Source of the DNA: an uncultured Gammaproteobacteria bacterium
GTDB lineage: Bacteria > Patescibacteriota > Microgenomatia > UBA10105 > UBA927
Assembly: GCA_964349125.1 (NCBI GenBank)
Contig: CAYGFH010000001.1
Span: 459,502 to 523,501 of the forward strand
Direction: 5' to 3'
DNA length: 64,000 nt
The position numbers were made by a program, and so were the translations under genes. The notes beneath the pieces were generated by a model that was not told the DNA's origin, made no database searches, and worked only from the letters and a program-made list of their open reading frames with translations. The stretch's first letter is position 1, and every line of letters starts with the position of its first letter. Of this stretch, positions 1 through 64,000 are shown in pieces.

Positions 1-9
1 AAATTGCAA

Positions 10-2949
10 TTAACTCCATGCTTCGCAGATCAGACGGAATTCGCAAAAATCACAGTGCTTTCCGGGCGTTGGCGCAAAATTGCTTCGCGTAATATCCTCT
101 ATCGTTTGGGCAACTTCTTTCTTTGCCTCTTCTATTTGTAGAGCGGAGCGTGTTGCCGATACTTTTTCCTGGCCTTCCAAAAAATAAAATGATACGAGCA
201 CCTGTTCTGGTTTCTTCTTATAGACGCCTTCCTGTGCTGCGCTCATCGCGTAAATCGTCAACTGCGGATCTTTCGATACATCGCGTGTCTTTGTGGCTTG
301 CCCGGTTTTATAATCTATGATTTCTATCGTCCCATCTTCATGCGTGTCAATCCGATCTATCTTCCCGCCCAATGTCACCTCGGGAGTGATTTTTATCTTA
401 AACGGTTCCTCAATCGCTGTCGGGATAACACCGGGTGAGTACCCTTTATCATAAAACTCCCGAAGCAAGTCCACGCCGTGAGCTTTCATTTTTTCCTCAT
501 ACTGTTTGTTCCCATAACCCAACGAAACCCACTGGTTGGTATAGATGGTAAGTAAATCATCTACCGTCGGGGTCTCTCTGTTTTTAACCCGCGTATAGAA
601 CGCCTGCAATGTTTTGTGCACAACATCACCGAACGATAATGCGGCGCTGGTAGGAGCGGGAATTTTTATCACGTATCGGTACTTATATTGAAGCGGACAT
701 GTTTGGAAGCTGGAAAGTTGTGAATAGGATATATAAGAAATATGTTGCTTTATTTTTTGCAAATCGCTGACTTCCTCATCCTGTTTAAAATCCAAAAAGC
801 TCAGCTGCGAGGAAGCATGTTGTGAATAGAGGACTTCAGGTATGGTTGCCAGTTCCCCGATTGCTTCATAGATAAACGGTGATAATTTCTTTACCCGTTT
901 CCCCTCTCCATAATATTTTGCCGCGGTGAGGTACAGATGATCACGTGCCCTCGTCATTCCTACATAAAATAACCGTCGCTCTTCCTGTGTGTGGATGTCC
1001 CCTGTTGTAGGAATTTCTTTCATGAGCTCTTCGGGAACGGGGATTTGTTCTTTGCGCTCTGTACTGGGAAACCGTTGGGAAACCAGATTGACAAGAAATA
1101 CGATCGGAAACTCTAGGCCTTTTGATGAGTGAATCGTCATAATGCGCACCGCATTGTCCAGAGACCAATCTGTGTCTGACGCCATCGGAGATTCTCCGAG
1201 CTGCATGGACATATCAATCCAATCTACAATCGTAAAAACGCTTGCATCGTCATGTTCCGATTCATATGTTTTCAGTTTTCCGAAAAACTTGGAGATGTTC
1301 AGCGCAACTGTCTCATCTTTCGTGTTTGCATACTGCGCGAGCGACTGCAATAATCCTGTCTTTTCCAGAAACGAGTAGAGTATCTGACCTGCTGTATCTT
1401 TTTTTAACTTTCCCAGATGCTCGTGAATCATGTGCACAAGTGATTGTATTTGTATTGTTGTCTGATCACCCACGGAAGGCTTTGGTACAGAAGAAATTGT
1501 GACATCCCGAGATATCAACTCGCACACCTCAAACAGAGATAACCCATATTTTTTTGCGGCGTTAGATATAACAGCAACGTCTCGACTTGGTAGTTTCAAC
1601 CAGTCCATAACAAGGACACGATACATTGCGATGTTATCCTCAAAATTGTATAGCACTTTAAGATACGCTATCAGGTCCTTCACTTCGGGTTTTCTGTACA
1701 ATTGTCCCGGCCCCAAAAATTGATACGGGATCCCTGCACGGGATAGTGCACGGGAAAATGGTTCTGCATGCGCGTTAGCTCTGACAAGTATGGCGACATC
1801 GCTCCATTGGTACGTATGGGGATCTGAGGTCTCTATGAGTCGCTTAATTGCCAGTGCCACAAGTTCCGCTTCATACTCAACCCTCTCGGCGTACAATACA
1901 TCTATAGGTGTCCCATTCACCCGTCTCATACTTTCCAGTTTTTTGTCTATGTTTTCCGCCACCTCTAGGCGATCGGGATTATTTTTCTGAATCAAATCAT
2001 AAGAACGGTCAAGAATCTCTTTTGTGGAGCGGTAGTTTTTTGTCAAAACGACAATGGCAGTTTTTGGAAACGTTGCTCGAAACTGAATCATGTTCGATAC
2101 TGCAGCCCCACGCCATCTATACACTGCCTGATCATCATCTCCCACCACCGTGATGTTTTTCTTTTTCCCCGCAAGCAGCACCGCAAGTGAGTTTTGTGCA
2201 AAGTTTGTATCCTGAAATTCGTCTATAAGAATATACGTAAACTGTTCTTGGTATTGCTTCAATATGTGCGGTCTTTTTTTAAAGACGGTAAGCGTATGAG
2301 AGATGAGATCTGAATAGTCAGCAACACCTTCCTGAATTTTTAATTCTTCGTACTTTTGGTAGGCGCCCGCCAACTCTGTATACATATCTAACTCCTGTTT
2401 TTCCTCATCTGTAAGCTTTGCTTTTCTTTTTCGTTTCTCAATCCATTCAGTGTACTGTGACGGGGACACTTCTTCGTCCTTTAAACGGCTAAAGTGTTGT
2501 ATCATCCCTCCAATAAATTTATTTGGATTCCCAAGCGGGCGAAAATTTTTGAGATGAAACGAGTGGATATGCTTTCGGAAAAACAATATGGCATCAGCCT
2601 CACTCATGAGAATATATCCGGGATTAACACCGATGTGTATGGCTTCGCTTCGGAGTATCCTGTCACAAAACGCGTGGAATGTGGAAATCCACATCTGTGT
2701 TATGCCATAGGGCATCGCCTTATCCACCCGCTCCTCCATCTCGCGAGCGGCTTTTTCCGTAAATGTGAGGGCCAGAATTTCCTGTGGTTTTGCTAAATTA
2801 CCGGCAATCAGGTATTTGATGCGTTCGGTAATTACGGTTGTTTTTCCGGTTCCTGCCCCGGCAATGATCATAAGCGGTCCTTTGCCATGCTCCACCGCTT
2901 TTTTCTGCTCGGCGTTTAACTGGCGATTATCTACAGATACGTTTGTCAC
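10..2949 (-). CDS. UvrD/PcrA-family SF1 helicase fused to a C-terminal PD-(D/E)XK (AddB/Cas4-like, 4-Cys) nuclease domain
   Basis: N-terminal Walker A 'IIAGAGTGKTT' and UvrD-type helicase motifs over ~650 aa; C-terminal ~250 aa carries Cys cluster 'QTCP ... HCDFCEFRLIC' (C-x2-C-x5-C plus an upstream Cys) typical of Fe-S PD-(D/E)XK nucleases. Confidence 0.85.
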   Translation of the reverse strand: MTNVSVDNRQLNAEQKKAVEHGKGPLMIIAGAGTGKTTVITERIKYLIAGNLAKPQEILALTFTEKAAREMEERVDKAMPYGITQMWISTFHAFCDRILRSEAIHIGVNPGYILMSEADAILFFRKHIHSFHLKNFRPLGNPNKFIGGMIQHFSRLKDEEVSPSQYTEWIEKRKRKAKLTDEEKQELDMYTELAGAYQKYEELKIQEGVADYSDLISHTLTVFKKRPHILKQYQEQFTYILIDEFQDTNFAQNSLAVLLAGKKKNITVVGDDDQAVYRWRGAAVSNMIQFRATFPKTAIVVLTKNYRSTKEILDRSYDLIQKNNPDRLEVAENIDKKLESMRRVNGTPIDVLYAERVEYEAELVALAIKRLIETSDPHTYQWSDVAILVRANAHAEPFSRALSRAGIPYQFLGPGQLYRKPEVKDLIAYLKVLYNFEDNIAMYRVLVMDWLKLPSRDVAVISNAAKKYGLSLFEVCELISRDVTISSVPKPSVGDQTTIQIQSLVHMIHEHLGKLKKDTAGQILYSFLEKTGLLQSLAQYANTKDETVALNISKFFGKLKTYESEHDDASVFTIVDWIDMSMQLGESPMASDTDWSLDNAVRIMTIHSSKGLEFPIVFLVNLVSQRFPSTERKEQIPVPEELMKEIPTTGDIHTQEERRLFYVGMTRARDHLYLTAAKYYGEGKRVKKLSPFIYEAIGELATIPEVLYSQHASSQLSFLDFKQDEEVSDLQKIKQHISYISYSQLSSFQTCPLQYKYRYVIKIPAPTSAALSFGDVVHKTLQAFYTRVKNRETPTVDDLLTIYTNQWVSLGYGNKQYEEKMKAHGVDLLREFYDKGYSPGVIPTAIEEPFKIKITPEVTLGGKIDRIDTHEDGTIEIIDYKTGQATKTRDVSKDPQLTIYAMSAAQEGVYKKKPEQVLVSFYFLEGQEKVSATRSALQIEEAKKEVAQTIEDITRSNFAPTPGKHCDFCEFRLICEAWS

Positions 2950-2970
2950 AATAAATTAGGTAAAAAAACA

Positions 2971-3507
2971 CTATGTAATAAGACTCAATAATAGAGGGAA
3001 TTCAACATATCCATCTCTTGCCATAAAATGACCAGCATTCGAGACAGCAACAAATGTCGCATCGAGCCTCATTGCTAATTTTTTTGACTTCTCAAAATCG
3101 ATCCATGGATCAGTCGTGGAGTTTATGATCGTAATTGGCACACTCTTTTTTTTAATACGTTCGTAATCGAATCCCTGTTCAAAAAATGTGATATGAAATT
3201 CACGAACGCTTTCAAGCAACCAGTCCCAAGCTGCAACACAAAATACTCCGCGTATTCGTACATCTGTTTGCTCTATGAATTTAAGGAGTAATGCATTCGA
3301 TAATGAGTGTCCTATAAGTACGGTATTCTCGTCTGGTGATAGCGACTTCAACGTATCCATCCATTCAGATAATTTTGGTTCTTTTGTATTTGGCATTTCA
3401 GGCACATCAACTCGCCAGCCATTCAATTCCAATTTTTCTTTTAACCACGGTAGCCATTGCCCGCTCGGGTTTTCTTCCCATGCATGAATAATAATTGCCC
3501 GTTTCAT
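2971..3507 (-). CDS. alpha/beta-fold serine hydrolase, RBBP9/YdeN-like
   Basis: 178 aa, 'LIGHSLS' nucleophile-elbow (GxSxG-like) motif, size and layout of YdeN/RBBP9 hydrolases. Confidence 0.6.
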   Translation of the reverse strand: MKRAIIIHAWEENPSGQWLPWLKEKLELNGWRVDVPEMPNTKEPKLSEWMDTLKSLSPDENTVLIGHSLSNALLLKFIEQTDVRIRGVFCVAAWDWLLESVREFHITFFEQGFDYERIKKKSVPITIINSTTDPWIDFEKSKKLAMRLDATFVAVSNAGHFMARDGYVEFPLLLSLIT

Positions 3508-3512
3508 ACTAT

Positions 3513-4541
3513 TTATTCTTTTGGTTCTATCAAAATCTCACTAGTATCTTTTGAACTATTGATCTTCTGACCTAAGACCTGGAACCCACCACTGAGCGTA
3601 CCAAATGCATTATATGCATTTCCCACATGCTTTCCAAGCACACCAAACTGTTCATTTATTTTTTCATAATCTTTCTGGATGGCACGGAATAATCGGAATA
3701 ATTCTCGTGATTTTTGTTCCATCTCTTTCCCCTGATAGCTTAATAACAGCACTTGGAGATGCGCATACAGGGTGTTTGGAGAAACAGGATAAACGCGTTC
3801 TTTTCTTGCGTACTCCATAAGGTCATTCATATTGGCGATATCGTAATACACCGATTCAGAGGGAATATACATCAGTGCAAAGTCCATAGTCCCTTCCTCA
3901 GGAAGTATATATTTTTTGCTGATATCACTTATGTGTTTTTTTACATCGGATATAAAATCTTTTTTGGCACTGGATCGTATCACCTCTGTTTCCCCTCCAT
4001 GCATACGGGTGAAATTCTCCATCGGAAATTTTGAATCTATACACAACAGTCCTGCATCAGTTTTGAGTACCGCATCGACTTTCATACCGGATTTAAATGC
4101 ATATTGCATATGAAATGAATTTTTCGGAAATGATTGTCCAATCATATCCTTCAGCACCTGTTCACCAATGTTTCCCCGAAGTTTCGGCGACTGTAGAAAC
4201 TCCTGCAGTGATTTTATTCCTTTTCCCATTTCCGACATCTCCCCCACATGAGTGTTGAGCGCTCCGATCACCCTAGCGGCTTCGTCCAACCGTTCGTTTA
4301 ACTGTTTCGTATTATTCTGCAATGTACGGGTCATTTCGCTTGTCGAACCCCGCATTGCTTCATTCAGCGTCTTATTGGTCACCTGTATCGTTCCCTGCAT
4401 CGATTTGAGCCATTCAATAAGCGCTGCATCATCAGGTTTTTTGAGATTTGTTAGCTCCTTCTTTATACTCCAACCCAGAAATATAAATCCGATAATAAGC
4501 GCAAGTAATATGAGTATGAGGTCAGGTTGCATAGCTACCAC
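3513..4541 (-). CDS. rmuC: DNA recombination protein RmuC
   Basis: N-terminal TM helix, long coiled-coil region, then 'KLRGNIGEQVL' and a C-terminal nuclease-like domain as in the RmuC family. Confidence 0.8.
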   Translation of the reverse strand: MVAMQPDLILILLALIIGFIFLGWSIKKELTNLKKPDDAALIEWLKSMQGTIQVTNKTLNEAMRGSTSEMTRTLQNNTKQLNERLDEAARVIGALNTHVGEMSEMGKGIKSLQEFLQSPKLRGNIGEQVLKDMIGQSFPKNSFHMQYAFKSGMKVDAVLKTDAGLLCIDSKFPMENFTRMHGGETEVIRSSAKKDFISDVKKHISDISKKYILPEEGTMDFALMYIPSESVYYDIANMNDLMEYARKERVYPVSPNTLYAHLQVLLLSYQGKEMEQKSRELFRLFRAIQKDYEKINEQFGVLGKHVGNAYNAFGTLSGGFQVLGQKINSSKDTSEILIEPKE

Positions 4542-4597
4542 ACAATATCATATCAGGAGGCTTACAACAATCAAAAACGATATCTGTTACTACATAT

Positions 4598-4951
4598 ATG
4601 GATAGACGCTATAATAGAGATATGTTGCAGCGGTTTTCGTATAAATTCCAGTCTCAGATAAACGTACTATGGTTGCTATTAGCAATAACAGGAATAAGCG
4701 CAGTAGGATGGATGATGCACTCCGTATATCCAGGTTCACCAATCATTATATCCATTCTCTTTTTTTTGGTTGCCATAACGGTTTTTAGCGGACTCTATTA
4801 TCTGACAAATAATCTCAGACGTTCTATCATGCTTTGTAGTGGGGTACTTATCTTTCTCTTCCTTCGTCTCATCGGCTTGCACGATGTGTACTATATCGCG
4901 CTCCTTGGAGGTTGTATTTTTTCCCTTGAGCTCTACTTTCAAAAACGCTAG
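4598..4951 (+). CDS. small 4-TM membrane protein, unknown function
   Basis: 117 aa with four clear hydrophobic helices; ends 10 nt before metG on the same strand; the overlapping antisense ORF 4736-5071 runs into the metG start. Confidence 0.45.
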   Translation: MDRRYNRDMLQRFSYKFQSQINVLWLLLAITGISAVGWMMHSVYPGSPIIISILFFLVAITVFSGLYYLTNNLRRSIMLCSGVLIFLFLRLIGLHDVYYIALLGGCIFSLELYFQKR

Positions 4952-4960
4952 AATGAGCAT

Positions 4961-6454
4961 ATGAACGCGAAAAAATTCTATGTCACCTGTGCAATCCCCT
5001 ATGTAAACGCCGCCCCGCATATCGGTCATGCGCTCGAATTTATACAAGGTGATGTCATAGCCAGATATCATGCGTTATTGGGTGAGGAAACGCTTCTTTT
5101 GTCCGGAGGAGATGAAAACGCTCTGAAAAATGTACAGGCAGCGGAAAAAGCTGGACTCCCGCTTCAGGAATTTATCGATACCAATACAGATAAATTCCAT
5201 ACGCTTACCAACGCCCTTGGTTGTCGGTTTGACGTGTGGCAAAAAGGCAGTGATACCGACCATCATTTTAAAGCAAGTCAAAAGTTGTGGAACCTCTGTA
5301 AAAAAGATGATATTTACAGCAAGTCATACGAAGGCCTGTACTGCGTCGGGTGCGAGACCTTCTATGCACAGGATGAACTAAATGACAACGGTGAGTGTTT
5401 TGAACATCCCGGCAAAAAATTGGAGTCAGTCAAAGAAACAAATTATTTTTTCCGCCTTAGTGACTACCAAAAAGATATCCTTAGGATACTTGAAACGGGA
5501 CAATTGAAGATTGTACCGGAGAAACGGAAAAATGAGGTTATAGCATTTGTGAAACGTGGACTTGATGATATAAGTATTTCCAGAAGTAATGCGCGGGCAA
5601 AAAACTGGGGAGTCCCGGTTCCGGGAGATGACACGCAGCGCATGTATGTATGGTTCGATGCACTCAATATTTATCAAAGTGGTGTGGGATTTGGATGGGA
5701 TGAAGAAAAATACAATACATGGTGGCCTGCTGATGTCCATGTGATAGGAAAAGGCATAACACGTTTTCACGCGGTGTATTGGCCGGCGTTTCTTCTCTCC
5801 GCGGGACTACAACTGCCGAAAGCAATATTTGTCCATGAATACTTCACTGTGAATGGACAAAAGATGAGTAAGACGCTTGGCAATGTTATTGATCCGATTT
5901 CCCTTATAGAAAAATATGGAGCAGAACCGCTCAGGTATTATTTCCTGGCAAAATTCTCACCGTTTAACGACGGTGACTTCTCCGAGGATGAATTTAAAAA
6001 AGTGTATAACGCGGATCTGGCAAACGGATTGGGTAATCTTGTTGCACGTGTAGCGAAGTTATGTGAGAGTTTGCCGCAGAATTATGCGGTACACGAACTG
6101 CGCACCGCATTCGATACAGATGCACACAAAGGAAGATCAGCCACTTTATCCGAATACGAAAAGAAATTTGAAGACGCTATGAATCGATTTGCATTTAATG
6201 ACGCACTCTCATCATTATGGGAAGAAATAAAGAAACTGGATGCGGAGATATCCGACGTAAAGCCGTGGGAGTATGCAAAAAAGCCGGAACGGATAAAAGA
6301 GATTCAGGCATTCTTAGTATCTACAGTAGCCACGATAAAAAAGATAGCCACACATCTCAAGCCATTCATGCCCATTACCGCACAGAAAATTATTGAACAA
6401 TTTAGCGGACCGACCATAGCGTCACAAACTCCGTTGTTCCCGCGCATCTCATAA
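4961..6454 (+). CDS. metG: methionyl-tRNA synthetase (short form)
   Basis: Class I HIGH motif 'PHIGHA', KMSKS motif 'KMSKT', Zn-knuckle 'CVGCETF', MetRS-specific sequence throughout. Confidence 0.95.
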   Translation: MNAKKFYVTCAIPYVNAAPHIGHALEFIQGDVIARYHALLGEETLLLSGGDENALKNVQAAEKAGLPLQEFIDTNTDKFHTLTNALGCRFDVWQKGSDTDHHFKASQKLWNLCKKDDIYSKSYEGLYCVGCETFYAQDELNDNGECFEHPGKKLESVKETNYFFRLSDYQKDILRILETGQLKIVPEKRKNEVIAFVKRGLDDISISRSNARAKNWGVPVPGDDTQRMYVWFDALNIYQSGVGFGWDEEKYNTWWPADVHVIGKGITRFHAVYWPAFLLSAGLQLPKAIFVHEYFTVNGQKMSKTLGNVIDPISLIEKYGAEPLRYYFLAKFSPFNDGDFSEDEFKKVYNADLANGLGNLVARVAKLCESLPQNYAVHELRTAFDTDAHKGRSATLSEYEKKFEDAMNRFAFNDALSSLWEEIKKLDAEISDVKPWEYAKKPERIKEIQAFLVSTVATIKKIATHLKPFMPITAQKIIEQFSGPTIASQTPLFPRIS

Positions 6455-6482
6455 TTCGGTTTACGAATGTACGGATAACTAT

Positions 6483-7262
6483 ATGTATATAGATACCCAT
6501 TGTCATTTGCAATTTGAACAATACAACGGTGACAGGAATACTGTGCTTCGTGATGCCCTTAAAGCGGGAGTGACCCAGTTCATTGTCCCTGCTGTCGACC
6601 CATTATCCTGTACGCTCGCACTTGATCTCGCCAAAGAGCATCCAGGAGTCGTCTATGCAAGCATCGGGTACCATCCATATGAAGCATCACATGCACCGGA
6701 TATAAGATATCTGGAAACACTCATACAACACCATAGACAGTCAATCGTGGCAATCGGAGAGATAGGACTCGATTATCACCTGTTTAAAGGAGAGCAAGCG
6801 CTCGGAAAAAAACAGGAACAAAAACAGTTTTTCGAGGATCAACTCCATCTCGCAGCATCACACAAATTACCCGTTATCATGCACTGTCGTGATGCATATG
6901 AAGATTTTTTTTCTGTACTAGATTCACTTCCGGCACTACCACACGGCGTTATACATTGTTTCTCAGGCGGGTTGCAGGAACTCAGGTTTGCAAAAGAGAG
7001 GAATTTATTTGTCGGCATAGATGGAAATATCACGTATGCAAAAAATCTTCAGGCGACGCTTCTTCACATACCATTGCCCATGATGCTCCTGGAAACAGAT
7101 TCTCCCTACCTTACTCCTTTACCGCACAGAGGTCAGAGAAATGAGCCAAAACATATTCCCCTTATCGCCGCACATATCGCCATGAGCATCAATGCCGATG
7201 TGGGACAGGTGGCATCGCAAACGACAGCCAACGCAAAACTCCTCTTTGAAATATACGTGTAA
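6483..7262 (+). CDS. tatD: TatD-family metal-dependent deoxyribonuclease
   Basis: 'IDTHCHL' N-terminal metal-binding motif, TIM-barrel hydrolase signature; classic metG-tatD adjacency. Confidence 0.9.
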   Translation: MYIDTHCHLQFEQYNGDRNTVLRDALKAGVTQFIVPAVDPLSCTLALDLAKEHPGVVYASIGYHPYEASHAPDIRYLETLIQHHRQSIVAIGEIGLDYHLFKGEQALGKKQEQKQFFEDQLHLAASHKLPVIMHCRDAYEDFFSVLDSLPALPHGVIHCFSGGLQELRFAKERNLFVGIDGNITYAKNLQATLLHIPLPMMLLETDSPYLTPLPHRGQRNEPKHIPLIAAHIAMSINADVGQVASQTTANAKLLFEIYV

Positions 7263-7306
7263 TCATGAAATGATATAATAGAATAGTATTTCCCGAGACC
7301 GCCATT

Positions 7307-8788
7307 ATGCGCCGTTTTTTAGCACTCTATCCTGAGAAGTCCACAAGACTTCTTGAAATATTTATCCCGAGTCTTTCGTGGCTGCTTATCACAATGCCGC
7401 TGTGGCTGTCATTTTGGCATCCCGCACTCGTAGCCTATCTGATTATCACGTTTGACATATACTGGTTCTATAAATCATTCACCCTCGGCATTCACGCAAT
7501 ACGATCATTTGTCACCATGAATGCGCATGTAAAAATTGACTGGCTCACATTGGCGAGAATCCAGGATAGGTTTGACGATTTGCACCATATAATTATAATT
7601 CCTGAGTACAAAGAACCGATGCATATTCTCGAGCGCACACTCGATAACCTGATGAACCAGGACTATCCAAAAGAGAAAATCATCGTGGTACTGGCCACAG
7701 AACAAAAAGATACTGATTCGGCAAGTACGATCAAAACACTTGAACAGAAATATGGTAAACACTTCGGACGGTTCGTCGGGACCACGCACACCTTGAAAAC
7801 CGGTGAAGTCGTGGGGAAATCTTCAAACATGGCGCATGCGGCACGTGAAGTGTATGAGATGTGTAAAAAATGGAATATCAATCCTGAATTCACTACGGTC
7901 ACATCATGTGATGCGGATGCGCTGATACATCCGAAATATTTCTCTTATATGGCACACTCGTTCTTATCTGATCCAAACCGGAAGTATAACTTCTATCAGG
8001 GAGCCGTACTTTTTTATAATAATATTTGGCGCATTCCCCTCCCAAGCCGTGTTGTAAACACAATGTTCAGCATTGCAAACCTTTCGATGCTCTCCCAAAA
8101 AAGCAAACTTATCAATTTCTCCACTTATTCACTCTGTCTTCAAACCGCGAAAGATGCCGGGTTTTGGGGCGTTGATGTAATCCCCGAGGACTATCATATG
8201 TTTTTCCAGGTGTACTTCACCTATGGAGAACGTGTCAAAGTTCAAAGTATTTTTTTGCCACTCTTAATGGATTCCGCTGAAAGCCACGGCTTCTGGAAAA
8301 CCATGATAAATCAGTATGAACAATCCAAGAGATGGGCATGGGGCATCTCCGATATCCCGTATGTGATAAAAAATGCAGTGCTGCACACGGAAATATCAGC
8401 ATTGGACAGAAGCAGAAAAGTGCTTCATCTATTGGAGCAGCATGTATTTTGGCCTTCAAATTGGTTTATCCTTACCATAGGAAGCGTTATCCCACCACTC
8501 GTAAACCCGGCATTTAGCCGTACGGTATTAGGACATAATTTGTCACAGCTATCGTCAGGGATACTTACTCTGTCAATGACATTCATGTTGGTAATCATCA
8601 TTTTGGATGCCAGAACAAAACCGCCGAGGCCCAAGGAATTTTCTGCATGGAAACTGCCATTTCTCTACTTACAGTGGTTATCGTTGCCGATAGTTTCGTT
8701 TTTTCTGAACGCATTACCGGGACTAGATGCGCATACAAGAATGATACTTGGGAAGCGATTGGAATACCGTGTCACGGAAAAGGTATAA
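7307..8788 (+). CDS. membrane-embedded processive family-2 glycosyltransferase (CesA/NodC/HAS-like)
   Basis: N-terminal TM helices, 'DAD' motif ('TSCDADALI') and processive-GT2 'QxxRW' motif ('EQSKRWAWG'), further TM helices at the C-terminus. Confidence 0.75.
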   Translation: MRRFLALYPEKSTRLLEIFIPSLSWLLITMPLWLSFWHPALVAYLIITFDIYWFYKSFTLGIHAIRSFVTMNAHVKIDWLTLARIQDRFDDLHHIIIIPEYKEPMHILERTLDNLMNQDYPKEKIIVVLATEQKDTDSASTIKTLEQKYGKHFGRFVGTTHTLKTGEVVGKSSNMAHAAREVYEMCKKWNINPEFTTVTSCDADALIHPKYFSYMAHSFLSDPNRKYNFYQGAVLFYNNIWRIPLPSRVVNTMFSIANLSMLSQKSKLINFSTYSLCLQTAKDAGFWGVDVIPEDYHMFFQVYFTYGERVKVQSIFLPLLMDSAESHGFWKTMINQYEQSKRWAWGISDIPYVIKNAVLHTEISALDRSRKVLHLLEQHVFWPSNWFILTIGSVIPPLVNPAFSRTVLGHNLSQLSSGILTLSMTFMLVIIILDARTKPPRPKEFSAWKLPFLYLQWLSLPIVSFFLNALPGLDAHTRMILGKRLEYRVTEKV

Positions 8789-8802
8789 TAAATAGACCAC
8801 GT

Positions 8803-10152
8803 ATGATTGACGCGATCTTTAGTTCTGCACCACTAATATATCTGACTCAAAGCGTTTGGAGAGATGAGGCGTATTCCATACTCATCGCACAAACGCCAAT
8901 CAGTACCTATTTTCAACTGAGCTTTGAGCCCCCACTGTATTACACTCTCCTTCACTTTTGGATACAGATTTTCGGGACTTCGGAAGTCGCCGTCAGAAGT
9001 CTTTCTGTGTTTGCTTTTTTTATTGCCATATTCTTTGTCGCAAAATTAGCTCTAAAATTATTTGGAAAAAGTTGGGTATCTTGGTATTTACCTGTATTTT
9101 TCGCACTGAACCCAATGCTTTTGTACTACGCATTTGAAGCGCGATCGTACGGCTTATATATCGCTTTTACGGTGATGTCCACCTATTTTTATCTGGAAAA
9201 AAAGTGGCTCTGGTACACAATCACCTCAACGCTTGGTCTATACACACACGCATACATGGTATTTGTACTTCTCACCCAGGCAATTCATTATCTGTCCACA
9301 CAGGTACGGTATAGATACATACATATAAATAAATTTCTTCGTGACCCGATGGTTTTATCTTGTTTTGCTATACTCCTTTTATACAGTCCATGGCTCACAA
9401 AAATGTATCTGGATATACCGCGGCTCAAGCAGTCATGGTATTTCCCGGTGGATATGCAGCTATTTAAATCGGTGCTGGGAAATATTTTTTTAGGATACGA
9501 AGGAACTCCGTGGAATCTTTGGAAGTTTACCGCCCGCATTTCTGTAGTCATATTTTTCATTACCATGGGCAGTATGCTACGTAAACACAACAGATCTTTG
9601 TCATGGTACTTTCTCATACTTCTCTACTTGCCACTTTTCGTTATACTTGCGGCTTCAGTCTACAAACCGTTGTATGTCATGCGATATATGATACCTTCGA
9701 CTATTGCCCAAATAATGCTTATAGGTATAGCTCTTCATGCAATATCTAACAGACTTCTACAGAAATTCGTCGGAGCGAGCATGCTGTGCTTTGTTATCGG
9801 TTTTTCAATCTGGAATACTCAACATCATAAGAAGATAGATATGAGAAATATATTGGCACAGATTAATGCACTCCAGAGAGAACGTGATGTCATCTTGGTG
9901 GACGATGCGCTCATACTCTATGAAACAATGTACTACAATTCCTCAAATTCACCAGTTTACTGGTATAATCCACGTGGAGATGCATTCCCATGGTATATCG
10001 GAGATCATATTATTACAGAGTCGCAAATAGTCAAAGATGTCCCTCCGTATCCGCAGCGAGGATTTCTTATACATCTTGATGGAACATATAGTATTGTATA
10101 TAACGCACCAATATCTAGAAAACAACCCGGGTATAAAAATCAACAACTATGA
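8803..10152 (+). CDS. GT-C fold glycosyltransferase (GT39/ArnT/PMT_2-like; polyprenyl-phosphate-sugar dependent)
   Basis: ~450 aa polytopic membrane protein with the N-terminal loop pattern of ArnT/PMT family. Start moved to the ATG at 8803, just after the stop of the GT2 gene, because the longer track ORF from 8647 overlaps that gene by 140 nt. Confidence 0.7.
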   Translation: MIDAIFSSAPLIYLTQSVWRDEAYSILIAQTPISTYFQLSFEPPLYYTLLHFWIQIFGTSEVAVRSLSVFAFFIAIFFVAKLALKLFGKSWVSWYLPVFFALNPMLLYYAFEARSYGLYIAFTVMSTYFYLEKKWLWYTITSTLGLYTHAYMVFVLLTQAIHYLSTQVRYRYIHINKFLRDPMVLSCFAILLLYSPWLTKMYLDIPRLKQSWYFPVDMQLFKSVLGNIFLGYEGTPWNLWKFTARISVVIFFITMGSMLRKHNRSLSWYFLILLYLPLFVILAASVYKPLYVMRYMIPSTIAQIMLIGIALHAISNRLLQKFVGASMLCFVIGFSIWNTQHHKKIDMRNILAQINALQRERDVILVDDALILYETMYYNSSNSPVYWYNPRGDAFPWYIGDHIITESQIVKDVPPYPQRGFLIHLDGTYSIVYNAPISRKQPGYKNQQL

Positions 10153-10526
10153 AATTTCTTTTTATAAGTAAACCACAGCAGGAATGGATACTTATTCGGA
10201 CAAACTGGCTTATCCAAGTAAGCCATAAATTCGTAGCGCTTCTGGCTGTTGCTTCTATCATCATGATTGCTGTGTATTGGAAAATGCTTCCTCCACTCGT
10301 ACCTCTGTGGTATTCACGCCCGTGGGGATCTGATCAACTCGCCACTCCAATATTTCTGTTTTTCCTTCCTATATCTAGCATTACCATACATCTTATTAAC
10401 CTGGCGTTTGCGATGTATATAACAACTGAGTATCTGGTGTTCACACAGTCGCTATTTCTCTCATCACTCATCGTTTCGTTACTGTCGTTTATCGCCGTGA
10501 TAAAAATTATTTTTCTCGTCGTGTGA
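10149..10526 (+). CDS. small multi-TM membrane protein, unknown function
   Basis: 125 aa, 3-4 hydrophobic helices; 4-nt ATGA overlap with the upstream GT-C gene suggests translational coupling in the glycan operon. Confidence 0.5.
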   Translation: MKFLFISKPQQEWILIRTNWLIQVSHKFVALLAVASIIMIAVYWKMLPPLVPLWYSRPWGSDQLATPIFLFFLPISSITIHLINLAFAMYITTEYLVFTQSLFLSSLIVSLLSFIAVIKIIFLVV

Positions 10527-10530
10527 TTAT

Positions 10531-11610
10531 ATGAATTTTTTTGTTAATTTCCTCGTAGCGTTCATAGCCACTTGTGCCGTGACACCTCTGGTTATATCTC
10601 TCGCAAAAAAATACAATCTGGTAGATGATCCAAAAAACAGATTTCATCCCGCCCATACTCACAAAGGCATCATACCGAGGGCAGGTGGCGCAGCAATATT
10701 TGCAGGAATATTTATTGCGACATTTATTTTCGTTCCTATGTCCAGTCTCGCGGCAAGTATTTTGATAGGGTCACTCCTATTGGTTATTGTCGGGATCATA
10801 GATGATATTCATGATGTAAACCCATATATCCGCCTTGGCACAAACGCTATAGCCGCACTTCTCGTGGTATTTTCTGGTGCGGGCGTGCCATATATCACAA
10901 ACCCGCTCGGAGGAGTTATTCATCTGGACACGATTAAAATCGTCGTCCCTTTTTTAAATAACTATACCATCTTGGTGCTTGCCGATCTTTTTGCCTTTTT
11001 GTGGATTATGTGGACGATGAATATCATAGGATGGTCTGCGGGAGTGGATGGTCAGATGCCCGGTTTTGTTGCAATCAGTGCACTGACATTAGGAATACTG
11101 TCTATGAGATTTGCAGTTCATGACATCACACAGGTCGCGGTCACCACACTCGCATTCATTGTGGCGGGTGCATTCGCGGGATTTCTTCCCTGGAATTATT
11201 TTCCTCAAAAAATTATGCCAGGCTATAGCGGGAAAACACTTGCAGGATTTTTACTCGCACTCCTAGCTATTCTCTCATATGGGAAGGTGGGAACGGCACT
11301 GTTGGTCCTAGGAGTCCCGATGATGGATGCAGTATATACGCTACTTCGAAGAATCGGATCAAAAAAATCGCCAGTACTTGCCGATCGAGGACATTTACAC
11401 CACAGATTATTGGACCTTGGATGGAGTAAAAGAAAAATCGCCTTGTTTTACTGGAGTGTGTCAGCTATACTGGGTGCGGTTGCACTAACTGTCACTAGCC
11501 AGCAAAAATTTTTCGCTTTTTTGGTAGTCGCGGTTGGGTTTGGAGGATTTTTACTATGGGTGGCATTCTTTTCTCAATTTTCAAATCCGCAAGACCAAGA
11601 CAATGGCTGA
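10531..11610 (+). CDS. polyprenyl-phosphate N-acetylhexosamine-1-phosphate transferase (WecA/TagO/MraY family, Glycos_transf_4)
   Basis: 'LVDDPKNRFHPAHTHKGIIPRAGGAAIFAG' matches the WecA cytoplasmic-loop motif (DDxxxRKxH...P..GG); 10-11 TM helices. Confidence 0.85.
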   Translation: MNFFVNFLVAFIATCAVTPLVISLAKKYNLVDDPKNRFHPAHTHKGIIPRAGGAAIFAGIFIATFIFVPMSSLAASILIGSLLLVIVGIIDDIHDVNPYIRLGTNAIAALLVVFSGAGVPYITNPLGGVIHLDTIKIVVPFLNNYTILVLADLFAFLWIMWTMNIIGWSAGVDGQMPGFVAISALTLGILSMRFAVHDITQVAVTTLAFIVAGAFAGFLPWNYFPQKIMPGYSGKTLAGFLLALLAILSYGKVGTALLVLGVPMMDAVYTLLRRIGSKKSPVLADRGHLHHRLLDLGWSKRKIALFYWSVSAILGAVALTVTSQQKFFAFLVVAVGFGGFLLWVAFFSQFSNPQDQDNG

Positions 11611-12491
11611 AGAATCTCGCGTTATTCTCGACTATTCTTGTCACCGGTCACTTATTTAACCCACAATCTTTCAATGCATCCCTATTGGGATTTATTTCGT
11701 TTTGTCTGTTATCTTCTTCAAACTATATATTTAATGATGTCATGGATGCGGATAAAGACAGAAAGCATCCGTTTAAAAAATTTCGTCCTGTGGCAAGTGG
11801 CGCTCTCTCAAAAAATGTCGCTTTAACAACATCACTTCTGTTTGCTATTGCAGGACTGGGGATTAGTTATACATTGGGTGGGACGTTCTTCTTCCTCTCT
11901 GTGGTATTTATCGCTCTGGAGTATTCATATACGCTGTACTTTAAGCATGTATCAGTAATCGATATATTGGCTATTACGACCGCGTACTTTATCCGTGTCT
12001 ACGCTGGTGAAGCTGCCACAGGGTATCATATATCTGTCTGGCTGGCACTAGCGGTATTGTCACTAGCCTTGTTTCTTGCCATTGGAAAAAGGAGAGCGGA
12101 GCTTACACTTATGCAGGGATATAAGGTTGGAGCCAGTGATACCAGAGCCAGCCTGTCACATTACTCAGAAAAGCTACTGGATACATACACTGCAATGTTT
12201 GCTAACTCCACGTTCATTACCTACTCGTTTTACACATTTTTGGAAAAGCCGGTTATGCAGGGATTGTTTTTCCGCGGGTACAGTGAGTTTGCCGCAGATT
12301 TGCCCGGTCGGAAATGGATGATGCTTACTATTCCGTTTGTACTCTACGGTATTATGCGGTACATGCAATTGATTTACGAGGGCAAAGGAGAATCACCGGA
12401 ACAAATCCTTACTTCTGATATGCCACTGCTCACAACCGTTATTCTCTGGTCTATTACGGTGCTTCTGGTTGTCTACGGTATAGGAGGATAA
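11556..12491 (+). CDS. UbiA-family prenyltransferase, decaprenyl-phosphate 5-phosphoribosyltransferase-like (DPPR synthase)
   Basis: N-terminal 'ARPRQWLKNLALF' signature of Rv3806c-type enzymes, Asp-rich motif 'NDVMDADKDRKHP', 8-9 TM helices; 55-nt overlap with the upstream gene. Confidence 0.8.
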   Translation: MGGILFSIFKSARPRQWLKNLALFSTILVTGHLFNPQSFNASLLGFISFCLLSSSNYIFNDVMDADKDRKHPFKKFRPVASGALSKNVALTTSLLFAIAGLGISYTLGGTFFFLSVVFIALEYSYTLYFKHVSVIDILAITTAYFIRVYAGEAATGYHISVWLALAVLSLALFLAIGKRRAELTLMQGYKVGASDTRASLSHYSEKLLDTYTAMFANSTFITYSFYTFLEKPVMQGLFFRGYSEFAADLPGRKWMMLTIPFVLYGIMRYMQLIYEGKGESPEQILTSDMPLLTTVILWSITVLLVVYGIGG

Positions 12492-12578
12492 ACGGGTTCT
12501 ACATCAATAAATCTTGGAATGTTGCAATCACATCTCTCATACTTTTTGTGAAGGACGTACTTAATTAAGAGGCGGTGC

Positions 12579-13496
12579 TTACTCTACTTTATCAGCGTAT
12601 TGTCCTGATACCCATCCCGTGTTTTTTCCGTCAAACTTAATTTCATACCAGCCACTCTTGGTGTCCAGAAGCGAGAATTTCTCGCCGGGGTTCACTCTCC
12701 CTGCCTCTGATGCCGAGGTAGACGGTTCAATCCGTACTCGAAGGAATCCAGTTGGCGTGTCTTTGATAACGACAAATGGTTTTTCTGGGTCAAGTGTGGT
12801 TGAACCGTTTTTCACTGTCGGAGTCGGTGTGAGTTTTCCGGTAGGTGATACTTTTTCTGTGGGTGTGACAGTCAGTGAGGCAGATTCCGAAGCGGTTTCG
12901 GAGGCTGCGAGATTTTGTGCTGAGCCCGACAACGCCAGCTTCAAGTTGGCAATTACTCTATAGCCCGCCGTGGTTTTAATCTTAATTGATCTAGTAAGGA
13001 ATCCTATGTTTGTGACGCTGATGGAATGATCTCCCGGGGATATATCCTGAACTGATAGTGGCGTCACGCCGCGCGAGACATCGTCAACCAGGATGGTAGC
13101 TCCATCAGGTGTTGTTGTGACTGACAGCTCAGATTGCTTACTGGTTATTTTCTCCAACCAAACGACATCAACAGCGGTGGTCAGATCAGTGTCGCTCAGG
13201 TTCGCATTTACGAAGGTAAGCAGATTCTGTCCGACAGCAATTTTCCCCTGCCATGTCGCAAGTTGGCTAGCAGTGGAGTCAGACACCAATTTTATCGTAT
13301 ATTCGCCGGTGGCGACTTTATCTTTATAAGGAGTCTTTCCGATATTTTTATTATCCAGGAATACGGTCGCGGGGGTTTGGCTGTCCACACGTAGCTCTCC
13401 GTATTTAGGACCGCGATTGCTTAAAAAACGGACGAGAGTGAATCCAAGAATCAAGATTCCGAGTATCCCCACTATGAATAGTATCTTACGCTTCAT
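12579..13496 (-). CDS. membrane-anchored PEGA-repeat protein with C-terminal SH3b-like domain
   Basis: Signal-anchor 'ILFIVGILGILILGF', two PEGA-like repeats ('IGKTPYKDKVATGEYTIKL', 'SRGVTPLSVQDISPGDHSISV'), C-terminal 'GWYEIKFDGKNTGWVSG' SH3b-like; start set at the Met preceding the TM helix. Confidence 0.6.
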   Translation of the reverse strand: MKRKILFIVGILGILILGFTLVRFLSNRGPKYGELRVDSQTPATVFLDNKNIGKTPYKDKVATGEYTIKLVSDSTASQLATWQGKIAVGQNLLTFVNANLSDTDLTTAVDVVWLEKITSKQSELSVTTTPDGATILVDDVSRGVTPLSVQDISPGDHSISVTNIGFLTRSIKIKTTAGYRVIANLKLALSGSAQNLAASETASESASLTVTPTEKVSPTGKLTPTPTVKNGSTTLDPEKPFVVIKDTPTGFLRVRIEPSTSASEAGRVNPGEKFSLLDTKSGWYEIKFDGKNTGWVSGQYADKVE

Positions 13497-13535
13497 GAGA
13501 GTTACATCATAGCACATCAAATCAGCTTGAAGCAA

Positions 13536-14266
13536 TTATTTGAGGCTATACCCACCATCCACCACGAGCATTTCGCCAGTGATATAACTTGCATCCTGGG
13601 ACGCCATAAATGCCACAGCTTTTGCAATCTCTTCGGGATCTGCAATCCGCTTCAGTGGAGTTTGCTCTGTGAAGTATGTGATCAACTCCGGTCCTGCGCT
13701 TTTTGTCATATCGGTCTTTACGTTACTTGGGGCAACGGCATTCACACGGATACCGGGTGCCAATTCTTTGGCAAATGATTTCGTAAGGGTTATCAGTCCG
13801 CCTTTCGCGCTCGTGTACGCGATGACGGGTGCCGCACCCAAAAATCCGTATACCGATGATATGTTTACGATAGTTCCTCCAGTTTTTTGCATATGTGGCG
13901 CAACTCACGGATCATAAGCCATGCGCTCGTCAGATTTGAATCGATCGTATGGTTCCAGGCGCTCACATCTGTCTTCCAACCGCGTTCTCCTATCTCGCCT
14001 GCGTTATTTACGAGCACATCTATCCTCCCGTAGGTATCCATAACCCGTGATACCAATGACGCCACATCACTTTGGTTTGATACATCGGCTTGTATCGCAA
14101 CTGCATGTTCCTTGCCTATTGTTTTCACCACCTCTTGGGCCAAAAGTTTGTTGGACTTATAGTTCACGACTACGGTAGCTCCCTCCTGTCCCAATTGTAG
14201 AGCGGTAGACCTCCCTATTCCCCGCGATCCTCCCGTAACAATCGCTATCTTATTTTTGAACCTCAT
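13536..14266 (-). pseudogene. short-chain dehydrogenase/reductase (FabG-like) interrupted by a -1 frameshift in an A6 homopolymer (could be a sequencing error)
   Basis: N-terminal ORF (13865-14305) carries the Rossmann 'TGGSRGIG' and 'NNAG' motifs. C-terminal ORF (13536-13892) carries the catalytic 'YTSAKGG' (YxxxK) motif. They overlap at 13865-13892; adding one A to the A-run at 13883-13888 (minus-strand view) gives a continuous '...RHICKKTGGTIVNISS...'. Confidence 0.6.
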
Positions 14267-14597
14267 ACCCCTCCATTTCGCTGACCAACCACTGATAATA
14301 TGCACCTGATATGTTATCTACCCGTAGGGAAAATATACACGGATTTGAGTCACTGTGCAGTTGTTTTACTTCTGTTTCTATGGACTGAAATTTTGATGTT
14401 ACTGATTTAAGAAGCAGTACGGCACCGTGTATCACCTCTTCAATTTCTCCGCTCTTTGGTGGCCAAAATGCAGCCGACTGCATATCTGGCAGAATATTGT
14501 AACAGGGCGCAAGTCGCTTTTTCATCACTGCCAATCCGATCTTTTTTGCTTCTTCGATAGCTACGCAGGGAATGTATATCACAATCATTGTATCCAT
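14250..14597 (-). CDS. cutA: divalent-cation tolerance protein CutA
   Basis: 115 aa; 'LAPCYNILPDMQSAAFW ... YQWL' matches CutA1 family pattern. Confidence 0.8.
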   Translation of the reverse strand: MDTMIVIYIPCVAIEEAKKIGLAVMKKRLAPCYNILPDMQSAAFWPPKSGEIEEVIHGAVLLLKSVTSKFQSIETEVKQLHSDSNPCIFSLRVDNISGAYYQWLVSEMEGYEVQK

Positions 14598-14600
14598 AGA

Positions 14601-15980
14601 TTATTTTGCAACACAAATATACTTCAATTGCGCCAGTTCCCGAAAGCCTTCAATACCATATTCGCGACCGAGCCCGCTTTTTTTGTATCCCCCGATAGGA
14701 CTGTCGGGATTATAAGAAATATCCATATTAACGGATATCCCACCAGCCTGTATCTGCGAAGCGACTCGGTTTGCTTTGCTGAGATCTCTGGTAAAAATTT
14801 CCGCTGTCAATCCATACGGAGTCTTATTGGCAAACTCAACTGCCTCTTGTTCCGTTTCAAATGGAATAATAGGTAACACGGGGCCGAAAACCTCTTCAGT
14901 CAGTACTCGCATGTCTGGTGCTATATTCGTCAAGATTGTCGGAAGAAAGTAATTGCCGTTCAACATCGTTAAATCAGTTGGTTTCATTCCTCCTACCACA
15001 ATATGCGCGCCTTTTTGTACAGCGTCATCAACTTGAGATACTAACAGCTCAAGTTGTTTTTTTGTTACCAATGGCCCAAACTCAACATCCCCTTCGGGAT
15101 TCCCAATTCGGGGATTTTGAATTGTTTTGGCAAGTGCAGCTACAAATTGGTCAAAGAGAGATTTTTCTACGTATAATCGTTTCACAGAAGAGCACACTTG
15201 TCCGCTATTAAAGTAGCGAGCTGATTTGATGGTTGCCACTGTTTTTTCCACATCACAATCTGCAAACACTATAGCTGGAGAGGATCCTCCAAGTTCCAAT
15301 AATGGCTTTATAAATTTTTCTGCGCATTTTTTATAAATCTGTTGGCCTACTGCTGTGCTTCCGGTAAACCATATCAGATCAATATCGCTGTCAATGAGTG
15401 CTGCTCCTACATCGCCGGCCCCGATGACACACTGCAAAACTCCTTCCGGAAGCCCGGTCTGATTAAACAGATCAACAAACAGTTTTTGAGAAAGTGTAGA
15501 ATTTTCTGATGGTTTGAATATCACAGTATTTCCGGCAAGAAGTTGTGCAGTTATGCCCGTAGATGCCATGGTAATCGGAAAATTCCAGGGTGCAATAGAT
15601 GCACAAACACCCCAGGGCTCATATACCGTTTTATAAATGGCAGTGGCATCCTCTTTTACAATTGTTTCTCCCAGTGCCTTCTGAACGTTATCAGCGTACC
15701 ATTTGATAAATTCAACTTCAAATTCTATATCTTCACGAGCTTCATGAAGCGGCTTACCCATTTCCCGGGTAGTGAGTAGCGCAATCTCGTCTTTCTTTTG
15801 GCTCAACAAATTAGTGAGTTTCCGTGCATACGATGCACGTTTATCCATTGAAACATTCTTCCAGGATTGAAATGCTTTTTTTGAAGTTGACACGATCATC
15901 GCTAATTCTTCTGATGAGGTTACGGAAGTTTCTCCGACTACTTCCTGCGTTGCAGGATTTATTGATTGTATTGTATTCAT
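14601..15980 (-). CDS. NAD(P)+-dependent aldehyde dehydrogenase
   Basis: ALDH glutamate motif 'ELGGSSP', catalytic Cys motif 'GQVCSSVKRLYV', NAD-binding 'FTGST'; start set at the second Met to avoid overlap with the upstream gene. Confidence 0.9.
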   Translation of the reverse strand: MNTIQSINPATQEVVGETSVTSSEELAMIVSTSKKAFQSWKNVSMDKRASYARKLTNLLSQKKDEIALLTTREMGKPLHEAREDIEFEVEFIKWYADNVQKALGETIVKEDATAIYKTVYEPWGVCASIAPWNFPITMASTGITAQLLAGNTVIFKPSENSTLSQKLFVDLFNQTGLPEGVLQCVIGAGDVGAALIDSDIDLIWFTGSTAVGQQIYKKCAEKFIKPLLELGGSSPAIVFADCDVEKTVATIKSARYFNSGQVCSSVKRLYVEKSLFDQFVAALAKTIQNPRIGNPEGDVEFGPLVTKKQLELLVSQVDDAVQKGAHIVVGGMKPTDLTMLNGNYFLPTILTNIAPDMRVLTEEVFGPVLPIIPFETEQEAVEFANKTPYGLTAEIFTRDLSKANRVASQIQAGGISVNMDISYNPDSPIGGYKKSGLGREYGIEGFRELAQLKYICVAK

Positions 15981-15988
15981 ATGTGCAA

Positions 15989-16861
15989 TTATAGCCCTTT
16001 CATCCATTCAATAATACATTTTGCGAGTATTTTTTCTTTCCCATCAAACCCGTGATTCGCATCAGAAATAATAACGCTTTTATAGCTCGAGGACTTTTGA
16101 TGACTATCAAACTGTTTTTTAATAGTCGCAATATCTCTATCGGCAAGTGTATCCTCCTCTCCGAAAATTACTAATAGTGGCTGGAGAATACGAGAAAATC
16201 GCTCGAGACACGGCTCAGAATCGCCATAGTCAAAAACATCCTCCTGTGATCTTTTAGAAATCAGACTTAAAAATCGGTTAACTGTACCGGGGAAATACGC
16301 ACTGGTGGTAATTAATCTTTCTCCCAATCCTAACAACTGTAATAAATGCAAATACAGTTTCTTATGAAACGCGATATTCGCTGTCAATCTGTCGGATAAT
16401 GGTGATAAAAGTACAACACCTTTTATGTTAGGATTTCTTGAAGATGTACTAACATATACCGCTTTATTCGCGCCCGTACTTGAACCTATCAAAAATATCT
16501 CTGTAAACCCTTTAGAAACCAGGAATGCAATTGATGCTTCAATGTCATAAATAGACTCTTCGAAATGCTCTACGCCTGATCCGACAGTTGTATATGAATA
16601 TCCTGATTTGCTTTTTTTATCCAGACGATGAGCACTCGCTAACATATCATGTCCACGATTATTAAAAGATGCAAAACCGATCCCGAAGGTATCGCAGAGA
16701 GTAACTATTTCATCAATTCTTTTAATACTGCTATAAAAATTGCTCGTTAATCCGTGAATCCATAAGAATGCTCTTTTACCTCGTTTTTTGGGACAAAAAT
16801 ACATCCCATGATGAATGATTCCGTCACTTGTTTGTATTTCCGAGATTAAGAATGGTTTCAT
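15989..16861 (-). CDS. alpha/beta-fold hydrolase (serine esterase-like)
   Basis: 290 aa, 'WIHGLTSNFY' oxyanion region, nucleophile elbow 'GSSTG', C-terminal His. Confidence 0.7.
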   Translation of the reverse strand: MKPFLISEIQTSDGIIHHGMYFCPKKRGKRAFLWIHGLTSNFYSSIKRIDEIVTLCDTFGIGFASFNNRGHDMLASAHRLDKKSKSGYSYTTVGSGVEHFEESIYDIEASIAFLVSKGFTEIFLIGSSTGANKAVYVSTSSRNPNIKGVVLLSPLSDRLTANIAFHKKLYLHLLQLLGLGERLITTSAYFPGTVNRFLSLISKRSQEDVFDYGDSEPCLERFSRILQPLLVIFGEEDTLADRDIATIKKQFDSHQKSSSYKSVIISDANHGFDGKEKILAKCIIEWMKGL

Positions 16862-17090
16862 ACACTACGCTTTTTTAACCATAACCCGCCAGTAACTAGT
16901 AGATAGAATATCATATGAATACTAATTGTGAGAAATACGTATCCGTTTAGTATGAGGTATCCGAATACTATCCACATCGGGATACTCCAATAGACAAAAA
17001 ATATCGTTTCTTTTTTTCCATAAACAACAGGTTGGCAACGTGAAGCACTATGTTACCTATGAAAAACCAAAATAATTTTTGTATATCTGA

Positions 17091-17525
17091 TTACCCCTGC
17101 AGTACCACGGAGAGCACATACACAAAGAGTCCCTGCTGACAGAGAATTTCAAAATACTTGGCAAATACCACGCTTGGAGTGAAATACAACAAAAAATTTG
17201 GAGACGATTCTGACATGAGTTTTTTGGGCTCTTTTCCATACCGGCGTACTATCCACGGAAATGCAAACCATACAGCTGTTGTGAGAATAAATAGCGGGAT
17301 AAGCGAATAATTAACCGACAAAGATTGCCATGAAGGGATAAAAAATATGAGCACAAAGGCGCACATCCAAACGCCCACGAATATCGCATATTTCGGTTGA
17401 GTTGCGATCCGACGCTTATTCGCACGCGACTTATAAACCAGGTTTGCCAGAGATATGCAGAGAAGCGCGTATACAATAGTGTTCATGCTGGTAGCATTGC
17501 AAAAGCGTTCCCTATCATCTGACAA
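17091..17525 (-). CDS. membrane protein, unknown function
   Basis: 144 aa, 3-4 TM helices, 11-nt overlap with upstream CPBP gene. Confidence 0.4.
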   Translation of the reverse strand: MSDDRERFCNATSMNTIVYALLCISLANLVYKSRANKRRIATQPKYAIFVGVWMCAFVLIFFIPSWQSLSVNYSLIPLFILTTAVWFAFPWIVRRYGKEPKKLMSESSPNFLLYFTPSVVFAKYFEILCQQGLFVYVLSVVLQG

Positions 17526-18153
17526 TCCAGTTTGTGAAGTTCCAGAGTGTGTGGGCTATAACCGTTGGAATTATTGACCCTGTTTCCAGAAATATGTACC
17601 CATAAAAAAATCCCAATATTCCCAACTGCATCGAATACAGCAAGGCATCAGAGACACCATAGTGCAAGACAAATAAAATAATCGGCACATGGATTAACAC
17701 AAAGACTATCGCTTGAAGTATCGTGGCGACTAATGCACCTGCCGTTATATCTGCTATACGCCTGGTGAAGTATCCTCTATAGACCAGTTCTTCACTAAAC
17801 CCGGTGGCAAGAGAGATAAAAAAAGGCAACAGCGAGCCCTGTAGAGATATGCTGAGTGATCCGTATTTCAGCCGCTGCATAAGCAGTGACTCCGCGACCA
17901 AAAATGCTCCGGCAGCAAGTCCGATACCGATATGAAACAGTGGTGTTTTTGATCCGATGGAGAGTGAGGACAGTGATTTCTTTTCCAGAAATACGACAGT
18001 GAGAATAATAGGCAGTATCTGAAGCAGCGGTTTGGCTATAAACTCATCCACCCATTCTGGAGAAGTTACGAAATATCGGTAGAGTGTCCAGGAAATAAGT
18101 ATAACGATATATACATATATCCATTGATATTTTCCTGAAGTGAATGTGGACAT
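17515..18153 (-). CDS. CPBP-family intramembrane metalloprotease (CAAX protease/Abi)
   Basis: Polytopic; motif 1 'FSEELVYRGYF' (EExxxR), motif 'FVLIHV', C-terminal 'AHTLWN'. Confidence 0.75.
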   Translation of the reverse strand: MSTFTSGKYQWIYVYIVILISWTLYRYFVTSPEWVDEFIAKPLLQILPIILTVVFLEKKSLSSLSIGSKTPLFHIGIGLAAGAFLVAESLLMQRLKYGSLSISLQGSLLPFFISLATGFSEELVYRGYFTRRIADITAGALVATILQAIVFVLIHVPIILFVLHYGVSDALLYSMQLGILGFFYGYIFLETGSIIPTVIAHTLWNFTNWIVR

Positions 18154-18240
18154 AGTTTGAGTATATCAAACATCAAATCATCATAATCCGGGAGTATAAC
18201 AATGCCACCTCGGAGGTGGTATTCTGTATTTGATTTCCAC

Positions 18241-18266
18241 CAAAACCCCGCCTTTCGGCGGGGATT
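18241..18266 (-). terminator. rho-independent terminator downstream of groEL
   Basis: Perfect 7-bp stem 'ccccgcc/ggcgggg' (18245-18262) with 4-nt loop; on the minus strand it is followed by a T-run; second hairpin 'ccacctcggaggtgg' at 18205-18219. Confidence 0.55.
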
Positions 18267-18303
18267 TGGTTAATTACGTTTTAGTATCTTTTTTTGGATT
18301 AGA

Positions 18304-20278
<1,975 letters not shown>

Positions 20279-20415
20279 AAAGACCTCCTTATTTTGGTAA
20301 TTCGATATGCAAATGTACAAATCTAATTGGTATAGCGCGCTAAAGTCTACCAACAGATTTTTTCACTCACATCTCGATATTTTTACGTTATCACTCAATC
20401 GAAGTGACTGCTATT

Positions 20416-21315
20416 TTATCTGCAGTAAAATACAATGTCAAGGGGTATGTTCCGCTTTTTTAATCGTTTTTCCAGAGCTTTTTTAATCCACACTCTTGCA
20501 TCACGAGGATGAAACCGTAACACGCTATTAGTCACAATTTCGTTCGTCCGTCGCTTCGACATATACCATAGTTGAGCATAACGAGCAGGCAACTCAAAAC
20601 ACCGAAGGATAGTTCGAGAGACATGTGTCCACCAGTGTGAAACTTTCGGATGTTGGTTACGACCGACTTTCTTTATATCCCACGCAACCGGAAGATATTG
20701 TTTTGTCCAACTGTTTGCCTGCAAGAACCTTCTATAGGTATCTTTTCGTGACCAAAGCGGCTCCATTTGGAGGACTTCATGTGCTGAAAACAAATCCTGT
20801 TCAGAGACAGGAATTTGCATACTATCGTCCCCAATAAACATATTTAGGCAAATAAGATTCGAGACGCGGCGGATCCCTGGAGTACGCCGTTTTGCAAATA
20901 GCGCCGCTATAATTGTTACCAACAATCTGGTAATCCAAACTGTGCCACTGGAAGTTATGAAAAAAAGATCAATATCATCAGTGACAGCTGCATTATTTAC
21001 GGCAAGACCCCCTGTCACACCAACCAAATATATAGTTGGGATAATGCGGAATTTAGCGGCGATCTCGCGGGCGATTTTCCATTTCTGTTTTGAATGATCC
21101 CGACGCTTAATATATGTTTGTACAATGTCATCACGACCTTTAAGGAAACGGAAATAATTACTTTTCTTTACACCTCTTATGACTCTGTTTCTGATATTTT
21201 TCCCCGGCACGTATCTGATACTCCGGAAATAAATATCATCATCAGTTAGTGGATAATCGAATATATCCGCATAACACACTGTCGCGTACAAATAGTCTGC
21301 TCGTGATAAACGCAT
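20416..21315 (-). CDS. hypothetical protein with Pol-beta-type nucleotidyltransferase motif
   Basis: 299 aa; 'VGVTGGLAVNNAAVTDDIDLFFIT' fits minimal NTase motif hG[GS]-x10-DhDh; no other recognisable domain. Confidence 0.4.
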   Translation of the reverse strand: MRLSRADYLYATVCYADIFDYPLTDDDIYFRSIRYVPGKNIRNRVIRGVKKSNYFRFLKGRDDIVQTYIKRRDHSKQKWKIAREIAAKFRIIPTIYLVGVTGGLAVNNAAVTDDIDLFFITSSGTVWITRLLVTIIAALFAKRRTPGIRRVSNLICLNMFIGDDSMQIPVSEQDLFSAHEVLQMEPLWSRKDTYRRFLQANSWTKQYLPVAWDIKKVGRNQHPKVSHWWTHVSRTILRCFELPARYAQLWYMSKRRTNEIVTNSVLRFHPRDARVWIKKALEKRLKKRNIPLDIVFYCR

Positions 21316-21318
21316 ACC

Positions 21319-22905
21319 TTATGGAGTAGTCTTTGGGGCAGATCCAGTAGATAATCCAAAATTCCCTAACACTTGTGCAAACCCATTGGCTGCCGTTCCC
21401 AGTACTTCTGTTGGAGACGATCCCTGTGAAACACCATTTATGGCATCTTCCAAGTATTTGATCAGATTGGTATTGATACCGTTATCAAATGTGCGAGACG
21501 CCAATGGAAAGGATTTAGCAGTGGGTGCCTGCTTCACGAACGCCCCCACATACGGGTCCTCGGAAATCAATGATGCCATATCCACCCTAGCGTACGGTTC
21601 ACCAAATAATCTGGTTTTGGATGCTTCCGTATACATTTTTATAGTAGTTTCCCGACTTGTCATAAACTTCACGAGTTCCCATGCAGCCGCTGCATTTTTG
21701 CTTTTTGCCGAGACCCCCTCCACCCAATACGACGCCCAGGTAACAGTGTTGCCAGGCAGTTGAGGCATTGGGACTACCTTAAATCTGAGCGAAGGGCTAG
21801 TCTGTTTTATATCAAATACTCTCCACGACGGAGCCAAAATCATGGCAACTTTCCCAGATGAAAATGCGTAAATAGAATTATCCATAGAATCATTCCATGT
21901 GTATACAGGGTCAGAGGTGGTAGAGAATTTCTTGTAAAACGTGAGGGCCTCTTCAGCTTGTTGCCCGGTCGGAATAGAGAGTTTTGCACCGTTTTGCATC
22001 ATCATGGTAGCAAGAATATCACTGAAATGCTCAACGTTTCCGGTGGTTCCCAGTGCGATTGCCGAGGTAATGATGGTGTTATCACTTCTCACAGTTAATT
22101 TCGGGACAATGTTCAGTACATCTTCCCAAGTTGTGGGTGGAGCCACCCCGGCCGCTGCAAATAAGTCTTCATTATAAAACAATCCCAACCCGTCAATTTC
22201 CATTGGCACTCCATACACATACTGGCCACCGACCAAATCTGCATTTGCAACAGGATAAAATGATGTGGAAAACTCTTGCGCGCTCATGACAGTGGATGGT
22301 GCGGGAGATAATTCATTGCGAAGCATTGGAACCCACGTATTATGGAAACGAAATACATCAGGGCCTTCCCCTTTGGCGATAAACGCCTGCAGCCGTTCCC
22401 GATACTGCTTTGGATTTTGCTTTATGTACTGAACTTTTATCGTAGGGTGAGTCGCTTCAAACTCAGACAGCACGGCTCGAACAGTTGCATCATTTTCCCA
22501 CAGGCCCCAATACACAAGTGATGCTGATTTCGATCCGGTGATCCCTCCCGTTGCTGGATTGTTTCTCCCCAGTATACTTCGGATTCCAAAAAATCCAGCA
22601 ACGGCAACAAGCAGTACTATGAGTATGATCATGATTCGTTTTCCCATGGAATTGCCCCCTGGTCCGACCGTTCCGGTAGTGGTTGTGTCCGTGTTCTGGT
22701 ACTCCGGAGTTATTTGCGGGATGAACGGATTCACATTGCTTGAAGCCGCGGGGGAAACGACGAATGGCTGTTCTTGATTGACGGCAAATGACTGTGGAGC
22801 AGATGAATCGATTGTATAGCTCTGTTCCGGAGGCGGCCCCATTGGAGGCGCATCAGGAGGAGGTGGGGGGGTACCAACCTGAGGTGGTAATGATGTATCA
22901 TCCAT
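21319..22905 (-). CDS. membrane-anchored extracellular solute-binding protein (ABC transporter SBP family 1-like) with proline-rich N-terminus
   Basis: N-terminal 'PPQVGTPPPPPDAPPMGPPPE', TM anchor 'IMIILIVLLVAVAGFFGI', then ~400-aa periplasmic-binding-protein-like domain ('YWGLWENDAT ... GEGPDVF'). Confidence 0.7.
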   Translation of the reverse strand: MDDTSLPPQVGTPPPPPDAPPMGPPPEQSYTIDSSAPQSFAVNQEQPFVVSPAASSNVNPFIPQITPEYQNTDTTTTGTVGPGGNSMGKRIMIILIVLLVAVAGFFGIRSILGRNNPATGGITGSKSASLVYWGLWENDATVRAVLSEFEATHPTIKVQYIKQNPKQYRERLQAFIAKGEGPDVFRFHNTWVPMLRNELSPAPSTVMSAQEFSTSFYPVANADLVGGQYVYGVPMEIDGLGLFYNEDLFAAAGVAPPTTWEDVLNIVPKLTVRSDNTIITSAIALGTTGNVEHFSDILATMMMQNGAKLSIPTGQQAEEALTFYKKFSTTSDPVYTWNDSMDNSIYAFSSGKVAMILAPSWRVFDIKQTSPSLRFKVVPMPQLPGNTVTWASYWVEGVSAKSKNAAAAWELVKFMTSRETTIKMYTEASKTRLFGEPYARVDMASLISEDPYVGAFVKQAPTAKSFPLASRTFDNGINTNLIKYLEDAINGVSQGSSPTEVLGTAANGFAQVLGNFGLSTGSAPKTTP

Positions 22906-22961
22906 AAATAATCAAAAAAGACTCGCATTTAGTATAGATTATCGAGTACAATTATCATATC

Positions 22962-24383
22962 ATGCACACAAGAAAGAACAAGGATGACAATGAACAGCAT
23001 ATAGCAATGATCCGTTCGCACAGACTGTTGAGATCGTTGGTAGCCGGTGCACTTTTTTGTATCGGAGCTTTATCTCTGGCAATTTTCTTCTTTGAGCGCG
23101 CCTATGATGGTAAGATTTACCCAAATGTGACTATAAACGGCCAGCCGTTTGGAGGCAAAACAAAAAATGCGGTTGCATCCTATTGGAACGCAAAAAATAC
23201 TCCGTTTGAGACAGCACAGTTTGAGCTTGTTTTTGAAGATAAGATAGCCACTATTTCAGGAAGTGACATAGGGTTGGGATATGATGCAGATTTGTCAGCC
23301 ACTCAGGCATATCTCGTAGGACGGTCAAGTGGTTTTTTCACAAATTTATATCAGAAATTTTTTACCAAGAATATAAATCTTGAGCCTTATTTTAGATGGA
23401 AAGAAGATATGACAAATAGCGTTGTATCAAATCTCTCCGATCAGATAGATATACCTGCAGAAGACGCATTGTTTCGATTTGAAGACAATAAGGTGACACA
23501 GTTCAGGCCGTCAAAAGATGGACGACAATTACACGTGGCAGCTACAAAATCGCAGTTAAAAGCTGCCTTTTCCGAGGTGGCGTCATCCAGCAGGCAGCGC
23601 ATATCCATACCTTTATCAGTGGGAGTCCTACATCCATCTGTCACCACAGATACTGCCAATACGTATGGTATAAAAGAATTGATAGGTCGGGGCTATTCAG
23701 AATTCTCAGGATCAATTCCGGGAAGAATCCACAATGTAGCTCTTGCCTCCTCCAGGTTAAACGGAGTGCTCATAAAACCAGGGGAAACATTCTCATTTGT
23801 AGATGCCCTGGGAGATATTTCAGCCGCAACAGGGTACCAATCTGCATACATTATTAAAGACGGGAAAACCATACTTGGTGACGGCGGCGGAGTGTGCCAA
23901 GTCTCAAGCACGTTGTTTCGTGCGGCTATGGACGCTGGGCTACCTATTGTAGAACGACACTCCCATGCGTATAGGGTACATTACTATGAAGAAGGTGGAT
24001 TTAAGCCGGGAATCGATGCGACTGTTTTTAGTCCATCTGTCGATTTAAAGATAAAGAACGATACAACTTCCTATATTCTTATCCAAACAAAACCGGATAC
24101 AAAAAATCTCACACTTATATTTGAACTCTATGGTACAAAAGACGGCAGAAAAGCGGAACTACTTGACCATAAAGTGTGGGGCGAATCCCCTCCTCCTCCA
24201 CCGCTTTATCAGGAAGATCCCACATTACCAAAAGGTGTGACAAGACAGGTTGATTGGGCGGCGTGGGGTGCAAAGGCATCATTTCAGTATAAGGTGACAC
24301 GAAATGGAGAAGTTCTGCAGGATACGACATTTTATTCAAATTTCAGACCATGGCAAGCTGTATACTTAACAGGAACAATGTAA
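22962..24383 (+). CDS. VanW-family protein
   Basis: N-terminal TM anchor; C-terminal VanW core 'GYSEFSGSIPGRIHNVALASSRLNGVLIKPGETFSF ... GGGVCQVSSTLFRAA'. Confidence 0.8.
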   Translation: MHTRKNKDDNEQHIAMIRSHRLLRSLVAGALFCIGALSLAIFFFERAYDGKIYPNVTINGQPFGGKTKNAVASYWNAKNTPFETAQFELVFEDKIATISGSDIGLGYDADLSATQAYLVGRSSGFFTNLYQKFFTKNINLEPYFRWKEDMTNSVVSNLSDQIDIPAEDALFRFEDNKVTQFRPSKDGRQLHVAATKSQLKAAFSEVASSSRQRISIPLSVGVLHPSVTTDTANTYGIKELIGRGYSEFSGSIPGRIHNVALASSRLNGVLIKPGETFSFVDALGDISAATGYQSAYIIKDGKTILGDGGGVCQVSSTLFRAAMDAGLPIVERHSHAYRVHYYEEGGFKPGIDATVFSPSVDLKIKNDTTSYILIQTKPDTKNLTLIFELYGTKDGRKAELLDHKVWGESPPPPPLYQEDPTLPKGVTRQVDWAAWGAKASFQYKVTRNGEVLQDTTFYSNFRPWQAVYLTGTM

Positions 24384-24389
24384 TAAGCT

Positions 24390-25115
24390 ATGTCTGACAA
24401 ACAACTCGAAATAATGACAGAGATAGTAGGCTTAAATATTGGCATTGGAATCAAAGATGTAGTTCCAACCGAAGATAATACTTCCGCTCATAATATATTG
24501 CTAAACAGTGGACACTCTTTAAATGAATTTTTACCTAAAGGAATTAAATTTATAGTCGATAAAGAAGATCCAGCCGCTTTTTCACCATTGAAAAATATTA
24601 TATATTTCAATCCTGATTTGTTAAGAAACCCGAACTATCTAGCGATGTTAGCTCATGAATGTGGACATTCTTTAGTGAAAAATCCAAAAAAAACACATCT
24701 AGATTACCTACAAACCGGTCACGAAATTGTTTACGATATTCGTTTCAAAACACTTCCATTAAGTGATCGTCTTAAAAAGATATTTTCCTTAATGAAACTT
24801 GATTTAGATAACGAAATTGAAGCATCACACAATGGTAAAATCGTGGCAGATTTATTGGGTGCTGATCCCATTGCTTATGAAGATATGATATCAATTTCGT
24901 TAAAAAATCACTTTTGGTTCAACATGCTAAGCACTCAAAAACTCTTCGAGTTATCATGTCCTGATATTAAAGATGACACTCTAGTGGAATATTATAATCC
25001 GTTTACACAAGATGTCATACAAATTTCATATGGAGAATTCAGAAAAATAAGTATGAAATCAAAAGATGAAAGTGCAAAGACTATGGTAGAAATTCGAAAT
25101 AAAGTAAATATATGA
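24390..25115 (+). CDS. hypothetical protein with HExxH motif (putative zincin-like metallopeptidase)
   Basis: 241 aa; 'LAHECGHSL' followed 19 aa later by 'GHE'; no other recognisable motif. Confidence 0.35.
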   Translation: MSDKQLEIMTEIVGLNIGIGIKDVVPTEDNTSAHNILLNSGHSLNEFLPKGIKFIVDKEDPAAFSPLKNIIYFNPDLLRNPNYLAMLAHECGHSLVKNPKKTHLDYLQTGHEIVYDIRFKTLPLSDRLKKIFSLMKLDLDNEIEASHNGKIVADLLGADPIAYEDMISISLKNHFWFNMLSTQKLFELSCPDIKDDTLVEYYNPFTQDVIQISYGEFRKISMKSKDESAKTMVEIRNKVNI

Positions 25116-25534
25116 ATAAAAAAATAATTCTTGTTGGAGGATGCTTTGATTTGTTACATTTTGGTCATATCTCTTTCCTGGAAAGCGCAAAAGCACTCGG
25201 CACCTACTTGATTGTTGCACTTGAATCAGATGCAAACGTACGGTATGCAAAAGGTTCAAGCCGTCCTATTCATACACAAAAACAAAGAAAACAAATGCTC
25301 TCAGCACTGTCATTCATTGATGAGGTTATAGAACTTCCGCTCATGAAAACAGATAGTGAGTATAACGATCTTGTCTCCCGCATTCGGCCGAATATCATAG
25401 CTGTCACCCAGGGAGATCCAATAAAAGACAAAAAAGAAAAACAAGCTATAGCAATTGGTGCATCTCTTGTGGAAATTCCTAAAATCCATACTCCCTCAAC
25501 ATCACAATTAGCGAAACTGCTCGGACTGGAATAA
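25112..25534 (+). CDS. cytidylyl/adenylyltransferase-like nucleotidyltransferase (RfaE domain II / TagD-like)
   Basis: 140 aa; 'ILVGGCFDLLHFGHISFLESAKALG' (HxGH motif) and overall likeness to heptose-1-P adenylyltransferase domain; ATGA overlap with upstream gene. Confidence 0.65.
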   Translation: MNKKIILVGGCFDLLHFGHISFLESAKALGTYLIVALESDANVRYAKGSSRPIHTQKQRKQMLSALSFIDEVIELPLMKTDSEYNDLVSRIRPNIIAVTQGDPIKDKKEKQAIAIGASLVEIPKIHTPSTSQLAKLLGLE

Positions 25535-25540
25535 TACACA

Positions 25541-26680
25541 ATGACTACGCAAACACGCTACAGAAGAATATTGGCAATCGAGTCCAGTTGTGATGAAACA
25601 GCAGCAGCTGTCGTTGAAAATGGCACACGAATCATCAGTTCTTCGATTGCATCATCTACAACGCTTCATGCTAAGTACGGTGGAATTGTACCTGAAATTG
25701 CGGCCCGTGAACAACTTGATTATATAATTCCCACTATCATTGAAGCGCTCAAACCAATCTCACCATCCAAATCAACTGATTATCTGTCAAATATCAACGA
25801 ATATATAGATGCTATAGCAATAGCGCACGGGCCAGGGCTAATCGGATCGTTGCTCATAGGCGTGGAAACAGCAAAGACTCTGAGTGCTGTGACGGGAAAG
25901 CCGCTTATTCCCGTCAACCATGTTCTGGCACATATGTATGCGAATTTTGTGGACAGTTCACAGCTCACGGCTCATAACCCAAAAAGCACTCATCAACCGG
26001 TAACCATGAATCATGAATCAATTCAATTTCCTGCCATATCCCTCGTCGTTTCCGGCGGGCACACTGAGCTGTATCTCATACAATCAGAATCAGATATCTG
26101 TTGGCTTGGCGGCACTTTAGATGACGCAGCAGGAGAGGCATTTGATAAAACAGCAAGACTGCTTGGATTTGAAAACCGGGGAGGTCCGGCCATCCAGGCC
26201 GCCGCACAAACTCATACTCCAGTATCAACCAAGGGCCCCATGAGACTGCCAAGACCCATGCTTGACCGGGACAATCTTTATAATTTTTCATTTAGCGGGC
26301 TGAAAACCGCCATATCCCGAGAGGTCGCAGCAAATATAGAAAAGGGTACATTCTCCACCGGGGATATCGCTGCGCTTGCCTATGAAGTACAGGAATCTAT
26401 AACAGACGTACTGGTAAAAAAAACACTGCGCGCTGCAGAAGAATTTGGTGCCGCATCCATTTTGATATCAGGCGGGGTTGCTGCTAATTTGATATTGAGA
26501 GAAAAATTTTTGTCACGTATTCAAGGCGACCACCCACACCTGCAGTTTTTTGTACCACCGGTTTCGCTCTGCACCGACAATGCGGTATACATAGCAAGCT
26601 ATGCATATTTCAGAGGCACACCCGTAGACTGGCATGAGGTAACAGCGGTACCGGATCTGAATGTTGAAGTGACTGCTTAA
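25541..26680 (+). CDS. tsaD: tRNA N6-adenosine threonylcarbamoyltransferase TsaD (Kae1/YgjD)
   Basis: 'ILAIESSCDETAAAVV', 'HAKYGGIVPEIAAREQ', His-His metal site; longer than typical due to insertions. Confidence 0.9.
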   Translation: MTTQTRYRRILAIESSCDETAAAVVENGTRIISSSIASSTTLHAKYGGIVPEIAAREQLDYIIPTIIEALKPISPSKSTDYLSNINEYIDAIAIAHGPGLIGSLLIGVETAKTLSAVTGKPLIPVNHVLAHMYANFVDSSQLTAHNPKSTHQPVTMNHESIQFPAISLVVSGGHTELYLIQSESDICWLGGTLDDAAGEAFDKTARLLGFENRGGPAIQAAAQTHTPVSTKGPMRLPRPMLDRDNLYNFSFSGLKTAISREVAANIEKGTFSTGDIAALAYEVQESITDVLVKKTLRAAEEFGAASILISGGVAANLILREKFLSRIQGDHPHLQFFVPPVSLCTDNAVYIASYAYFRGTPVDWHEVTAVPDLNVEVTA

Positions 26681-27210
26681 TGTTTTGGAGTAAGGGAAGT
26701 AAGTGAATTTAATATTTTCGCCTCTTCTTTACACCACGGGGAATATATCTCTGGATGAGTATCTATATCGAGTAAAAAATCTTCCCATGTAATCCATTTC
26801 CAATCATCTACCTCCTTAGGATCAGGGGTAGGCTGGCAATCTGTAAACCCGATACATATGGGACAAATTTCATTTTCAACTATCCCGTTTTTGTCCGCAA
26901 ACCGGTATCGGTATGGAGCTACCTCAGATATCTTCGCATCAGAAATACCCATTTCCGCCGATACTCGTCTTATTGCGGCGTTAATGGTTGATTCTCCTGG
27001 CGCCGGATGGCCACATACAGAATTTGTCCAGACACCCGGGAACGTCTTTTTTGAGCTCGCTCTTTTTGTAAGGAGCAATTCATTTTGCTCGTTAAATAGA
27101 AACAGTGAAAACGCACGATGTAGGGGTGTGTCAGTCGTATGGACTGTCGCTTTAGGGGCGGTTCCGACGGGTGTATTATCTTCACTGACCAATACAACGA
27201 GTTCTTCCAT
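26677..27210 (-). CDS. idi: isopentenyl-diphosphate delta-isomerase, type 1 (Nudix)
   Basis: 'RAFSLFLFNEQNELLLTKRASSKKTFPGVWTNSVCGHP' matches IDI-1 (NxxCxHP catalytic Cys), Nudix fold. Confidence 0.85.
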   Translation of the reverse strand: MEELVVLVSEDNTPVGTAPKATVHTTDTPLHRAFSLFLFNEQNELLLTKRASSKKTFPGVWTNSVCGHPAPGESTINAAIRRVSAEMGISDAKISEVAPYRYRFADKNGIVENEICPICIGFTDCQPTPDPKEVDDWKWITWEDFLLDIDTHPEIYSPWCKEEAKILNSLTSLTPKH

Positions 27211-27246
27211 GTGTTTTTTTGTTCTCTCTATTTACAGGATCCTGTT

Positions 27247-27318
27247 AATTATGCTGTGGGCGAGGATGGGATCGGACCATCGACATCTACTTTATAAGAG
27301 TAGCGCTCTGCCACTGAG
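27247..27318 (-). tRNA. tRNA with anticodon UAU (tRNA-Ile, AUA-decoding) by manual folding
   Basis: Reverse complement of 27247-27318 folds as a cloverleaf: acceptor GGGCGAG/CTCGCCC, D-arm GCTC-AGTGGCA-GAGC, anticodon stem CTACT/AGTAG, loop CTTATAA (U33, anticodon TAT, A37), T-arm GATGG-TCCGATC-CCATC, discriminator A; CCA not encoded. Confidence 0.75.
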
Positions 27319-27401
27319 CTACTCGCCCTATCGTTTGCGCGGATATTTAGAATATATGACCCATACACCCGAACGATGTTGTTATTATAACAAAAGAAGC
27401 G

Positions 27402-28796
27402 CTATGGACGAAGTAGCTGTTCCATATGACTTTCAATTTCATATGCACGTTTCTTATTCTTCCCGAAAATGATGTATGCGAGTTTATGATAAGAGAGCAG
27501 ATTCTCCGATATTATTATTAATCCCTCATTGGTATGTTTATCAAATAAGATTGGCCGTAACGTATCTAGCATTTCACTAAAAGAGTACTCGTGTGTTAGT
27601 GATAAATCATAATTATTAAATGACAGGATATATGTCAGATACATAAAATCTTTTCCGAATAATTTTTCTGCAACGGTATGCACATGAGTTCCACCCGTCC
27701 TTCTAACATTTGACTCGGTCACATATAATTGCCCATTTTTTGCGGCAACAAAATCGACATCAAAATATCCTCTGTATCCATTTGCCCGATATTGTTCAGC
27801 TATGTGAAATCCTGTATCTACCATTCTTGCTGTAAGTTGATCAGATATCACTTCATTGTTGATTTCCATGCCTCGAAAGACACCATCTTTTGCCATTCTC
27901 ATTCCGCCCGAAAACAAAAATTCAACATGTCCATTTTTTTGAATATGATATTCGACATTAGGAAATCCGCCGCCAACGGCATAGTTAATGGAGATCAACG
28001 ATTCAATAATTATCGGAAATAACCTCCAATAATCGTCTTTTTTAAGAATATTTAATATTTTCTTCTGACATGCCCCGAAATCGAGTGGCAATTCTCCTTC
28101 ACGAAGAATCAAAACACCCAATCCTGCATGGCCTTTATTTGTTTTTATAACCACGCCGTGTTCCTTTATGTATTTGTTTGCTGCAATTCTAGATGCGTCA
28201 ATAATACCGCTTACCACAATACCGTCCGGCATCATCAGGTCAGGCTCTGCTGCCCTATTTAACTGCGCAAGCTGTCGAATGCCTGATTTACTTCCGTAGA
28301 AATTCACTGTCCAGGCATCTTCCTCTTCCGGAGCATCAGGAGTGAACACAGTAAGTCCTTTTGAACGCAATACCCCTACTAGGTTGATAAACTGTTCCGA
28401 GGTTGAATAACTTTTAATTGTGAGCCGTTTCTGACCGTTCGCTGCTACTATCAGTGCCTCCATAATTGAATCGTCACGCAGGATGTCATCACAAATGATT
28501 CCACTATGGGAATTGGGAACAAGAAATCTGAAATTTTTCTTCCCGAAAAGTTGGTAATAATATTCCAAAAATTGCACATCAATTGCGTGAGGCAGAACAA
28601 AAATCATATTTTCCTCATCGCAAAAAGAAAACAGATCTCGGTCACCCAAATCAGCATTCTCTTCTATCTCCTGATGACGAGCCTCTTTGCTAGAAAACGC
28701 AGCGATAAACGACCAAACATCTTCCGACATATTGAAAATGTAGACGGTGTTATTTGATATTTTGAGCGGCCCGGAAGGGCTTGGGGATACATCCAT
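27402..28796 (-). CDS. ATP-grasp superfamily carboxylate-amine ligase, unknown substrate
   Basis: 464 aa; C-terminal half has ATP-grasp signatures 'HGVVIKTNKGHAGLGVLIL' and 'GYRGYFDVDFVAAKNGQLYVTESNVRRTGG'; ~200-aa N-terminal domain of unknown type. Confidence 0.7.
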   Translation of the reverse strand: MDVSPSPSGPLKISNNTVYIFNMSEDVWSFIAAFSSKEARHQEIEENADLGDRDLFSFCDEENMIFVLPHAIDVQFLEYYYQLFGKKNFRFLVPNSHSGIICDDILRDDSIMEALIVAANGQKRLTIKSYSTSEQFINLVGVLRSKGLTVFTPDAPEEEDAWTVNFYGSKSGIRQLAQLNRAAEPDLMMPDGIVVSGIIDASRIAANKYIKEHGVVIKTNKGHAGLGVLILREGELPLDFGACQKKILNILKKDDYWRLFPIIIESLISINYAVGGGFPNVEYHIQKNGHVEFLFSGGMRMAKDGVFRGMEINNEVISDQLTARMVDTGFHIAEQYRANGYRGYFDVDFVAAKNGQLYVTESNVRRTGGTHVHTVAEKLFGKDFMYLTYILSFNNYDLSLTHEYSFSEMLDTLRPILFDKHTNEGLIIISENLLSYHKLAYIIFGKNKKRAYEIESHMEQLLRP

Positions 28797-28864
28797 GAAG
28801 TTTTTATAAATTGATCACATAAAAAGAATACAGTATTTAAGCGGGATGTAAAGAGGGATAAATA

Positions 28865-31225
28865 TTATAATCGTGCACGGTGCACTATTTCAGCCTCAAC
28901 CAGCTCTCTGGATCGTCCATATTTCAATCTGGATAATTGAATAATTGCCTCGGCAACTTTTTTATTTTTTTGCGCATTTACTTTTGTCATGTCTTTTGTC
29001 AAATCTATACTAAATGGTTTTACGGGTTCGTTGCGCACACTTGTTTTGACATACGCGTTAAATTTATCAATATTTATGAGATCAGCTTCATTGAATGTCG
29101 GTTGAAATTCATGTTGCAGATAATTGGCATCGGTGACTCCGACCCGGAATGATGCCACTGTTCCTACGTTGCCAAATACAGCATTTTTCACTTCTTCTTC
29201 CATCTGTCCGATAAATTGATTTGCAACGATAAGATTTAATCTGTATTTACGGGCTTCGGACAATATTTGGGCAAAATCCGGTGTAGCAAAATTCTGAAAT
29301 TCATCAACATATAGGAAGAAATCTCTTCGCTTGTCTTCAGGAATTTCCTGCCGGCTCATGGCAGAAATCAAAATTCTTGGTACCAAAATGAGCCCCAAGA
29401 AATTACTGTTTTCTTCACCGATTTTACCCTTCGCTAAATTGATCAGCAATATTTTCCCCTCATCCATGACATTTCTAAAGTTATAGCTGGATTGGGATTG
29501 TCCTATGATATTCCGCATCATTTTATTGGTGACAAACCGGCCGAACTTTGAAACGATGTAATCGAGGACCTCAGACTTATGAAAATCTGCGGTTTGTGCG
29601 ATTTGATCTGTCCAGTACCGTTTAATGATAGGATCCGTTAATTTGGGTAACAGTTCTTGTACAAAAGCTGCATCCGTTAGCACACGGACCACTTCGATGA
29701 ATGTATTTCCCGGTTCTACCATAACAGTCAACATCGCGTTTCGAACCGCATGTTCAAAGCGTGGACCTATAATACCTGTTTTTTGAGGGTCGTACAGTTT
29801 GTACATAAGCCCTACGATCGATGTGACTACGAAATGCTTTTGCTCTTCGGTGGAGGCTTCAAGCATGTTTAGCCCCATTGGCCGCTCAAGATCAGATGGG
29901 TCAAAATAAATAACATCTTCGGCGCGTTCCGGAGGAATACGGTTAAGAACCCCTTCTACCAAATCTCCGTGTGGATCAACAACCGCAACCCCTTTGCCGT
30001 CACGGATGTCCTGAATAATCATCTCTTCCAATAACTGCGATTTTCCAGTACCAGTTTTTCCAATCACATACATATGTCTTCGTCTATCATCATCTCCAAT
30101 ATAGATTGGACGTTCTACTCCGCGATACCTCGAGGTGCCCAAAAACATGCCGCTCATTGGGATTTGTGAGGGCGCCGGCGCCCGTTTTGCATTTAGCCAA
30201 AAAATGTGCGCGGTTTCGATAGACTTGTTCGGAAAATGGAAAATGGTTGCAAGTTCGTCGCTGTTTAGCACGCTATACTGACGAAATAATGGCACGTTCA
30301 TAATTGGGAAGTAGCGGTAGATAAAATCAACAATAAACAAATGCTTAAACGGCATTTTTACTTTTGTAAAATGATTGTAATCAGATGCGAACTGACTGAA
30401 ACTCGTCAATATGTTATCCAAATGCATATGCGAATCCTCTTTTGTATTTGCTGACACGACACATCGGATGACAACATTAAATCCGGGTTTCCCAGTTTTT
30501 TGTTCTATAGCCTCGAGTGATTTGGGATCCACCTTAAAACTTGCTTTCTCAGGGTTTGATTCATCTTTTTTCACATGCGATATATATGACCGTCCCTGAT
30601 CTCTCCATTTTCCATCAGCAGGTTGCACTAAAATCTGGATAGCAGCTCCTTCACCTGGTTTCATTTTTGCCATAACGGAGGTAATAGATGACAACGGATC
30701 AGTCGGCAAATCTCGATATATTCGAAGTGGATTATAATCACTTGAGCTTAAACAAAGAGCAGCAAACGACACCTTCCCCTGCTCACTAAATATTGAATAC
30801 TCTTCCACGAGCTTTATATCGGCCCCGGGGTATGCACCATGAATTTGTTTTTCCACCAAATCCATAAGTTTTTTGGGAACTGCAACATAGAACCGAATAT
30901 CTTCGGATCTCGCTACTATTTCAAATGATAAATGCTCTTTTGGTTTCAGAAATGACCACATATCCGAATGCGCAATACTATGCAAACTGGAAAAAAGCTG
31001 CTCAGCAACATCAATTTTCACTTCGTTATCACGCGGAACGGCCACCTGCAAAAGCACTGTTTCAAGAGAATGCTCCTCACGGTTGCGGTATTTCCATAGG
31101 AGAAACACTATGTATCCGATCAGTGCGAGGATACCGACAAAAAATAGTATTAGACCCAGACTAATTCCAAGCATTTGAAGCCTATACGTGAGATCCGCGA
31201 GTTTTTCCGTCATCTGTGTATCCAT
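28865..31225 (-). CDS. membrane-anchored VirB4/TraC/HerA-superfamily (DUF87-type) ATPase
   Basis: N-terminal TM helix 'ISLGLILFFVGILALIGYIVFLLW', ~350-aa non-ATPase domain, then Walker A 'YVIGKTGTGKSQLL', 'VDPHGDL' motif, Walker B 'FLYVDEFQNF' and 'ARKYRLNLIVANQ', as in VirB4/HerA/TraD-type translocation ATPases. Confidence 0.7.
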   Translation of the reverse strand: MDTQMTEKLADLTYRLQMLGISLGLILFFVGILALIGYIVFLLWKYRNREEHSLETVLLQVAVPRDNEVKIDVAEQLFSSLHSIAHSDMWSFLKPKEHLSFEIVARSEDIRFYVAVPKKLMDLVEKQIHGAYPGADIKLVEEYSIFSEQGKVSFAALCLSSSDYNPLRIYRDLPTDPLSSITSVMAKMKPGEGAAIQILVQPADGKWRDQGRSYISHVKKDESNPEKASFKVDPKSLEAIEQKTGKPGFNVVIRCVVSANTKEDSHMHLDNILTSFSQFASDYNHFTKVKMPFKHLFIVDFIYRYFPIMNVPLFRQYSVLNSDELATIFHFPNKSIETAHIFWLNAKRAPAPSQIPMSGMFLGTSRYRGVERPIYIGDDDRRRHMYVIGKTGTGKSQLLEEMIIQDIRDGKGVAVVDPHGDLVEGVLNRIPPERAEDVIYFDPSDLERPMGLNMLEASTEEQKHFVVTSIVGLMYKLYDPQKTGIIGPRFEHAVRNAMLTVMVEPGNTFIEVVRVLTDAAFVQELLPKLTDPIIKRYWTDQIAQTADFHKSEVLDYIVSKFGRFVTNKMMRNIIGQSQSSYNFRNVMDEGKILLINLAKGKIGEENSNFLGLILVPRILISAMSRQEIPEDKRRDFFLYVDEFQNFATPDFAQILSEARKYRLNLIVANQFIGQMEEEVKNAVFGNVGTVASFRVGVTDANYLQHEFQPTFNEADLINIDKFNAYVKTSVRNEPVKPFSIDLTKDMTKVNAQKNKKVAEAIIQLSRLKYGRSRELVEAEIVHRARL

Positions 31226-31226
31226 A

Positions 31227-31712
31227 TTATTCTTTCACACGGATAAATTTGCCATGTACATTTTTGAGTGTTATATGCAAAAATTTAAGTCTCCTCACAC
31301 ACCATTCAGCTAGCCAGCGCATGGAATTCGTTACTTCCTGATGTAAACCGACAGCAATCTGATCATCAGATAACGGTAATACAACTGTAGACGTTGTTTG
31401 CACTGGAATGTTAGCACCGGATGCTGATACCCCCAATTTCGCGATCGGAGGCGGTATTGGAATTGTCGTGGGTTGTATGCGAACGCCGGCTGACTGCACC
31501 TCCTTTGGTAATTCAAACTCTTGACCACTTGCATTAGACAACACTTCACGCTGGTCTGGCATCCCGCTTACTGGCGCCGTTTCTTTGCTCCCGTGAGAAA
31601 TCGCCCCACCGGAAGTAGGTTCATCAGATGATTTCCGCGTATTTCCCGCAACTACCGGCTGATTTGGAGATGATGAAATTGGAGGTGAAGCTATATTTGG
31701 CAGGTCATTCAT
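31227..31712 (-). CDS. Pro/Ser-rich low-complexity protein, unknown function
   Basis: 161 aa; 'PPISSSPNQP ... TIPIPPPIAK'; stop/start overlaps with both neighbours suggest operon membership. Confidence 0.45.
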   Translation of the reverse strand: MNDLPNIASPPISSSPNQPVVAGNTRKSSDEPTSGGAISHGSKETAPVSGMPDQREVLSNASGQEFELPKEVQSAGVRIQPTTIPIPPPIAKLGVSASGANIPVQTTSTVVLPLSDDQIAVGLHQEVTNSMRWLAEWCVRRLKFLHITLKNVHGKFIRVKE

Positions 31713-33811
31713 AGTTCTATCATAGCATGACTAAACGCATAAATAACACCACTAGGTACTGTGATATTTCCGGGTGTCCGTATTCCAATGGATACTGTGT
31801 TGGGATATATTTTTTTATCTTTTTTCTTTTTTGTCTTTTGCTTGTTTGTGCCTGTGGACTGCGCAAAACCCTGCTCGCGAATCATAGCCAAATGCCAGAT
31901 GATCGCAAAAAGCAACCAGGAAGAGGGTTCTTTTCGGATAATACCATCAGGTGAATCCTTTATGGATTCATACAGCGACATGGGAGATGTGGCTGTATCT
32001 GTACCGTGTTCACGTTGCCGTTGTAGTACTGATTGAATCTTTTCCAGGGATGAAAAATAGTTCATATATTTATATAGCAGCATCACGGTTACGGCAAAAG
32101 AAAATTGTCTGACATGCTGAGCTTCTGAGATAGACTCCGATGCGCGTCTTGTATCATTGATTTCTCTGTCTGTATACGCACGCGGCACTGCTGTTGGTTC
32201 AGAGTTCTGATTATGATGGATAAGATCAAGAAGTATCTCATGCAGCGATTCTATCCGTTCTTGCACATGCTTTTTTTCTGTGGTGACAATGTGCATCCGC
32301 TCTGATTGTGACGCCTGGTGCAATATTTGAAGCATATCAACTGTCAGTATCAGCGTTTCATAATCCACGGATGATGAATCATTGACACCGGATTTCTGTT
32401 GTTCCAACAGTTCATTCGTTACTTCTATTAATTCAGCTGATATTCCTTTTTCTTCTAATATATGTGTTGTTTTATCCTCCTTTATGATCACGACAGGAAC
32501 ACTACTATCTTCCGAATTTTCATTATGTGATTCCGCAGCAGTCGGTACCTGGTGTTCTATGGAGAATTCCTCCATATTTCCTGATAGCACATCCAAGGCA
32601 AAAAGCGCGCCTCCTATTGGCATGGATTCATCCGAGATACTTCGCACCAGAATTTGCTCTGCTGTTTTGGTTATTTCATACGCTTCTTGCACGTCTGTAT
32701 ATAGGAAATCTGATTGTTCTGTAGATAGCTGCAATGAATCCTTGGCGATTTGCTTCCATACTGATACCAATTCAGATTCAGAGAGATGCAGTGATTCATC
32801 CGGCTCTGTTGATAACAGGAGCAACGATTCTGTATGCTCTTGCTGCATAAGTAAAGCTTCAACAGTGGAAGGGATTACCCAATCTTCATTACTAAATTCA
32901 GGCGCGATGATGGATCTCGATTCATCATCATGTCTCTTGGAAATATACTCAAACACACCACTAATCGTTTCGACAGAACCCTCATAGATATGTTTTGCCG
33001 TGGAATCTGTCGTCTGGCTTGCCAGTTCGATGACGCCGAATACTGCCATAGCCAATCCCTGTCGCACATTTTCCTGTGCCAACATGGTTTCCAACGCTTT
33101 AGCAGCGTACTGTTCCACTTGCCTATTTCGTTCCTCAAGAAGTAATGGATATGCTGATGTTGACCGGGATAATCTATCTAAATACTCGTTTTGTGATGAA
33201 TCACCCGATAAACTATTTTTTGCTTCCTCGAAAATCTGATTGACACCAACTTCCTTTGTGAAAAAAAGGGCCTGATTTTGGTCAGCACTCTTAGATATAT
33301 CTGCCCCACCTTGCAATCCAAGTCCGGTAAAGAATCTCTGTAACTGAGCATCTGTACCTTTGAATTCAACCGCTAACGCCTTAATCGTATTATTTTCTCC
33401 TCTTGAATATAAGTAGACAAAACTTCTTCCATATCCTAAATCAGGACTTATTGTTGCAGCCATTTTTACATCTGGATTGCTCATGAGCCCGGACTCTGCA
33501 TGGAGCGTTCTTCCAATTCTGTCGCCGCCAATATCATTGGGATCATTGAGTTCTTCAACTGTTTTTCCACCACCATCAACCCATCGTCCTGCTTCGTTTA
33601 TATTATAATCAAATGGAATTAACGGTTGATGCAAAATAAATTCGTGCTGCCAACCGACTGCATCCTTCGCAAGCGCTTTGGACGCTGCATCCATCGATGC
33701 TCCCTGCTGGAGAATACCACTTAAGTAATCTTGTGACTTATCATCATTCCATTCGTGACTCATAATGACCAAAAAAAACTTCTCAGGTACTCGAGAAGTG
33801 TATATAAACAT
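31709..33811 (-). CDS. large hypothetical protein (700 aa), no recognisable domain; Lys-rich C-terminal tail
   Basis: Long ORF with coding-like composition, co-directional and overlapping (ATGA) with the downstream gene; acidic/Ser-rich middle, 'KQKTKKKKDKK' near the C-terminus. Confidence 0.6.
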   Translation of the reverse strand: MFIYTSRVPEKFFLVIMSHEWNDDKSQDYLSGILQQGASMDAASKALAKDAVGWQHEFILHQPLIPFDYNINEAGRWVDGGGKTVEELNDPNDIGGDRIGRTLHAESGLMSNPDVKMAATISPDLGYGRSFVYLYSRGENNTIKALAVEFKGTDAQLQRFFTGLGLQGGADISKSADQNQALFFTKEVGVNQIFEEAKNSLSGDSSQNEYLDRLSRSTSAYPLLLEERNRQVEQYAAKALETMLAQENVRQGLAMAVFGVIELASQTTDSTAKHIYEGSVETISGVFEYISKRHDDESRSIIAPEFSNEDWVIPSTVEALLMQQEHTESLLLLSTEPDESLHLSESELVSVWKQIAKDSLQLSTEQSDFLYTDVQEAYEITKTAEQILVRSISDESMPIGGALFALDVLSGNMEEFSIEHQVPTAAESHNENSEDSSVPVVIIKEDKTTHILEEKGISAELIEVTNELLEQQKSGVNDSSSVDYETLILTVDMLQILHQASQSERMHIVTTEKKHVQERIESLHEILLDLIHHNQNSEPTAVPRAYTDREINDTRRASESISEAQHVRQFSFAVTVMLLYKYMNYFSSLEKIQSVLQRQREHGTDTATSPMSLYESIKDSPDGIIRKEPSSWLLFAIIWHLAMIREQGFAQSTGTNKQKTKKKKDKKIYPNTVSIGIRTPGNITVPSGVIYAFSHAMIEL

Positions 33812-33918
33812 CTCCTTATACCCGAAGGATTGTACGAACTCATCAAAAGACTGCGATCTGGCTTTAACAGTTGCGGTACAGCTCCCGAGTTACACGGAAT
33901 TCGGATCTTTTGATCGTA

Positions 33919-34506
33919 TTATTTTTTAGATTGCTTCGAAATCCCCGACCATAACAGTTCGAACACTGAAGCGTCCTTATTTATATAGCGTGCGAGCACA
34001 AAAAGCAAATCGGATAATCTGTTTACATACTGGATTACTGTGTTCCATTCCAGCGCTGTCAAATGATCCCAAGGCGCATCAGCTTTGCTATGTGTCTCAC
34101 GCAATTTCACTATCTGGCGTTCTACTCTTCTTGCGATTGCACGGGCAAGGTGGACAAATGAAGCTGGCTCTGTGCCCCCTGGTAATATAAAATGAGTCAG
34201 CTGGGGAAGTGTTTTTTCCATTGCATCAATGCGCACTTCCATATCTTCCGAGCATACTGTCAGGTTCTGTGCTCCCCCTTTTTTCCATCCCGCAAACATG
34301 CTACCGATCACAAATAAATCCGCCTGTATGTCCTGTAAAAAACACTTGGTATCTTCATCTGTTATCTGCGTGGCGGCAAGCCCAATCCAACTGTTCAATT
34401 CATCTATGGATCCGTACACATCAACCAGTTCTTCACATTTCAACACACGCGTGCCGCCAAAGAGTGCTGTTGTTCCATCATCACCGGTCCGAGTATATAT
34501 TGGCAT
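33919..34506 (-). CDS. PduO-type ATP:cob(I)alamin adenosyltransferase (MMAB family)
   Basis: 'MPIYTRTGDDGTTALFGGTRVLKCEELVDVYGSIDELNSWIG' is the PduO/MMAB N-terminal signature; start set at this Met. Confidence 0.85.
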   Translation of the reverse strand: MPIYTRTGDDGTTALFGGTRVLKCEELVDVYGSIDELNSWIGLAATQITDEDTKCFLQDIQADLFVIGSMFAGWKKGGAQNLTVCSEDMEVRIDAMEKTLPQLTHFILPGGTEPASFVHLARAIARRVERQIVKLRETHSKADAPWDHLTALEWNTVIQYVNRLSDLLFVLARYINKDASVFELLWSGISKQSKK

Positions 34507-34584
34507 ATGTTTAATTCTCAAATCACAAATCCCAAATTCCAATCAAATTGATTGGTCATTGAGATTTGAATTTTATGACGTATA

Positions 34585-36981
34585 TTAGCACTCTGAGTAT
34601 CCGCAGCTATAACATTTTTTGCACCCCTCTTCGAATACCAAACTTGCTTCACCACATCCGGGGCAAAGATCAACGGTTACCATGCGTTGCTTCTTTATAA
34701 TCGGCATCTGTGGAACGTCAACAGTCGCCACCGCTGCGTGAGTAGTCACCTGAGAGACTTTACTGTCCGCATGGACGGTTTCGTCTGCTGCAACCGCGTT
34801 TTCCAAGCGGTGTTTCGCAAAGAATCCGAAATGTCTGTCTATCACTTTTGCGACCGCATCAGGCAAGCTCCGCACGCGATTTTCACCAAATCCCATTGAT
34901 CTGGCGCCTCCAATACCGACTAATTCCGCCGCGACTTTTCGTGCCCGATCCAAAGCGGAAACCGGAGATGAAAGTCGGAAGATAAGCGATGTCAATCTGC
35001 CAACTGCTTCAGCCATTGCAGTTACATCACTTCCCGCTTTACCGACGTTTACAAACATTTCCAGGGGTTGGTTTCCACCGTTTGTATTGATGGTCACATA
35101 GGCCTGACCAAGCGGAGTTTCCACCTGATATGTGGATCCATGAACCACCATAGGACGTGGCTTTACTTCAGGCATAACCTGTTCAACTGGCTTTTTCACT
35201 TCTTCTGCTTTTGGTTCTTCCTTGCGGGTCAATACTCCTGCTCTGCTTCCCTCTCGCATATAGGCGATTCCCTTGCATCCCTGCTCGTATGCAAGCGTGT
35301 ATAAGCGCTTTACATCCTCAACAGTATGAGTTGCGGGAGCATTTACAGTCTTACTGATGGATGCATCCACATACTTTTGAATAGTAGCCTGTACATAGAC
35401 ATGATCCTCAGGAGTCAGGTCATTTGCCGATACAAAATACTCTGGTCGTTCTTCTTTTGTCGGTTCTCTACCATTTGTTTTTTTAAATTCATCAAACCAG
35501 GCATCATACAACGGATGCCGCAGGATATGTTCACCGAGCCTGTCACGTCGTATGAACTCAAATTCATATACGGGTTCTATGCCGCTGGATACACCGGACA
35601 ACAATGATGTGGATCCAGTCGGCGCCTGTTGCAGCAACATGCTGTTTCGGATACCGTGTTTCTTCAATTTCTTTTTGACTGAATCCGGCAATTGGCTTAC
35701 GAAATATCCATCCAAATGCTTTTTGATATCAATCTTCGGAAACGCCCCTTTTTCTTCCGCTATATCGACTGATGCATCATATGCTGCATCGCGTATGGTT
35801 TTATAGATCCGGTCAATTACTGGCAGACTCTCGGGAGATCCGTATCGTATTTTCATTTTGATTAGCGCATCCCCGAGGCCCATGGTTCCCAATCCAATTC
35901 GGCGTTCGCCCTGTTGCTGTACTTTTCTGATTTCCTCAAATACATAGAAATCCGCGTCGATGACATTGTCTTGGAATCTCACGCCGATTCTGGCAATTTC
36001 TGCGAGACGCTCAAAATCCATCTCTCCGTTTTCGTTCACAAGCGCGGCTAAATTAATAGAGCACAAATTGCACACTCCCCAGCTTGGTAACCCCTCTTCT
36101 CCACAAGGATTTACACAGTTTACATATTCATAATAGTAATTGTTAAACCACTTGTTGTACCGTTCCATAAATACCACTCCCGGTTCTGCACTTCTCCATG
36201 CTGCGGTAGCAACCAGATCCCACAGAACACGTGCTTTTATGGTTTTATATACAATGGGTTTTTTCCCAAGAGCCAACCAATTTGGCATATATCCGTCCCA
36301 CTTTTCGTCATAATCAGGATCATCCTTATCAGGAAATACCAAATCCCAATCTGCATCATTTTTTACGGCTTCCATAAATGTGTCAGACACGCAGACAGAG
36401 AGATTTGCTCCGTTTATTCTTGCAAGATCCTGTTTAACGGTAATGAATTCTTCGATATCCGGATGCCAGTCCCAGAGCATCAACATGAGCGCCCCTCGCC
36501 TGCTTCCTCCCTGTTGGATAATATCTTTTGTCGCGACACTGAAGAGTTCGGCCCAGTTACACGGACCCGAAGAAAATCCGTTCACTTTTGTTACTCTCGC
36601 ACCTCGAGGTCTGAGACTTGAAAGGTTTATCCCCACTCCGCCTCCGCGGGACATGATCTCTATCATTTGGGTGAGAGTTTTTAAAATTCCCTGGCGTGAA
36701 TCATGAGGGCTCGGAAGCACAAAACAATTGTAGAATGTCACCTTGTATCCGGTTCCGGCACCCGACAATATACGCCCGCCGGGAACCAATACGAAATCCT
36801 GCATGGCACCGTAGAATTTATCTTCCCAGTGCGCACGTTTATTCTTTGGCTCAATGAGAGAAACAGCGTGAGCAATCCGTCGCCACATTTCTTCAGGAGT
36901 TTTTTCCACAGCGGTTCCCTGTTCATCCTTCAATGCGTATCTATCTAAAAAAACTGTGTTACGGATTCCTGTAAGTTGCAT
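34585..36981 (-). CDS. nrdJ: class II (adenosylcobalamin-dependent) ribonucleoside-triphosphate/diphosphate reductase
   Basis: 798 aa monomeric RNR with class II signatures, catalytic Cys residues, C-terminal Zn-ribbon 'CPGCGEASLVFEEGCKKCYSCGY'; adjacent to nrdR and a B12 adenosyltransferase. Confidence 0.9.
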   Translation of the reverse strand: MQLTGIRNTVFLDRYALKDEQGTAVEKTPEEMWRRIAHAVSLIEPKNKRAHWEDKFYGAMQDFVLVPGGRILSGAGTGYKVTFYNCFVLPSPHDSRQGILKTLTQMIEIMSRGGGVGINLSSLRPRGARVTKVNGFSSGPCNWAELFSVATKDIIQQGGSRRGALMLMLWDWHPDIEEFITVKQDLARINGANLSVCVSDTFMEAVKNDADWDLVFPDKDDPDYDEKWDGYMPNWLALGKKPIVYKTIKARVLWDLVATAAWRSAEPGVVFMERYNKWFNNYYYEYVNCVNPCGEEGLPSWGVCNLCSINLAALVNENGEMDFERLAEIARIGVRFQDNVIDADFYVFEEIRKVQQQGERRIGLGTMGLGDALIKMKIRYGSPESLPVIDRIYKTIRDAAYDASVDIAEEKGAFPKIDIKKHLDGYFVSQLPDSVKKKLKKHGIRNSMLLQQAPTGSTSLLSGVSSGIEPVYEFEFIRRDRLGEHILRHPLYDAWFDEFKKTNGREPTKEERPEYFVSANDLTPEDHVYVQATIQKYVDASISKTVNAPATHTVEDVKRLYTLAYEQGCKGIAYMREGSRAGVLTRKEEPKAEEVKKPVEQVMPEVKPRPMVVHGSTYQVETPLGQAYVTINTNGGNQPLEMFVNVGKAGSDVTAMAEAVGRLTSLIFRLSSPVSALDRARKVAAELVGIGGARSMGFGENRVRSLPDAVAKVIDRHFGFFAKHRLENAVAADETVHADSKVSQVTTHAAVATVDVPQMPIIKKQRMVTVDLCPGCGEASLVFEEGCKKCYSCGYSEC

Positions 36982-37114
36982 ACTGTTCCTTTTTTTAAAT
37001 GGTTTATATATACCTGATAATTTCAGCCGATCATATCGTATAGCCGGAAACTGACCTACTCAGGTTATTTCACAATACGGGTTGGGTAGTCTAATTTTTC
37101 CGTATTGCTCACTC

Positions 37115-37561
37115 TTACAAAAGCTTTTTTACTTCCCGTTCAAAATCTTCAATATCAACGAATTGTCTAAATACGCTGGCAAACCGTATATATGCAATCT
37201 TATCTATTTTTTTAAGTCGCTTTCCTACGAGTTCGCCAATTTTTTTACTCATTACCTCTGTACTCTCGCCTCCTATTAATTCTCTTTCAACCTCATCCAC
37301 AATTCTGTCTATATCTTTTGCGGTTACCGTAGTCTTTCCGCTTGCCCTCCAAATCCCACGTCGTAATTTCTCCCTGTCAAATGTTTCTCTTCTGTCATCT
37401 TTTTTCACTACTGTAATTGGAACATTTTCAACTCGCTCATATGTAGTAAACCGTTTCTCACATTTTGTGCAATTTCTTCTGCGCCGCGTGACAGATAAAT
37501 CTTCGTTATCTCTCGTCTCAAGCACATCAGTATTTTCAAAATTACAATATGGACATTTCAT
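37115..37561 (-). CDS. nrdR: transcriptional repressor NrdR
   Basis: 'MKCPYCNFENTDVLETR ... CTKCEKRFTTYE' Zn-ribbon followed by ATP-cone domain; start set at the MKCPYC Met. Confidence 0.92.
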   Translation of the reverse strand: MKCPYCNFENTDVLETRDNEDLSVTRRRRNCTKCEKRFTTYERVENVPITVVKKDDRRETFDREKLRRGIWRASGKTTVTAKDIDRIVDEVERELIGGESTEVMSKKIGELVGKRLKKIDKIAYIRFASVFRQFVDIEDFEREVKKLL

Positions 37562-37822
37562 GAAATCTTTGGTCGCCAGCATTTCATGTGTGAAATACTA
37601 AACGCTACCTATGGTGCCAAAACAAATACTAAGACACTAAATAGAGAGCGTCAACTAGAAACTTCTATATCAAATGTGAACAGGCAGAAATTCTAGCCTC
37701 AATAGATAAAGCTTGAGGAAAATCTACGGTAATATAGTAGCATCCTCAGGAGCAGTGTGTAGTGTTAGTACTCGAATTTTGAGAATTGATAGCCAGTTTT
37801 CTGACAAACACCTAAGTGCTAT

Positions 37823-38407
37823 TTATTTCAGACTATCTATATCAGCTTTGATTGTAGATAATTTTCCCAAACTCGATGCAAAAAACTGAGCATCTGACTT
37901 CTCAGATTTTTCCTCAAGCGATCGTTGTATATCTGCCTGCTTACGAATAGAATGCGTCAATTTTTCAACTAAAAATCCGGGAATCTCTTTCCCCTGTTTT
38001 TTTATCTCTTTTGCTTGAGAAATTGCCTTTTGTTTAAATCCAATCGCCCGATCTATAGATTGTGTTATATACGTGTTCTTATTTTTCATACGCAAAAAAT
38101 CGGCTGCACTGATCTCTTTATCACTTTGCAAAATATAAAATTCCACTTTTCTGACAGAATCAGAGATAAGCATTTCTAATATGGAATCCCGAAATTTTTT
38201 GAATATATATAACGGATGATCTGGTAGGATACCAGGATATGGCAACATATACTCATCACTCCCATTGGTAGTCAGATCGCTACTGGTAGATGCAACAGAC
38301 ACGGGAAGAGGAACAGGGTCAGATGTTATATCCGTTTCAGCAAAAGTCATGCGGGGAGCAATTAACACAAAACAAACAGCAAAAAATATTCTAATGATTT
38401 TTTCCAT
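37823..38407 (-). CDS. secreted hypothetical protein
   Basis: 194 aa, signal peptide 'IIRIFFAVCFVLIAPRMTFA', charged/coiled C-terminal region. Confidence 0.5.
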   Translation of the reverse strand: MEKIIRIFFAVCFVLIAPRMTFAETDITSDPVPLPVSVASTSSDLTTNGSDEYMLPYPGILPDHPLYIFKKFRDSILEMLISDSVRKVEFYILQSDKEISAADFLRMKNKNTYITQSIDRAIGFKQKAISQAKEIKKQGKEIPGFLVEKLTHSIRKQADIQRSLEEKSEKSDAQFFASSLGKLSTIKADIDSLK

Positions 38408-38464
38408 ACCTGCATCCTTTCCTACGTTGGGTAAGTATAGCGTACTTTTTGAAAAGTTACCATG

Positions 38465-39010
38465 CTATTCCAGATATGATCTGATTAAACGTGGATCCAA
38501 CTGAATATATGAAAATATTTCAGTTTCCAGTTTTTTTACCATCGGATAACATAAGTTCATTTTTTCTATGCTTTCTCTCGGCAACTGTTCATTTTTCCAC
38601 AAAGCAAAGCGCTCATCTACTGTGATTATTTCGTATTTAACCATCTTATCTGATAAATAGAGTACTTTTTCTTCCCATTTTTTGGGCATAATTCCCGCAT
38701 CCAAAATAGCATATAGTGAGTGGGTTTTTACAATATTTGCTACTTCATTCAATCCCTCTTGTCGCAGGATTCTAACGGCTGCATCGGGATGTGTTTCGTT
38801 CGGGAGAAACTGCACATTACTATCTATATCATGAAGCAGAGCTGCTGTCCGAAGCATAGAAAGATCGATGTGAATATCCGAGAAAGAAGCACTGAGCCTG
38901 CACGCTAAAAAATCTGCCACCTTTGCGACTAACGTGACATGCACACGTTTTTTTGATGAAAGTGCATATTTTTCCCAAAGCATATATACGATTCGATCTG
39001 TGGATTGCAT
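38465..39010 (-). CDS. HD-domain metal-dependent phosphohydrolase
   Basis: 181 aa; His ... 'LLHDID' HD motif, downstream conserved His/Asp. Confidence 0.7.
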   Translation of the reverse strand: MQSTDRIVYMLWEKYALSSKKRVHVTLVAKVADFLACRLSASFSDIHIDLSMLRTAALLHDIDSNVQFLPNETHPDAAVRILRQEGLNEVANIVKTHSLYAILDAGIMPKKWEEKVLYLSDKMVKYEIITVDERFALWKNEQLPRESIEKMNLCYPMVKKLETEIFSYIQLDPRLIRSYLE

Positions 39011-39051
39011 AGTGTATTGTTATGTAATATAAAATACGTTACTATAACCGT

Positions 39052-39882
39052 ATGTTACCTTCTCTTCTTATCACATTTCGCGAGGTTCTGGAAGCGTCAC
39101 TCATAGTGGCGACAATTCTCGGAATTTTATCGAAAATTGGACAAAAAAAAGAGATAGCCATTGTATGGTCAGCAACTGTGCTCGCAGGCCTGGTGAGTGT
39201 CGGTATAATTATAGTTTCTAGTATTTTTGGATTCAATCTAGCCAACACGTATAAGGGTAGTATTGAAGAGACAATTGAAGGATCGCTTATGATTCTTTCA
39301 GCAATATTTATAACTTGGGCTGTGTTTTTTCTTCATACCCACTTTGGCAAGCATAAAACCCGATACCTTTCCACCTTGAAAGACACAATCGAAAAGGAGG
39401 AAAAACGAGGACTGTTTATTCTCGTATTTACCGCCGTGTTTCGTGAGGGATTCGAAATTATACTTTTTTTATCAACATTATATTTTTCGTCAAACCCTTC
39501 AGAAATTTTAGGGGGATTCTCTATCGGGTTTGTACTGGCGATAGGGTTATCTTTAGGATTATTCAGTGCTACTGTACGAATGCCTGTGTATTGGGCATTT
39601 CGAACAACAAGCATAATGCTAATTTTATTTGCTGGAGGACTACTCGCACGTGGAGTCCACGAATTCTCCGAAGTGGGTGTGATTCCTGAATTTTCAAAAA
39701 TTACGATATGGCTACTCCCCCAACAACCGACAATAGCCACTGATATTATCAAAAGCATTTTTGGCATTACCAGGACGATGGATATGCTTCAAATTGCCAG
39801 CTATTTGCTTTATACTTCCGTGATGATTTGGTGGGTATTTTTTAGGAAAACTAGCCAAGAAGACACAATTCAAAACAAATAA
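39052..39882 (+). CDS. FTR1/EfeU-family high-affinity iron permease
   Basis: Two RExxE motifs in TM helices ('REVLEASL' and 'REGFEIIL'), 6-7 TM helices. Confidence 0.8.
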   Translation: MLPSLLITFREVLEASLIVATILGILSKIGQKKEIAIVWSATVLAGLVSVGIIIVSSIFGFNLANTYKGSIEETIEGSLMILSAIFITWAVFFLHTHFGKHKTRYLSTLKDTIEKEEKRGLFILVFTAVFREGFEIILFLSTLYFSSNPSEILGGFSIGFVLAIGLSLGLFSATVRMPVYWAFRTTSIMLILFAGGLLARGVHEFSEVGVIPEFSKITIWLLPQQPTIATDIIKSIFGITRTMDMLQIASYLLYTSVMIWWVFFRKTSQEDTIQNK

Positions 39883-39887
39883 CCTTC

Positions 39888-40475
39888 CTATTTTTCGCTG
39901 CACAGAATCCCAATGACCATATCCAACGTTTCCTTTGGTCCTGTGGAGTATGTGTTTACCACGAGATCATAATATTTCGGATCCCAAAAATCAGTAACAC
40001 CATACATTCTTTCCCATTTGGTAAAGTTCGCAGTTTGTCTTGCATGAATGTGTGCTTTTGCTTCATCAACCGATAAATTATCCCTATTTACCAACCTGTC
40101 GATGCGAAGTGAGTCATCACACTGGAGAAGCACTTTAAAGACATGCGGAAGCCCGCGCATATTCCAACCTGCTATCCAGGATTCTATGGCATAATGTGCG
40201 TTTTTGTCGGATAGCTTCTCCCTCATTTTTGCATCGATCTCATGATCGATATCATCGCTATAATCCGTTGCCATATGATGGGTTTTGTCTTTCGCATCGT
40301 GCTTGCCGTTTTCGATTGCAAAGGATCTCGCCCATTCCCCACCTGAAAATGTTTTCCATCCCCACGACGTCACAATAGGCTGCAGATTTCGAAGGAGTGT
40401 CGATCTCCCGGCTCCTGGGGGGCCGGATATGGCAATGCTACTGTACAGTGTTGGCTGTTGTATGAGGGTATCCAT
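39888..40475 (-). CDS. P-loop kinase-like protein (cytidylate-kinase-like/AAA_18 family)
   Basis: Walker A 'GPPGAGRSTL' near N-terminus, 195 aa. Confidence 0.55.
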   Translation of the reverse strand: MDTLIQQPTLYSSIAISGPPGAGRSTLLRNLQPIVTSWGWKTFSGGEWARSFAIENGKHDAKDKTHHMATDYSDDIDHEIDAKMREKLSDKNAHYAIESWIAGWNMRGLPHVFKVLLQCDDSLRIDRLVNRDNLSVDEAKAHIHARQTANFTKWERMYGVTDFWDPKYYDLVVNTYSTGPKETLDMVIGILCSEK

Positions 40476-40560
40476 GTTCCTATTATATTGATCGATTCAG
40501 GATTGCACAAGTAAACATTGACTCATTGACATGTAATCGGATCGAATTTAATAATACGGT

Positions 40561-41139
40561 ATGGCAATTGACTACCTTCCGGTCTCATGGGAGAAGTATC
40601 ACACACTGACGCGATCACTTGCTTCGCATGTATTGGACGACCAACTCCATATTGATGAAATAGTTGCCATATCCCGAGGTGGCCTGACCCTGGGACATCT
40701 TCTCACTGACCTCCTACGCGTACCTATCTCTACGTTCACAATCCAAAGTTACACCAATATTCAGGAACAGGGTGCAGTAAAAATCACCAAACCGCTGACT
40801 GTTCCGCTGGATGGGAAAACTATTTTGTTGGTCGACGATGTTGCAGATCGAGGTACAACTATGGTGAGGGCGATTGAGTACCTCAATATGTTTACACCAA
40901 AAAAGATCTATTCACTGACGCTGTATTATAAACCGCATTCAGTGTACAAGCCTGATTATTTTTCCCAATCAACATCCGCGTGGATTTTATTTCCCTACGA
41001 ACCGACGGAAATGATAGCAAACATCATGGGGAGTATGAAAAAAGAAAACAAATCGGATGAAGAGATCCAACAATTTCTGCAAAGCCTTCAGTACAACACA
41101 GATCAGATAGAATTTGTAAAAAAGTTCTATAGTAAATAA
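40561..41139 (+). CDS. purine phosphoribosyltransferase (hypoxanthine-guanine PRTase-like)
   Basis: Type I PRTase PRPP-binding motif 'ILLVDDVADRGTTM', 'ISRGG' loop, ~190 aa. Confidence 0.75.
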   Translation: MAIDYLPVSWEKYHTLTRSLASHVLDDQLHIDEIVAISRGGLTLGHLLTDLLRVPISTFTIQSYTNIQEQGAVKITKPLTVPLDGKTILLVDDVADRGTTMVRAIEYLNMFTPKKIYSLTLYYKPHSVYKPDYFSQSTSAWILFPYEPTEMIANIMGSMKKENKSDEEIQQFLQSLQYNTDQIEFVKKFYSK

Positions 41140-41182
41140 TCCCCTTGACGCATTCACCTCTTGCGGAGTATAAGGAAATAAG

Positions 41183-41210
41183 TAGGGCTTGATTAGCGCC
41201 CTATTTTTTT
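41183..41210 (+). terminator. rho-independent terminator after PRTase gene
   Basis: 6-bp stem 'tagggc/gcccta' (41183-41188 / 41198-41203) followed by T7 run 41204-41210. Confidence 0.5.
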
Positions 41211-41241
41211 GTCCAATTTTCTGTATGGCGCATATACGAAA

Positions 41242-41487
41242 ATGGAGAGAATCTACTATCACCCGACAGCAGCAGGAGGAGGGACTGGGTCTCTTGTTCC
41301 TGACCACCTCAGAGATATCAAAAGCCCAATAGACCCGGAGACCGGCACTGGGTTAGAGCCTGGTACAATTACACCTCCCCCCACAGAAATACCTCTACAA
41401 CCAAAAGTACGGTCTGTTTTTGATGGACCGGGGTTTCATTATGAGAAAGGTTCACGCGGAGAAAGAGTATTAGTGATTGATCAATAA
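41242..41487 (+). CDS. small Gly/Pro-rich hypothetical protein (81 aa from the ATG; the track ORF begins at a TTG inside the terminator T-run)
   Basis: ORF on the same strand as flanking genes in a 640-bp gap; 'MERIYYHPTAAGGGTGS ... GPGFHYEKGSRGERVLVIDQ'. Confidence 0.3.
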   Translation: MERIYYHPTAAGGGTGSLVPDHLRDIKSPIDPETGTGLEPGTITPPPTEIPLQPKVRSVFDGPGFHYEKGSRGERVLVIDQ

Positions 41488-41510
41488 TATTGTAGTTGAG
41501 TGTGTCACTT

Positions 41511-41756
41511 ATGAATGCAAACGAAGGCGATTCAAAGAGAAACTCAAATAGGGGTATGTCTTTCTGGACAGGTCAAGGAAGAGGTGATCCCATACCTCCT
41601 CCACACTACGAACGGCCCGTCTTTGGCACACCAACGTCCAGTACAGGCGATCTGTTTAAAAACGTTACTGTGTATATAGGAGCAGATATCCCCGCACCTA
41701 CTGAAGGTGAAGAAGCGCCACCAGATGATGTCCCGCCAGCTGGTACAGACACCTAA
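41511..41756 (+). CDS. small Gly/Pro-rich hypothetical protein (81 aa from the ATG)
   Basis: 'MNANEGDSKRNSNRGMSFWTGQGRGDPIPPPHYERP ... EEAPPDDVPPAGTDT'; same length as the preceding small ORF. Confidence 0.3.
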   Translation: MNANEGDSKRNSNRGMSFWTGQGRGDPIPPPHYERPVFGTPTSSTGDLFKNVTVYIGADIPAPTEGEEAPPDDVPPAGTDT

Positions 41757-41781
41757 AGGTTTAAACATGGTACAATAGTGT

Positions 41782-42420
41782 ATGGCAGCGAATATTCTCA
41801 CTTCTGAGCTTGCCTTTCTCCAAGAAGAGTTTTTGCGTGATGCAAAAGTAATCAATCCAGAACGCGGATACATTTCTGTTTCATCTTTTAACCTCCGCAT
41901 GAAGCCCAAAGTGCTCAAATCTGCAGCCAGGGCAATCTGTGAAGTATTCAAGGAAGATACAATCGATACTATTCATGGAATCCCACATTCGGGAAACTAT
42001 CTGGCAACAGCAGTGGCACTCAGTTTAGATTCCCCCACACATTTACACGCATCCCGAAAGGATCAGAATATTCCGTCTAACTGGAAGGACGTCTACAGAG
42101 AGGAAATCAGATCGTTTACCACCAGCAATGAATCTATGACTGTATTTTCGGGTATCAACCTTTCATTCGTAAAAAAGGGAGATCGGGTACTCTTACTGGA
42201 CGATGTGTGCGCGACAGGAGAAACGGGGTACCAACTGGTTGCCGGACTGCAGGAACGAGGTGTCACTGTTGTCGGATTCGCAGTTTTATTTGACAAAGTT
42301 TTTCAGGGAGGATTGGAACATATAGCATCACTCGGAGTAAAAACATTTTCCTGTGTCCGTGTTATGGAAATCGGAAAGCAGGACAAAGTCGTTCTTGCAA
42401 AAACAGATGAAGTTGTATAA
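41782..42420 (+). CDS. type I phosphoribosyltransferase (Apt/Xpt-like)
   Basis: PRPP-binding motif 'VLLLDDVCATGETG', 212 aa. Confidence 0.7.
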   Translation: MAANILTSELAFLQEEFLRDAKVINPERGYISVSSFNLRMKPKVLKSAARAICEVFKEDTIDTIHGIPHSGNYLATAVALSLDSPTHLHASRKDQNIPSNWKDVYREEIRSFTTSNESMTVFSGINLSFVKKGDRVLLLDDVCATGETGYQLVAGLQERGVTVVGFAVLFDKVFQGGLEHIASLGVKTFSCVRVMEIGKQDKVVLAKTDEVV

Positions 42421-42429
42421 AACAAGCAT

Positions 42430-43950
42430 ATGATCATTGTCGTTGATTTCGGATCACAAACCGCTCACCTTATCGGCAGAAGACTCCGGCAGATCGGAGT
42501 GGAAGTCGTATACACAAATCCTGAGGACGCAATCACGACTATAGAAACCACGCACCCGAAAGGAATTATTTTTTCCGGCGGACCCAATGATATAAGTTAC
42601 GACAATGCAACACTATCCATAGATAAAAAAGTGTTTTCCTTCGGGATACCGATACTTGGGATTTGTTATGGTTGGCAACTTATCGCCTATCTGCTTGGCG
42701 GTGAGGTACAACACTCCAAGAAAGAATTCGGACCGGAGGATATAATTTTTGATTCGCAACCGGATATCTTTGCTCTTCCCGAAAAACAATTTTCAGTCAT
42801 TATGTCCCACGGTGATACCGTTACAAAGCTTCCTGAAGGATTCGTCCGCATGGGGCACACTCAGCAGGTTGAGTACGCTGCTGTAATGAACAAAGAAAAA
42901 CGCATATATGGTATACAGTTTCACCCCGAGGCATACCATTCTACCCACGGCATGGAATTCTTAAAAAACTTTGTGGTGCTCTCGTGTAATGAATCGCTCC
43001 ACCCATTTATCCTTGATCCGCAAAAATGTATAGATGCAATACAGAAGACTGTGGGGAAGCACAAGGTCATCGGAGCGGTTTCAGGGGGTGTGGATTCCAC
43101 TGTTGCCGCATTCCTTATTGGAAAAGCCATCGGTAAGAATCTGATTCCGGTATATGTGGATAGCGGTCTTATGAGACCGGACACAGATGTCAGGGTAAAG
43201 CACATATTCACAAAGTTGATTCAGGCAGATCTCGTCATTGTTGATGCAAAAAAACGATTCTTATCAGCGCTTGAAGGTATTACGGATCCGGAAGAAAAAC
43301 GCAAAACCATCGGAAAACTCTACATCGATATTTTTAATGAGGAAGCCGCCAAACACGCGGATGCCACATTTCTGGCACAAGGAACAATATACTCCGATGT
43401 CATTGAATCCAAGGGTAGTAAACACGCGTCAAAAATAAAATCTCACCATAATGTCGGAGGGCTTCCGGAGAATTTGAAATTTACACTCCTGGAACCTATG
43501 CGAGAATTTTATAAGGATGAAGTTCGTGAATTGGGGCGATTGTCAGGAATACCAGAAGACCTTGTTATGCAACAACCGTTCCCCGGACCGGGATACGCGG
43601 TGAGGATACGCGGTGAAGTCACGGATAAACGCTTGGCACAGGTGAAAATAGCCGATGCTATCGTCATTGAGGAAATGAAAGCTGCCGGTTTGTACGATAC
43701 GGTTTTTCAATGTTTTGCGGTTATGTCAGGTGCGTTTTCAACAGCAGTGAAAGGTGACGGCCGGGTATTTGCTGAGGTTGTCGCTATTCGTGCATATGAA
43801 TCCCATGATGTCATGACTAGCCGTTGGGCGCACATCCCCTACGAAGTCCTAGGGAAAATATCGTCCAGAATAGTCAATGAAGTACCAAACGTTTCCCGTG
43901 TAGTCTATGATATAACCACAAAACCACCCGCAACCATGGAGTGGGAATAA
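42430..43950 (+). CDS. guaA: GMP synthase (glutamine-hydrolysing)
   Basis: N-terminal class I GATase ('GICYGWQL', catalytic Cys/His), ATP-PPase 'SGGVDSTV' P-loop, C-terminal dimerisation domain ending '...ATMEWE'. Confidence 0.95.
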   Translation: MIIVVDFGSQTAHLIGRRLRQIGVEVVYTNPEDAITTIETTHPKGIIFSGGPNDISYDNATLSIDKKVFSFGIPILGICYGWQLIAYLLGGEVQHSKKEFGPEDIIFDSQPDIFALPEKQFSVIMSHGDTVTKLPEGFVRMGHTQQVEYAAVMNKEKRIYGIQFHPEAYHSTHGMEFLKNFVVLSCNESLHPFILDPQKCIDAIQKTVGKHKVIGAVSGGVDSTVAAFLIGKAIGKNLIPVYVDSGLMRPDTDVRVKHIFTKLIQADLVIVDAKKRFLSALEGITDPEEKRKTIGKLYIDIFNEEAAKHADATFLAQGTIYSDVIESKGSKHASKIKSHHNVGGLPENLKFTLLEPMREFYKDEVRELGRLSGIPEDLVMQQPFPGPGYAVRIRGEVTDKRLAQVKIADAIVIEEMKAAGLYDTVFQCFAVMSGAFSTAVKGDGRVFAEVVAIRAYESHDVMTSRWAHIPYEVLGKISSRIVNEVPNVSRVVYDITTKPPATMEWE

Positions 43951-43962
43951 CGGAACATTCCT

Positions 43963-44838
43963 ATGGTCAAAAAAAAATTGCCTGATCCATACTCACAACA
44001 CGTTACTGAAGCCGCCGGCTTTATACAGACGATCATTGGAGATACCGGTTTTGTACCAAATGTCGCACTCACACTCGGATCAGGACTTAATACCCTCGCG
44101 GATCTCATACAACCTGTTGCTGTGATTCCCTATACCAACATCCCCCACTTCCCGGCGTCCACAGTCCCGGGTCATGAGGGAACTCTGATAGTCGGATATC
44201 TTGAAGGTGTCCCGATGATTGGATTTAAAGGAAGAAAGCACTTTTATGAAGTTGCCAATCAGCAAAACCCGATGGATATTGTCACATTTTCTGTGCATGT
44301 GGCTGCCTCACTGGGGTGTTCCCTCTATATTGCCACGAACGCGGCAGGAGGCCTAAATCAATCGTATGCGATTGGTGATCTTATGATGATTCGCTCGCAT
44401 ATTGGATTGTTCATCCCCAGTCCTCTGACAGGCACTCATCATGACTTCGGCAACAACGCATTTTTTCAACCACAAAACGCCGAGTACTCTCCAAAATTGC
44501 GAAAAATATTTTCCACACTGGACCAGTCAATACGGGAAGGTGTCTACGTTGCGGTCAGCGGCCGCGCATATGAGACACAGGCCGAGTGTCTCATGCTTCG
44601 CGCATTGGGTGCAGATGCAGTGGGTATGTCCACGGTTCCAGAAATTATCGTTGCCGCCAATCGCGGAATGGAAACATTCGGTGTTTCTATGATCACCAAT
44701 ATGATCGCACAGGACGGAACAAATGCCACAAATCATGAGGAGGTTATGGCGATACTAAGCAGCAAATCCACCGAAGAGAAACTGTTTGGCGTATTTAGGG
44801 AATTTTTTAGAGCCCTACAGAATCATTCAGCTGTTTAG
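43963..44838 (+). CDS. purine nucleoside phosphorylase (PNP/MTAP family)
   Basis: 'TVPGHEGTLIVGYLEGVPMIGFKGRKHFYE' and 'GMSTVPE' motifs of trimeric PNP/MTAP. Confidence 0.85.
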   Translation: MVKKKLPDPYSQHVTEAAGFIQTIIGDTGFVPNVALTLGSGLNTLADLIQPVAVIPYTNIPHFPASTVPGHEGTLIVGYLEGVPMIGFKGRKHFYEVANQQNPMDIVTFSVHVAASLGCSLYIATNAAGGLNQSYAIGDLMMIRSHIGLFIPSPLTGTHHDFGNNAFFQPQNAEYSPKLRKIFSTLDQSIREGVYVAVSGRAYETQAECLMLRALGADAVGMSTVPEIIVAANRGMETFGVSMITNMIAQDGTNATNHEEVMAILSSKSTEEKLFGVFREFFRALQNHSAV

Positions 44839-44883
44839 ACAGGTAGTGTTGCCCGCGAGACAAAATACAATACTGAGGCGATA

Positions 44884-45915
44884 TTAGCGGCGTATTCGTA
44901 TGTGTAGATCAAATGGTGTTTCTTTTTTCGCTGGGTGTTTCAGTACGAGGAAATATCTCCCAGCAACAGGCACTCTCATTTCCAAATTTGATTCGTGGCG
45001 TAACACTGTAGGTCCATAACTGTATAGTTCAACAGTGGCTTCAATGCCATCAAGACTAACAGGTTTTCGTACAGTAAATGTGACAACATCCCCTTTAAAT
45101 GCAACAAAAGTATACGCAGCAAATGATTCCGAATACGCTTGAGTTGTTTTAAATACGCCGCCACGGATTACAGAGTGCGAATATATATCAATATCCTGGA
45201 ATTCTATCCCGTGGTACGGCACTTGCGGTGATGGGACGCCGGTATATGCGTCCATAGACCCAATAAATGTGGGCGCTCCGGTATAAAATTCCAGAGAACC
45301 CACAATTTCATCGGATAGAGTTTTATACTCGGGTGAGATGACAGTCACGCCCACTTCATAGAATAATTGGGGCGTTTCTATATAATAGTATTTCGTCGTA
45401 TAGTCGGAGTATGCGACTGTGTGAATAACAACGGGGTGAATACCTAATGTCCCGTATGAACAACCATATACACGTTTGAGAAAGCCAATAATATTTGTCA
45501 CTGGTTTTCCGGAGTGATCCGGCATAGATGCATGTCTCGAGTAGCTGGTGATACCAATTGCAGCGCCATTCTTTCCATATCCATGGAATTGTATGTTTGG
45601 ATTGTTCACACAGTACTCTTCTCTGCAGGAATCATTTCGAACCCAATCGCCCGGTATCGTCATACGAAAACCTAATTCATCGCTTGAGATCACTTTGGGG
45701 TTTTGGATTGACGATGTTCCGATAGATAATCGCTTGGGAACTATAAATAAGGGCTCCCTGCACTGCTCCAGTTGTATACGTGAAAATCCCGACAATCCAA
45801 ATTTATTGTGAAGCTTTGCCCAATACAGAAATGTGGCCACACAACAAACGATAAGGATGGAAGATAAAAGCAGAAACGTTCTCGAAATTGTTCTCTTGGT
45901 GTTGTGTGCGCGCAT
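44884..45915 (-). CDS. membrane-anchored extracytoplasmic hypothetical protein
   Basis: 343 aa; signal-anchor 'FLLLSSILIVCCVATFLYW'; Tyr/Thr-rich beta-rich C-terminal region; no known motif. Confidence 0.5.
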   Translation of the reverse strand: MRAHNTKRTISRTFLLLSSILIVCCVATFLYWAKLHNKFGLSGFSRIQLEQCREPLFIVPKRLSIGTSSIQNPKVISSDELGFRMTIPGDWVRNDSCREEYCVNNPNIQFHGYGKNGAAIGITSYSRHASMPDHSGKPVTNIIGFLKRVYGCSYGTLGIHPVVIHTVAYSDYTTKYYYIETPQLFYEVGVTVISPEYKTLSDEIVGSLEFYTGAPTFIGSMDAYTGVPSPQVPYHGIEFQDIDIYSHSVIRGGVFKTTQAYSESFAAYTFVAFKGDVVTFTVRKPVSLDGIEATVELYSYGPTVLRHESNLEMRVPVAGRYFLVLKHPAKKETPFDLHIRIRR

Positions 45916-45925
45916 ACCCTCCCAG

Positions 45926-47410
45926 TTACTGGGGTTTATTTATGACTACGGGTTTAATGCGGCTTAACGCTTCGAGGGAGTACCGTACACCCTGAACTCC
46001 TATTCCTGACTGTTTAACTCCGAGAAATGGGAAATGATCTGGACCCCGTTGTGGTGATCCGTTAATCTGTACAGTGCCGACATTGAGAAGGTCTGCATAC
46101 TTTAAGCCTGTTCCCTCATCTTTAGTAAATACACACGCCTGTAGTCCGAATCTCTGGCCGTTCACCACCCGTGCAGCTTCGTCCATATCTGCGACCGGAA
46201 TAAACGATATGACGGGACCAAACACTTCCGTAGAAACGATTTTCATTGACGGCTTTACGTTCGTCAGAATTGTCGGTTCTATGTATGCATCTTTTCTGTG
46301 GCCACCGGTTGCGACTGTTGCACCCTCTGCAATTGCATCCTGTATGTGTTTTTCAATTTCTTCAGCTACTTTGAGTGTTACAACAGGTCCTACGAGTTTT
46401 GTTGTTTCCTCACGAGGATCTCCCATGTGCACTAATTCTTTCATCTGTTCCAGTACAATAGGAAGGAGCTGATCCAACACATTTTGTGCACCCATCACAT
46501 ATTTGATAGCTGTACATCGCTGACCTGCAAATGATAATCCGCCTTTTATAATTTCCTTTGCAGTCAGGTTCATATCCGCATCAGGAAATACGATAGTAGC
46601 GTTGTTACCGCCGCATTCAAACAACAGAGGCTTCATTGGAGCTTTACTGGCAATTGCCATACCGACATCGGAGCTTCCGGTGAAGGCAACCATGGTAGTG
46701 TTCTTATGACTCACAAGATAATCACCAATATCATGACCTCCACCTGTCAGACAGGTTATGACACCCTCCGGCACACCGGCTTTTTCAAAAATACTTGTCA
46801 AATGCAGACCACTGATACTTCCCTGTGTCGGTGGTTTAAATACCACACTGTTACCCATCAGGAGCGCAGGAGCGATTTTACTGCCAGCAAGATTGACTGG
46901 GTAATTAAACGGAGCAATGGCAAGAACGACACCGTGTGCAACACGATTTATCACTGCGATGCTGTCTTTTTTGTATCCGGGGAATTTATCACTCTCCAAT
47001 GTTTCACCGCGAATCGACTGCACCTCATCAGCAAAATAATCAGTCAGTTCTGCTGTCCTTTTTATTTCACTCTTTGCTTCACCCATGCTTTTCCCTACTT
47101 CCCGGGCGAGCAGCGCCGCAAGGTAATCCAGATAATGCATGGTCCAGTCAGCTGCCAGATGAACAATTTTCACCCGCTCATTTAACGGAGTTGCCTCCCA
47201 CTTTTTTTGTGCATCTACATTTCGCTGCAAGGCCTCATCTATTTCCTCTGTGGTGACAACTTGAATTTCGCCTACGACGGAGCCGTCTATCGGGGATACT
47301 ATTGAAGTTCTTTTTCCGCTTTTACTCTCCACCCATTCTTTTCCGTTGAAATAACGGTACACCGGAGGGGTAGCATTATTACTAATGGCTTCAAATAAAT
47401 CGGCAGGCAT
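45926..47410 (-). CDS. gapN: non-phosphorylating NADP-dependent glyceraldehyde-3-phosphate dehydrogenase (GapN-type ALDH)
   Basis: ALDH fold with 'FECGGNN', catalytic 'AGQRCTAIKYV', and GapN-typical C-terminus 'RGPDHFPFLGVKQSGIGVQG'. Confidence 0.8.
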   Translation of the reverse strand: MPADLFEAISNNATPPVYRYFNGKEWVESKSGKRTSIVSPIDGSVVGEIQVVTTEEIDEALQRNVDAQKKWEATPLNERVKIVHLAADWTMHYLDYLAALLAREVGKSMGEAKSEIKRTAELTDYFADEVQSIRGETLESDKFPGYKKDSIAVINRVAHGVVLAIAPFNYPVNLAGSKIAPALLMGNSVVFKPPTQGSISGLHLTSIFEKAGVPEGVITCLTGGGHDIGDYLVSHKNTTMVAFTGSSDVGMAIASKAPMKPLLFECGGNNATIVFPDADMNLTAKEIIKGGLSFAGQRCTAIKYVMGAQNVLDQLLPIVLEQMKELVHMGDPREETTKLVGPVVTLKVAEEIEKHIQDAIAEGATVATGGHRKDAYIEPTILTNVKPSMKIVSTEVFGPVISFIPVADMDEAARVVNGQRFGLQACVFTKDEGTGLKYADLLNVGTVQINGSPQRGPDHFPFLGVKQSGIGVQGVRYSLEALSRIKPVVINKPQ

Positions 47411-47460
47411 ATAGTCAGTATAGTGTTACAAATTGCTGTTTGTAAAGCACTACTTCCCTC

Positions 47461-48168
47461 TTACAATTTCTTAATCACACAGACAGTCTTACTTCCCTTA
47501 CTGCCACGCTCTAAAGCCTTCTCCAGAAGAAAAATAACGCCTTTCATGCAGGACTCCTGAGTTGCCCCTGTTTCCTCGGAAGCGATACGGATATCATCTT
47601 CTGTTATAACGCGAGACACACATACTGATGCGAGGATGAGTACATCTCCCGGTACGATAGTCTCAGCTATAGTCTCAGGAATTGCACCAGATCTGGCAAA
47701 CCCGAGAGCGCGAATTGTAGATATCTCGGAGTTTTCTGTTTTGTACGTCAAATCGTCTACCAGACCTTCCCGGACAAAATACAGACCAATATTCCCTATC
47801 GATCCTATCCAAATTTTACGCACACCCAATAGAACCACGCTGAATGTGCAGGCAAGTCCTTCGGAAAAAGTCGGTTCTTTTCGTTTCTGCCAGAGTGACA
47901 GGTTAGTGGTACGAAACATGCGTTCTATCAATTTGCCTTTATCCTCCCAATAGTATGGGCGTTGGCGAACATGCCGATAGCACCACAGAGCTGTTTCAGA
48001 TGCAAATTGTGAGGCAACATCAGGGTGAGGAAGTGTCACTACACCGGTCGAGAGTGCAACGCACTCGTTTCCAAGTAGGGAGATACTGTCTGTATGTCCT
48101 GATACTTCATCAGGCAGTTGACTGTACGCCACTATATACCCACAGGAAAAAGCGTCGGACATACGCAT
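47461..48168 (-). CDS. PP2C/SpoIIE-like domain protein with substituted metal-binding residues (possibly inactive)
   Basis: 'IWIGSIGNIGLYFVREGLVDDLT' aligns to the PP2C 'VGDSRAYLLR.G.L.QLT.DH' motif but lacks the Asp; 'VPGDVLILASVCVS' stands in place of the 'GD.LLLCSDGL' motif without the catalytic Asp. Confidence 0.45.
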   Translation of the reverse strand: MRMSDAFSCGYIVAYSQLPDEVSGHTDSISLLGNECVALSTGVVTLPHPDVASQFASETALWCYRHVRQRPYYWEDKGKLIERMFRTTNLSLWQKRKEPTFSEGLACTFSVVLLGVRKIWIGSIGNIGLYFVREGLVDDLTYKTENSEISTIRALGFARSGAIPETIAETIVPGDVLILASVCVSRVITEDDIRIASEETGATQESCMKGVIFLLEKALERGSKGSKTVCVIKKL

Positions 48169-48188
48169 GTGTAAGAGCGACTCACCTA

Positions 48189-48794
48189 TTAGAGCGCCGC
48201 TTGAAATCGTTTTTCAATTTCCGCCCAATTGACCACATTCCACCAATTTTTTATGTACTCAGCTCTGACATTTTTGTATTTGAGATAGTAGGCGTGTTCC
48301 CAGACGTCTATACCTAACAGGGGCATTCTTCCCTCCATAAGGGGAGAGTCCTGGTTCGCAGTATCTTCAATAACTAACCGCCCTTTATCAACACTGAGCC
48401 ATGCCCAACCGCTACCAAACCGGGCCATGGCACTGGAAGCAAATTTTGCCTGAAACGTCTCAAAATTCTCAAATGTGGCATCTATGGCTTTTTTTAATTC
48501 TCCTGTTGGTGTGCCACCGGCTTTCGGAGCCATACTTTCCCAAAACATTGTATGGTTGGCGTGACCACCACCATGATTTCGGACTTTACCCCGTAGTTCT
48601 TCGGGTACCCGCAACAAATCCGCGATGAGCTCTTCAACAGGCAGCGACAGCAGTTCTTCATGTCCTGCCAGTGCATCGTTTAAGTTTTTTACATATGCAG
48701 CATGATGTTTTTCATGGTGGATATGCATCGTCTCCTCATCGATAAACGGCTCGAGTGCATTGTACGCGTACGGTAAATCTGAAACGGTAAACAT
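48189..48794 (-). CDS. sodA: Fe/Mn superoxide dismutase
   Basis: '[25 protein letters not shown]', 'DVWEHAYY' metal-ligand motifs; start at the MFTV Met. Confidence 0.92.
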
Positions 48795-48889
48795 AGTGTC
48801 CTCCTTATTTAACATTGAAATTCACTTCCTACCTATATATATCATATACCATACCGAGAGAATATCAGGAAAACTGATATAATAGAAAA

Positions 48890-51130
48890 GTGAAACAAAA
48901 GAAAATAAAACCGGTATTACTTTTACCCAAAGTGGCAGCCTCTGCCGATCTCCCCCCGGCTCCTGCAACGCATCGCCTGAAATGGACATATATATTTTGG
49001 GTGATACCTCTGAGTATTATTATTGCAATATATGTACTTATATTTCGGGGCCTCCCTTCCCCTACGTCACTCGGCACATATGAGATACCGCTTGCAACCA
49101 AAGTATATGATCGAAACGGTAAACTGCTCTATGATATTTTTGCTGATCAAAACAGGACGGCCGTACCGCTATCGAAAATTCCAAAGCACTTACAACATGC
49201 AACTATAGCAATTGAAGATAAGGATTTTTATAACCATCAGGGTATTAATCCCGTGGGAGGAATGCTTCGTGCCGTTACCGCAACCATTACAGGGAGAAAA
49301 CTTCAGGGAGGATCCACCATCACCCAACAGCTCGTGAAATCTGCACTTCTCACGCCTGAGAGAACAGTGATCCGCAAAGTAAAGGAAATTATTCTGGCAA
49401 TTTGGGTAGAAGCAATATATTCGAAGGATAAAATCCTGGAGTTATATCTAAATCAGGTTCCGTACGGCGGAACTGCATGGGGAGTCGAATCAGCTGCAGA
49501 GCGTTACTTTGGCAAAAAAGTCGAAGAACTCACGCTTGCCGAATCGTCCCTTTTGGCAGGACTGCCACAAGCACCGACCCTCTATTCCCCGTTCGGAACC
49601 CATCCGGATTTGGCAAAAAACAGGCAGCGAGACGTGTTAAAACGCATGGTGACAGACAAATATATTACACAGGAGCAAGCTGATGCGGCGGCTAAAGAGG
49701 AACTTGTATTTAAAAGGGATATTGGACTGAAAGCCGGACATTTTGTCATGTATGTGAAAGATCAGCTGGTCCAAAAACTGGGTGAAGCGGTTGTGGAAAA
49801 AGGTGGTTTGAAAGTTATCACAACCCTTGATCTGGAGCTCCAAGAATACGCGCAGGCAACAGTTGCAGCAGAAGTTGAGAAAATCAAATACCTCAGGGTT
49901 GGAAATGGCGCGGCACTCATCACAAAACCGGCAACAGGAGAGATACTCGCCATGATAGGCAGTACAGACTATTTTGCCACACCGTCGGGAAGCTATAATG
50001 TCACGACAGCGCTTCGACAACCGGGATCATCGATTAAACCTATTAACTACGCTATCGGCATAGAAACAAAAAAAGTTACGCCAGCAACAATTTTTCTTGA
50101 TATACCGACCTGTTTTGGCGTCGTGAACCAATCGTCCTACTGCCCAAAAAATTATGACGGTAAATTTCATGGGCCGGTTGCCCTTCGTATGTCTCTCGGC
50201 AATTCTCTAAACATACCAGCCGTAAAAATGCTGAAAATTAACTCAGTTGAAACAATGATTGCATCAGCAAGCGGCTTTGGGCTTGACACGTTGAAAGATC
50301 CGAAGCAGTACGGACTATCGCTCACACTCGGTGGCGGTGAGGTGCATATGACTGATATGGCTGAAGCATTTGGCGTATTTGCAAATGGCGGTATACGAAA
50401 AAATCTTGTTTCAATACTAAAAGTTACCGATAAAAACGGTAAGGTTATCGAAGAATATAAAGATCAAAACCTTAAGCAGGAAATACCATCACAACTACTG
50501 CTTCGTGGACCTCGGGTGCTTTCGCCCGAAACGGCGTTTCTTATCTCGCACATGCTTCTGGACAACAACGCGCGCATGGGGGCATTCGGTCCAAATTCAG
50601 AACTGGTAATTCCAAAACATGCGGTATCGGTAAAAACAGGCACCACAGATGATTTGAGAGACAATTGGACAATTGGATATACACCGCAATATTTAGTCGC
50701 AACATGGGTCGGCAATAACGACAATTCCCCGATGAATCCGTCTCTTGTATCAGGTGTCACGGGTGCGGCTCCAATATGGCATAAGCTCATGCAAAAAATG
50801 CTTGAAGGAAAGAGCGATGTATGGCCAAAACAACCGGATGGGATCGTTGGGGCAAGGGTATGCTCGCTTTCAGGATTACTCCCACCGAATGATGGAGACG
50901 ATCCAGGATGTGCCATACGGTTCGAGTATTTTATAAAAGGGACAGTGCCGACAGAGCGTGAACAACTAAAAAAATCAGTTCTTATTGACAAAGATACCGG
51001 AGATATCGTTCAACCGGGCAAAGCGGGAGCGAATGTTGAACCCCAGGAGAAGCTAATTTTGAAGGATCCGCTCTCTGAATATTGCCTTGATTGCCAACAC
51101 CCGGAAAACACCAGAACCTACATAAAATAA
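48890..51130 (+). CDS. class A penicillin-binding protein (bifunctional glycosyltransferase/transpeptidase, PBP1A)
   Basis: Signal-anchor, GT51 motifs 'ATIAIEDKDFYNHQGIN' and 'GGSTITQQLVKS', transpeptidase SxxK 'GSSIKP', SxN 'LGNSLN', KTG 'KTGTTDD'. Confidence 0.92.
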   Translation: MKQKKIKPVLLLPKVAASADLPPAPATHRLKWTYIFWVIPLSIIIAIYVLIFRGLPSPTSLGTYEIPLATKVYDRNGKLLYDIFADQNRTAVPLSKIPKHLQHATIAIEDKDFYNHQGINPVGGMLRAVTATITGRKLQGGSTITQQLVKSALLTPERTVIRKVKEIILAIWVEAIYSKDKILELYLNQVPYGGTAWGVESAAERYFGKKVEELTLAESSLLAGLPQAPTLYSPFGTHPDLAKNRQRDVLKRMVTDKYITQEQADAAAKEELVFKRDIGLKAGHFVMYVKDQLVQKLGEAVVEKGGLKVITTLDLELQEYAQATVAAEVEKIKYLRVGNGAALITKPATGEILAMIGSTDYFATPSGSYNVTTALRQPGSSIKPINYAIGIETKKVTPATIFLDIPTCFGVVNQSSYCPKNYDGKFHGPVALRMSLGNSLNIPAVKMLKINSVETMIASASGFGLDTLKDPKQYGLSLTLGGGEVHMTDMAEAFGVFANGGIRKNLVSILKVTDKNGKVIEEYKDQNLKQEIPSQLLLRGPRVLSPETAFLISHMLLDNNARMGAFGPNSELVIPKHAVSVKTGTTDDLRDNWTIGYTPQYLVATWVGNNDNSPMNPSLVSGVTGAAPIWHKLMQKMLEGKSDVWPKQPDGIVGARVCSLSGLLPPNDGDDPGCAIRFEYFIKGTVPTEREQLKKSVLIDKDTGDIVQPGKAGANVEPQEKLILKDPLSEYCLDCQHPENTRTYIK

Positions 51131-51176
51131 AATGAGCCTTGTTACTAGCCTATAGATTATGGTATAAACACATTCT

Positions 51177-53726
51177 ATGGATCGTCATAGCAGTGTGAAC
51201 AGCGAAAAGCAGCCTCAAATACCATTTTATATATTCCCTATTATCGTACTTATATGGGTATTTATAGCCATAGGATCCTTAGTCAGACGGACAATAAGCG
51301 CGCTTTTCTACCCTTTCGTACTGGCTTATAGCACTGTAAAAACATTGTTGTATGAGCTGGTAGCCGGCATACGAAGCTGGATTCAGGAAAAAAAACATCT
51401 CCGCGCGAGCAAAAAACAGATAAAACCCCCATCTGTTGAAGCAATTCGCAGACAACAGGTCCAATTAGGGTACAAAAGCTCAAAACTATCGCTTACAGAG
51501 CAATTTAACCTTCTCAGAGAGGCAACCCGAAGCACGTTTATATCACTGAAGCAGAAGATTTCATTGCACCAACAGGCCAAGAGAGAAAGATTGGCACGAA
51601 AGAAAGAGAAAATGAAGCAGGTTTCCATCGCACAAAAAGAGATACCACGCACCGGGCATTTTCAGGCATTCAAGAGTTGGTTTTCAGGATTAGCCGTCCA
51701 CAAGCACCAAAGAAGTGTACCAGATACTGGCAGTATGCAGATTCCAACCAAAGGCACGTCCATTGATATGTGGAAGTCGTTTATCACGGGAATTGCCTGC
51801 ACAATTATTTTTGTATTTGCACCATACGAAGGGTATCACTGGCTTATGGCGCTTCCAAACCCGCAACTGCTTTCCAGGCGCGATCTTCAGGTAACCACGA
51901 AAATTTTTGATAGAAAAGGCGTGCTTCTCTACGAGATCTATCAGGACCAAAATAGAACGCCCCTTCCGCTTGAATCAATACCAAAAACTATTATACATGC
52001 GACTATTGCTATAGAAGATAGAGATTTTTACAGACATCAAGGCATATCACTCAAGGGCATCATACGTGCGTTTAGAGAGACCGTATTTAACAAGCGTGTT
52101 CAGGGAGGATCTACTATCACACAACAATTGATAAAATCAGCGCTCCTGTCCCCTGAAGTAAAAATAACAAGGAAAATTAAAGAGGTATTATTGGCGTTTT
52201 GGGCTGAGAGACTGTATTCGAAGGACGAATTACTGGAAATGTATCTTAATCAGGTTCCATATGGAGGGACTGCATGGGGCATCGAAGCCGCAAGCCAAAC
52301 ATTTTTTGGCAAAAGCGCAACCGAATTAAATCTAGCAGAGGCGAGCTTACTCGCAGGTCTTCCCGCAGCACCTACAGAGTACTCCCCGTTTGGCTCGCAT
52401 CCCGAAAAAGCATTTGACAGGCAAAAAGAAGTGCTTCGTCGGATGCAGGAGGACAGATATATCACTAAGGAACAGGCAGATGAAGCACGTGAAACACAAA
52501 TAGTGTTTGCTACACCAAATACGGCTATTCGGGCACCCCACTTTGTTATGTATGTAAAAGAACTGCTTGAAAAGCGGTATGGACAGAGACTGGTAGACCA
52601 GGGAGGATTGCAGATAAAAACATCACTAGATATATCCCTTCAGGAGAAAACTGAAGAACTTGTTTCAAAACATATTGATGCACTTGCATCACTCAATGTA
52701 GGTAATGGCGCCGCACTGGTTACTAATCCAAAAACAGGAGAAATTCTCGCAATGGTAGGAAGCAAAAATTACTTTGATTTAGAATCAGACGGAAACGTAA
52801 ATGTGACAACGTCACTGCGGCAACCGGGATCATCCATAAAAGTTGTTAACTACGCAGCCGCGCTCGAGAACGGCTACACTGCTTCAACAATTATCGATGA
52901 TTCTCCGATCACGTTTCCAAATGTGGGAAGCACTCCGTACGCTCCAGTCAATTATGACGGCAGATATCACGGAGCGGTTCCGTTTCGCTATGCGCTAGCA
53001 AATTCGTACAATATTCCTGCTGTTAAAATACTCGCCAAAATTGGCGTACCGACTATGATTGCAGCCGGAAAAAATATGGGAATTTCAACATGGAACGATG
53101 AAAATAGATTTGGGCTGTCACTCACACTCGGCGGAGGTGAGGTCACTATGCTTGATATGACAAAAGTCTATGGCACGCTGGCAAATGAGGGTAGAAAGAC
53201 AGAATTGCACCCGATTCTTGAGGTCACAGACTACGCGGGTCGCGTGTACGAAAGAAATACTTCTCCTCGAAGTGTCCAGGCACTGAAGCCTGAAACCGCT
53301 TGGATTATTTCAAACATCTTAAGTGATAATACGGCAAGAATTCCTGCATTTGGTCCAAATTCAAGTCTCGTTATACCGAACAAAACAGTATCAGTAAAAA
53401 CGGGAACCACGGACAATAAGCGTGACAATTGGACTATCGGGTACACGCCATCATATGTTGTCTCCGTATGGGTGGGAAATAATGATAACACGCCAATGAA
53501 TCCGTATCTCACTTCAGGGATTACGGGAGCAGCTCCGATTTGGCATGATATAATGGTCGAATTGCTGAAAAATTCGCCGGATGAAGTGGCAAAAAAACCT
53601 GATACTGTTGTTTCAATCCCCTGTTATTTCGGGCGAACAGAATTTTTTATCCAAGGAACACAACCGCAAAGTGGCAGGTGCGCGCCGATGCCGACCCCTA
53701 GCGTATCTACAACACCAACACCCTAG
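51177..53726 (+). CDS. class A penicillin-binding protein paralog with ~230-aa two-TM lysine-rich N-terminal extension
   Basis: GT51 'ATIAIEDRDFYRHQGIS', 'GGSTITQQLIKS', TPase 'GSSIKV', 'LANSYN', 'KTGTTDN'; N-terminus has TM1 (~res 18-38), K/R/Q-rich segment, TM2 (~res 200-220). Confidence 0.9.
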   Translation: MDRHSSVNSEKQPQIPFYIFPIIVLIWVFIAIGSLVRRTISALFYPFVLAYSTVKTLLYELVAGIRSWIQEKKHLRASKKQIKPPSVEAIRRQQVQLGYKSSKLSLTEQFNLLREATRSTFISLKQKISLHQQAKRERLARKKEKMKQVSIAQKEIPRTGHFQAFKSWFSGLAVHKHQRSVPDTGSMQIPTKGTSIDMWKSFITGIACTIIFVFAPYEGYHWLMALPNPQLLSRRDLQVTTKIFDRKGVLLYEIYQDQNRTPLPLESIPKTIIHATIAIEDRDFYRHQGISLKGIIRAFRETVFNKRVQGGSTITQQLIKSALLSPEVKITRKIKEVLLAFWAERLYSKDELLEMYLNQVPYGGTAWGIEAASQTFFGKSATELNLAEASLLAGLPAAPTEYSPFGSHPEKAFDRQKEVLRRMQEDRYITKEQADEARETQIVFATPNTAIRAPHFVMYVKELLEKRYGQRLVDQGGLQIKTSLDISLQEKTEELVSKHIDALASLNVGNGAALVTNPKTGEILAMVGSKNYFDLESDGNVNVTTSLRQPGSSIKVVNYAAALENGYTASTIIDDSPITFPNVGSTPYAPVNYDGRYHGAVPFRYALANSYNIPAVKILAKIGVPTMIAAGKNMGISTWNDENRFGLSLTLGGGEVTMLDMTKVYGTLANEGRKTELHPILEVTDYAGRVYERNTSPRSVQALKPETAWIISNILSDNTARIPAFGPNSSLVIPNKTVSVKTGTTDNKRDNWTIGYTPSYVVSVWVGNNDNTPMNPYLTSGITGAAPIWHDIMVELLKNSPDEVAKKPDTVVSIPCYFGRTEFFIQGTQPQSGRCAPMPTPSVSTTPTP

Positions 53727-53735
53727 AACAAATCC

Positions 53736-54227
53736 TCAACGGACAACCGTAACACTCCCGCTGTCTTTAGGAGACATATCATTCTGATACTTCCACGTAC
53801 CCTCAGATTCAAATGTGTACTCATATACACCGCCCTTGGATACCGCTTTTATTTGGACAAAGCTCGGTAACACCTGATGAGTAGGATATGATGCGGATGC
53901 CACGAGCATTTGGGACCCTGATTCGTTTACGAACACTACAGTCGTGCCCTTTTTAACTGTTATAGGAGAGGGCGAAAATCCCGTATCTGTATACGTCACT
54001 ACGGAGCGTTCACTAACTCCGCCTTTTTCCTGAGACGGCTGTCCCATACTTCCGTACTCACCCTCTGAGACCGTATTTTTGGGTACACGAGGTGTCACTG
54101 AAACAGTAGGCACACTATCTCTCTTTGGTAGGATATCACTCAGAGAATTCCTGCTACCAAGAACGTACCACCCGAGCAATATACCCACTGCCAATACTAT
54201 CATACCAACAAATAGTTTAGTATTCAT
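53736..54227 (-). CDS. secreted/membrane-anchored hypothetical protein (possible cupredoxin-like beta-sandwich, no Cu ligands)
   Basis: 163 aa, N-terminal anchor 'LFVGMIVLAVGILLGWYVL', C-terminal 'ITVKKGTTVVFVNES' beta-strand pattern; lacks Cys/His/Met Cu site. Confidence 0.45.
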   Translation of the reverse strand: MNTKLFVGMIVLAVGILLGWYVLGSRNSLSDILPKRDSVPTVSVTPRVPKNTVSEGEYGSMGQPSQEKGGVSERSVVTYTDTGFSPSPITVKKGTTVVFVNESGSQMLVASASYPTHQVLPSFVQIKAVSKGGVYEYTFESEGTWKYQNDMSPKDSGSVTVVR

Positions 54228-54293
54228 GCTACCTCCTATATCCTGTAATACTGCCTCATACTAACAAATCCTGTCACACAAGGCAAATAATCC

Positions 54294-54324
54294 ACAAAAA
54301 AACCCCGCGGTATGCGGGGTTTTT
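54294..54324. terminator. bidirectional rho-independent terminator
   Basis: A-run (54294-54302), perfect 6-bp stem 'ccccgc/gcgggg' with 5-nt loop (54303-54319), T-run (54320-54324); sits just downstream of the minus-strand RRM gene. Confidence 0.6.
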
Positions 54325-54340
54325 ATGTATTCATATCGAG

Positions 54341-54607
54341 TTACTGTTGTGGTCTGTCCTCACGAGGCCGTGATTCATTTACCACCAATGGTCTCCCATC
54401 GACATCTTTACCGTTGAACAGTTCAATTGCTTTTTTTGTCTCTTCTTCTGATGACATCTCTACAAATCCAAATCCGCGTGATCTCCCGGAATATTTATCC
54501 GATATGATTTTCGCTGAAATAACTGTTCCTGCGGCCGCGAATAATTCTCCGAGCTTCGCACTATCGTATGAGTATGGGAGATTTCCTACAAATAAATTCG
54601 TCGCCAT
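54341..54607 (-). CDS. RRM-type RNA-binding protein
   Basis: 88 aa; RNP2 'LFVGNL' and RNP1 'RGFGFVEM' motifs of the RNA recognition motif. Confidence 0.85.
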   Translation of the reverse strand: MATNLFVGNLPYSYDSAKLGELFAAAGTVISAKIISDKYSGRSRGFGFVEMSSEEETKKAIELFNGKDVDGRPLVVNESRPREDRPQQ

Positions 54608-54750
54608 ATATTTTTCCTTTCTGCCTGAGAGATAAAGATATCCTTTTCTTCAAGTTAAAAATGAGTATATCATACGAGCTATTTTGGAGCAAAAGGACAA
54701 TATAAACATACCCACTGCACATTATAGAAAGACTGTTGTATGATTAGCAG

Positions 54751-55527
54751 ATGACGTGGCTACATGTGATTATCCTCGCAATTATAGAAGGCGTAACTGA
54801 ATTTCTTCCGATATCAAGCACCGGCCATCTCGTGTTGGCAGGCAGTATGCTGAAAATCCAGGATACCGAATTTATAAAAAGTTTTGAGATTATCATACAG
54901 CTCGGAGCGATAGCTGCAGTTTTTGCCCTGTATATCAAAAAAGTGCTGGCTGATGTCTCTATACTCAAAAAGATACTTATTGGATTCGTACCCACCGCGA
55001 TTGTTGGATTCACGCTCTACCGTATCATTAAGCAATTCCTTCTCTCTAACCCATATATAGTTATATATTCACTATTCTTCGGCGGTATTTGTATTATCAT
55101 TTTGGAACTTCTTCACAAAAGGAGTGACCAAATAGATGAACCTCAAGCATCCATTACTTCACGTCAATCTTTTTTGGTTGGTATATTTCAGGCAATCTCC
55201 ATTATCCCCGGAGTATCCAGATCGGCGGCCTCAATTATAGGTGGTCAACTCACGGGGCTTTCCCGAAAACAGGCGGTTGAATTCTCATTTCTCTTGGCTG
55301 TACCTACCATGGCAGCAGCTACAGGTTTGGATCTAATCAAAAGCGATATATCTTATTTCACCGCCACGCAATGGCAATATCTTTTTGTAGGGACATTCGT
55401 TTCATTTATTACTGCACTCGCCGTTGTTCGCGGCTTCGTTCGGTTCGTAGAGAAACATTCATTCATTGCATTTGGCGTCTATCGTATTTGTCTTGCTGTC
55501 TTCATGTTTATAGTCAGACCATTTTGA
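54751..55527 (+). CDS. uppP: undecaprenyl-diphosphate phosphatase (BacA/UppP)
   Basis: 'AIIEGVTEFLPISSTGHLVL' and 'PGVSRSAASIIGG' UppP signature motifs, 8 TM helices. Confidence 0.92.
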   Translation: MTWLHVIILAIIEGVTEFLPISSTGHLVLAGSMLKIQDTEFIKSFEIIIQLGAIAAVFALYIKKVLADVSILKKILIGFVPTAIVGFTLYRIIKQFLLSNPYIVIYSLFFGGICIIILELLHKRSDQIDEPQASITSRQSFLVGIFQAISIIPGVSRSAASIIGGQLTGLSRKQAVEFSFLLAVPTMAAATGLDLIKSDISYFTATQWQYLFVGTFVSFITALAVVRGFVRFVEKHSFIAFGVYRICLAVFMFIVRPF

Positions 55528-55622
55528 AGCCAGAGTGAGAAACACGCACGCATCTACCCTTCAGACCTGTGTAAAACACGTAGTTACATATATAGGCAGG
55601 TATAAGCATGGCTCCCTCAACC

Positions 55623-55650
55623 AAAAAGCGCCCCTCAGGGCGCTTTTTTG
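55623..55650. terminator. bidirectional rho-independent terminator between convergent uppP and pilin genes
   Basis: A-run, 7-bp stem 'agcgccc/gggcgct' (55627-55644) with loop 'ctca', followed by T6 (55645-55650). Confidence 0.6.
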
Positions 55651-55671
55651 GATAACAGTATGTGAATACTA

Positions 55672-56130
55672 TTATCTTGTTACTGAAATTGTTGCTCCTA
55701 GCTCTGCTGCCGGCGCTGATACCGTGATACGGTTGTCTGCTGCGCTTCTCACTACTGTGTATGCAGTATCATATGCCGCTGTACAATCCGTAACAGGTGC
55801 TCCGTTATTTGTTAATGGATCGACAGGTAATGCAGCCAGATATTGCGTCATAAGGGAAGAACAGATATCCGCCCCTGTGTTTGCGACATTCTGCGAGGCC
55901 GTTGTAATGCCTGTTGGCAATGTGCCCCGATTATCAGCGGCGAACTGTCCGATGGCATTCAAAATCGCGTTTACGTCACTGGCGCGTTTTGTATTATTTG
56001 CCTGCGAGAACTGACGAGCAGGATTTATGGCGATTAATGTGATTGCCAAAAGTACCGCCAAGATACCGATGACAACGAGCAACTCGATGAGCGTAAAACC
56101 TTTACGCCCCATAGGCAGTGTGTTTTTCAT
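55672..56130 (-). CDS. type IV pilin (probable major pilin, PilA-like)
   Basis: Class III signal 'MKNTLPMGRKG/FTLIELLVVIGILAVLLAI' (prepilin cleavage/N-methylation motif with Glu+5); 152 aa; two C-terminal Cys (disulfide loop). Confidence 0.85.
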   Translation of the reverse strand: MKNTLPMGRKGFTLIELLVVIGILAVLLAITLIAINPARQFSQANNTKRASDVNAILNAIGQFAADNRGTLPTGITTASQNVANTGADICSSLMTQYLAALPVDPLTNNGAPVTDCTAAYDTAYTVVRSAADNRITVSAPAAELGATISVTR

Positions 56131-56181
56131 ATACTTTTACCGTATCTTACTTTCTATTTCCTTGTCAATAGTGACAATAGA

Positions 56182-56868
56182 TCAGCGATACTGCAGATAC
56201 ACCACGACACTTAGAGCCAGAAGAAGAAAACCGAACACAGATAGCAATAATGGCAGACTGGATTTTTTTGTCGAGGGTGAGTTAACATCTCCGGTAGAGA
56301 TATTCGTACTGGGTGCACTGTATTCGAATGAATCGAGTATATTAAATTTCGACAACTGATCAAGATGTTCCGTAATATATGTGGCGAGAGGAACATTTAA
56401 CGCATGTTCTTTTTCATACTGCCCCAACGCAAAAGCAGGAATGATTGATTTAACAGGTAACCCCTGAAGCAGAAACCCTTGGTGCATCCCATCAAAGAAC
56501 GCTTTATTAAACGCAATGGCTCGTTTACCATTTTTTATCGGGTACACTTTTGACCAAATCAACTCATATGGCACCATATCGAAGAATTTCAGGATTTGTG
56601 TTTCCATTTGTGGAAATTCCGATGCCAAGAATATTTTCTCAAAATATACTGATTCAGAGAAGATAAAGACGATCTGTGATCCTACTAACCCATATTGCTT
56701 TACCCATTGCTTAATCAAGGAATAGAGACCATCCTTCGATAAAATTTCAAAGTCCGAAACAATTGTGTTCGGTATTTGCACCGTAATAATTCCTGGCGCT
56801 CCTCCACCATACATATAGATCGCAAATCGATCAACAAATATTAACAATAATGATTTTTGATTAAACAT
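56182..56868 (-). CDS. hypothetical protein with C-terminal TM anchor, pilus-locus associated
   Basis: 228 aa; C-terminal 'LPLLLSVFGFLLLALSVVVYL'; located between pilin genes in the same orientation. Confidence 0.4.
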   Translation of the reverse strand: MFNQKSLLLIFVDRFAIYMYGGGAPGIITVQIPNTIVSDFEILSKDGLYSLIKQWVKQYGLVGSQIVFIFSESVYFEKIFLASEFPQMETQILKFFDMVPYELIWSKVYPIKNGKRAIAFNKAFFDGMHQGFLLQGLPVKSIIPAFALGQYEKEHALNVPLATYITEHLDQLSKFNILDSFEYSAPSTNISTGDVNSPSTKKSSLPLLLSVFGFLLLALSVVVYLQYR

Positions 56869-56902
56869 ACGTCAGATAAGTATACGATACTAGTATAAGT
56901 TA

Positions 56903-57295
56903 TTATATTTCCTGCCAGGAAATTAAGTTCAATACCCCATTTGTAAATGTAGCAGTGACGCGCAACGCCTTTTGATACGAACCTCGTGTTCCGGTGGAAA
57001 TAATGGTTTTGGTTGACCCACCCGTGACAGAAATCATTACGGAATCATCCCCAATTGACATCGTCTCTCCACTATACGTCGTATCTCTCAGAAGTCGCAA
57101 CAATGCATTTTCCACACCATTTTCCGCCAATTCCAGAGCGTGATTTCCTTCCTCTTCCTGCATAGTGTTAAAAGAGCTCGACACAGTAAGGGCAACCGCT
57201 GTGGTTACAAGAGTCACAGCTATAACCATATAGAATAACAAGATGATAAGAGCCTGACCAGACTCTCTACTAATATGATTTAGATCAAATTTCAT
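56903..57295 (-). CDS. PilX-like minor pilin / pseudopilin (atypical N-terminus)
   Basis: 130 aa; N-terminal hydrophobic 'SGQALIILLFYMVIAVTLVTTAVAL' like PilX-type pseudopilins, lacking the canonical Glu+5. Confidence 0.45.
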   Translation of the reverse strand: MKFDLNHISRESGQALIILLFYMVIAVTLVTTAVALTVSSSFNTMQEEEGNHALELAENGVENALLRLLRDTTYSGETMSIGDDSVMISVTGGSTKTIISTGTRGSYQKALRVTATFTNGVLNLISWQEI

Positions 57296-57298
57296 ATG

Positions 57299-57793
57299 CT
57301 ATCTCAACGCAAAAGTTGTACTGAATGAGCGATTTTCTACTCCTTGTCTTCGCGTAATCAAGCTGGTGAGCGTGAAATCAATTTTAATACTCTGTTTACC
57401 TCCGCTAGTACCCAAGCGTTGAAATGTCATATTGGATACCGATGTATCTACATTATTTAAACGTATCGTCCCCAGAGCATTGGTTACCTCAAAATTACCA
57501 TTATTTGCTGCATATGTATGAGAATTTCCGTTAATTGTCAATTGTAATACTCCCGAAGAGCTTGCAAGAGTGTCTGGAATAGTAATGCCAGAGGCTCGCC
57601 CCATATCATAGGATAATCTCGAAAAAACATATCGCCCGTCCTGCGCCAGTGAAGAGTGTGATTCAGATGATAATTGAGTCTCGATAAGTGATGAGAACAA
57701 CGCAGTAAGTACCGCTAAAAATGACATAAGTATTGCCCCATATATCATCATTTCAACGAGTGTAAAACCAGATTGAGCATGCGTATGTTTCAT
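57299..57793 (-). CDS. type IV minor pilin (PilW/PilV-like)
   Basis: Prepilin motif 'AQSG/FTLVEMMIYGAIL'; 164 aa. Confidence 0.8.
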   Translation of the reverse strand: MKHTHAQSGFTLVEMMIYGAILMSFLAVLTALFSSLIETQLSSESHSSLAQDGRYVFSRLSYDMGRASGITIPDTLASSSGVLQLTINGNSHTYAANNGNFEVTNALGTIRLNNVDTSVSNMTFQRLGTSGGKQSIKIDFTLTSLITRRQGVENRSFSTTFALR

Positions 57794-57796
57794 AGT

Positions 57797-59737
57797 TTAA
57801 GGCGAGTAGTTTATGACAATATCCTCAAAAATCGGTGATTGCAGCCGATCCAGCGTATCAAAATACACTTTATATCTAAGACACTGGGCGGGATTTTTAT
57901 ATGGACCCGAGGAACTCAGCGGCAACGCGCTAGACGTTGCAAAAAACGTTGTATCTGTTTTATCCGGTCCGATAAAAGTATAAGCTGCATTACTGCAGCT
58001 ACCTGACACCGCATCGGTTATTGCAAACTGGTATCTGATGTTAGTCTGATTCGGAATAGTTGATTGGACATCAAACCGATTAAATGTAGCTGATTTTGTA
58101 GCATCAAATATGGAAGAGGTAAATGTCCCTGACACCGCATACTGACCCCCGGGACCGCCCTCTATAATCTTCAGCTCACTGCTTGAATCGCCAGTAATGA
58201 TATATGAATAGGCATCTCCGTCAGATTCAAGAATCGATGACACTCCGTTCACTCCACTATCAATGTTTAGCCCACCACAATATGATGGATTTGCCTCATT
58301 GACGATATTGATCGCCTGATACTCTTCTCCGCCTATACCCACGATAATTGCTTTATTTCCCGGAACAATAGTTATACCCTTTGGGTTCATGCCGCTGGTA
58401 TCGTAACTTCCGATCGGAGTATGGTTTCCTGATTTAGTGCTTATATCGAGAATGAACAATTCTCGTTGTGTGAACGAGGTTTTTGTTGCAAGATACGCTC
58501 GGGTTGCGGTCGGGTTCACAAATACATCAATTCCCTCCTGGGCAGTAAGCTGGGCTTGTCCGACGACTACAAGGTTTGAGGTATTGCTTACATCAAGAAT
58601 TTGCAATTGAGTTGATGTTGAATTTACTGCCACATACGCAAACGTCCCGACAACCATTATCTTATTTCCTATACCAGCAAGCGTCACACCATCCGCATCC
58701 AGCGCGTTTCTCGAACCTGACTTACTGGATAGATCAAATGTATATAACGTATTGCCAGCGGTCATGTACCCGGTGTTCCCAGAAACATACACACTGTTTC
58801 CATTCCCATTTCCCGGCGCATTAAAGTATCCGGACTCGCTATATTTTCCTGTGGAGGGATTGTATGAGGTTAAATCTATGATTTCTATCTCTTTTGTGTT
58901 CGTATCCGTCGCCAGGTATGCGTAATTCGATTCACCGAACACACCATTTGTTTTATATCCGTCAAACTCACCCGCAATGCTCGCGACAGGAGGACGATCA
59001 TTACTGATCATAACATTTGCAAACGAGACCCCTGATGCGTTGTCACCGGTCCCGGCAAACACTCTCCCCTCAATAGATGTCACAGCATTTGCTACACCAC
59101 TTTTAGGCAAATCGTGAGCAGCGATAGATAAGTTAGGAGAACACCAATCCCCGCCGCCCCCGGCACCAAGCGTTACTTCCCCACCGTTTGTATTTGTGAT
59201 TGTCGAATTCACAAGTGCTCCTGAAGAAAAATCAGATTGAGATGATTGCGTATACACCTGATTAGTAAATCTTGATATATACAGTTGCGATGTGACAGAG
59301 TAAGGAAACAATGCTGACCAAGCGACTGTAATGGTAATCGCTTTGGTAGATGGATCTATTGTTCCTCCCTGTGAGACAAGCGATCCCGATTCATCTCGAT
59401 ACGCATCTGCAATTTCAATCGATCTTGTTTGAGAGTTGATCGTTTCTGCACCTGGAACCAAAATCCAATCTGATCCTGATACTACAGGATGATATGTCCC
59501 GTTTGCGGAAATATATTCCCATCCTCGCTCACGGATTATGCGCAAAGCCTCACGAGCCTCTCTGACAAGCATGGTTGCCTGAGATCGTTCGATTTGTTGA
59601 ACTTTTCCTTGACTGGCACTCACAAATCCGGTAATAAGCGCCGGCAATAACACTGTCGTCAATGCCAGCGCAAGCAACAGCTCCACGAGTGCGGCGCCAC
59701 GTTGCACATGTACTCTATGATTCTTGCGTTTCTCCAT
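57797..59737 (-). CDS. giant minor pilin / pilus-tip adhesin candidate (646 aa) with prepilin-type N-terminus
   Basis: 'QRGAALVELLLALALTTVLLPAL' pilin-like N-terminal helix followed by ~600-aa Gly/Thr/Ser/Asn-rich beta-rich domain. Confidence 0.7.
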   Translation of the reverse strand: MEKRKNHRVHVQRGAALVELLLALALTTVLLPALITGFVSASQGKVQQIERSQATMLVREAREALRIIRERGWEYISANGTYHPVVSGSDWILVPGAETINSQTRSIEIADAYRDESGSLVSQGGTIDPSTKAITITVAWSALFPYSVTSQLYISRFTNQVYTQSSQSDFSSGALVNSTITNTNGGEVTLGAGGGGDWCSPNLSIAAHDLPKSGVANAVTSIEGRVFAGTGDNASGVSFANVMISNDRPPVASIAGEFDGYKTNGVFGESNYAYLATDTNTKEIEIIDLTSYNPSTGKYSESGYFNAPGNGNGNSVYVSGNTGYMTAGNTLYTFDLSSKSGSRNALDADGVTLAGIGNKIMVVGTFAYVAVNSTSTQLQILDVSNTSNLVVVGQAQLTAQEGIDVFVNPTATRAYLATKTSFTQRELFILDISTKSGNHTPIGSYDTSGMNPKGITIVPGNKAIIVGIGGEEYQAINIVNEANPSYCGGLNIDSGVNGVSSILESDGDAYSYIITGDSSSELKIIEGGPGGQYAVSGTFTSSIFDATKSATFNRFDVQSTIPNQTNIRYQFAITDAVSGSCSNAAYTFIGPDKTDTTFFATSSALPLSSSGPYKNPAQCLRYKVYFDTLDRLQSPIFEDIVINYSP

Positions 59738-59738
59738 A

Positions 59739-60302
59739 CTATTGAACTTCGGTTATAACACCATATGCATTTATATATATAGTCTTCGTCACACTACTGT
59801 TGGATTCACTGAGTGACACGGTATTTGCACCCTGAGTATATCCTGCTATCTCGCCGCTTCCGGACAAAAAAACAATTGACTGACCGGGGAATCCGATAAA
59901 ATTCGCATACACAGGAGTTTTAAATTGAATAACGGTATTTGTCGGATCGCTTTGGGTATATGATATCCCAGAAAACAAAGTGTATTGATTTGATGCAATA
60001 TGTACTCCATATCCAGGAGAAACAATACCATTATTTGTCTTACCCATCATTGCTTTTGATTGCTGGCTTCTCAAATCAGCTATAAAAATGTCAACAGCTT
60101 CCGTTAAATTCGCTGACCGCTGTGAACCAAGTACGCTCATGGTAGCAAGACTTAAAAGTGTAAGCATAATACTGATAACTACTAATGTTTCCACAAACGT
60201 AAATCCCAGTCTCCGAATACTGCTTTTTCTATATGAAGAACAATTGATATATCCGTATATTTCTTTTACATCCGCATTACCAGCATGTGTGAGTGAAGAC
60301 AT
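59739..60302 (-). CDS. type IV minor pilin (FimT/GspH-like)
   Basis: 'RRLG/FTFVETLVVISIMLTLLSL' prepilin motif; the track ORF has an unusually long 33-aa leader, so the true start may be an internal non-ATG codon. Confidence 0.7.
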   Translation of the reverse strand: MSSLTHAGNADVKEIYGYINCSSYRKSSIRRLGFTFVETLVVISIMLTLLSLATMSVLGSQRSANLTEAVDIFIADLRSQQSKAMMGKTNNGIVSPGYGVHIASNQYTLFSGISYTQSDPTNTVIQFKTPVYANFIGFPGQSIVFLSGSGEIAGYTQGANTVSLSESNSSVTKTIYINAYGVITEVQ

Positions 60303-60303
60303 A

Positions 60304-61356
60304 TTATCTGGTACCTACCTGACTGATTAAACCGTATATTGGTGAAATAATCGCGAGCATCATACCTCCAACTGCAAGCCCTACAAATACCAATAAAATT
60401 GGCTCGAGAAGGGCCGTAAGTGTTTTTAATGTATTGGATACCTGATACTCAAAATAATCAGAAATATCCTGCATGGATTTATCGAGAGAACCAGTTTTTT
60501 CTCCCGCTTCCATAAGCTTAATCATGATGGATGGTATATACCCTTTGGCAGCACGAAACCCTTCAGATAATGACTTCCCTGAAAAAACCATGTCACGCGA
60601 CTGCGCAATAATCTTTGAGGTACGCTCCTTAACGACCACATCCTTCGTCAGTTCCAGTGCTTGAGTTATGGGAAGACCGGAAGATAACAGTAGATATAAA
60701 CTTCTAGAAAATCTTGTGATATCAATTTGCTCAACCAGTGTGGAGATAATTGGTAATGAAAAAAAGAAATTCAAAAATATTTTTTTTTGTTTTTTGTACA
60801 ACAAATAGAACAGGAAAAAAACTACTATAGTACCAAGAAGAACGGGTATAGTCTGTTTTAAAAGAAGATCTGAAACAAACATCATCATTCGGGTTGGAAG
60901 GGGCAACGTAATATGCATTCGTAAAAATACTGTACTTATTTTCGGAACAACAAACGTAAGTATCATCAAAAGCACTCCGGTGAAAACCACAACGATAAAC
61001 GAAGGGTACATCATTGCTGAGCGAATTTTATCGTTGAATTCAATGTCCTTTTGTACTGTTCGCTTGAGGTCCCGTAGGGTAACATCCAGTGTTCCTGCTT
61101 CTTCAGATGCTTTTATTACATTTACGGTAACTTTATCAAAAACCTGAGGGAACTTGATAAGTGTTTGATGCATATGTTTTCCTTGCATCAGATCATCATA
61201 CATAGTGTCCAATATTATCTTTTGCCCGCCCTTCATATCTTCTCTGAGAGAATTAACTACTTCCAGGATTGGAATACCGGCGGTAAGCATGGTAGATAAA
61301 CTGCCGACAAATTCCAATTTTTCACTGCTGCTGATCGTAACTTTATCTTCTCTCAT
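60304..61356 (-). CDS. pilC: type IV pilus assembly platform protein PilC (GspF family)
   Basis: Two T2SSF repeats, three TM helices, 350 aa; 4-nt overlap with upstream pilB. Confidence 0.9.
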   Translation of the reverse strand: MREDKVTISSSEKLEFVGSLSTMLTAGIPILEVVNSLREDMKGGQKIILDTMYDDLMQGKHMHQTLIKFPQVFDKVTVNVIKASEEAGTLDVTLRDLKRTVQKDIEFNDKIRSAMMYPSFIVVVFTGVLLMILTFVVPKISTVFLRMHITLPLPTRMMMFVSDLLLKQTIPVLLGTIVVFFLFYLLYKKQKKIFLNFFFSLPIISTLVEQIDITRFSRSLYLLLSSGLPITQALELTKDVVVKERTSKIIAQSRDMVFSGKSLSEGFRAAKGYIPSIMIKLMEAGEKTGSLDKSMQDISDYFEYQVSNTLKTLTALLEPILLVFVGLAVGGMMLAIISPIYGLISQVGTR

Positions 61357-63038
61357 AAATTTTCCACTTTTGTGACACGTAATACTTCTTCGATTGTGGT
61401 AAATCCTTTTTTCACTTTATCCAGACCATCATCTAACATGGTATTCATACCTTCAGCTATTGCCTGTTTATTTATTTCATCCGAATCGCTGTTGAGAGAG
61501 ATAAGCCGCTTAATTTCTTTTGATACCTCAAGTACTTCAAATACACCGAGACGTCCTAGATACCCTGTTTTGTGACAGACTTTGCATCCGGCGCCAGCAT
61601 AGAGTGAGACCGTTTCGCCAGATCCGAAGTGTGAGTCGATCATATGGGGGGCAATGTGTTTTTCCAGTTCGGCTCGCGGCATCGTAATTTGAGCTTTACA
61701 TGAATCGCATATTTTTCGAAGTAACCTTTGGGCTATAATCAGATTCACAGTTGATGCCACAAGAAACGGTTCAACCTTCATATCGCTAAGTCTTGGTATT
61801 GCGGTTGCAGCATCATTTGTATGAAGTGTTGAAAGCACCAAATGTCCTGTCAGAGCTGCGTTTACCGCGATAGCTGCGGTTTCACTATCACGGATCTCTC
61901 CGACAAATATTATATTCGGATCCTGTCTCAGGATACTTCGTAGACCGTTCGCAAAAGTCAGGTTGGTCTTCACGTTTACCTGTACCTGACTCGCACCTTT
62001 TACTCTATATTCCACCGGATCTTCAATTGTTGTGATATTTTTATCACGGGTATTTAATATTTTTAAAATTGCATATATTGACGTGGTTTTTCCGGACCCT
62101 GTCGGGCCGGTGGATAAAATCATGCCGTACGATTTACTGTATGCGTTATTCACCTTTTTCAGATCGGGTTCATTCATGCCTAAATCCGCGAGTGAATACT
62201 CCCTCGAGTTTGAAGACAGAATACGGAGCACCGCCTTTTCCCCTTCCGAAACTGGGAGGATTGAGACACGTATATCAATTTGCTCCTCTTCAAGAGCAAT
62301 CCGCATTTTGCCGTCCTGTGCGCTTAAATGTTCATCCGTTCGAAGGCTGGAGAGTACTTTTATGCGTGTCATTATCCGGTCGTGTAATGCCTTTGGAACA
62401 CGAAGTACATCATGTAGGACACCATCTATACGAAACCGTATGAGGGAGTTATTCTCTTCAGGTTCTATATGAACATCCGATGATTTATCCTGATACGCAC
62501 TATCCAGTAACACATCGACAATTTTTGCGATAGGTAAATCATCTGAAACCAGTGTCGTTGCTTTTTTAATATCTTCGCGGAGCAATTCATCTATAGTCTT
62601 CTGGAGAACTTTTTTGTAAATCTGGAGCGTATTTTCCACATCCCTCTCGGTGGCATAGTATATGATTACTTTCTGATTCGTTTTTTTGGCTACCATGTCT
62701 ACCAGATCGGTAATTTTTGGATCGATCATGGCAATCTGCACACCATCCGGTACTCTGCCAAATACAACGGTTTTATACTTTCTGGCAATTTTTTCAGGTA
62801 TTATATGGAATACCTCTTCGGGGATAGCAACCTTTGATAACACGACAAACGGAACTTTGAGATACGATGCCACTATGGCACCAATTTGATCGTCAGAAAC
62901 CACCCCTTTATCTATTAGTTCATTCACAAAAGATCCGTGTGAAGCAATAGACTGATCTCGAACCTCCTGTATACGTTCTTGCGGCGCCACAGAATGTTCG
63001 ACTAGCAATGATTGAAGCTGGTCATCGGGCAGTATCAT
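61353..63038 (-). CDS. pilB: type IV pilus assembly ATPase PilB (GspE family)
   Basis: Walker A 'GPTGSGKTTS', Asp/His boxes, tetracysteine Zn site 'CDSCK...CKVCHKTGY', N1 domain. Confidence 0.93.
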   Translation of the reverse strand: MILPDDQLQSLLVEHSVAPQERIQEVRDQSIASHGSFVNELIDKGVVSDDQIGAIVASYLKVPFVVLSKVAIPEEVFHIIPEKIARKYKTVVFGRVPDGVQIAMIDPKITDLVDMVAKKTNQKVIIYYATERDVENTLQIYKKVLQKTIDELLREDIKKATTLVSDDLPIAKIVDVLLDSAYQDKSSDVHIEPEENNSLIRFRIDGVLHDVLRVPKALHDRIMTRIKVLSSLRTDEHLSAQDGKMRIALEEEQIDIRVSILPVSEGEKAVLRILSSNSREYSLADLGMNEPDLKKVNNAYSKSYGMILSTGPTGSGKTTSIYAILKILNTRDKNITTIEDPVEYRVKGASQVQVNVKTNLTFANGLRSILRQDPNIIFVGEIRDSETAAIAVNAALTGHLVLSTLHTNDAATAIPRLSDMKVEPFLVASTVNLIIAQRLLRKICDSCKAQITMPRAELEKHIAPHMIDSHFGSGETVSLYAGAGCKVCHKTGYLGRLGVFEVLEVSKEIKRLISLNSDSDEINKQAIAEGMNTMLDDGLDKVKKGFTTIEEVLRVTKVENL

Positions 63039-63112
63039 ACCATACTCATCATAGCATCACCGGAGCACAAATTACATGATGTGAACAAGGCTTCAATGAG
63101 GATTAGTTCACA

Positions 63113-63727
63113 CTAAAACCCTACGGACTCTTTGATAAAGACCACAGTGATCCGTGCCGGGTTTACCTCTTTTGTAATGATGAGCAGTTTGCTGACGTTG
63201 CTGGCCGGCACGCCGTAAGCAGCGTGCGCCCGCTCACTTTCCAACGGCAGAACATACTGGTAAATACGATCCATAGCATCATCAAGTGTCGGGACGATTT
63301 TTTGTGCCCCTACGACAATCACCACATGTGATGATCCGTATGCGTACGCAGGCAATTGGCTTCCAGTGTTTGATGCCACAACAAGCTTTCCATCTTCTGT
63401 CACGGCATGAACGCTTCCAATGGCATACTCTGGCGCTGCACCCATTTTTTGCATCTCGCTACCCTGAGTAGTCCGATCCAGTGCATAGAGTTTGGGCTTT
63501 ACAGCGGCATACTCGCCTGATGCATTTATGGCAGGTTCTATGCCTGTCTTCTCAAGCGTTACTGATGTCATAGTCATTACTTCAGAATGTTTCGGGATCA
63601 GAGATAATGCCGCTGACTTTGCCTCAGCCACTGAACCGACAACCATTGCTGAAATGCCGTTTTCTTTCAGCGCGGCTATTGTTTTTTCTATCGCTCCATC
63701 TGTTGCGATTGTATTCCATGTCGTCAT
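63113..63727 (-). CDS. LUD-domain protein (LutC/YkgG, DUF162 family)
   Basis: 204 aa; matches LutC-like 'lactate utilisation' domain layout ('MVVGSVAEAKSAALSLIP', 'VVIVVGAQKIVPTLDDA'). Confidence 0.7.
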   Translation of the reverse strand: MTTWNTIATDGAIEKTIAALKENGISAMVVGSVAEAKSAALSLIPKHSEVMTMTSVTLEKTGIEPAINASGEYAAVKPKLYALDRTTQGSEMQKMGAAPEYAIGSVHAVTEDGKLVVASNTGSQLPAYAYGSSHVVIVVGAQKIVPTLDDAMDRIYQYVLPLESERAHAAYGVPASNVSKLLIITKEVNPARITVVFIKESVGF

Positions 63728-63771
63728 AGGTACTCCTTTTAAATAGATATATATTTTGTTATACTTGCTAT

Positions 63772-63790
63772 ATAGTAATCGTATTACTAT
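63772..63790. promoter_or_regulatory. candidate operator: 8-bp inverted repeat ATAGTAAT-cgt-ATTACTAT in divergent promoter region
   Basis: Perfect palindrome arms at 63772-63779 and 63783-63790; extra 'atagta' direct repeats at 63798 and 63811-63820, just upstream of the HxlR-type regulator start. Confidence 0.3.
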
Positions 63791-63820
63791 ATTTTGTATA
63801 GTAGTTACAAATAGTATAGT

Positions 63821-64000
63821 ATGAAACAGACAAATAAAGCGTGTGTATCAACGACCCTAAAGATTATAGGTAGGAAGTGGACTCCTCTGCTGCTTCGGGA
63901 GTTATGCGAGAGCACCAGAAGGTTTGGAGAGCTTCAACGAGCGCTCACCGGAATAAGCCCGCGAACATTGTCCCTCAGGCTGCAGCAGCTGGAAAAAGAT
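63821..64000 (+). CDS. HxlR-family winged-helix transcriptional regulator (5' part; runs off window end)
   Basis: Translation 'MKQTNKACVSTTLKIIGRKWTPLLLRELCESTRRFGELQRALTGISPRTLSLRLQQLEKD' matches the HxlR-type HTH signature. Confidence 0.8.
   Translation, partial: MKQTNKACVSTTLKIIGRKWTPLLLRELCESTRRFGELQRALTGISPRTLSLRLQQLEKD

Follow-up and report, generated by a model that had tools for sequence, protein, structure and literature searches.

Few surface machines are conserved in the CPR/Patescibacteria, and type IV pili are one of them; the Saccharibacteria use them to attach to their host bacteria. We know of no cultivated representative of the Microgenomates. In the type IVa pili (T4aP), PilY1/PilC is a tip adhesin with roles in both adhesion and priming, and canonical I-class pilins are about 100–130 aa long and carry no extra module.

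PilX2 of the T4P-2 of Nanosynbacter lyticus TM7x has been proposed to be a tip adhesin; a mutant lacking it binds its host half as well but still forms filaments (PMC11623550). The pilins of TM7x show BLAST coverage of only 10–25 % outside Saccharibacteria (PMC11623550). Modular pilins, in the sense of Raynaud et al. 2021, join a pilin module to an independently folding non-T4P module; in Streptococcus sanguinis, PilB combines a pilin with a vWA module and PilC a pilin with a lectin module (PMC8179133). Dataset S1 of the same study already contains architectures combining a pilin with LVIVD repeats (IPR012902-IPR013211), including a Falkowbacteria pilin with 12 such repeats, but these proteins were merely counted and termed 'of unknown function' (PMC8179133). 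CofB/TcpB of type IVb pili (T4bP) and ComZ of Thermus are discussed there as large minor pilins located at the tip, which have additional C-terminal domains rich in beta structure, initiate assembly and bind ligands (PMC8179133).

A pilus operon encoding a 646-aa protein

The window, i.e. the whole 64-kb stretch of DNA analysed here, belongs to a Microgenomates (Gottesmanbacteria-like) CPR bacterium. An ORF with an ATG start at 57797..59737 on the minus strand encodes 646 aa, exactly as described in an earlier note on this DNA. The exact protein has no product name in the source annotations, and some of its relatives are already annotated there as prepilin-type proteins. An identical protein has been called on a database contig and many homologues were found, which indicates a real gene and not a chance ORF.

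The gene is the fourth of a minus-strand operon in which pilB, pilC and p187 precede it and p164, p130, p228 and the gene of the major pilin follow. Packing is tight, with gaps or overlaps of 1–3 nt. The first gene (61353..63038) encodes a PilB/GspE-type assembly ATPase (Pfam T2SSE, 1.2e-127, and MshEN; TIGR02538, 5.8e-158). It is overlapped by 4 nt by the gene of a PilC/GspF-type platform protein (60304..61356; Pfam T2SSF, 1.8e-46; GspF, 2.1e-67). p187 (59739..60302), which ends 1 nt before the start codon of the large pilin gene, is a GspH/ComGD-like minor pilin (G|F...E) with sub-threshold matches to ComGD (4.6e-7) and GspH (1.1e-6); across 78 loci, G|F was present in 59 and Glu+5 in 67. 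On the other side, p164 (57299..57793) is a minor pilin (G|F...E) in the GspJ/ComGF position, with an N_methyl score of 21.3 bits (cut-off 21.2), a weak ComGF match and Glu+5 in 65 of 76 loci. p130 (56903..57295; G|QALII) is a GspK/PilX/ComGG-like cap pilin with a weak GspK match, and among 74 loci it had Glu at +5 in none and Gln at +1 in 57. The operon is continued by p228 (56182..56868), a protein with one C-terminal TM segment and 24 % Gly/Ala/Ser/Thr (GAST), which had no match in Pfam or NCBIfam and was present in 50 of 80 loci at about 25 % identity, and by the probable major pilin p152 (55672..56130; G|FTLIE; N_methyl, 34.1 bits; TIGR02532, 4.4e-8; GspG-like, 1.3e-9), which is 99.3 % identical in the closest relative.

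No prepilin peptidase (Peptidase_A24-like, PilD), PilT or PilM was detected among the scanned candidate and multi-TM ORFs of the window. When the operon was scanned for promoters and terminators, counts were equal to those in shuffled sequence and therefore uninformative, and no clear Shine-Dalgarno motif was present upstream of the operon genes. A search of the window against Rfam identified one tRNA only, and nothing close to the large pilin locus.

Prepilin features of the N-terminus

The protein begins with a short, basic leader of 14 residues ending in Gly(-1) (MEKRKNHRVHVQRG; 59696..59737, minus strand). Leaders in the family have a median length of 11 aa and a net charge of +2, and this is the least conserved segment of the protein, with 18 % identity. 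Residues 14–26 are GAALVELLLALAL, the string quoted in the earlier note; after the predicted cleavage position the sequence reads AALVE19, followed by the hydrophobic stretch LLLALALTTVLLPALITGFV. The alpha-1 helix (residues 15–71; 59525..59695, minus strand; helix 11–71 in the AF2 model) thus has Ala at +1, Glu at +5 and a hydrophobic alpha1N, and it contains Pro32, which is invariant in the family. Gly14 and Glu19 are conserved in at least 90 % of the family, with Glu+5 present in 211 of 218 proteins and in 77 of 79 loci. Both features of a class III signal, the short basic leader with Gly(-1) and Glu+5 within a hydrophobic alpha1N, are therefore present. The residue at +1 is Ala here and Gln in most relatives, where Phe is canonical.

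Profile searches gave a divided result for the N-terminus, which the earlier note had read as prepilin-like. The protein itself scored below threshold with N_methyl (PF07963; 11.8 bits, where the cut-off is 21.2; E=0.19) and had no match to TIGR02532, while PF07963 was matched by 11 of 36 relatives at E<=0.01 (best 2.5e-5) and TIGR02532 by six of 25 at E<=0.1. The segment after alpha-1 (59258..59524, minus strand) was modelled as strands between residues 80 and 155, with a pLDDT of about 80–92, so that helix and strands form a predicted lollipop pilin fold. Among 25 members of the family, the best matches of the pilin module, all sub-threshold, were to ComGE in 15 (best 1.1e-4), to GspI in seven and to XpsI in five, as well as to PilV; these I-class matches come mainly from the N-terminal helix, and no family member matched a GspI/PilV/ComGE equivalog HMM above cut-off.

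The mature protein consists of 39.7 % GAST and 6.5 % Asn, in line with the earlier description of a Gly/Thr/Ser/Asn-rich protein. The GAST content of the cytoplasmic PilB and PilC is 24.6 %. The composition of the large pilin is thus of an extracellular type.

Predicted architecture of the head

The AF2 model of the protein (pLDDT 86.2, pTM 0.72) places a seven-bladed propeller of 28 strands, then a beta-sandwich, after the pilin module. The earlier suggestion of a beta-propeller or a beta-sandwich was therefore right on both counts in this model. A Gly-rich linker or neck (residues 161–200; 59138..59257, minus strand; pLDDT 65–89) leads to the propeller and ends in the conserved motif GGEVTLGAGGxGDWC(199). 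Residues 181–200 show 78 % identity across the family, with W198 and C199 invariant. The propeller (residues 201–530; 58148..59137, minus strand) is of the LVIVD-repeat type; the LVIVD HMM (PF08309/IPR013211) matched residues 355–394 with 33.3 bits (cut-off 20.2) and was also matched by 35 of 36 relatives. A disulfide between Cys199 and Cys487 is predicted to clasp the propeller shut. An invariant GGPGG hinge is followed by the jelly-roll beta-sandwich (residues 531–646; 57800..58147, minus strand), which contains the conserved Cys581 and Cys619. Cysteine counts in the family are even, with four in 164 of 222 short forms and six in all 15 double-propeller forms.

The protein therefore contains a pilin module and, predicted to fold independently of it, an LVIVD propeller and a jelly roll. 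It is predicted to be a large modular minor pilin whose pilin stalk bears a beta-propeller of seven blades and, beyond it, a lectin-like domain. The earlier classification as a giant minor pilin was upheld by Gly-1 and Glu+5, the predicted pilin fold, the pilin-like composition, the even cysteine counts and the pilB-pilC-pilin operon.

The C-terminal module matched no Pfam family, and searches of PDB sequences with the protein and with full-family, pilin-module and C-terminal profiles gave nothing significant, the weak matches being to pilin N-terminal helices alone. Fold searches with the whole model returned generic WD40-type propellers only, with neither PilY1 nor a specific functional relative. 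The conserved segment 'ESDGDAYSY...GD' was considered as an EF-hand or PilY1-like calcium site and was rejected as unsupported, position 5 being Tyr. No phage homologue of the head was found by tblastn against 50,697 phage genomes or by a pattern scan of IMG/VR, so the resemblance to podophage nozzles is at the level of fold only. A more speculative extension of the wider reading given below is that the propeller and jelly-roll head may share ancestry with podophage nozzle or tail proteins.

Known DNA-receptor pilins use electropositive patches. The large pilin might serve a competence-type pilus as its DNA receptor, the head capturing extracellular DNA, a ligand conserved everywhere, for CPR cells that are auxotrophic for nucleotides, and the earlier note had named ComP as one possible functional analogue. 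However, the protein is acidic in bulk charge, with a pI of 4.4 for the propeller (16 K+R vs 31 D+E) and 4.6 for the mature protein, which argues against a ComP-like receptor. DNA capture by the Com pilus occurs at ComGD-ComGF and not at ComGE (PMC12153270), and the neutral-to-basic pilins of this operon are the ComGD-like and ComGF-like ones (pI 7.8 and 9.2), not the large pilin. With comEA and comEC also absent from the operon, a role as DNA receptor appears very improbable.

Distribution and divergence of the family

More than 844 homologues were obtained in a word-indexed search, and an exhaustive search identified at least 323 clusters at 50 % identity (representatives with E<=1e-30). The family occurs across the Microgenomates, extends to the Dojkabacteria and includes a double-propeller form. 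The pilB-pilC-pilin context was kept in about 75 of 80 loci and also in Dojkabacteria-level relatives, and the position directly after these genes was held even by relatives with 32–34 % identity. The family, although uncharacterised, is thus a core component of the pilus throughout much of this CPR class and is well conserved.

Across 80 species-level loci, median identity was 51 % for the large pilin, 55 % for PilC and 61 % for PilB, while the other minor pilins reached 35–39 %; the large pilin was more conserved than all other minor pilins at every distance tested. Within it, conservation is highest in blades 1, 2 and 7 and in the neck and hinge motifs adjoining the pilin and jelly-roll modules. 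Blade 4 (residues 341–382; 58592..58717, minus strand) behaved differently, with 17 of 42 residues differing from the closest relative vs 17 % overall (binomial P=2.6e-4), and entropy was 1.29 in blades 4–5 vs 0.90 elsewhere (P=6e-5). Saturation of synonymous sites was already reached in the comparison with the closest relative (pS 0.6–0.75), so only rankings of dN and the bound dN<<dS could be used. On this basis, dN was 0.12 for the whole protein and 0.106 for a flanking metabolic gene, and was about 3.3 times higher in blade 4 (0.32) than in the rest of the propeller (0.10). For the closest relative, dN was far below dS throughout, blade 4 included. The protein evolves under purifying selection, and blades 4–5 are its sole variable sector.

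These values bear on the expectation in the earlier note that the protein is a host adhesin diversifying rapidly between strains. The localized variability of blades 4–5 and the raised dN of blade 4 agree with it, but the protein as a whole diverges less than every flanking minor pilin, at a rate close to that of the metabolic gene. In these alignments, rapid diversification of the whole protein is largely refuted, and a strain-specific adhesin of this kind is very improbable. High conservation across lineages presumably with different partners is a poor fit to a host-specific adhesin.

The same conservation would be no less expected if the role were purely structural or one of priming. The protein might mainly serve assembly, priming or capping as a pilin-anchored equivalent of PilY1, with ligand binding secondary or absent; the conserved propeller might nucleate or stabilize the tip complex or stop full retraction. 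Conservation near that of PilC and PilB and far above that of the other minor pilins favours such a role, as does the retention of gene position in distant relatives. The conservation of blades 1, 2 and 7, the neck and the hinge is that expected of inter-domain or inter-subunit interfaces. In Myxococcus, PilY1 and minor pilins prime T4aP assembly (cited in PMC11623550). A principal role in assembly is an alternative to be taken seriously, although we consider it unlikely.

Possible functions

The preferred reading, to which we assign a probability of about 0.6, is that the large pilin is modular, is one of the core minor pilins of the tip complex, displays its propeller and jelly-roll head there and binds an extracellular ligand. 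Cleavage after Gly14 would be the work of a prepilin peptidase whose gene lies elsewhere in the genome, and the cleaved protein would then take the GspI/PilV/ComGE position, next to the cap pilin p130, in a priming or tip complex of four pilins. Sequence and gene order suggest that it probably is a member of this complex. Display at the tip would follow from the size of the head, since about 480 residues cannot fit within the body of the filament. The head, kept rigid by two predicted disulfides, would bind an extracellular ligand, most likely a glycan or protein on the surface of a partner cell. By analogy with PilX2 of TM7x and with PilB and PilC of S. sanguinis, an adhesin role is plausible (PMC11623550, PMC8179133). 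The strong class-wide conservation of the head implies a conserved partner, either a conserved ligand, neighbouring tip pilins or both, and blades 4–5 would be the place of any lineage-specific specificity. Several observations count against this reading, namely the N_methyl score below the cut-off, Ala in place of Phe at +1, the lack of PilD, PilT and PilM among the ORFs scanned in the window, the sub-threshold nature of the I-class matches, and the high conservation across lineages noted above.

A wider and more tentative reading, which we regard as possible but not probable, is that the family is a universal pilus head of the Microgenomates and Dojkabacteria, in which one polypeptide unites a core tip minor pilin of the GspI/PilV/ComGE position with a lectin-like domain and a propeller resembling that of PilY1. 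It would then be required for priming and also for recognition of a conserved structure on the surface of partner cells. Blades 4–5 may then tune specificity, and the double-propeller forms may be variants with expanded specificity. If true, monoderm CPR bacteria would have arrived at propeller-tipped pili by convergence, and the family would provide a host-range marker, readable from sequence, for a class without a cultivated member.

If one asks which pilus component touches the outside world, this family is the obvious candidate, and it is large, conserved and structurally well predicted, without a solved relative. That the protein is conserved and not hypervariable, with one variable sector, points either to a ligand that is itself conserved or to a role in assembly. 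Residues 161–646 form a defined recombinant target, and blades 4–5 a defined region for analyses of host association.

Relation to described pilins

[quoted passage not shown] The large pilin differs from the catalogued combinations of a pilin with LVIVD repeats in having two grafts, a propeller and a jelly roll. Its pilin module is that of a core minor pilin of the operon and not of an accessory one. Conservation within the family is unusual in its degree, and there is in addition the double-propeller form. PilX2 is likewise a CPR minor pilin whose C-terminal part carries a seven-bladed beta-propeller. However, the PilX2 propeller is described as RCC1-type, whereas that of the large pilin matches LVIVD and no RCC1 model, and no PilD signal is predicted for PilX2, in contrast to the Gly-1 and Glu+5 of the present family. 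The low coverage of TM7x pilins outside Saccharibacteria suggests that the two propellers are probably independent grafts.

The position of the gene, second in an H-I-J-K order and neighbouring a K-type pilin without Glu+5, and its own Glu+5 resemble the GspI/PilV/ComGE class, from which it differs in its length and added modules and in having Ala (in the family, Gln or Ala) and not Phe or Met at +1. The extra folds of CofB/TcpB and ComZ, either a beta-repeat plus a beta-sandwich or a beta-solenoid, are unlike those predicted here, and none of these proteins was matched by sequence or structure in the PDB and fold searches.

The earlier comparison with PilY1 holds as an analogy only. As in the T4aP of Pseudomonas, Neisseria and Myxococcus, a beta-propeller would be placed at the tip together with four core minor pilins, but the PilY1/PilC-type propeller domain (PF05567/IPR008707) had no match in the large pilin, and PilY1/PilC is a non-pilin that docks on the minor-pilin complex whereas the large pilin carries its own pilin module. 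Both modular pilins and a propeller-bearing CPR pilin have already been described, and the protein therefore adds to a known kind and is not a new type of system.

Operon context of the propeller-bearing pilin

The ORF at 57797–59737 (minus strand, ATG start) encodes a protein of 646 aa and is clearly a real gene; an identical protein is called on a contig of ~810–840 kb. Coordinates and length were confirmed as the earlier note gave them. Gly, Ala, Ser and Thr make up 39.7 % of the mature protein (with 6.5 % Asn), a proportion like that of the other pilins of the locus (37–40 %) and unlike that of the cytoplasmic PilB and PilC (24.6 %). Its N-terminus reads MEKRKNHRVHVQRG|AALVELLLALALTTVLLPALITGF, of which the string quoted in that note forms residues 14–26.

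This is the fourth gene of an operon on the minus strand, in which it follows pilB (61353–63038; T2SSE, 1e-127), pilC (60304–61356; T2SSF, 2e-46) and p187 (59739–60302; ComGD/GspH-like; this and the following genes are named by protein length). Downstream lie p164 (57299–57793; ComGF-like, N_methyl at threshold), p130 (56903–57295; weak GspK match, no Glu at +5), p228 (56182–56868) and p152, the probable major pilin (55672–56130; N_methyl, 34 bits), all on the same strand. From pilB to p130 the genes overlap or are separated by gaps of 1–3 nt. Only five genes in the 64 kb window have class III-type N-termini, namely p187, the 646-aa pilin, p164, p130 and p152. The window candidates scanned included no prepilin peptidase, PilT or PilM, and promoter and terminator scans of the operon performed no better than on shuffled sequence. 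The nearest named genomes, by PilB (71–74 %) and PilC (67–69 %) identity, are Gottesmanbacteria.

The p228 protein has no Pfam or NCBIfam match, a cytoplasm-like Gly/Ala/Ser/Thr content of 24 % and a single transmembrane segment at the very end of its C-terminus. Counterparts were detected in 50 of the 80 related loci and share only ~25 % identity with it. It may substitute for the alignment proteins PilM/N/O, none of which the operon encodes. At 48890–51130 and 51177–53726, the plus strand encodes two neighbouring class A penicillin-binding proteins (transglycosylase plus transpeptidase), the second with a Lys/Gln-rich N-terminal extension of ~200 residues preceding its transmembrane segment. 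Between these and the operon lie BacA, a small RRM-domain RNA-binding protein (54341–54607) and a cupredoxin-like protein. Four ORFs of 235–343 aa elsewhere in the window had no Pfam match at E≤0.001 (20416–21315, minus; 24390–25115, plus; 44884–45915, minus; 47461–48168, minus).

A pilin of the minor-pilin set

Among 36 aligned family members, Gly-1 and Glu+5 (numbered from the predicted cleavage site) were conserved in at least 90 %, Pro32 was invariant and the consensus was G|QSLVELL. Across 237 family proteins, the leader had a median length of 11 aa and a net charge of +2. A recognisable motif was present in 218 of them, of which 211 carry Glu at +5, and the residue at +1 was most often Gln (165), with smaller numbers of Phe (17) and Ala (7); Glu+5 was likewise present in 77 of 79 loci of the 80-locus set. 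Of 222 short forms, 211 have an even number of cysteines (four in 164), and all 15 long forms have six, consistent with extracytoplasmic disulfides. AlphaFold2, run on the family alignment (mean pLDDT 86.2, pTM 0.72), predicted the pilin lollipop, with a 60-residue alpha-1 helix (residues 11–71) packed on a beta-sheet (80–155). The earlier note had made the pilin assignment depend on alignment to a prepilin HMM. The window copy scores below the Pfam N_methyl cut-off (11.8 against 21.2 bits) and has an atypical +1 residue, but 11 of 36 relatives match N_methyl at E≤0.01 and some sources annotate relatives as prepilin-type or PulG-like, so the assignment is not contradicted at family level.

The pilin module alone, in 25 members, gave sub-threshold matches to ComGE (15 of 25, best 1e-4), GspI (7), XpsI (5) and PilV (1), in agreement with a gene order of p187 (GspH/ComGD-like), the propeller pilin, p164 (ComGF-like) and p130. 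Glu+5 was found in none of 74 p130 loci, and its absence is a hallmark of GspK/PilX/ComGG cap pilins. The canonical +1 residue of pilins is Phe, as in the p187, p164 and major pilin families; in loci L003–L082 it is Gln in 69 of 79 propeller pilins and 57 of 74 p130 proteins, while the window copy has Ala (59693–59695). An unusual mature N-terminus is thus common to the two presumed tip-most subunits. Taken together, the order of the genes, the motif logic and the weak HMM matches suggest that, within an H-I-J-K tip complex, the propeller pilin would occupy position I.

Predicted structure of the head

The predicted structure has three modules, the pilin module being followed by a seven-bladed propeller and a C-terminal jelly roll. 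The Pfam LVIVD repeat was matched at 33.3 bits (cut-off 20.2), and also by 35 of 36 relatives. Two cysteines are invariant, Cys199 in a DWCxP motif just ahead of blade 1 and Cys487 in the first strand of blade 7, and a predicted disulfide between them would clasp the ring shut. One disulfide per propeller is supported by relatives of ~1020 aa, in which a second, tandem propeller brings its own WCxP...CGG pair.

These double-propeller forms (P0014, P0026, P0073 and locus L083, 10001–13057) are arranged as pilin, propeller, propeller and jelly roll, and keep their place in the operon, where an additional gene encoding 302 aa has been inserted behind them. Just downstream of the L083 operon, a 1302-aa protein (17221–21129) combines RCC1-repeat propellers with Peptidase_M23, a peptidoglycan endopeptidase, and is possibly a factor attacking the partner cell wall. 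The best structural neighbours of the jelly roll (57800–58147, minus) are podophage tail or nozzle proteins (PDB 9nwi_Y, 8jov_A, 7z47_G and 8vbx_A). In Foldseek, 9nwi_Y and 8vbx_A also match the complete model of propeller plus sandwich. Searches of phage genomes and IMG/VR with the head found no homologous sequence, and common ancestry is therefore unproven.

Distribution and rate of evolution

A word-indexed search returned more than 844 homologues, the best 120 of which were all full-length at 50–82 % identity. An exhaustive search of cluster representatives yielded 323 at E≤1e-30, 904 at E≤1e-10 and 2534 at E≤1e-3. The ~640-aa architecture was kept down to ~31 % identity, and operon membership is fixed: the gene directly follows pilB, pilC and a small pilin in a genome annotated Candidatus Dojkabacteria (34 % identity), in another case at 32 % and, in identical order, in Levybacteria and double-propeller loci. 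Many contigs with this clearly CPR-type operon (L006, L007, L009, L013, L016, L023 and others) are titled 'uncultured Gammaproteobacteria' or 'Pseudomonadales' in GenBank, probably through mislabelled MAG taxonomy.

The earlier note had expected the protein to vary fast between strains and proposed comparison with the flanking pilins. Across 80 species-representative loci of Gottesman-, Levy-, Ames-, Roizman- and Woesebacteria, median identity to the window proteins was 51 % for the propeller pilin, against 34.5 % for p187, 38 % for p164 and 39 % for p130; it was 61 % for PilB, 55 % for PilC, 62 % for the major pilin and 25 % for p228. At shorter range, identities to the closest relative (L085) and a more distant locus (L086) were 82 and 75 % for the propeller pilin, 97.5 and 87 % for PilB, and 77–88 and 50–65 % for the other minor pilins; the flanking LUD gene was 81 % identical in L085, and BacA and a class A PBP were 50 and 68 % identical in L086. 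Against L085, dN was 0.120 for the propeller pilin, 0.109 for p130, 0.155 for p164, 0.173 for p187, 0.106 for the LUD gene, 0.019 for PilB, 0.028 for PilC and 0.003 for the major pilin. Synonymous sites were saturated (pS 0.6–0.75), so dN/dS is only bounded, well below 1. Fast variation is thereby refuted.

Variation within the protein is uneven. Conservation is highest in the propeller (66 % identity versus ~52 % for the pilin and jelly-roll modules), and in the closest pair blades 1, 2 and 7 are 93 % identical but blade 4 (residues 341–382; 58592–58717) only 60 %, with 17 of 42 residues substituted (binomial P=2.6e-4). Entropy was 1.29 in blades 4–5 and 0.90 elsewhere (P=6e-5), and blade-4 dN was ~3.3 times that of the rest of the propeller, yet far below dS. 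On these identities, dN values and blade differences, the protein is a conserved scaffold with one variable sector and not a hypervariable adhesin.

Proposed function

The protein is probably a modular minor pilin of the tip complex; the fuller statement, that its head also binds an extracellular ligand, is given a probability of roughly 0.6. A prepilin peptidase encoded elsewhere would cleave it after Gly14, and the product would join p130, p164 and p187 in a priming or tip complex. The head of ~480 residues (161–646) is too large for the filament body and so would be displayed at the tip, where its most plausible ligand would be a partner-cell glycan or surface protein, in view of the lectin-like character of the jelly roll and the precedents set by PilX2 and PilB/PilC. 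Conservation close to that of the machinery implies that the binding partner is also conserved; candidates for it are a common ligand and the adjacent tip subunits, singly or together, and the protein could be a priming or cap component rather than an adhesin. The family, large, conserved and structurally well predicted, offers the best handle on the ligands of Microgenomates pili.

Comparison with known systems

The description 'giant minor pilin, candidate adhesin' was reasonable, but the analogy drawn with PilY1 or ComP is loose at best. PilY1 is not a pilin, and the Pfam search gave no match to PF05567 (PilY1), so any likeness would be one of function only. A role as DNA receptor, also suggested, is disfavoured, because the head is acidic (propeller pI 4.4) and the Com pilus captures DNA through electropositive surfaces of ComGD-ComGF and not through ComGE (PMC12153270).

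Modular pilins, defined as a pilin module with a grafted functional module that is likely tip-exposed, were described by Raynaud et al. 2021 (PMC8179133), whose InterPro survey lists IPR012902-IPR013211 architectures (IPR013211 being the LVIVD repeat) with differing numbers of copies, among them a Falkowbacteria pilin that has 12 repeats and is described as 'of unknown function'. In Saccharibacteria TM7x, the minor pilin PilX2 has a seven-bladed propeller of the RCC1 type at its C-terminus and no predicted PilD signal; without it, host binding falls by half, although thin pili continue to be formed (PMC11623550). The present protein, in contrast, has an LVIVD-type propeller with no RCC1 match, a recognisable class III motif and an extra jelly roll. 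The two propellers are probably independent grafts, since TM7x pilins reach BLAST coverage of only 10–25 % outside Saccharibacteria (PMC11623550). The family is thus not a new kind of system, as both modular pilins and CPR propeller pilins are already known.
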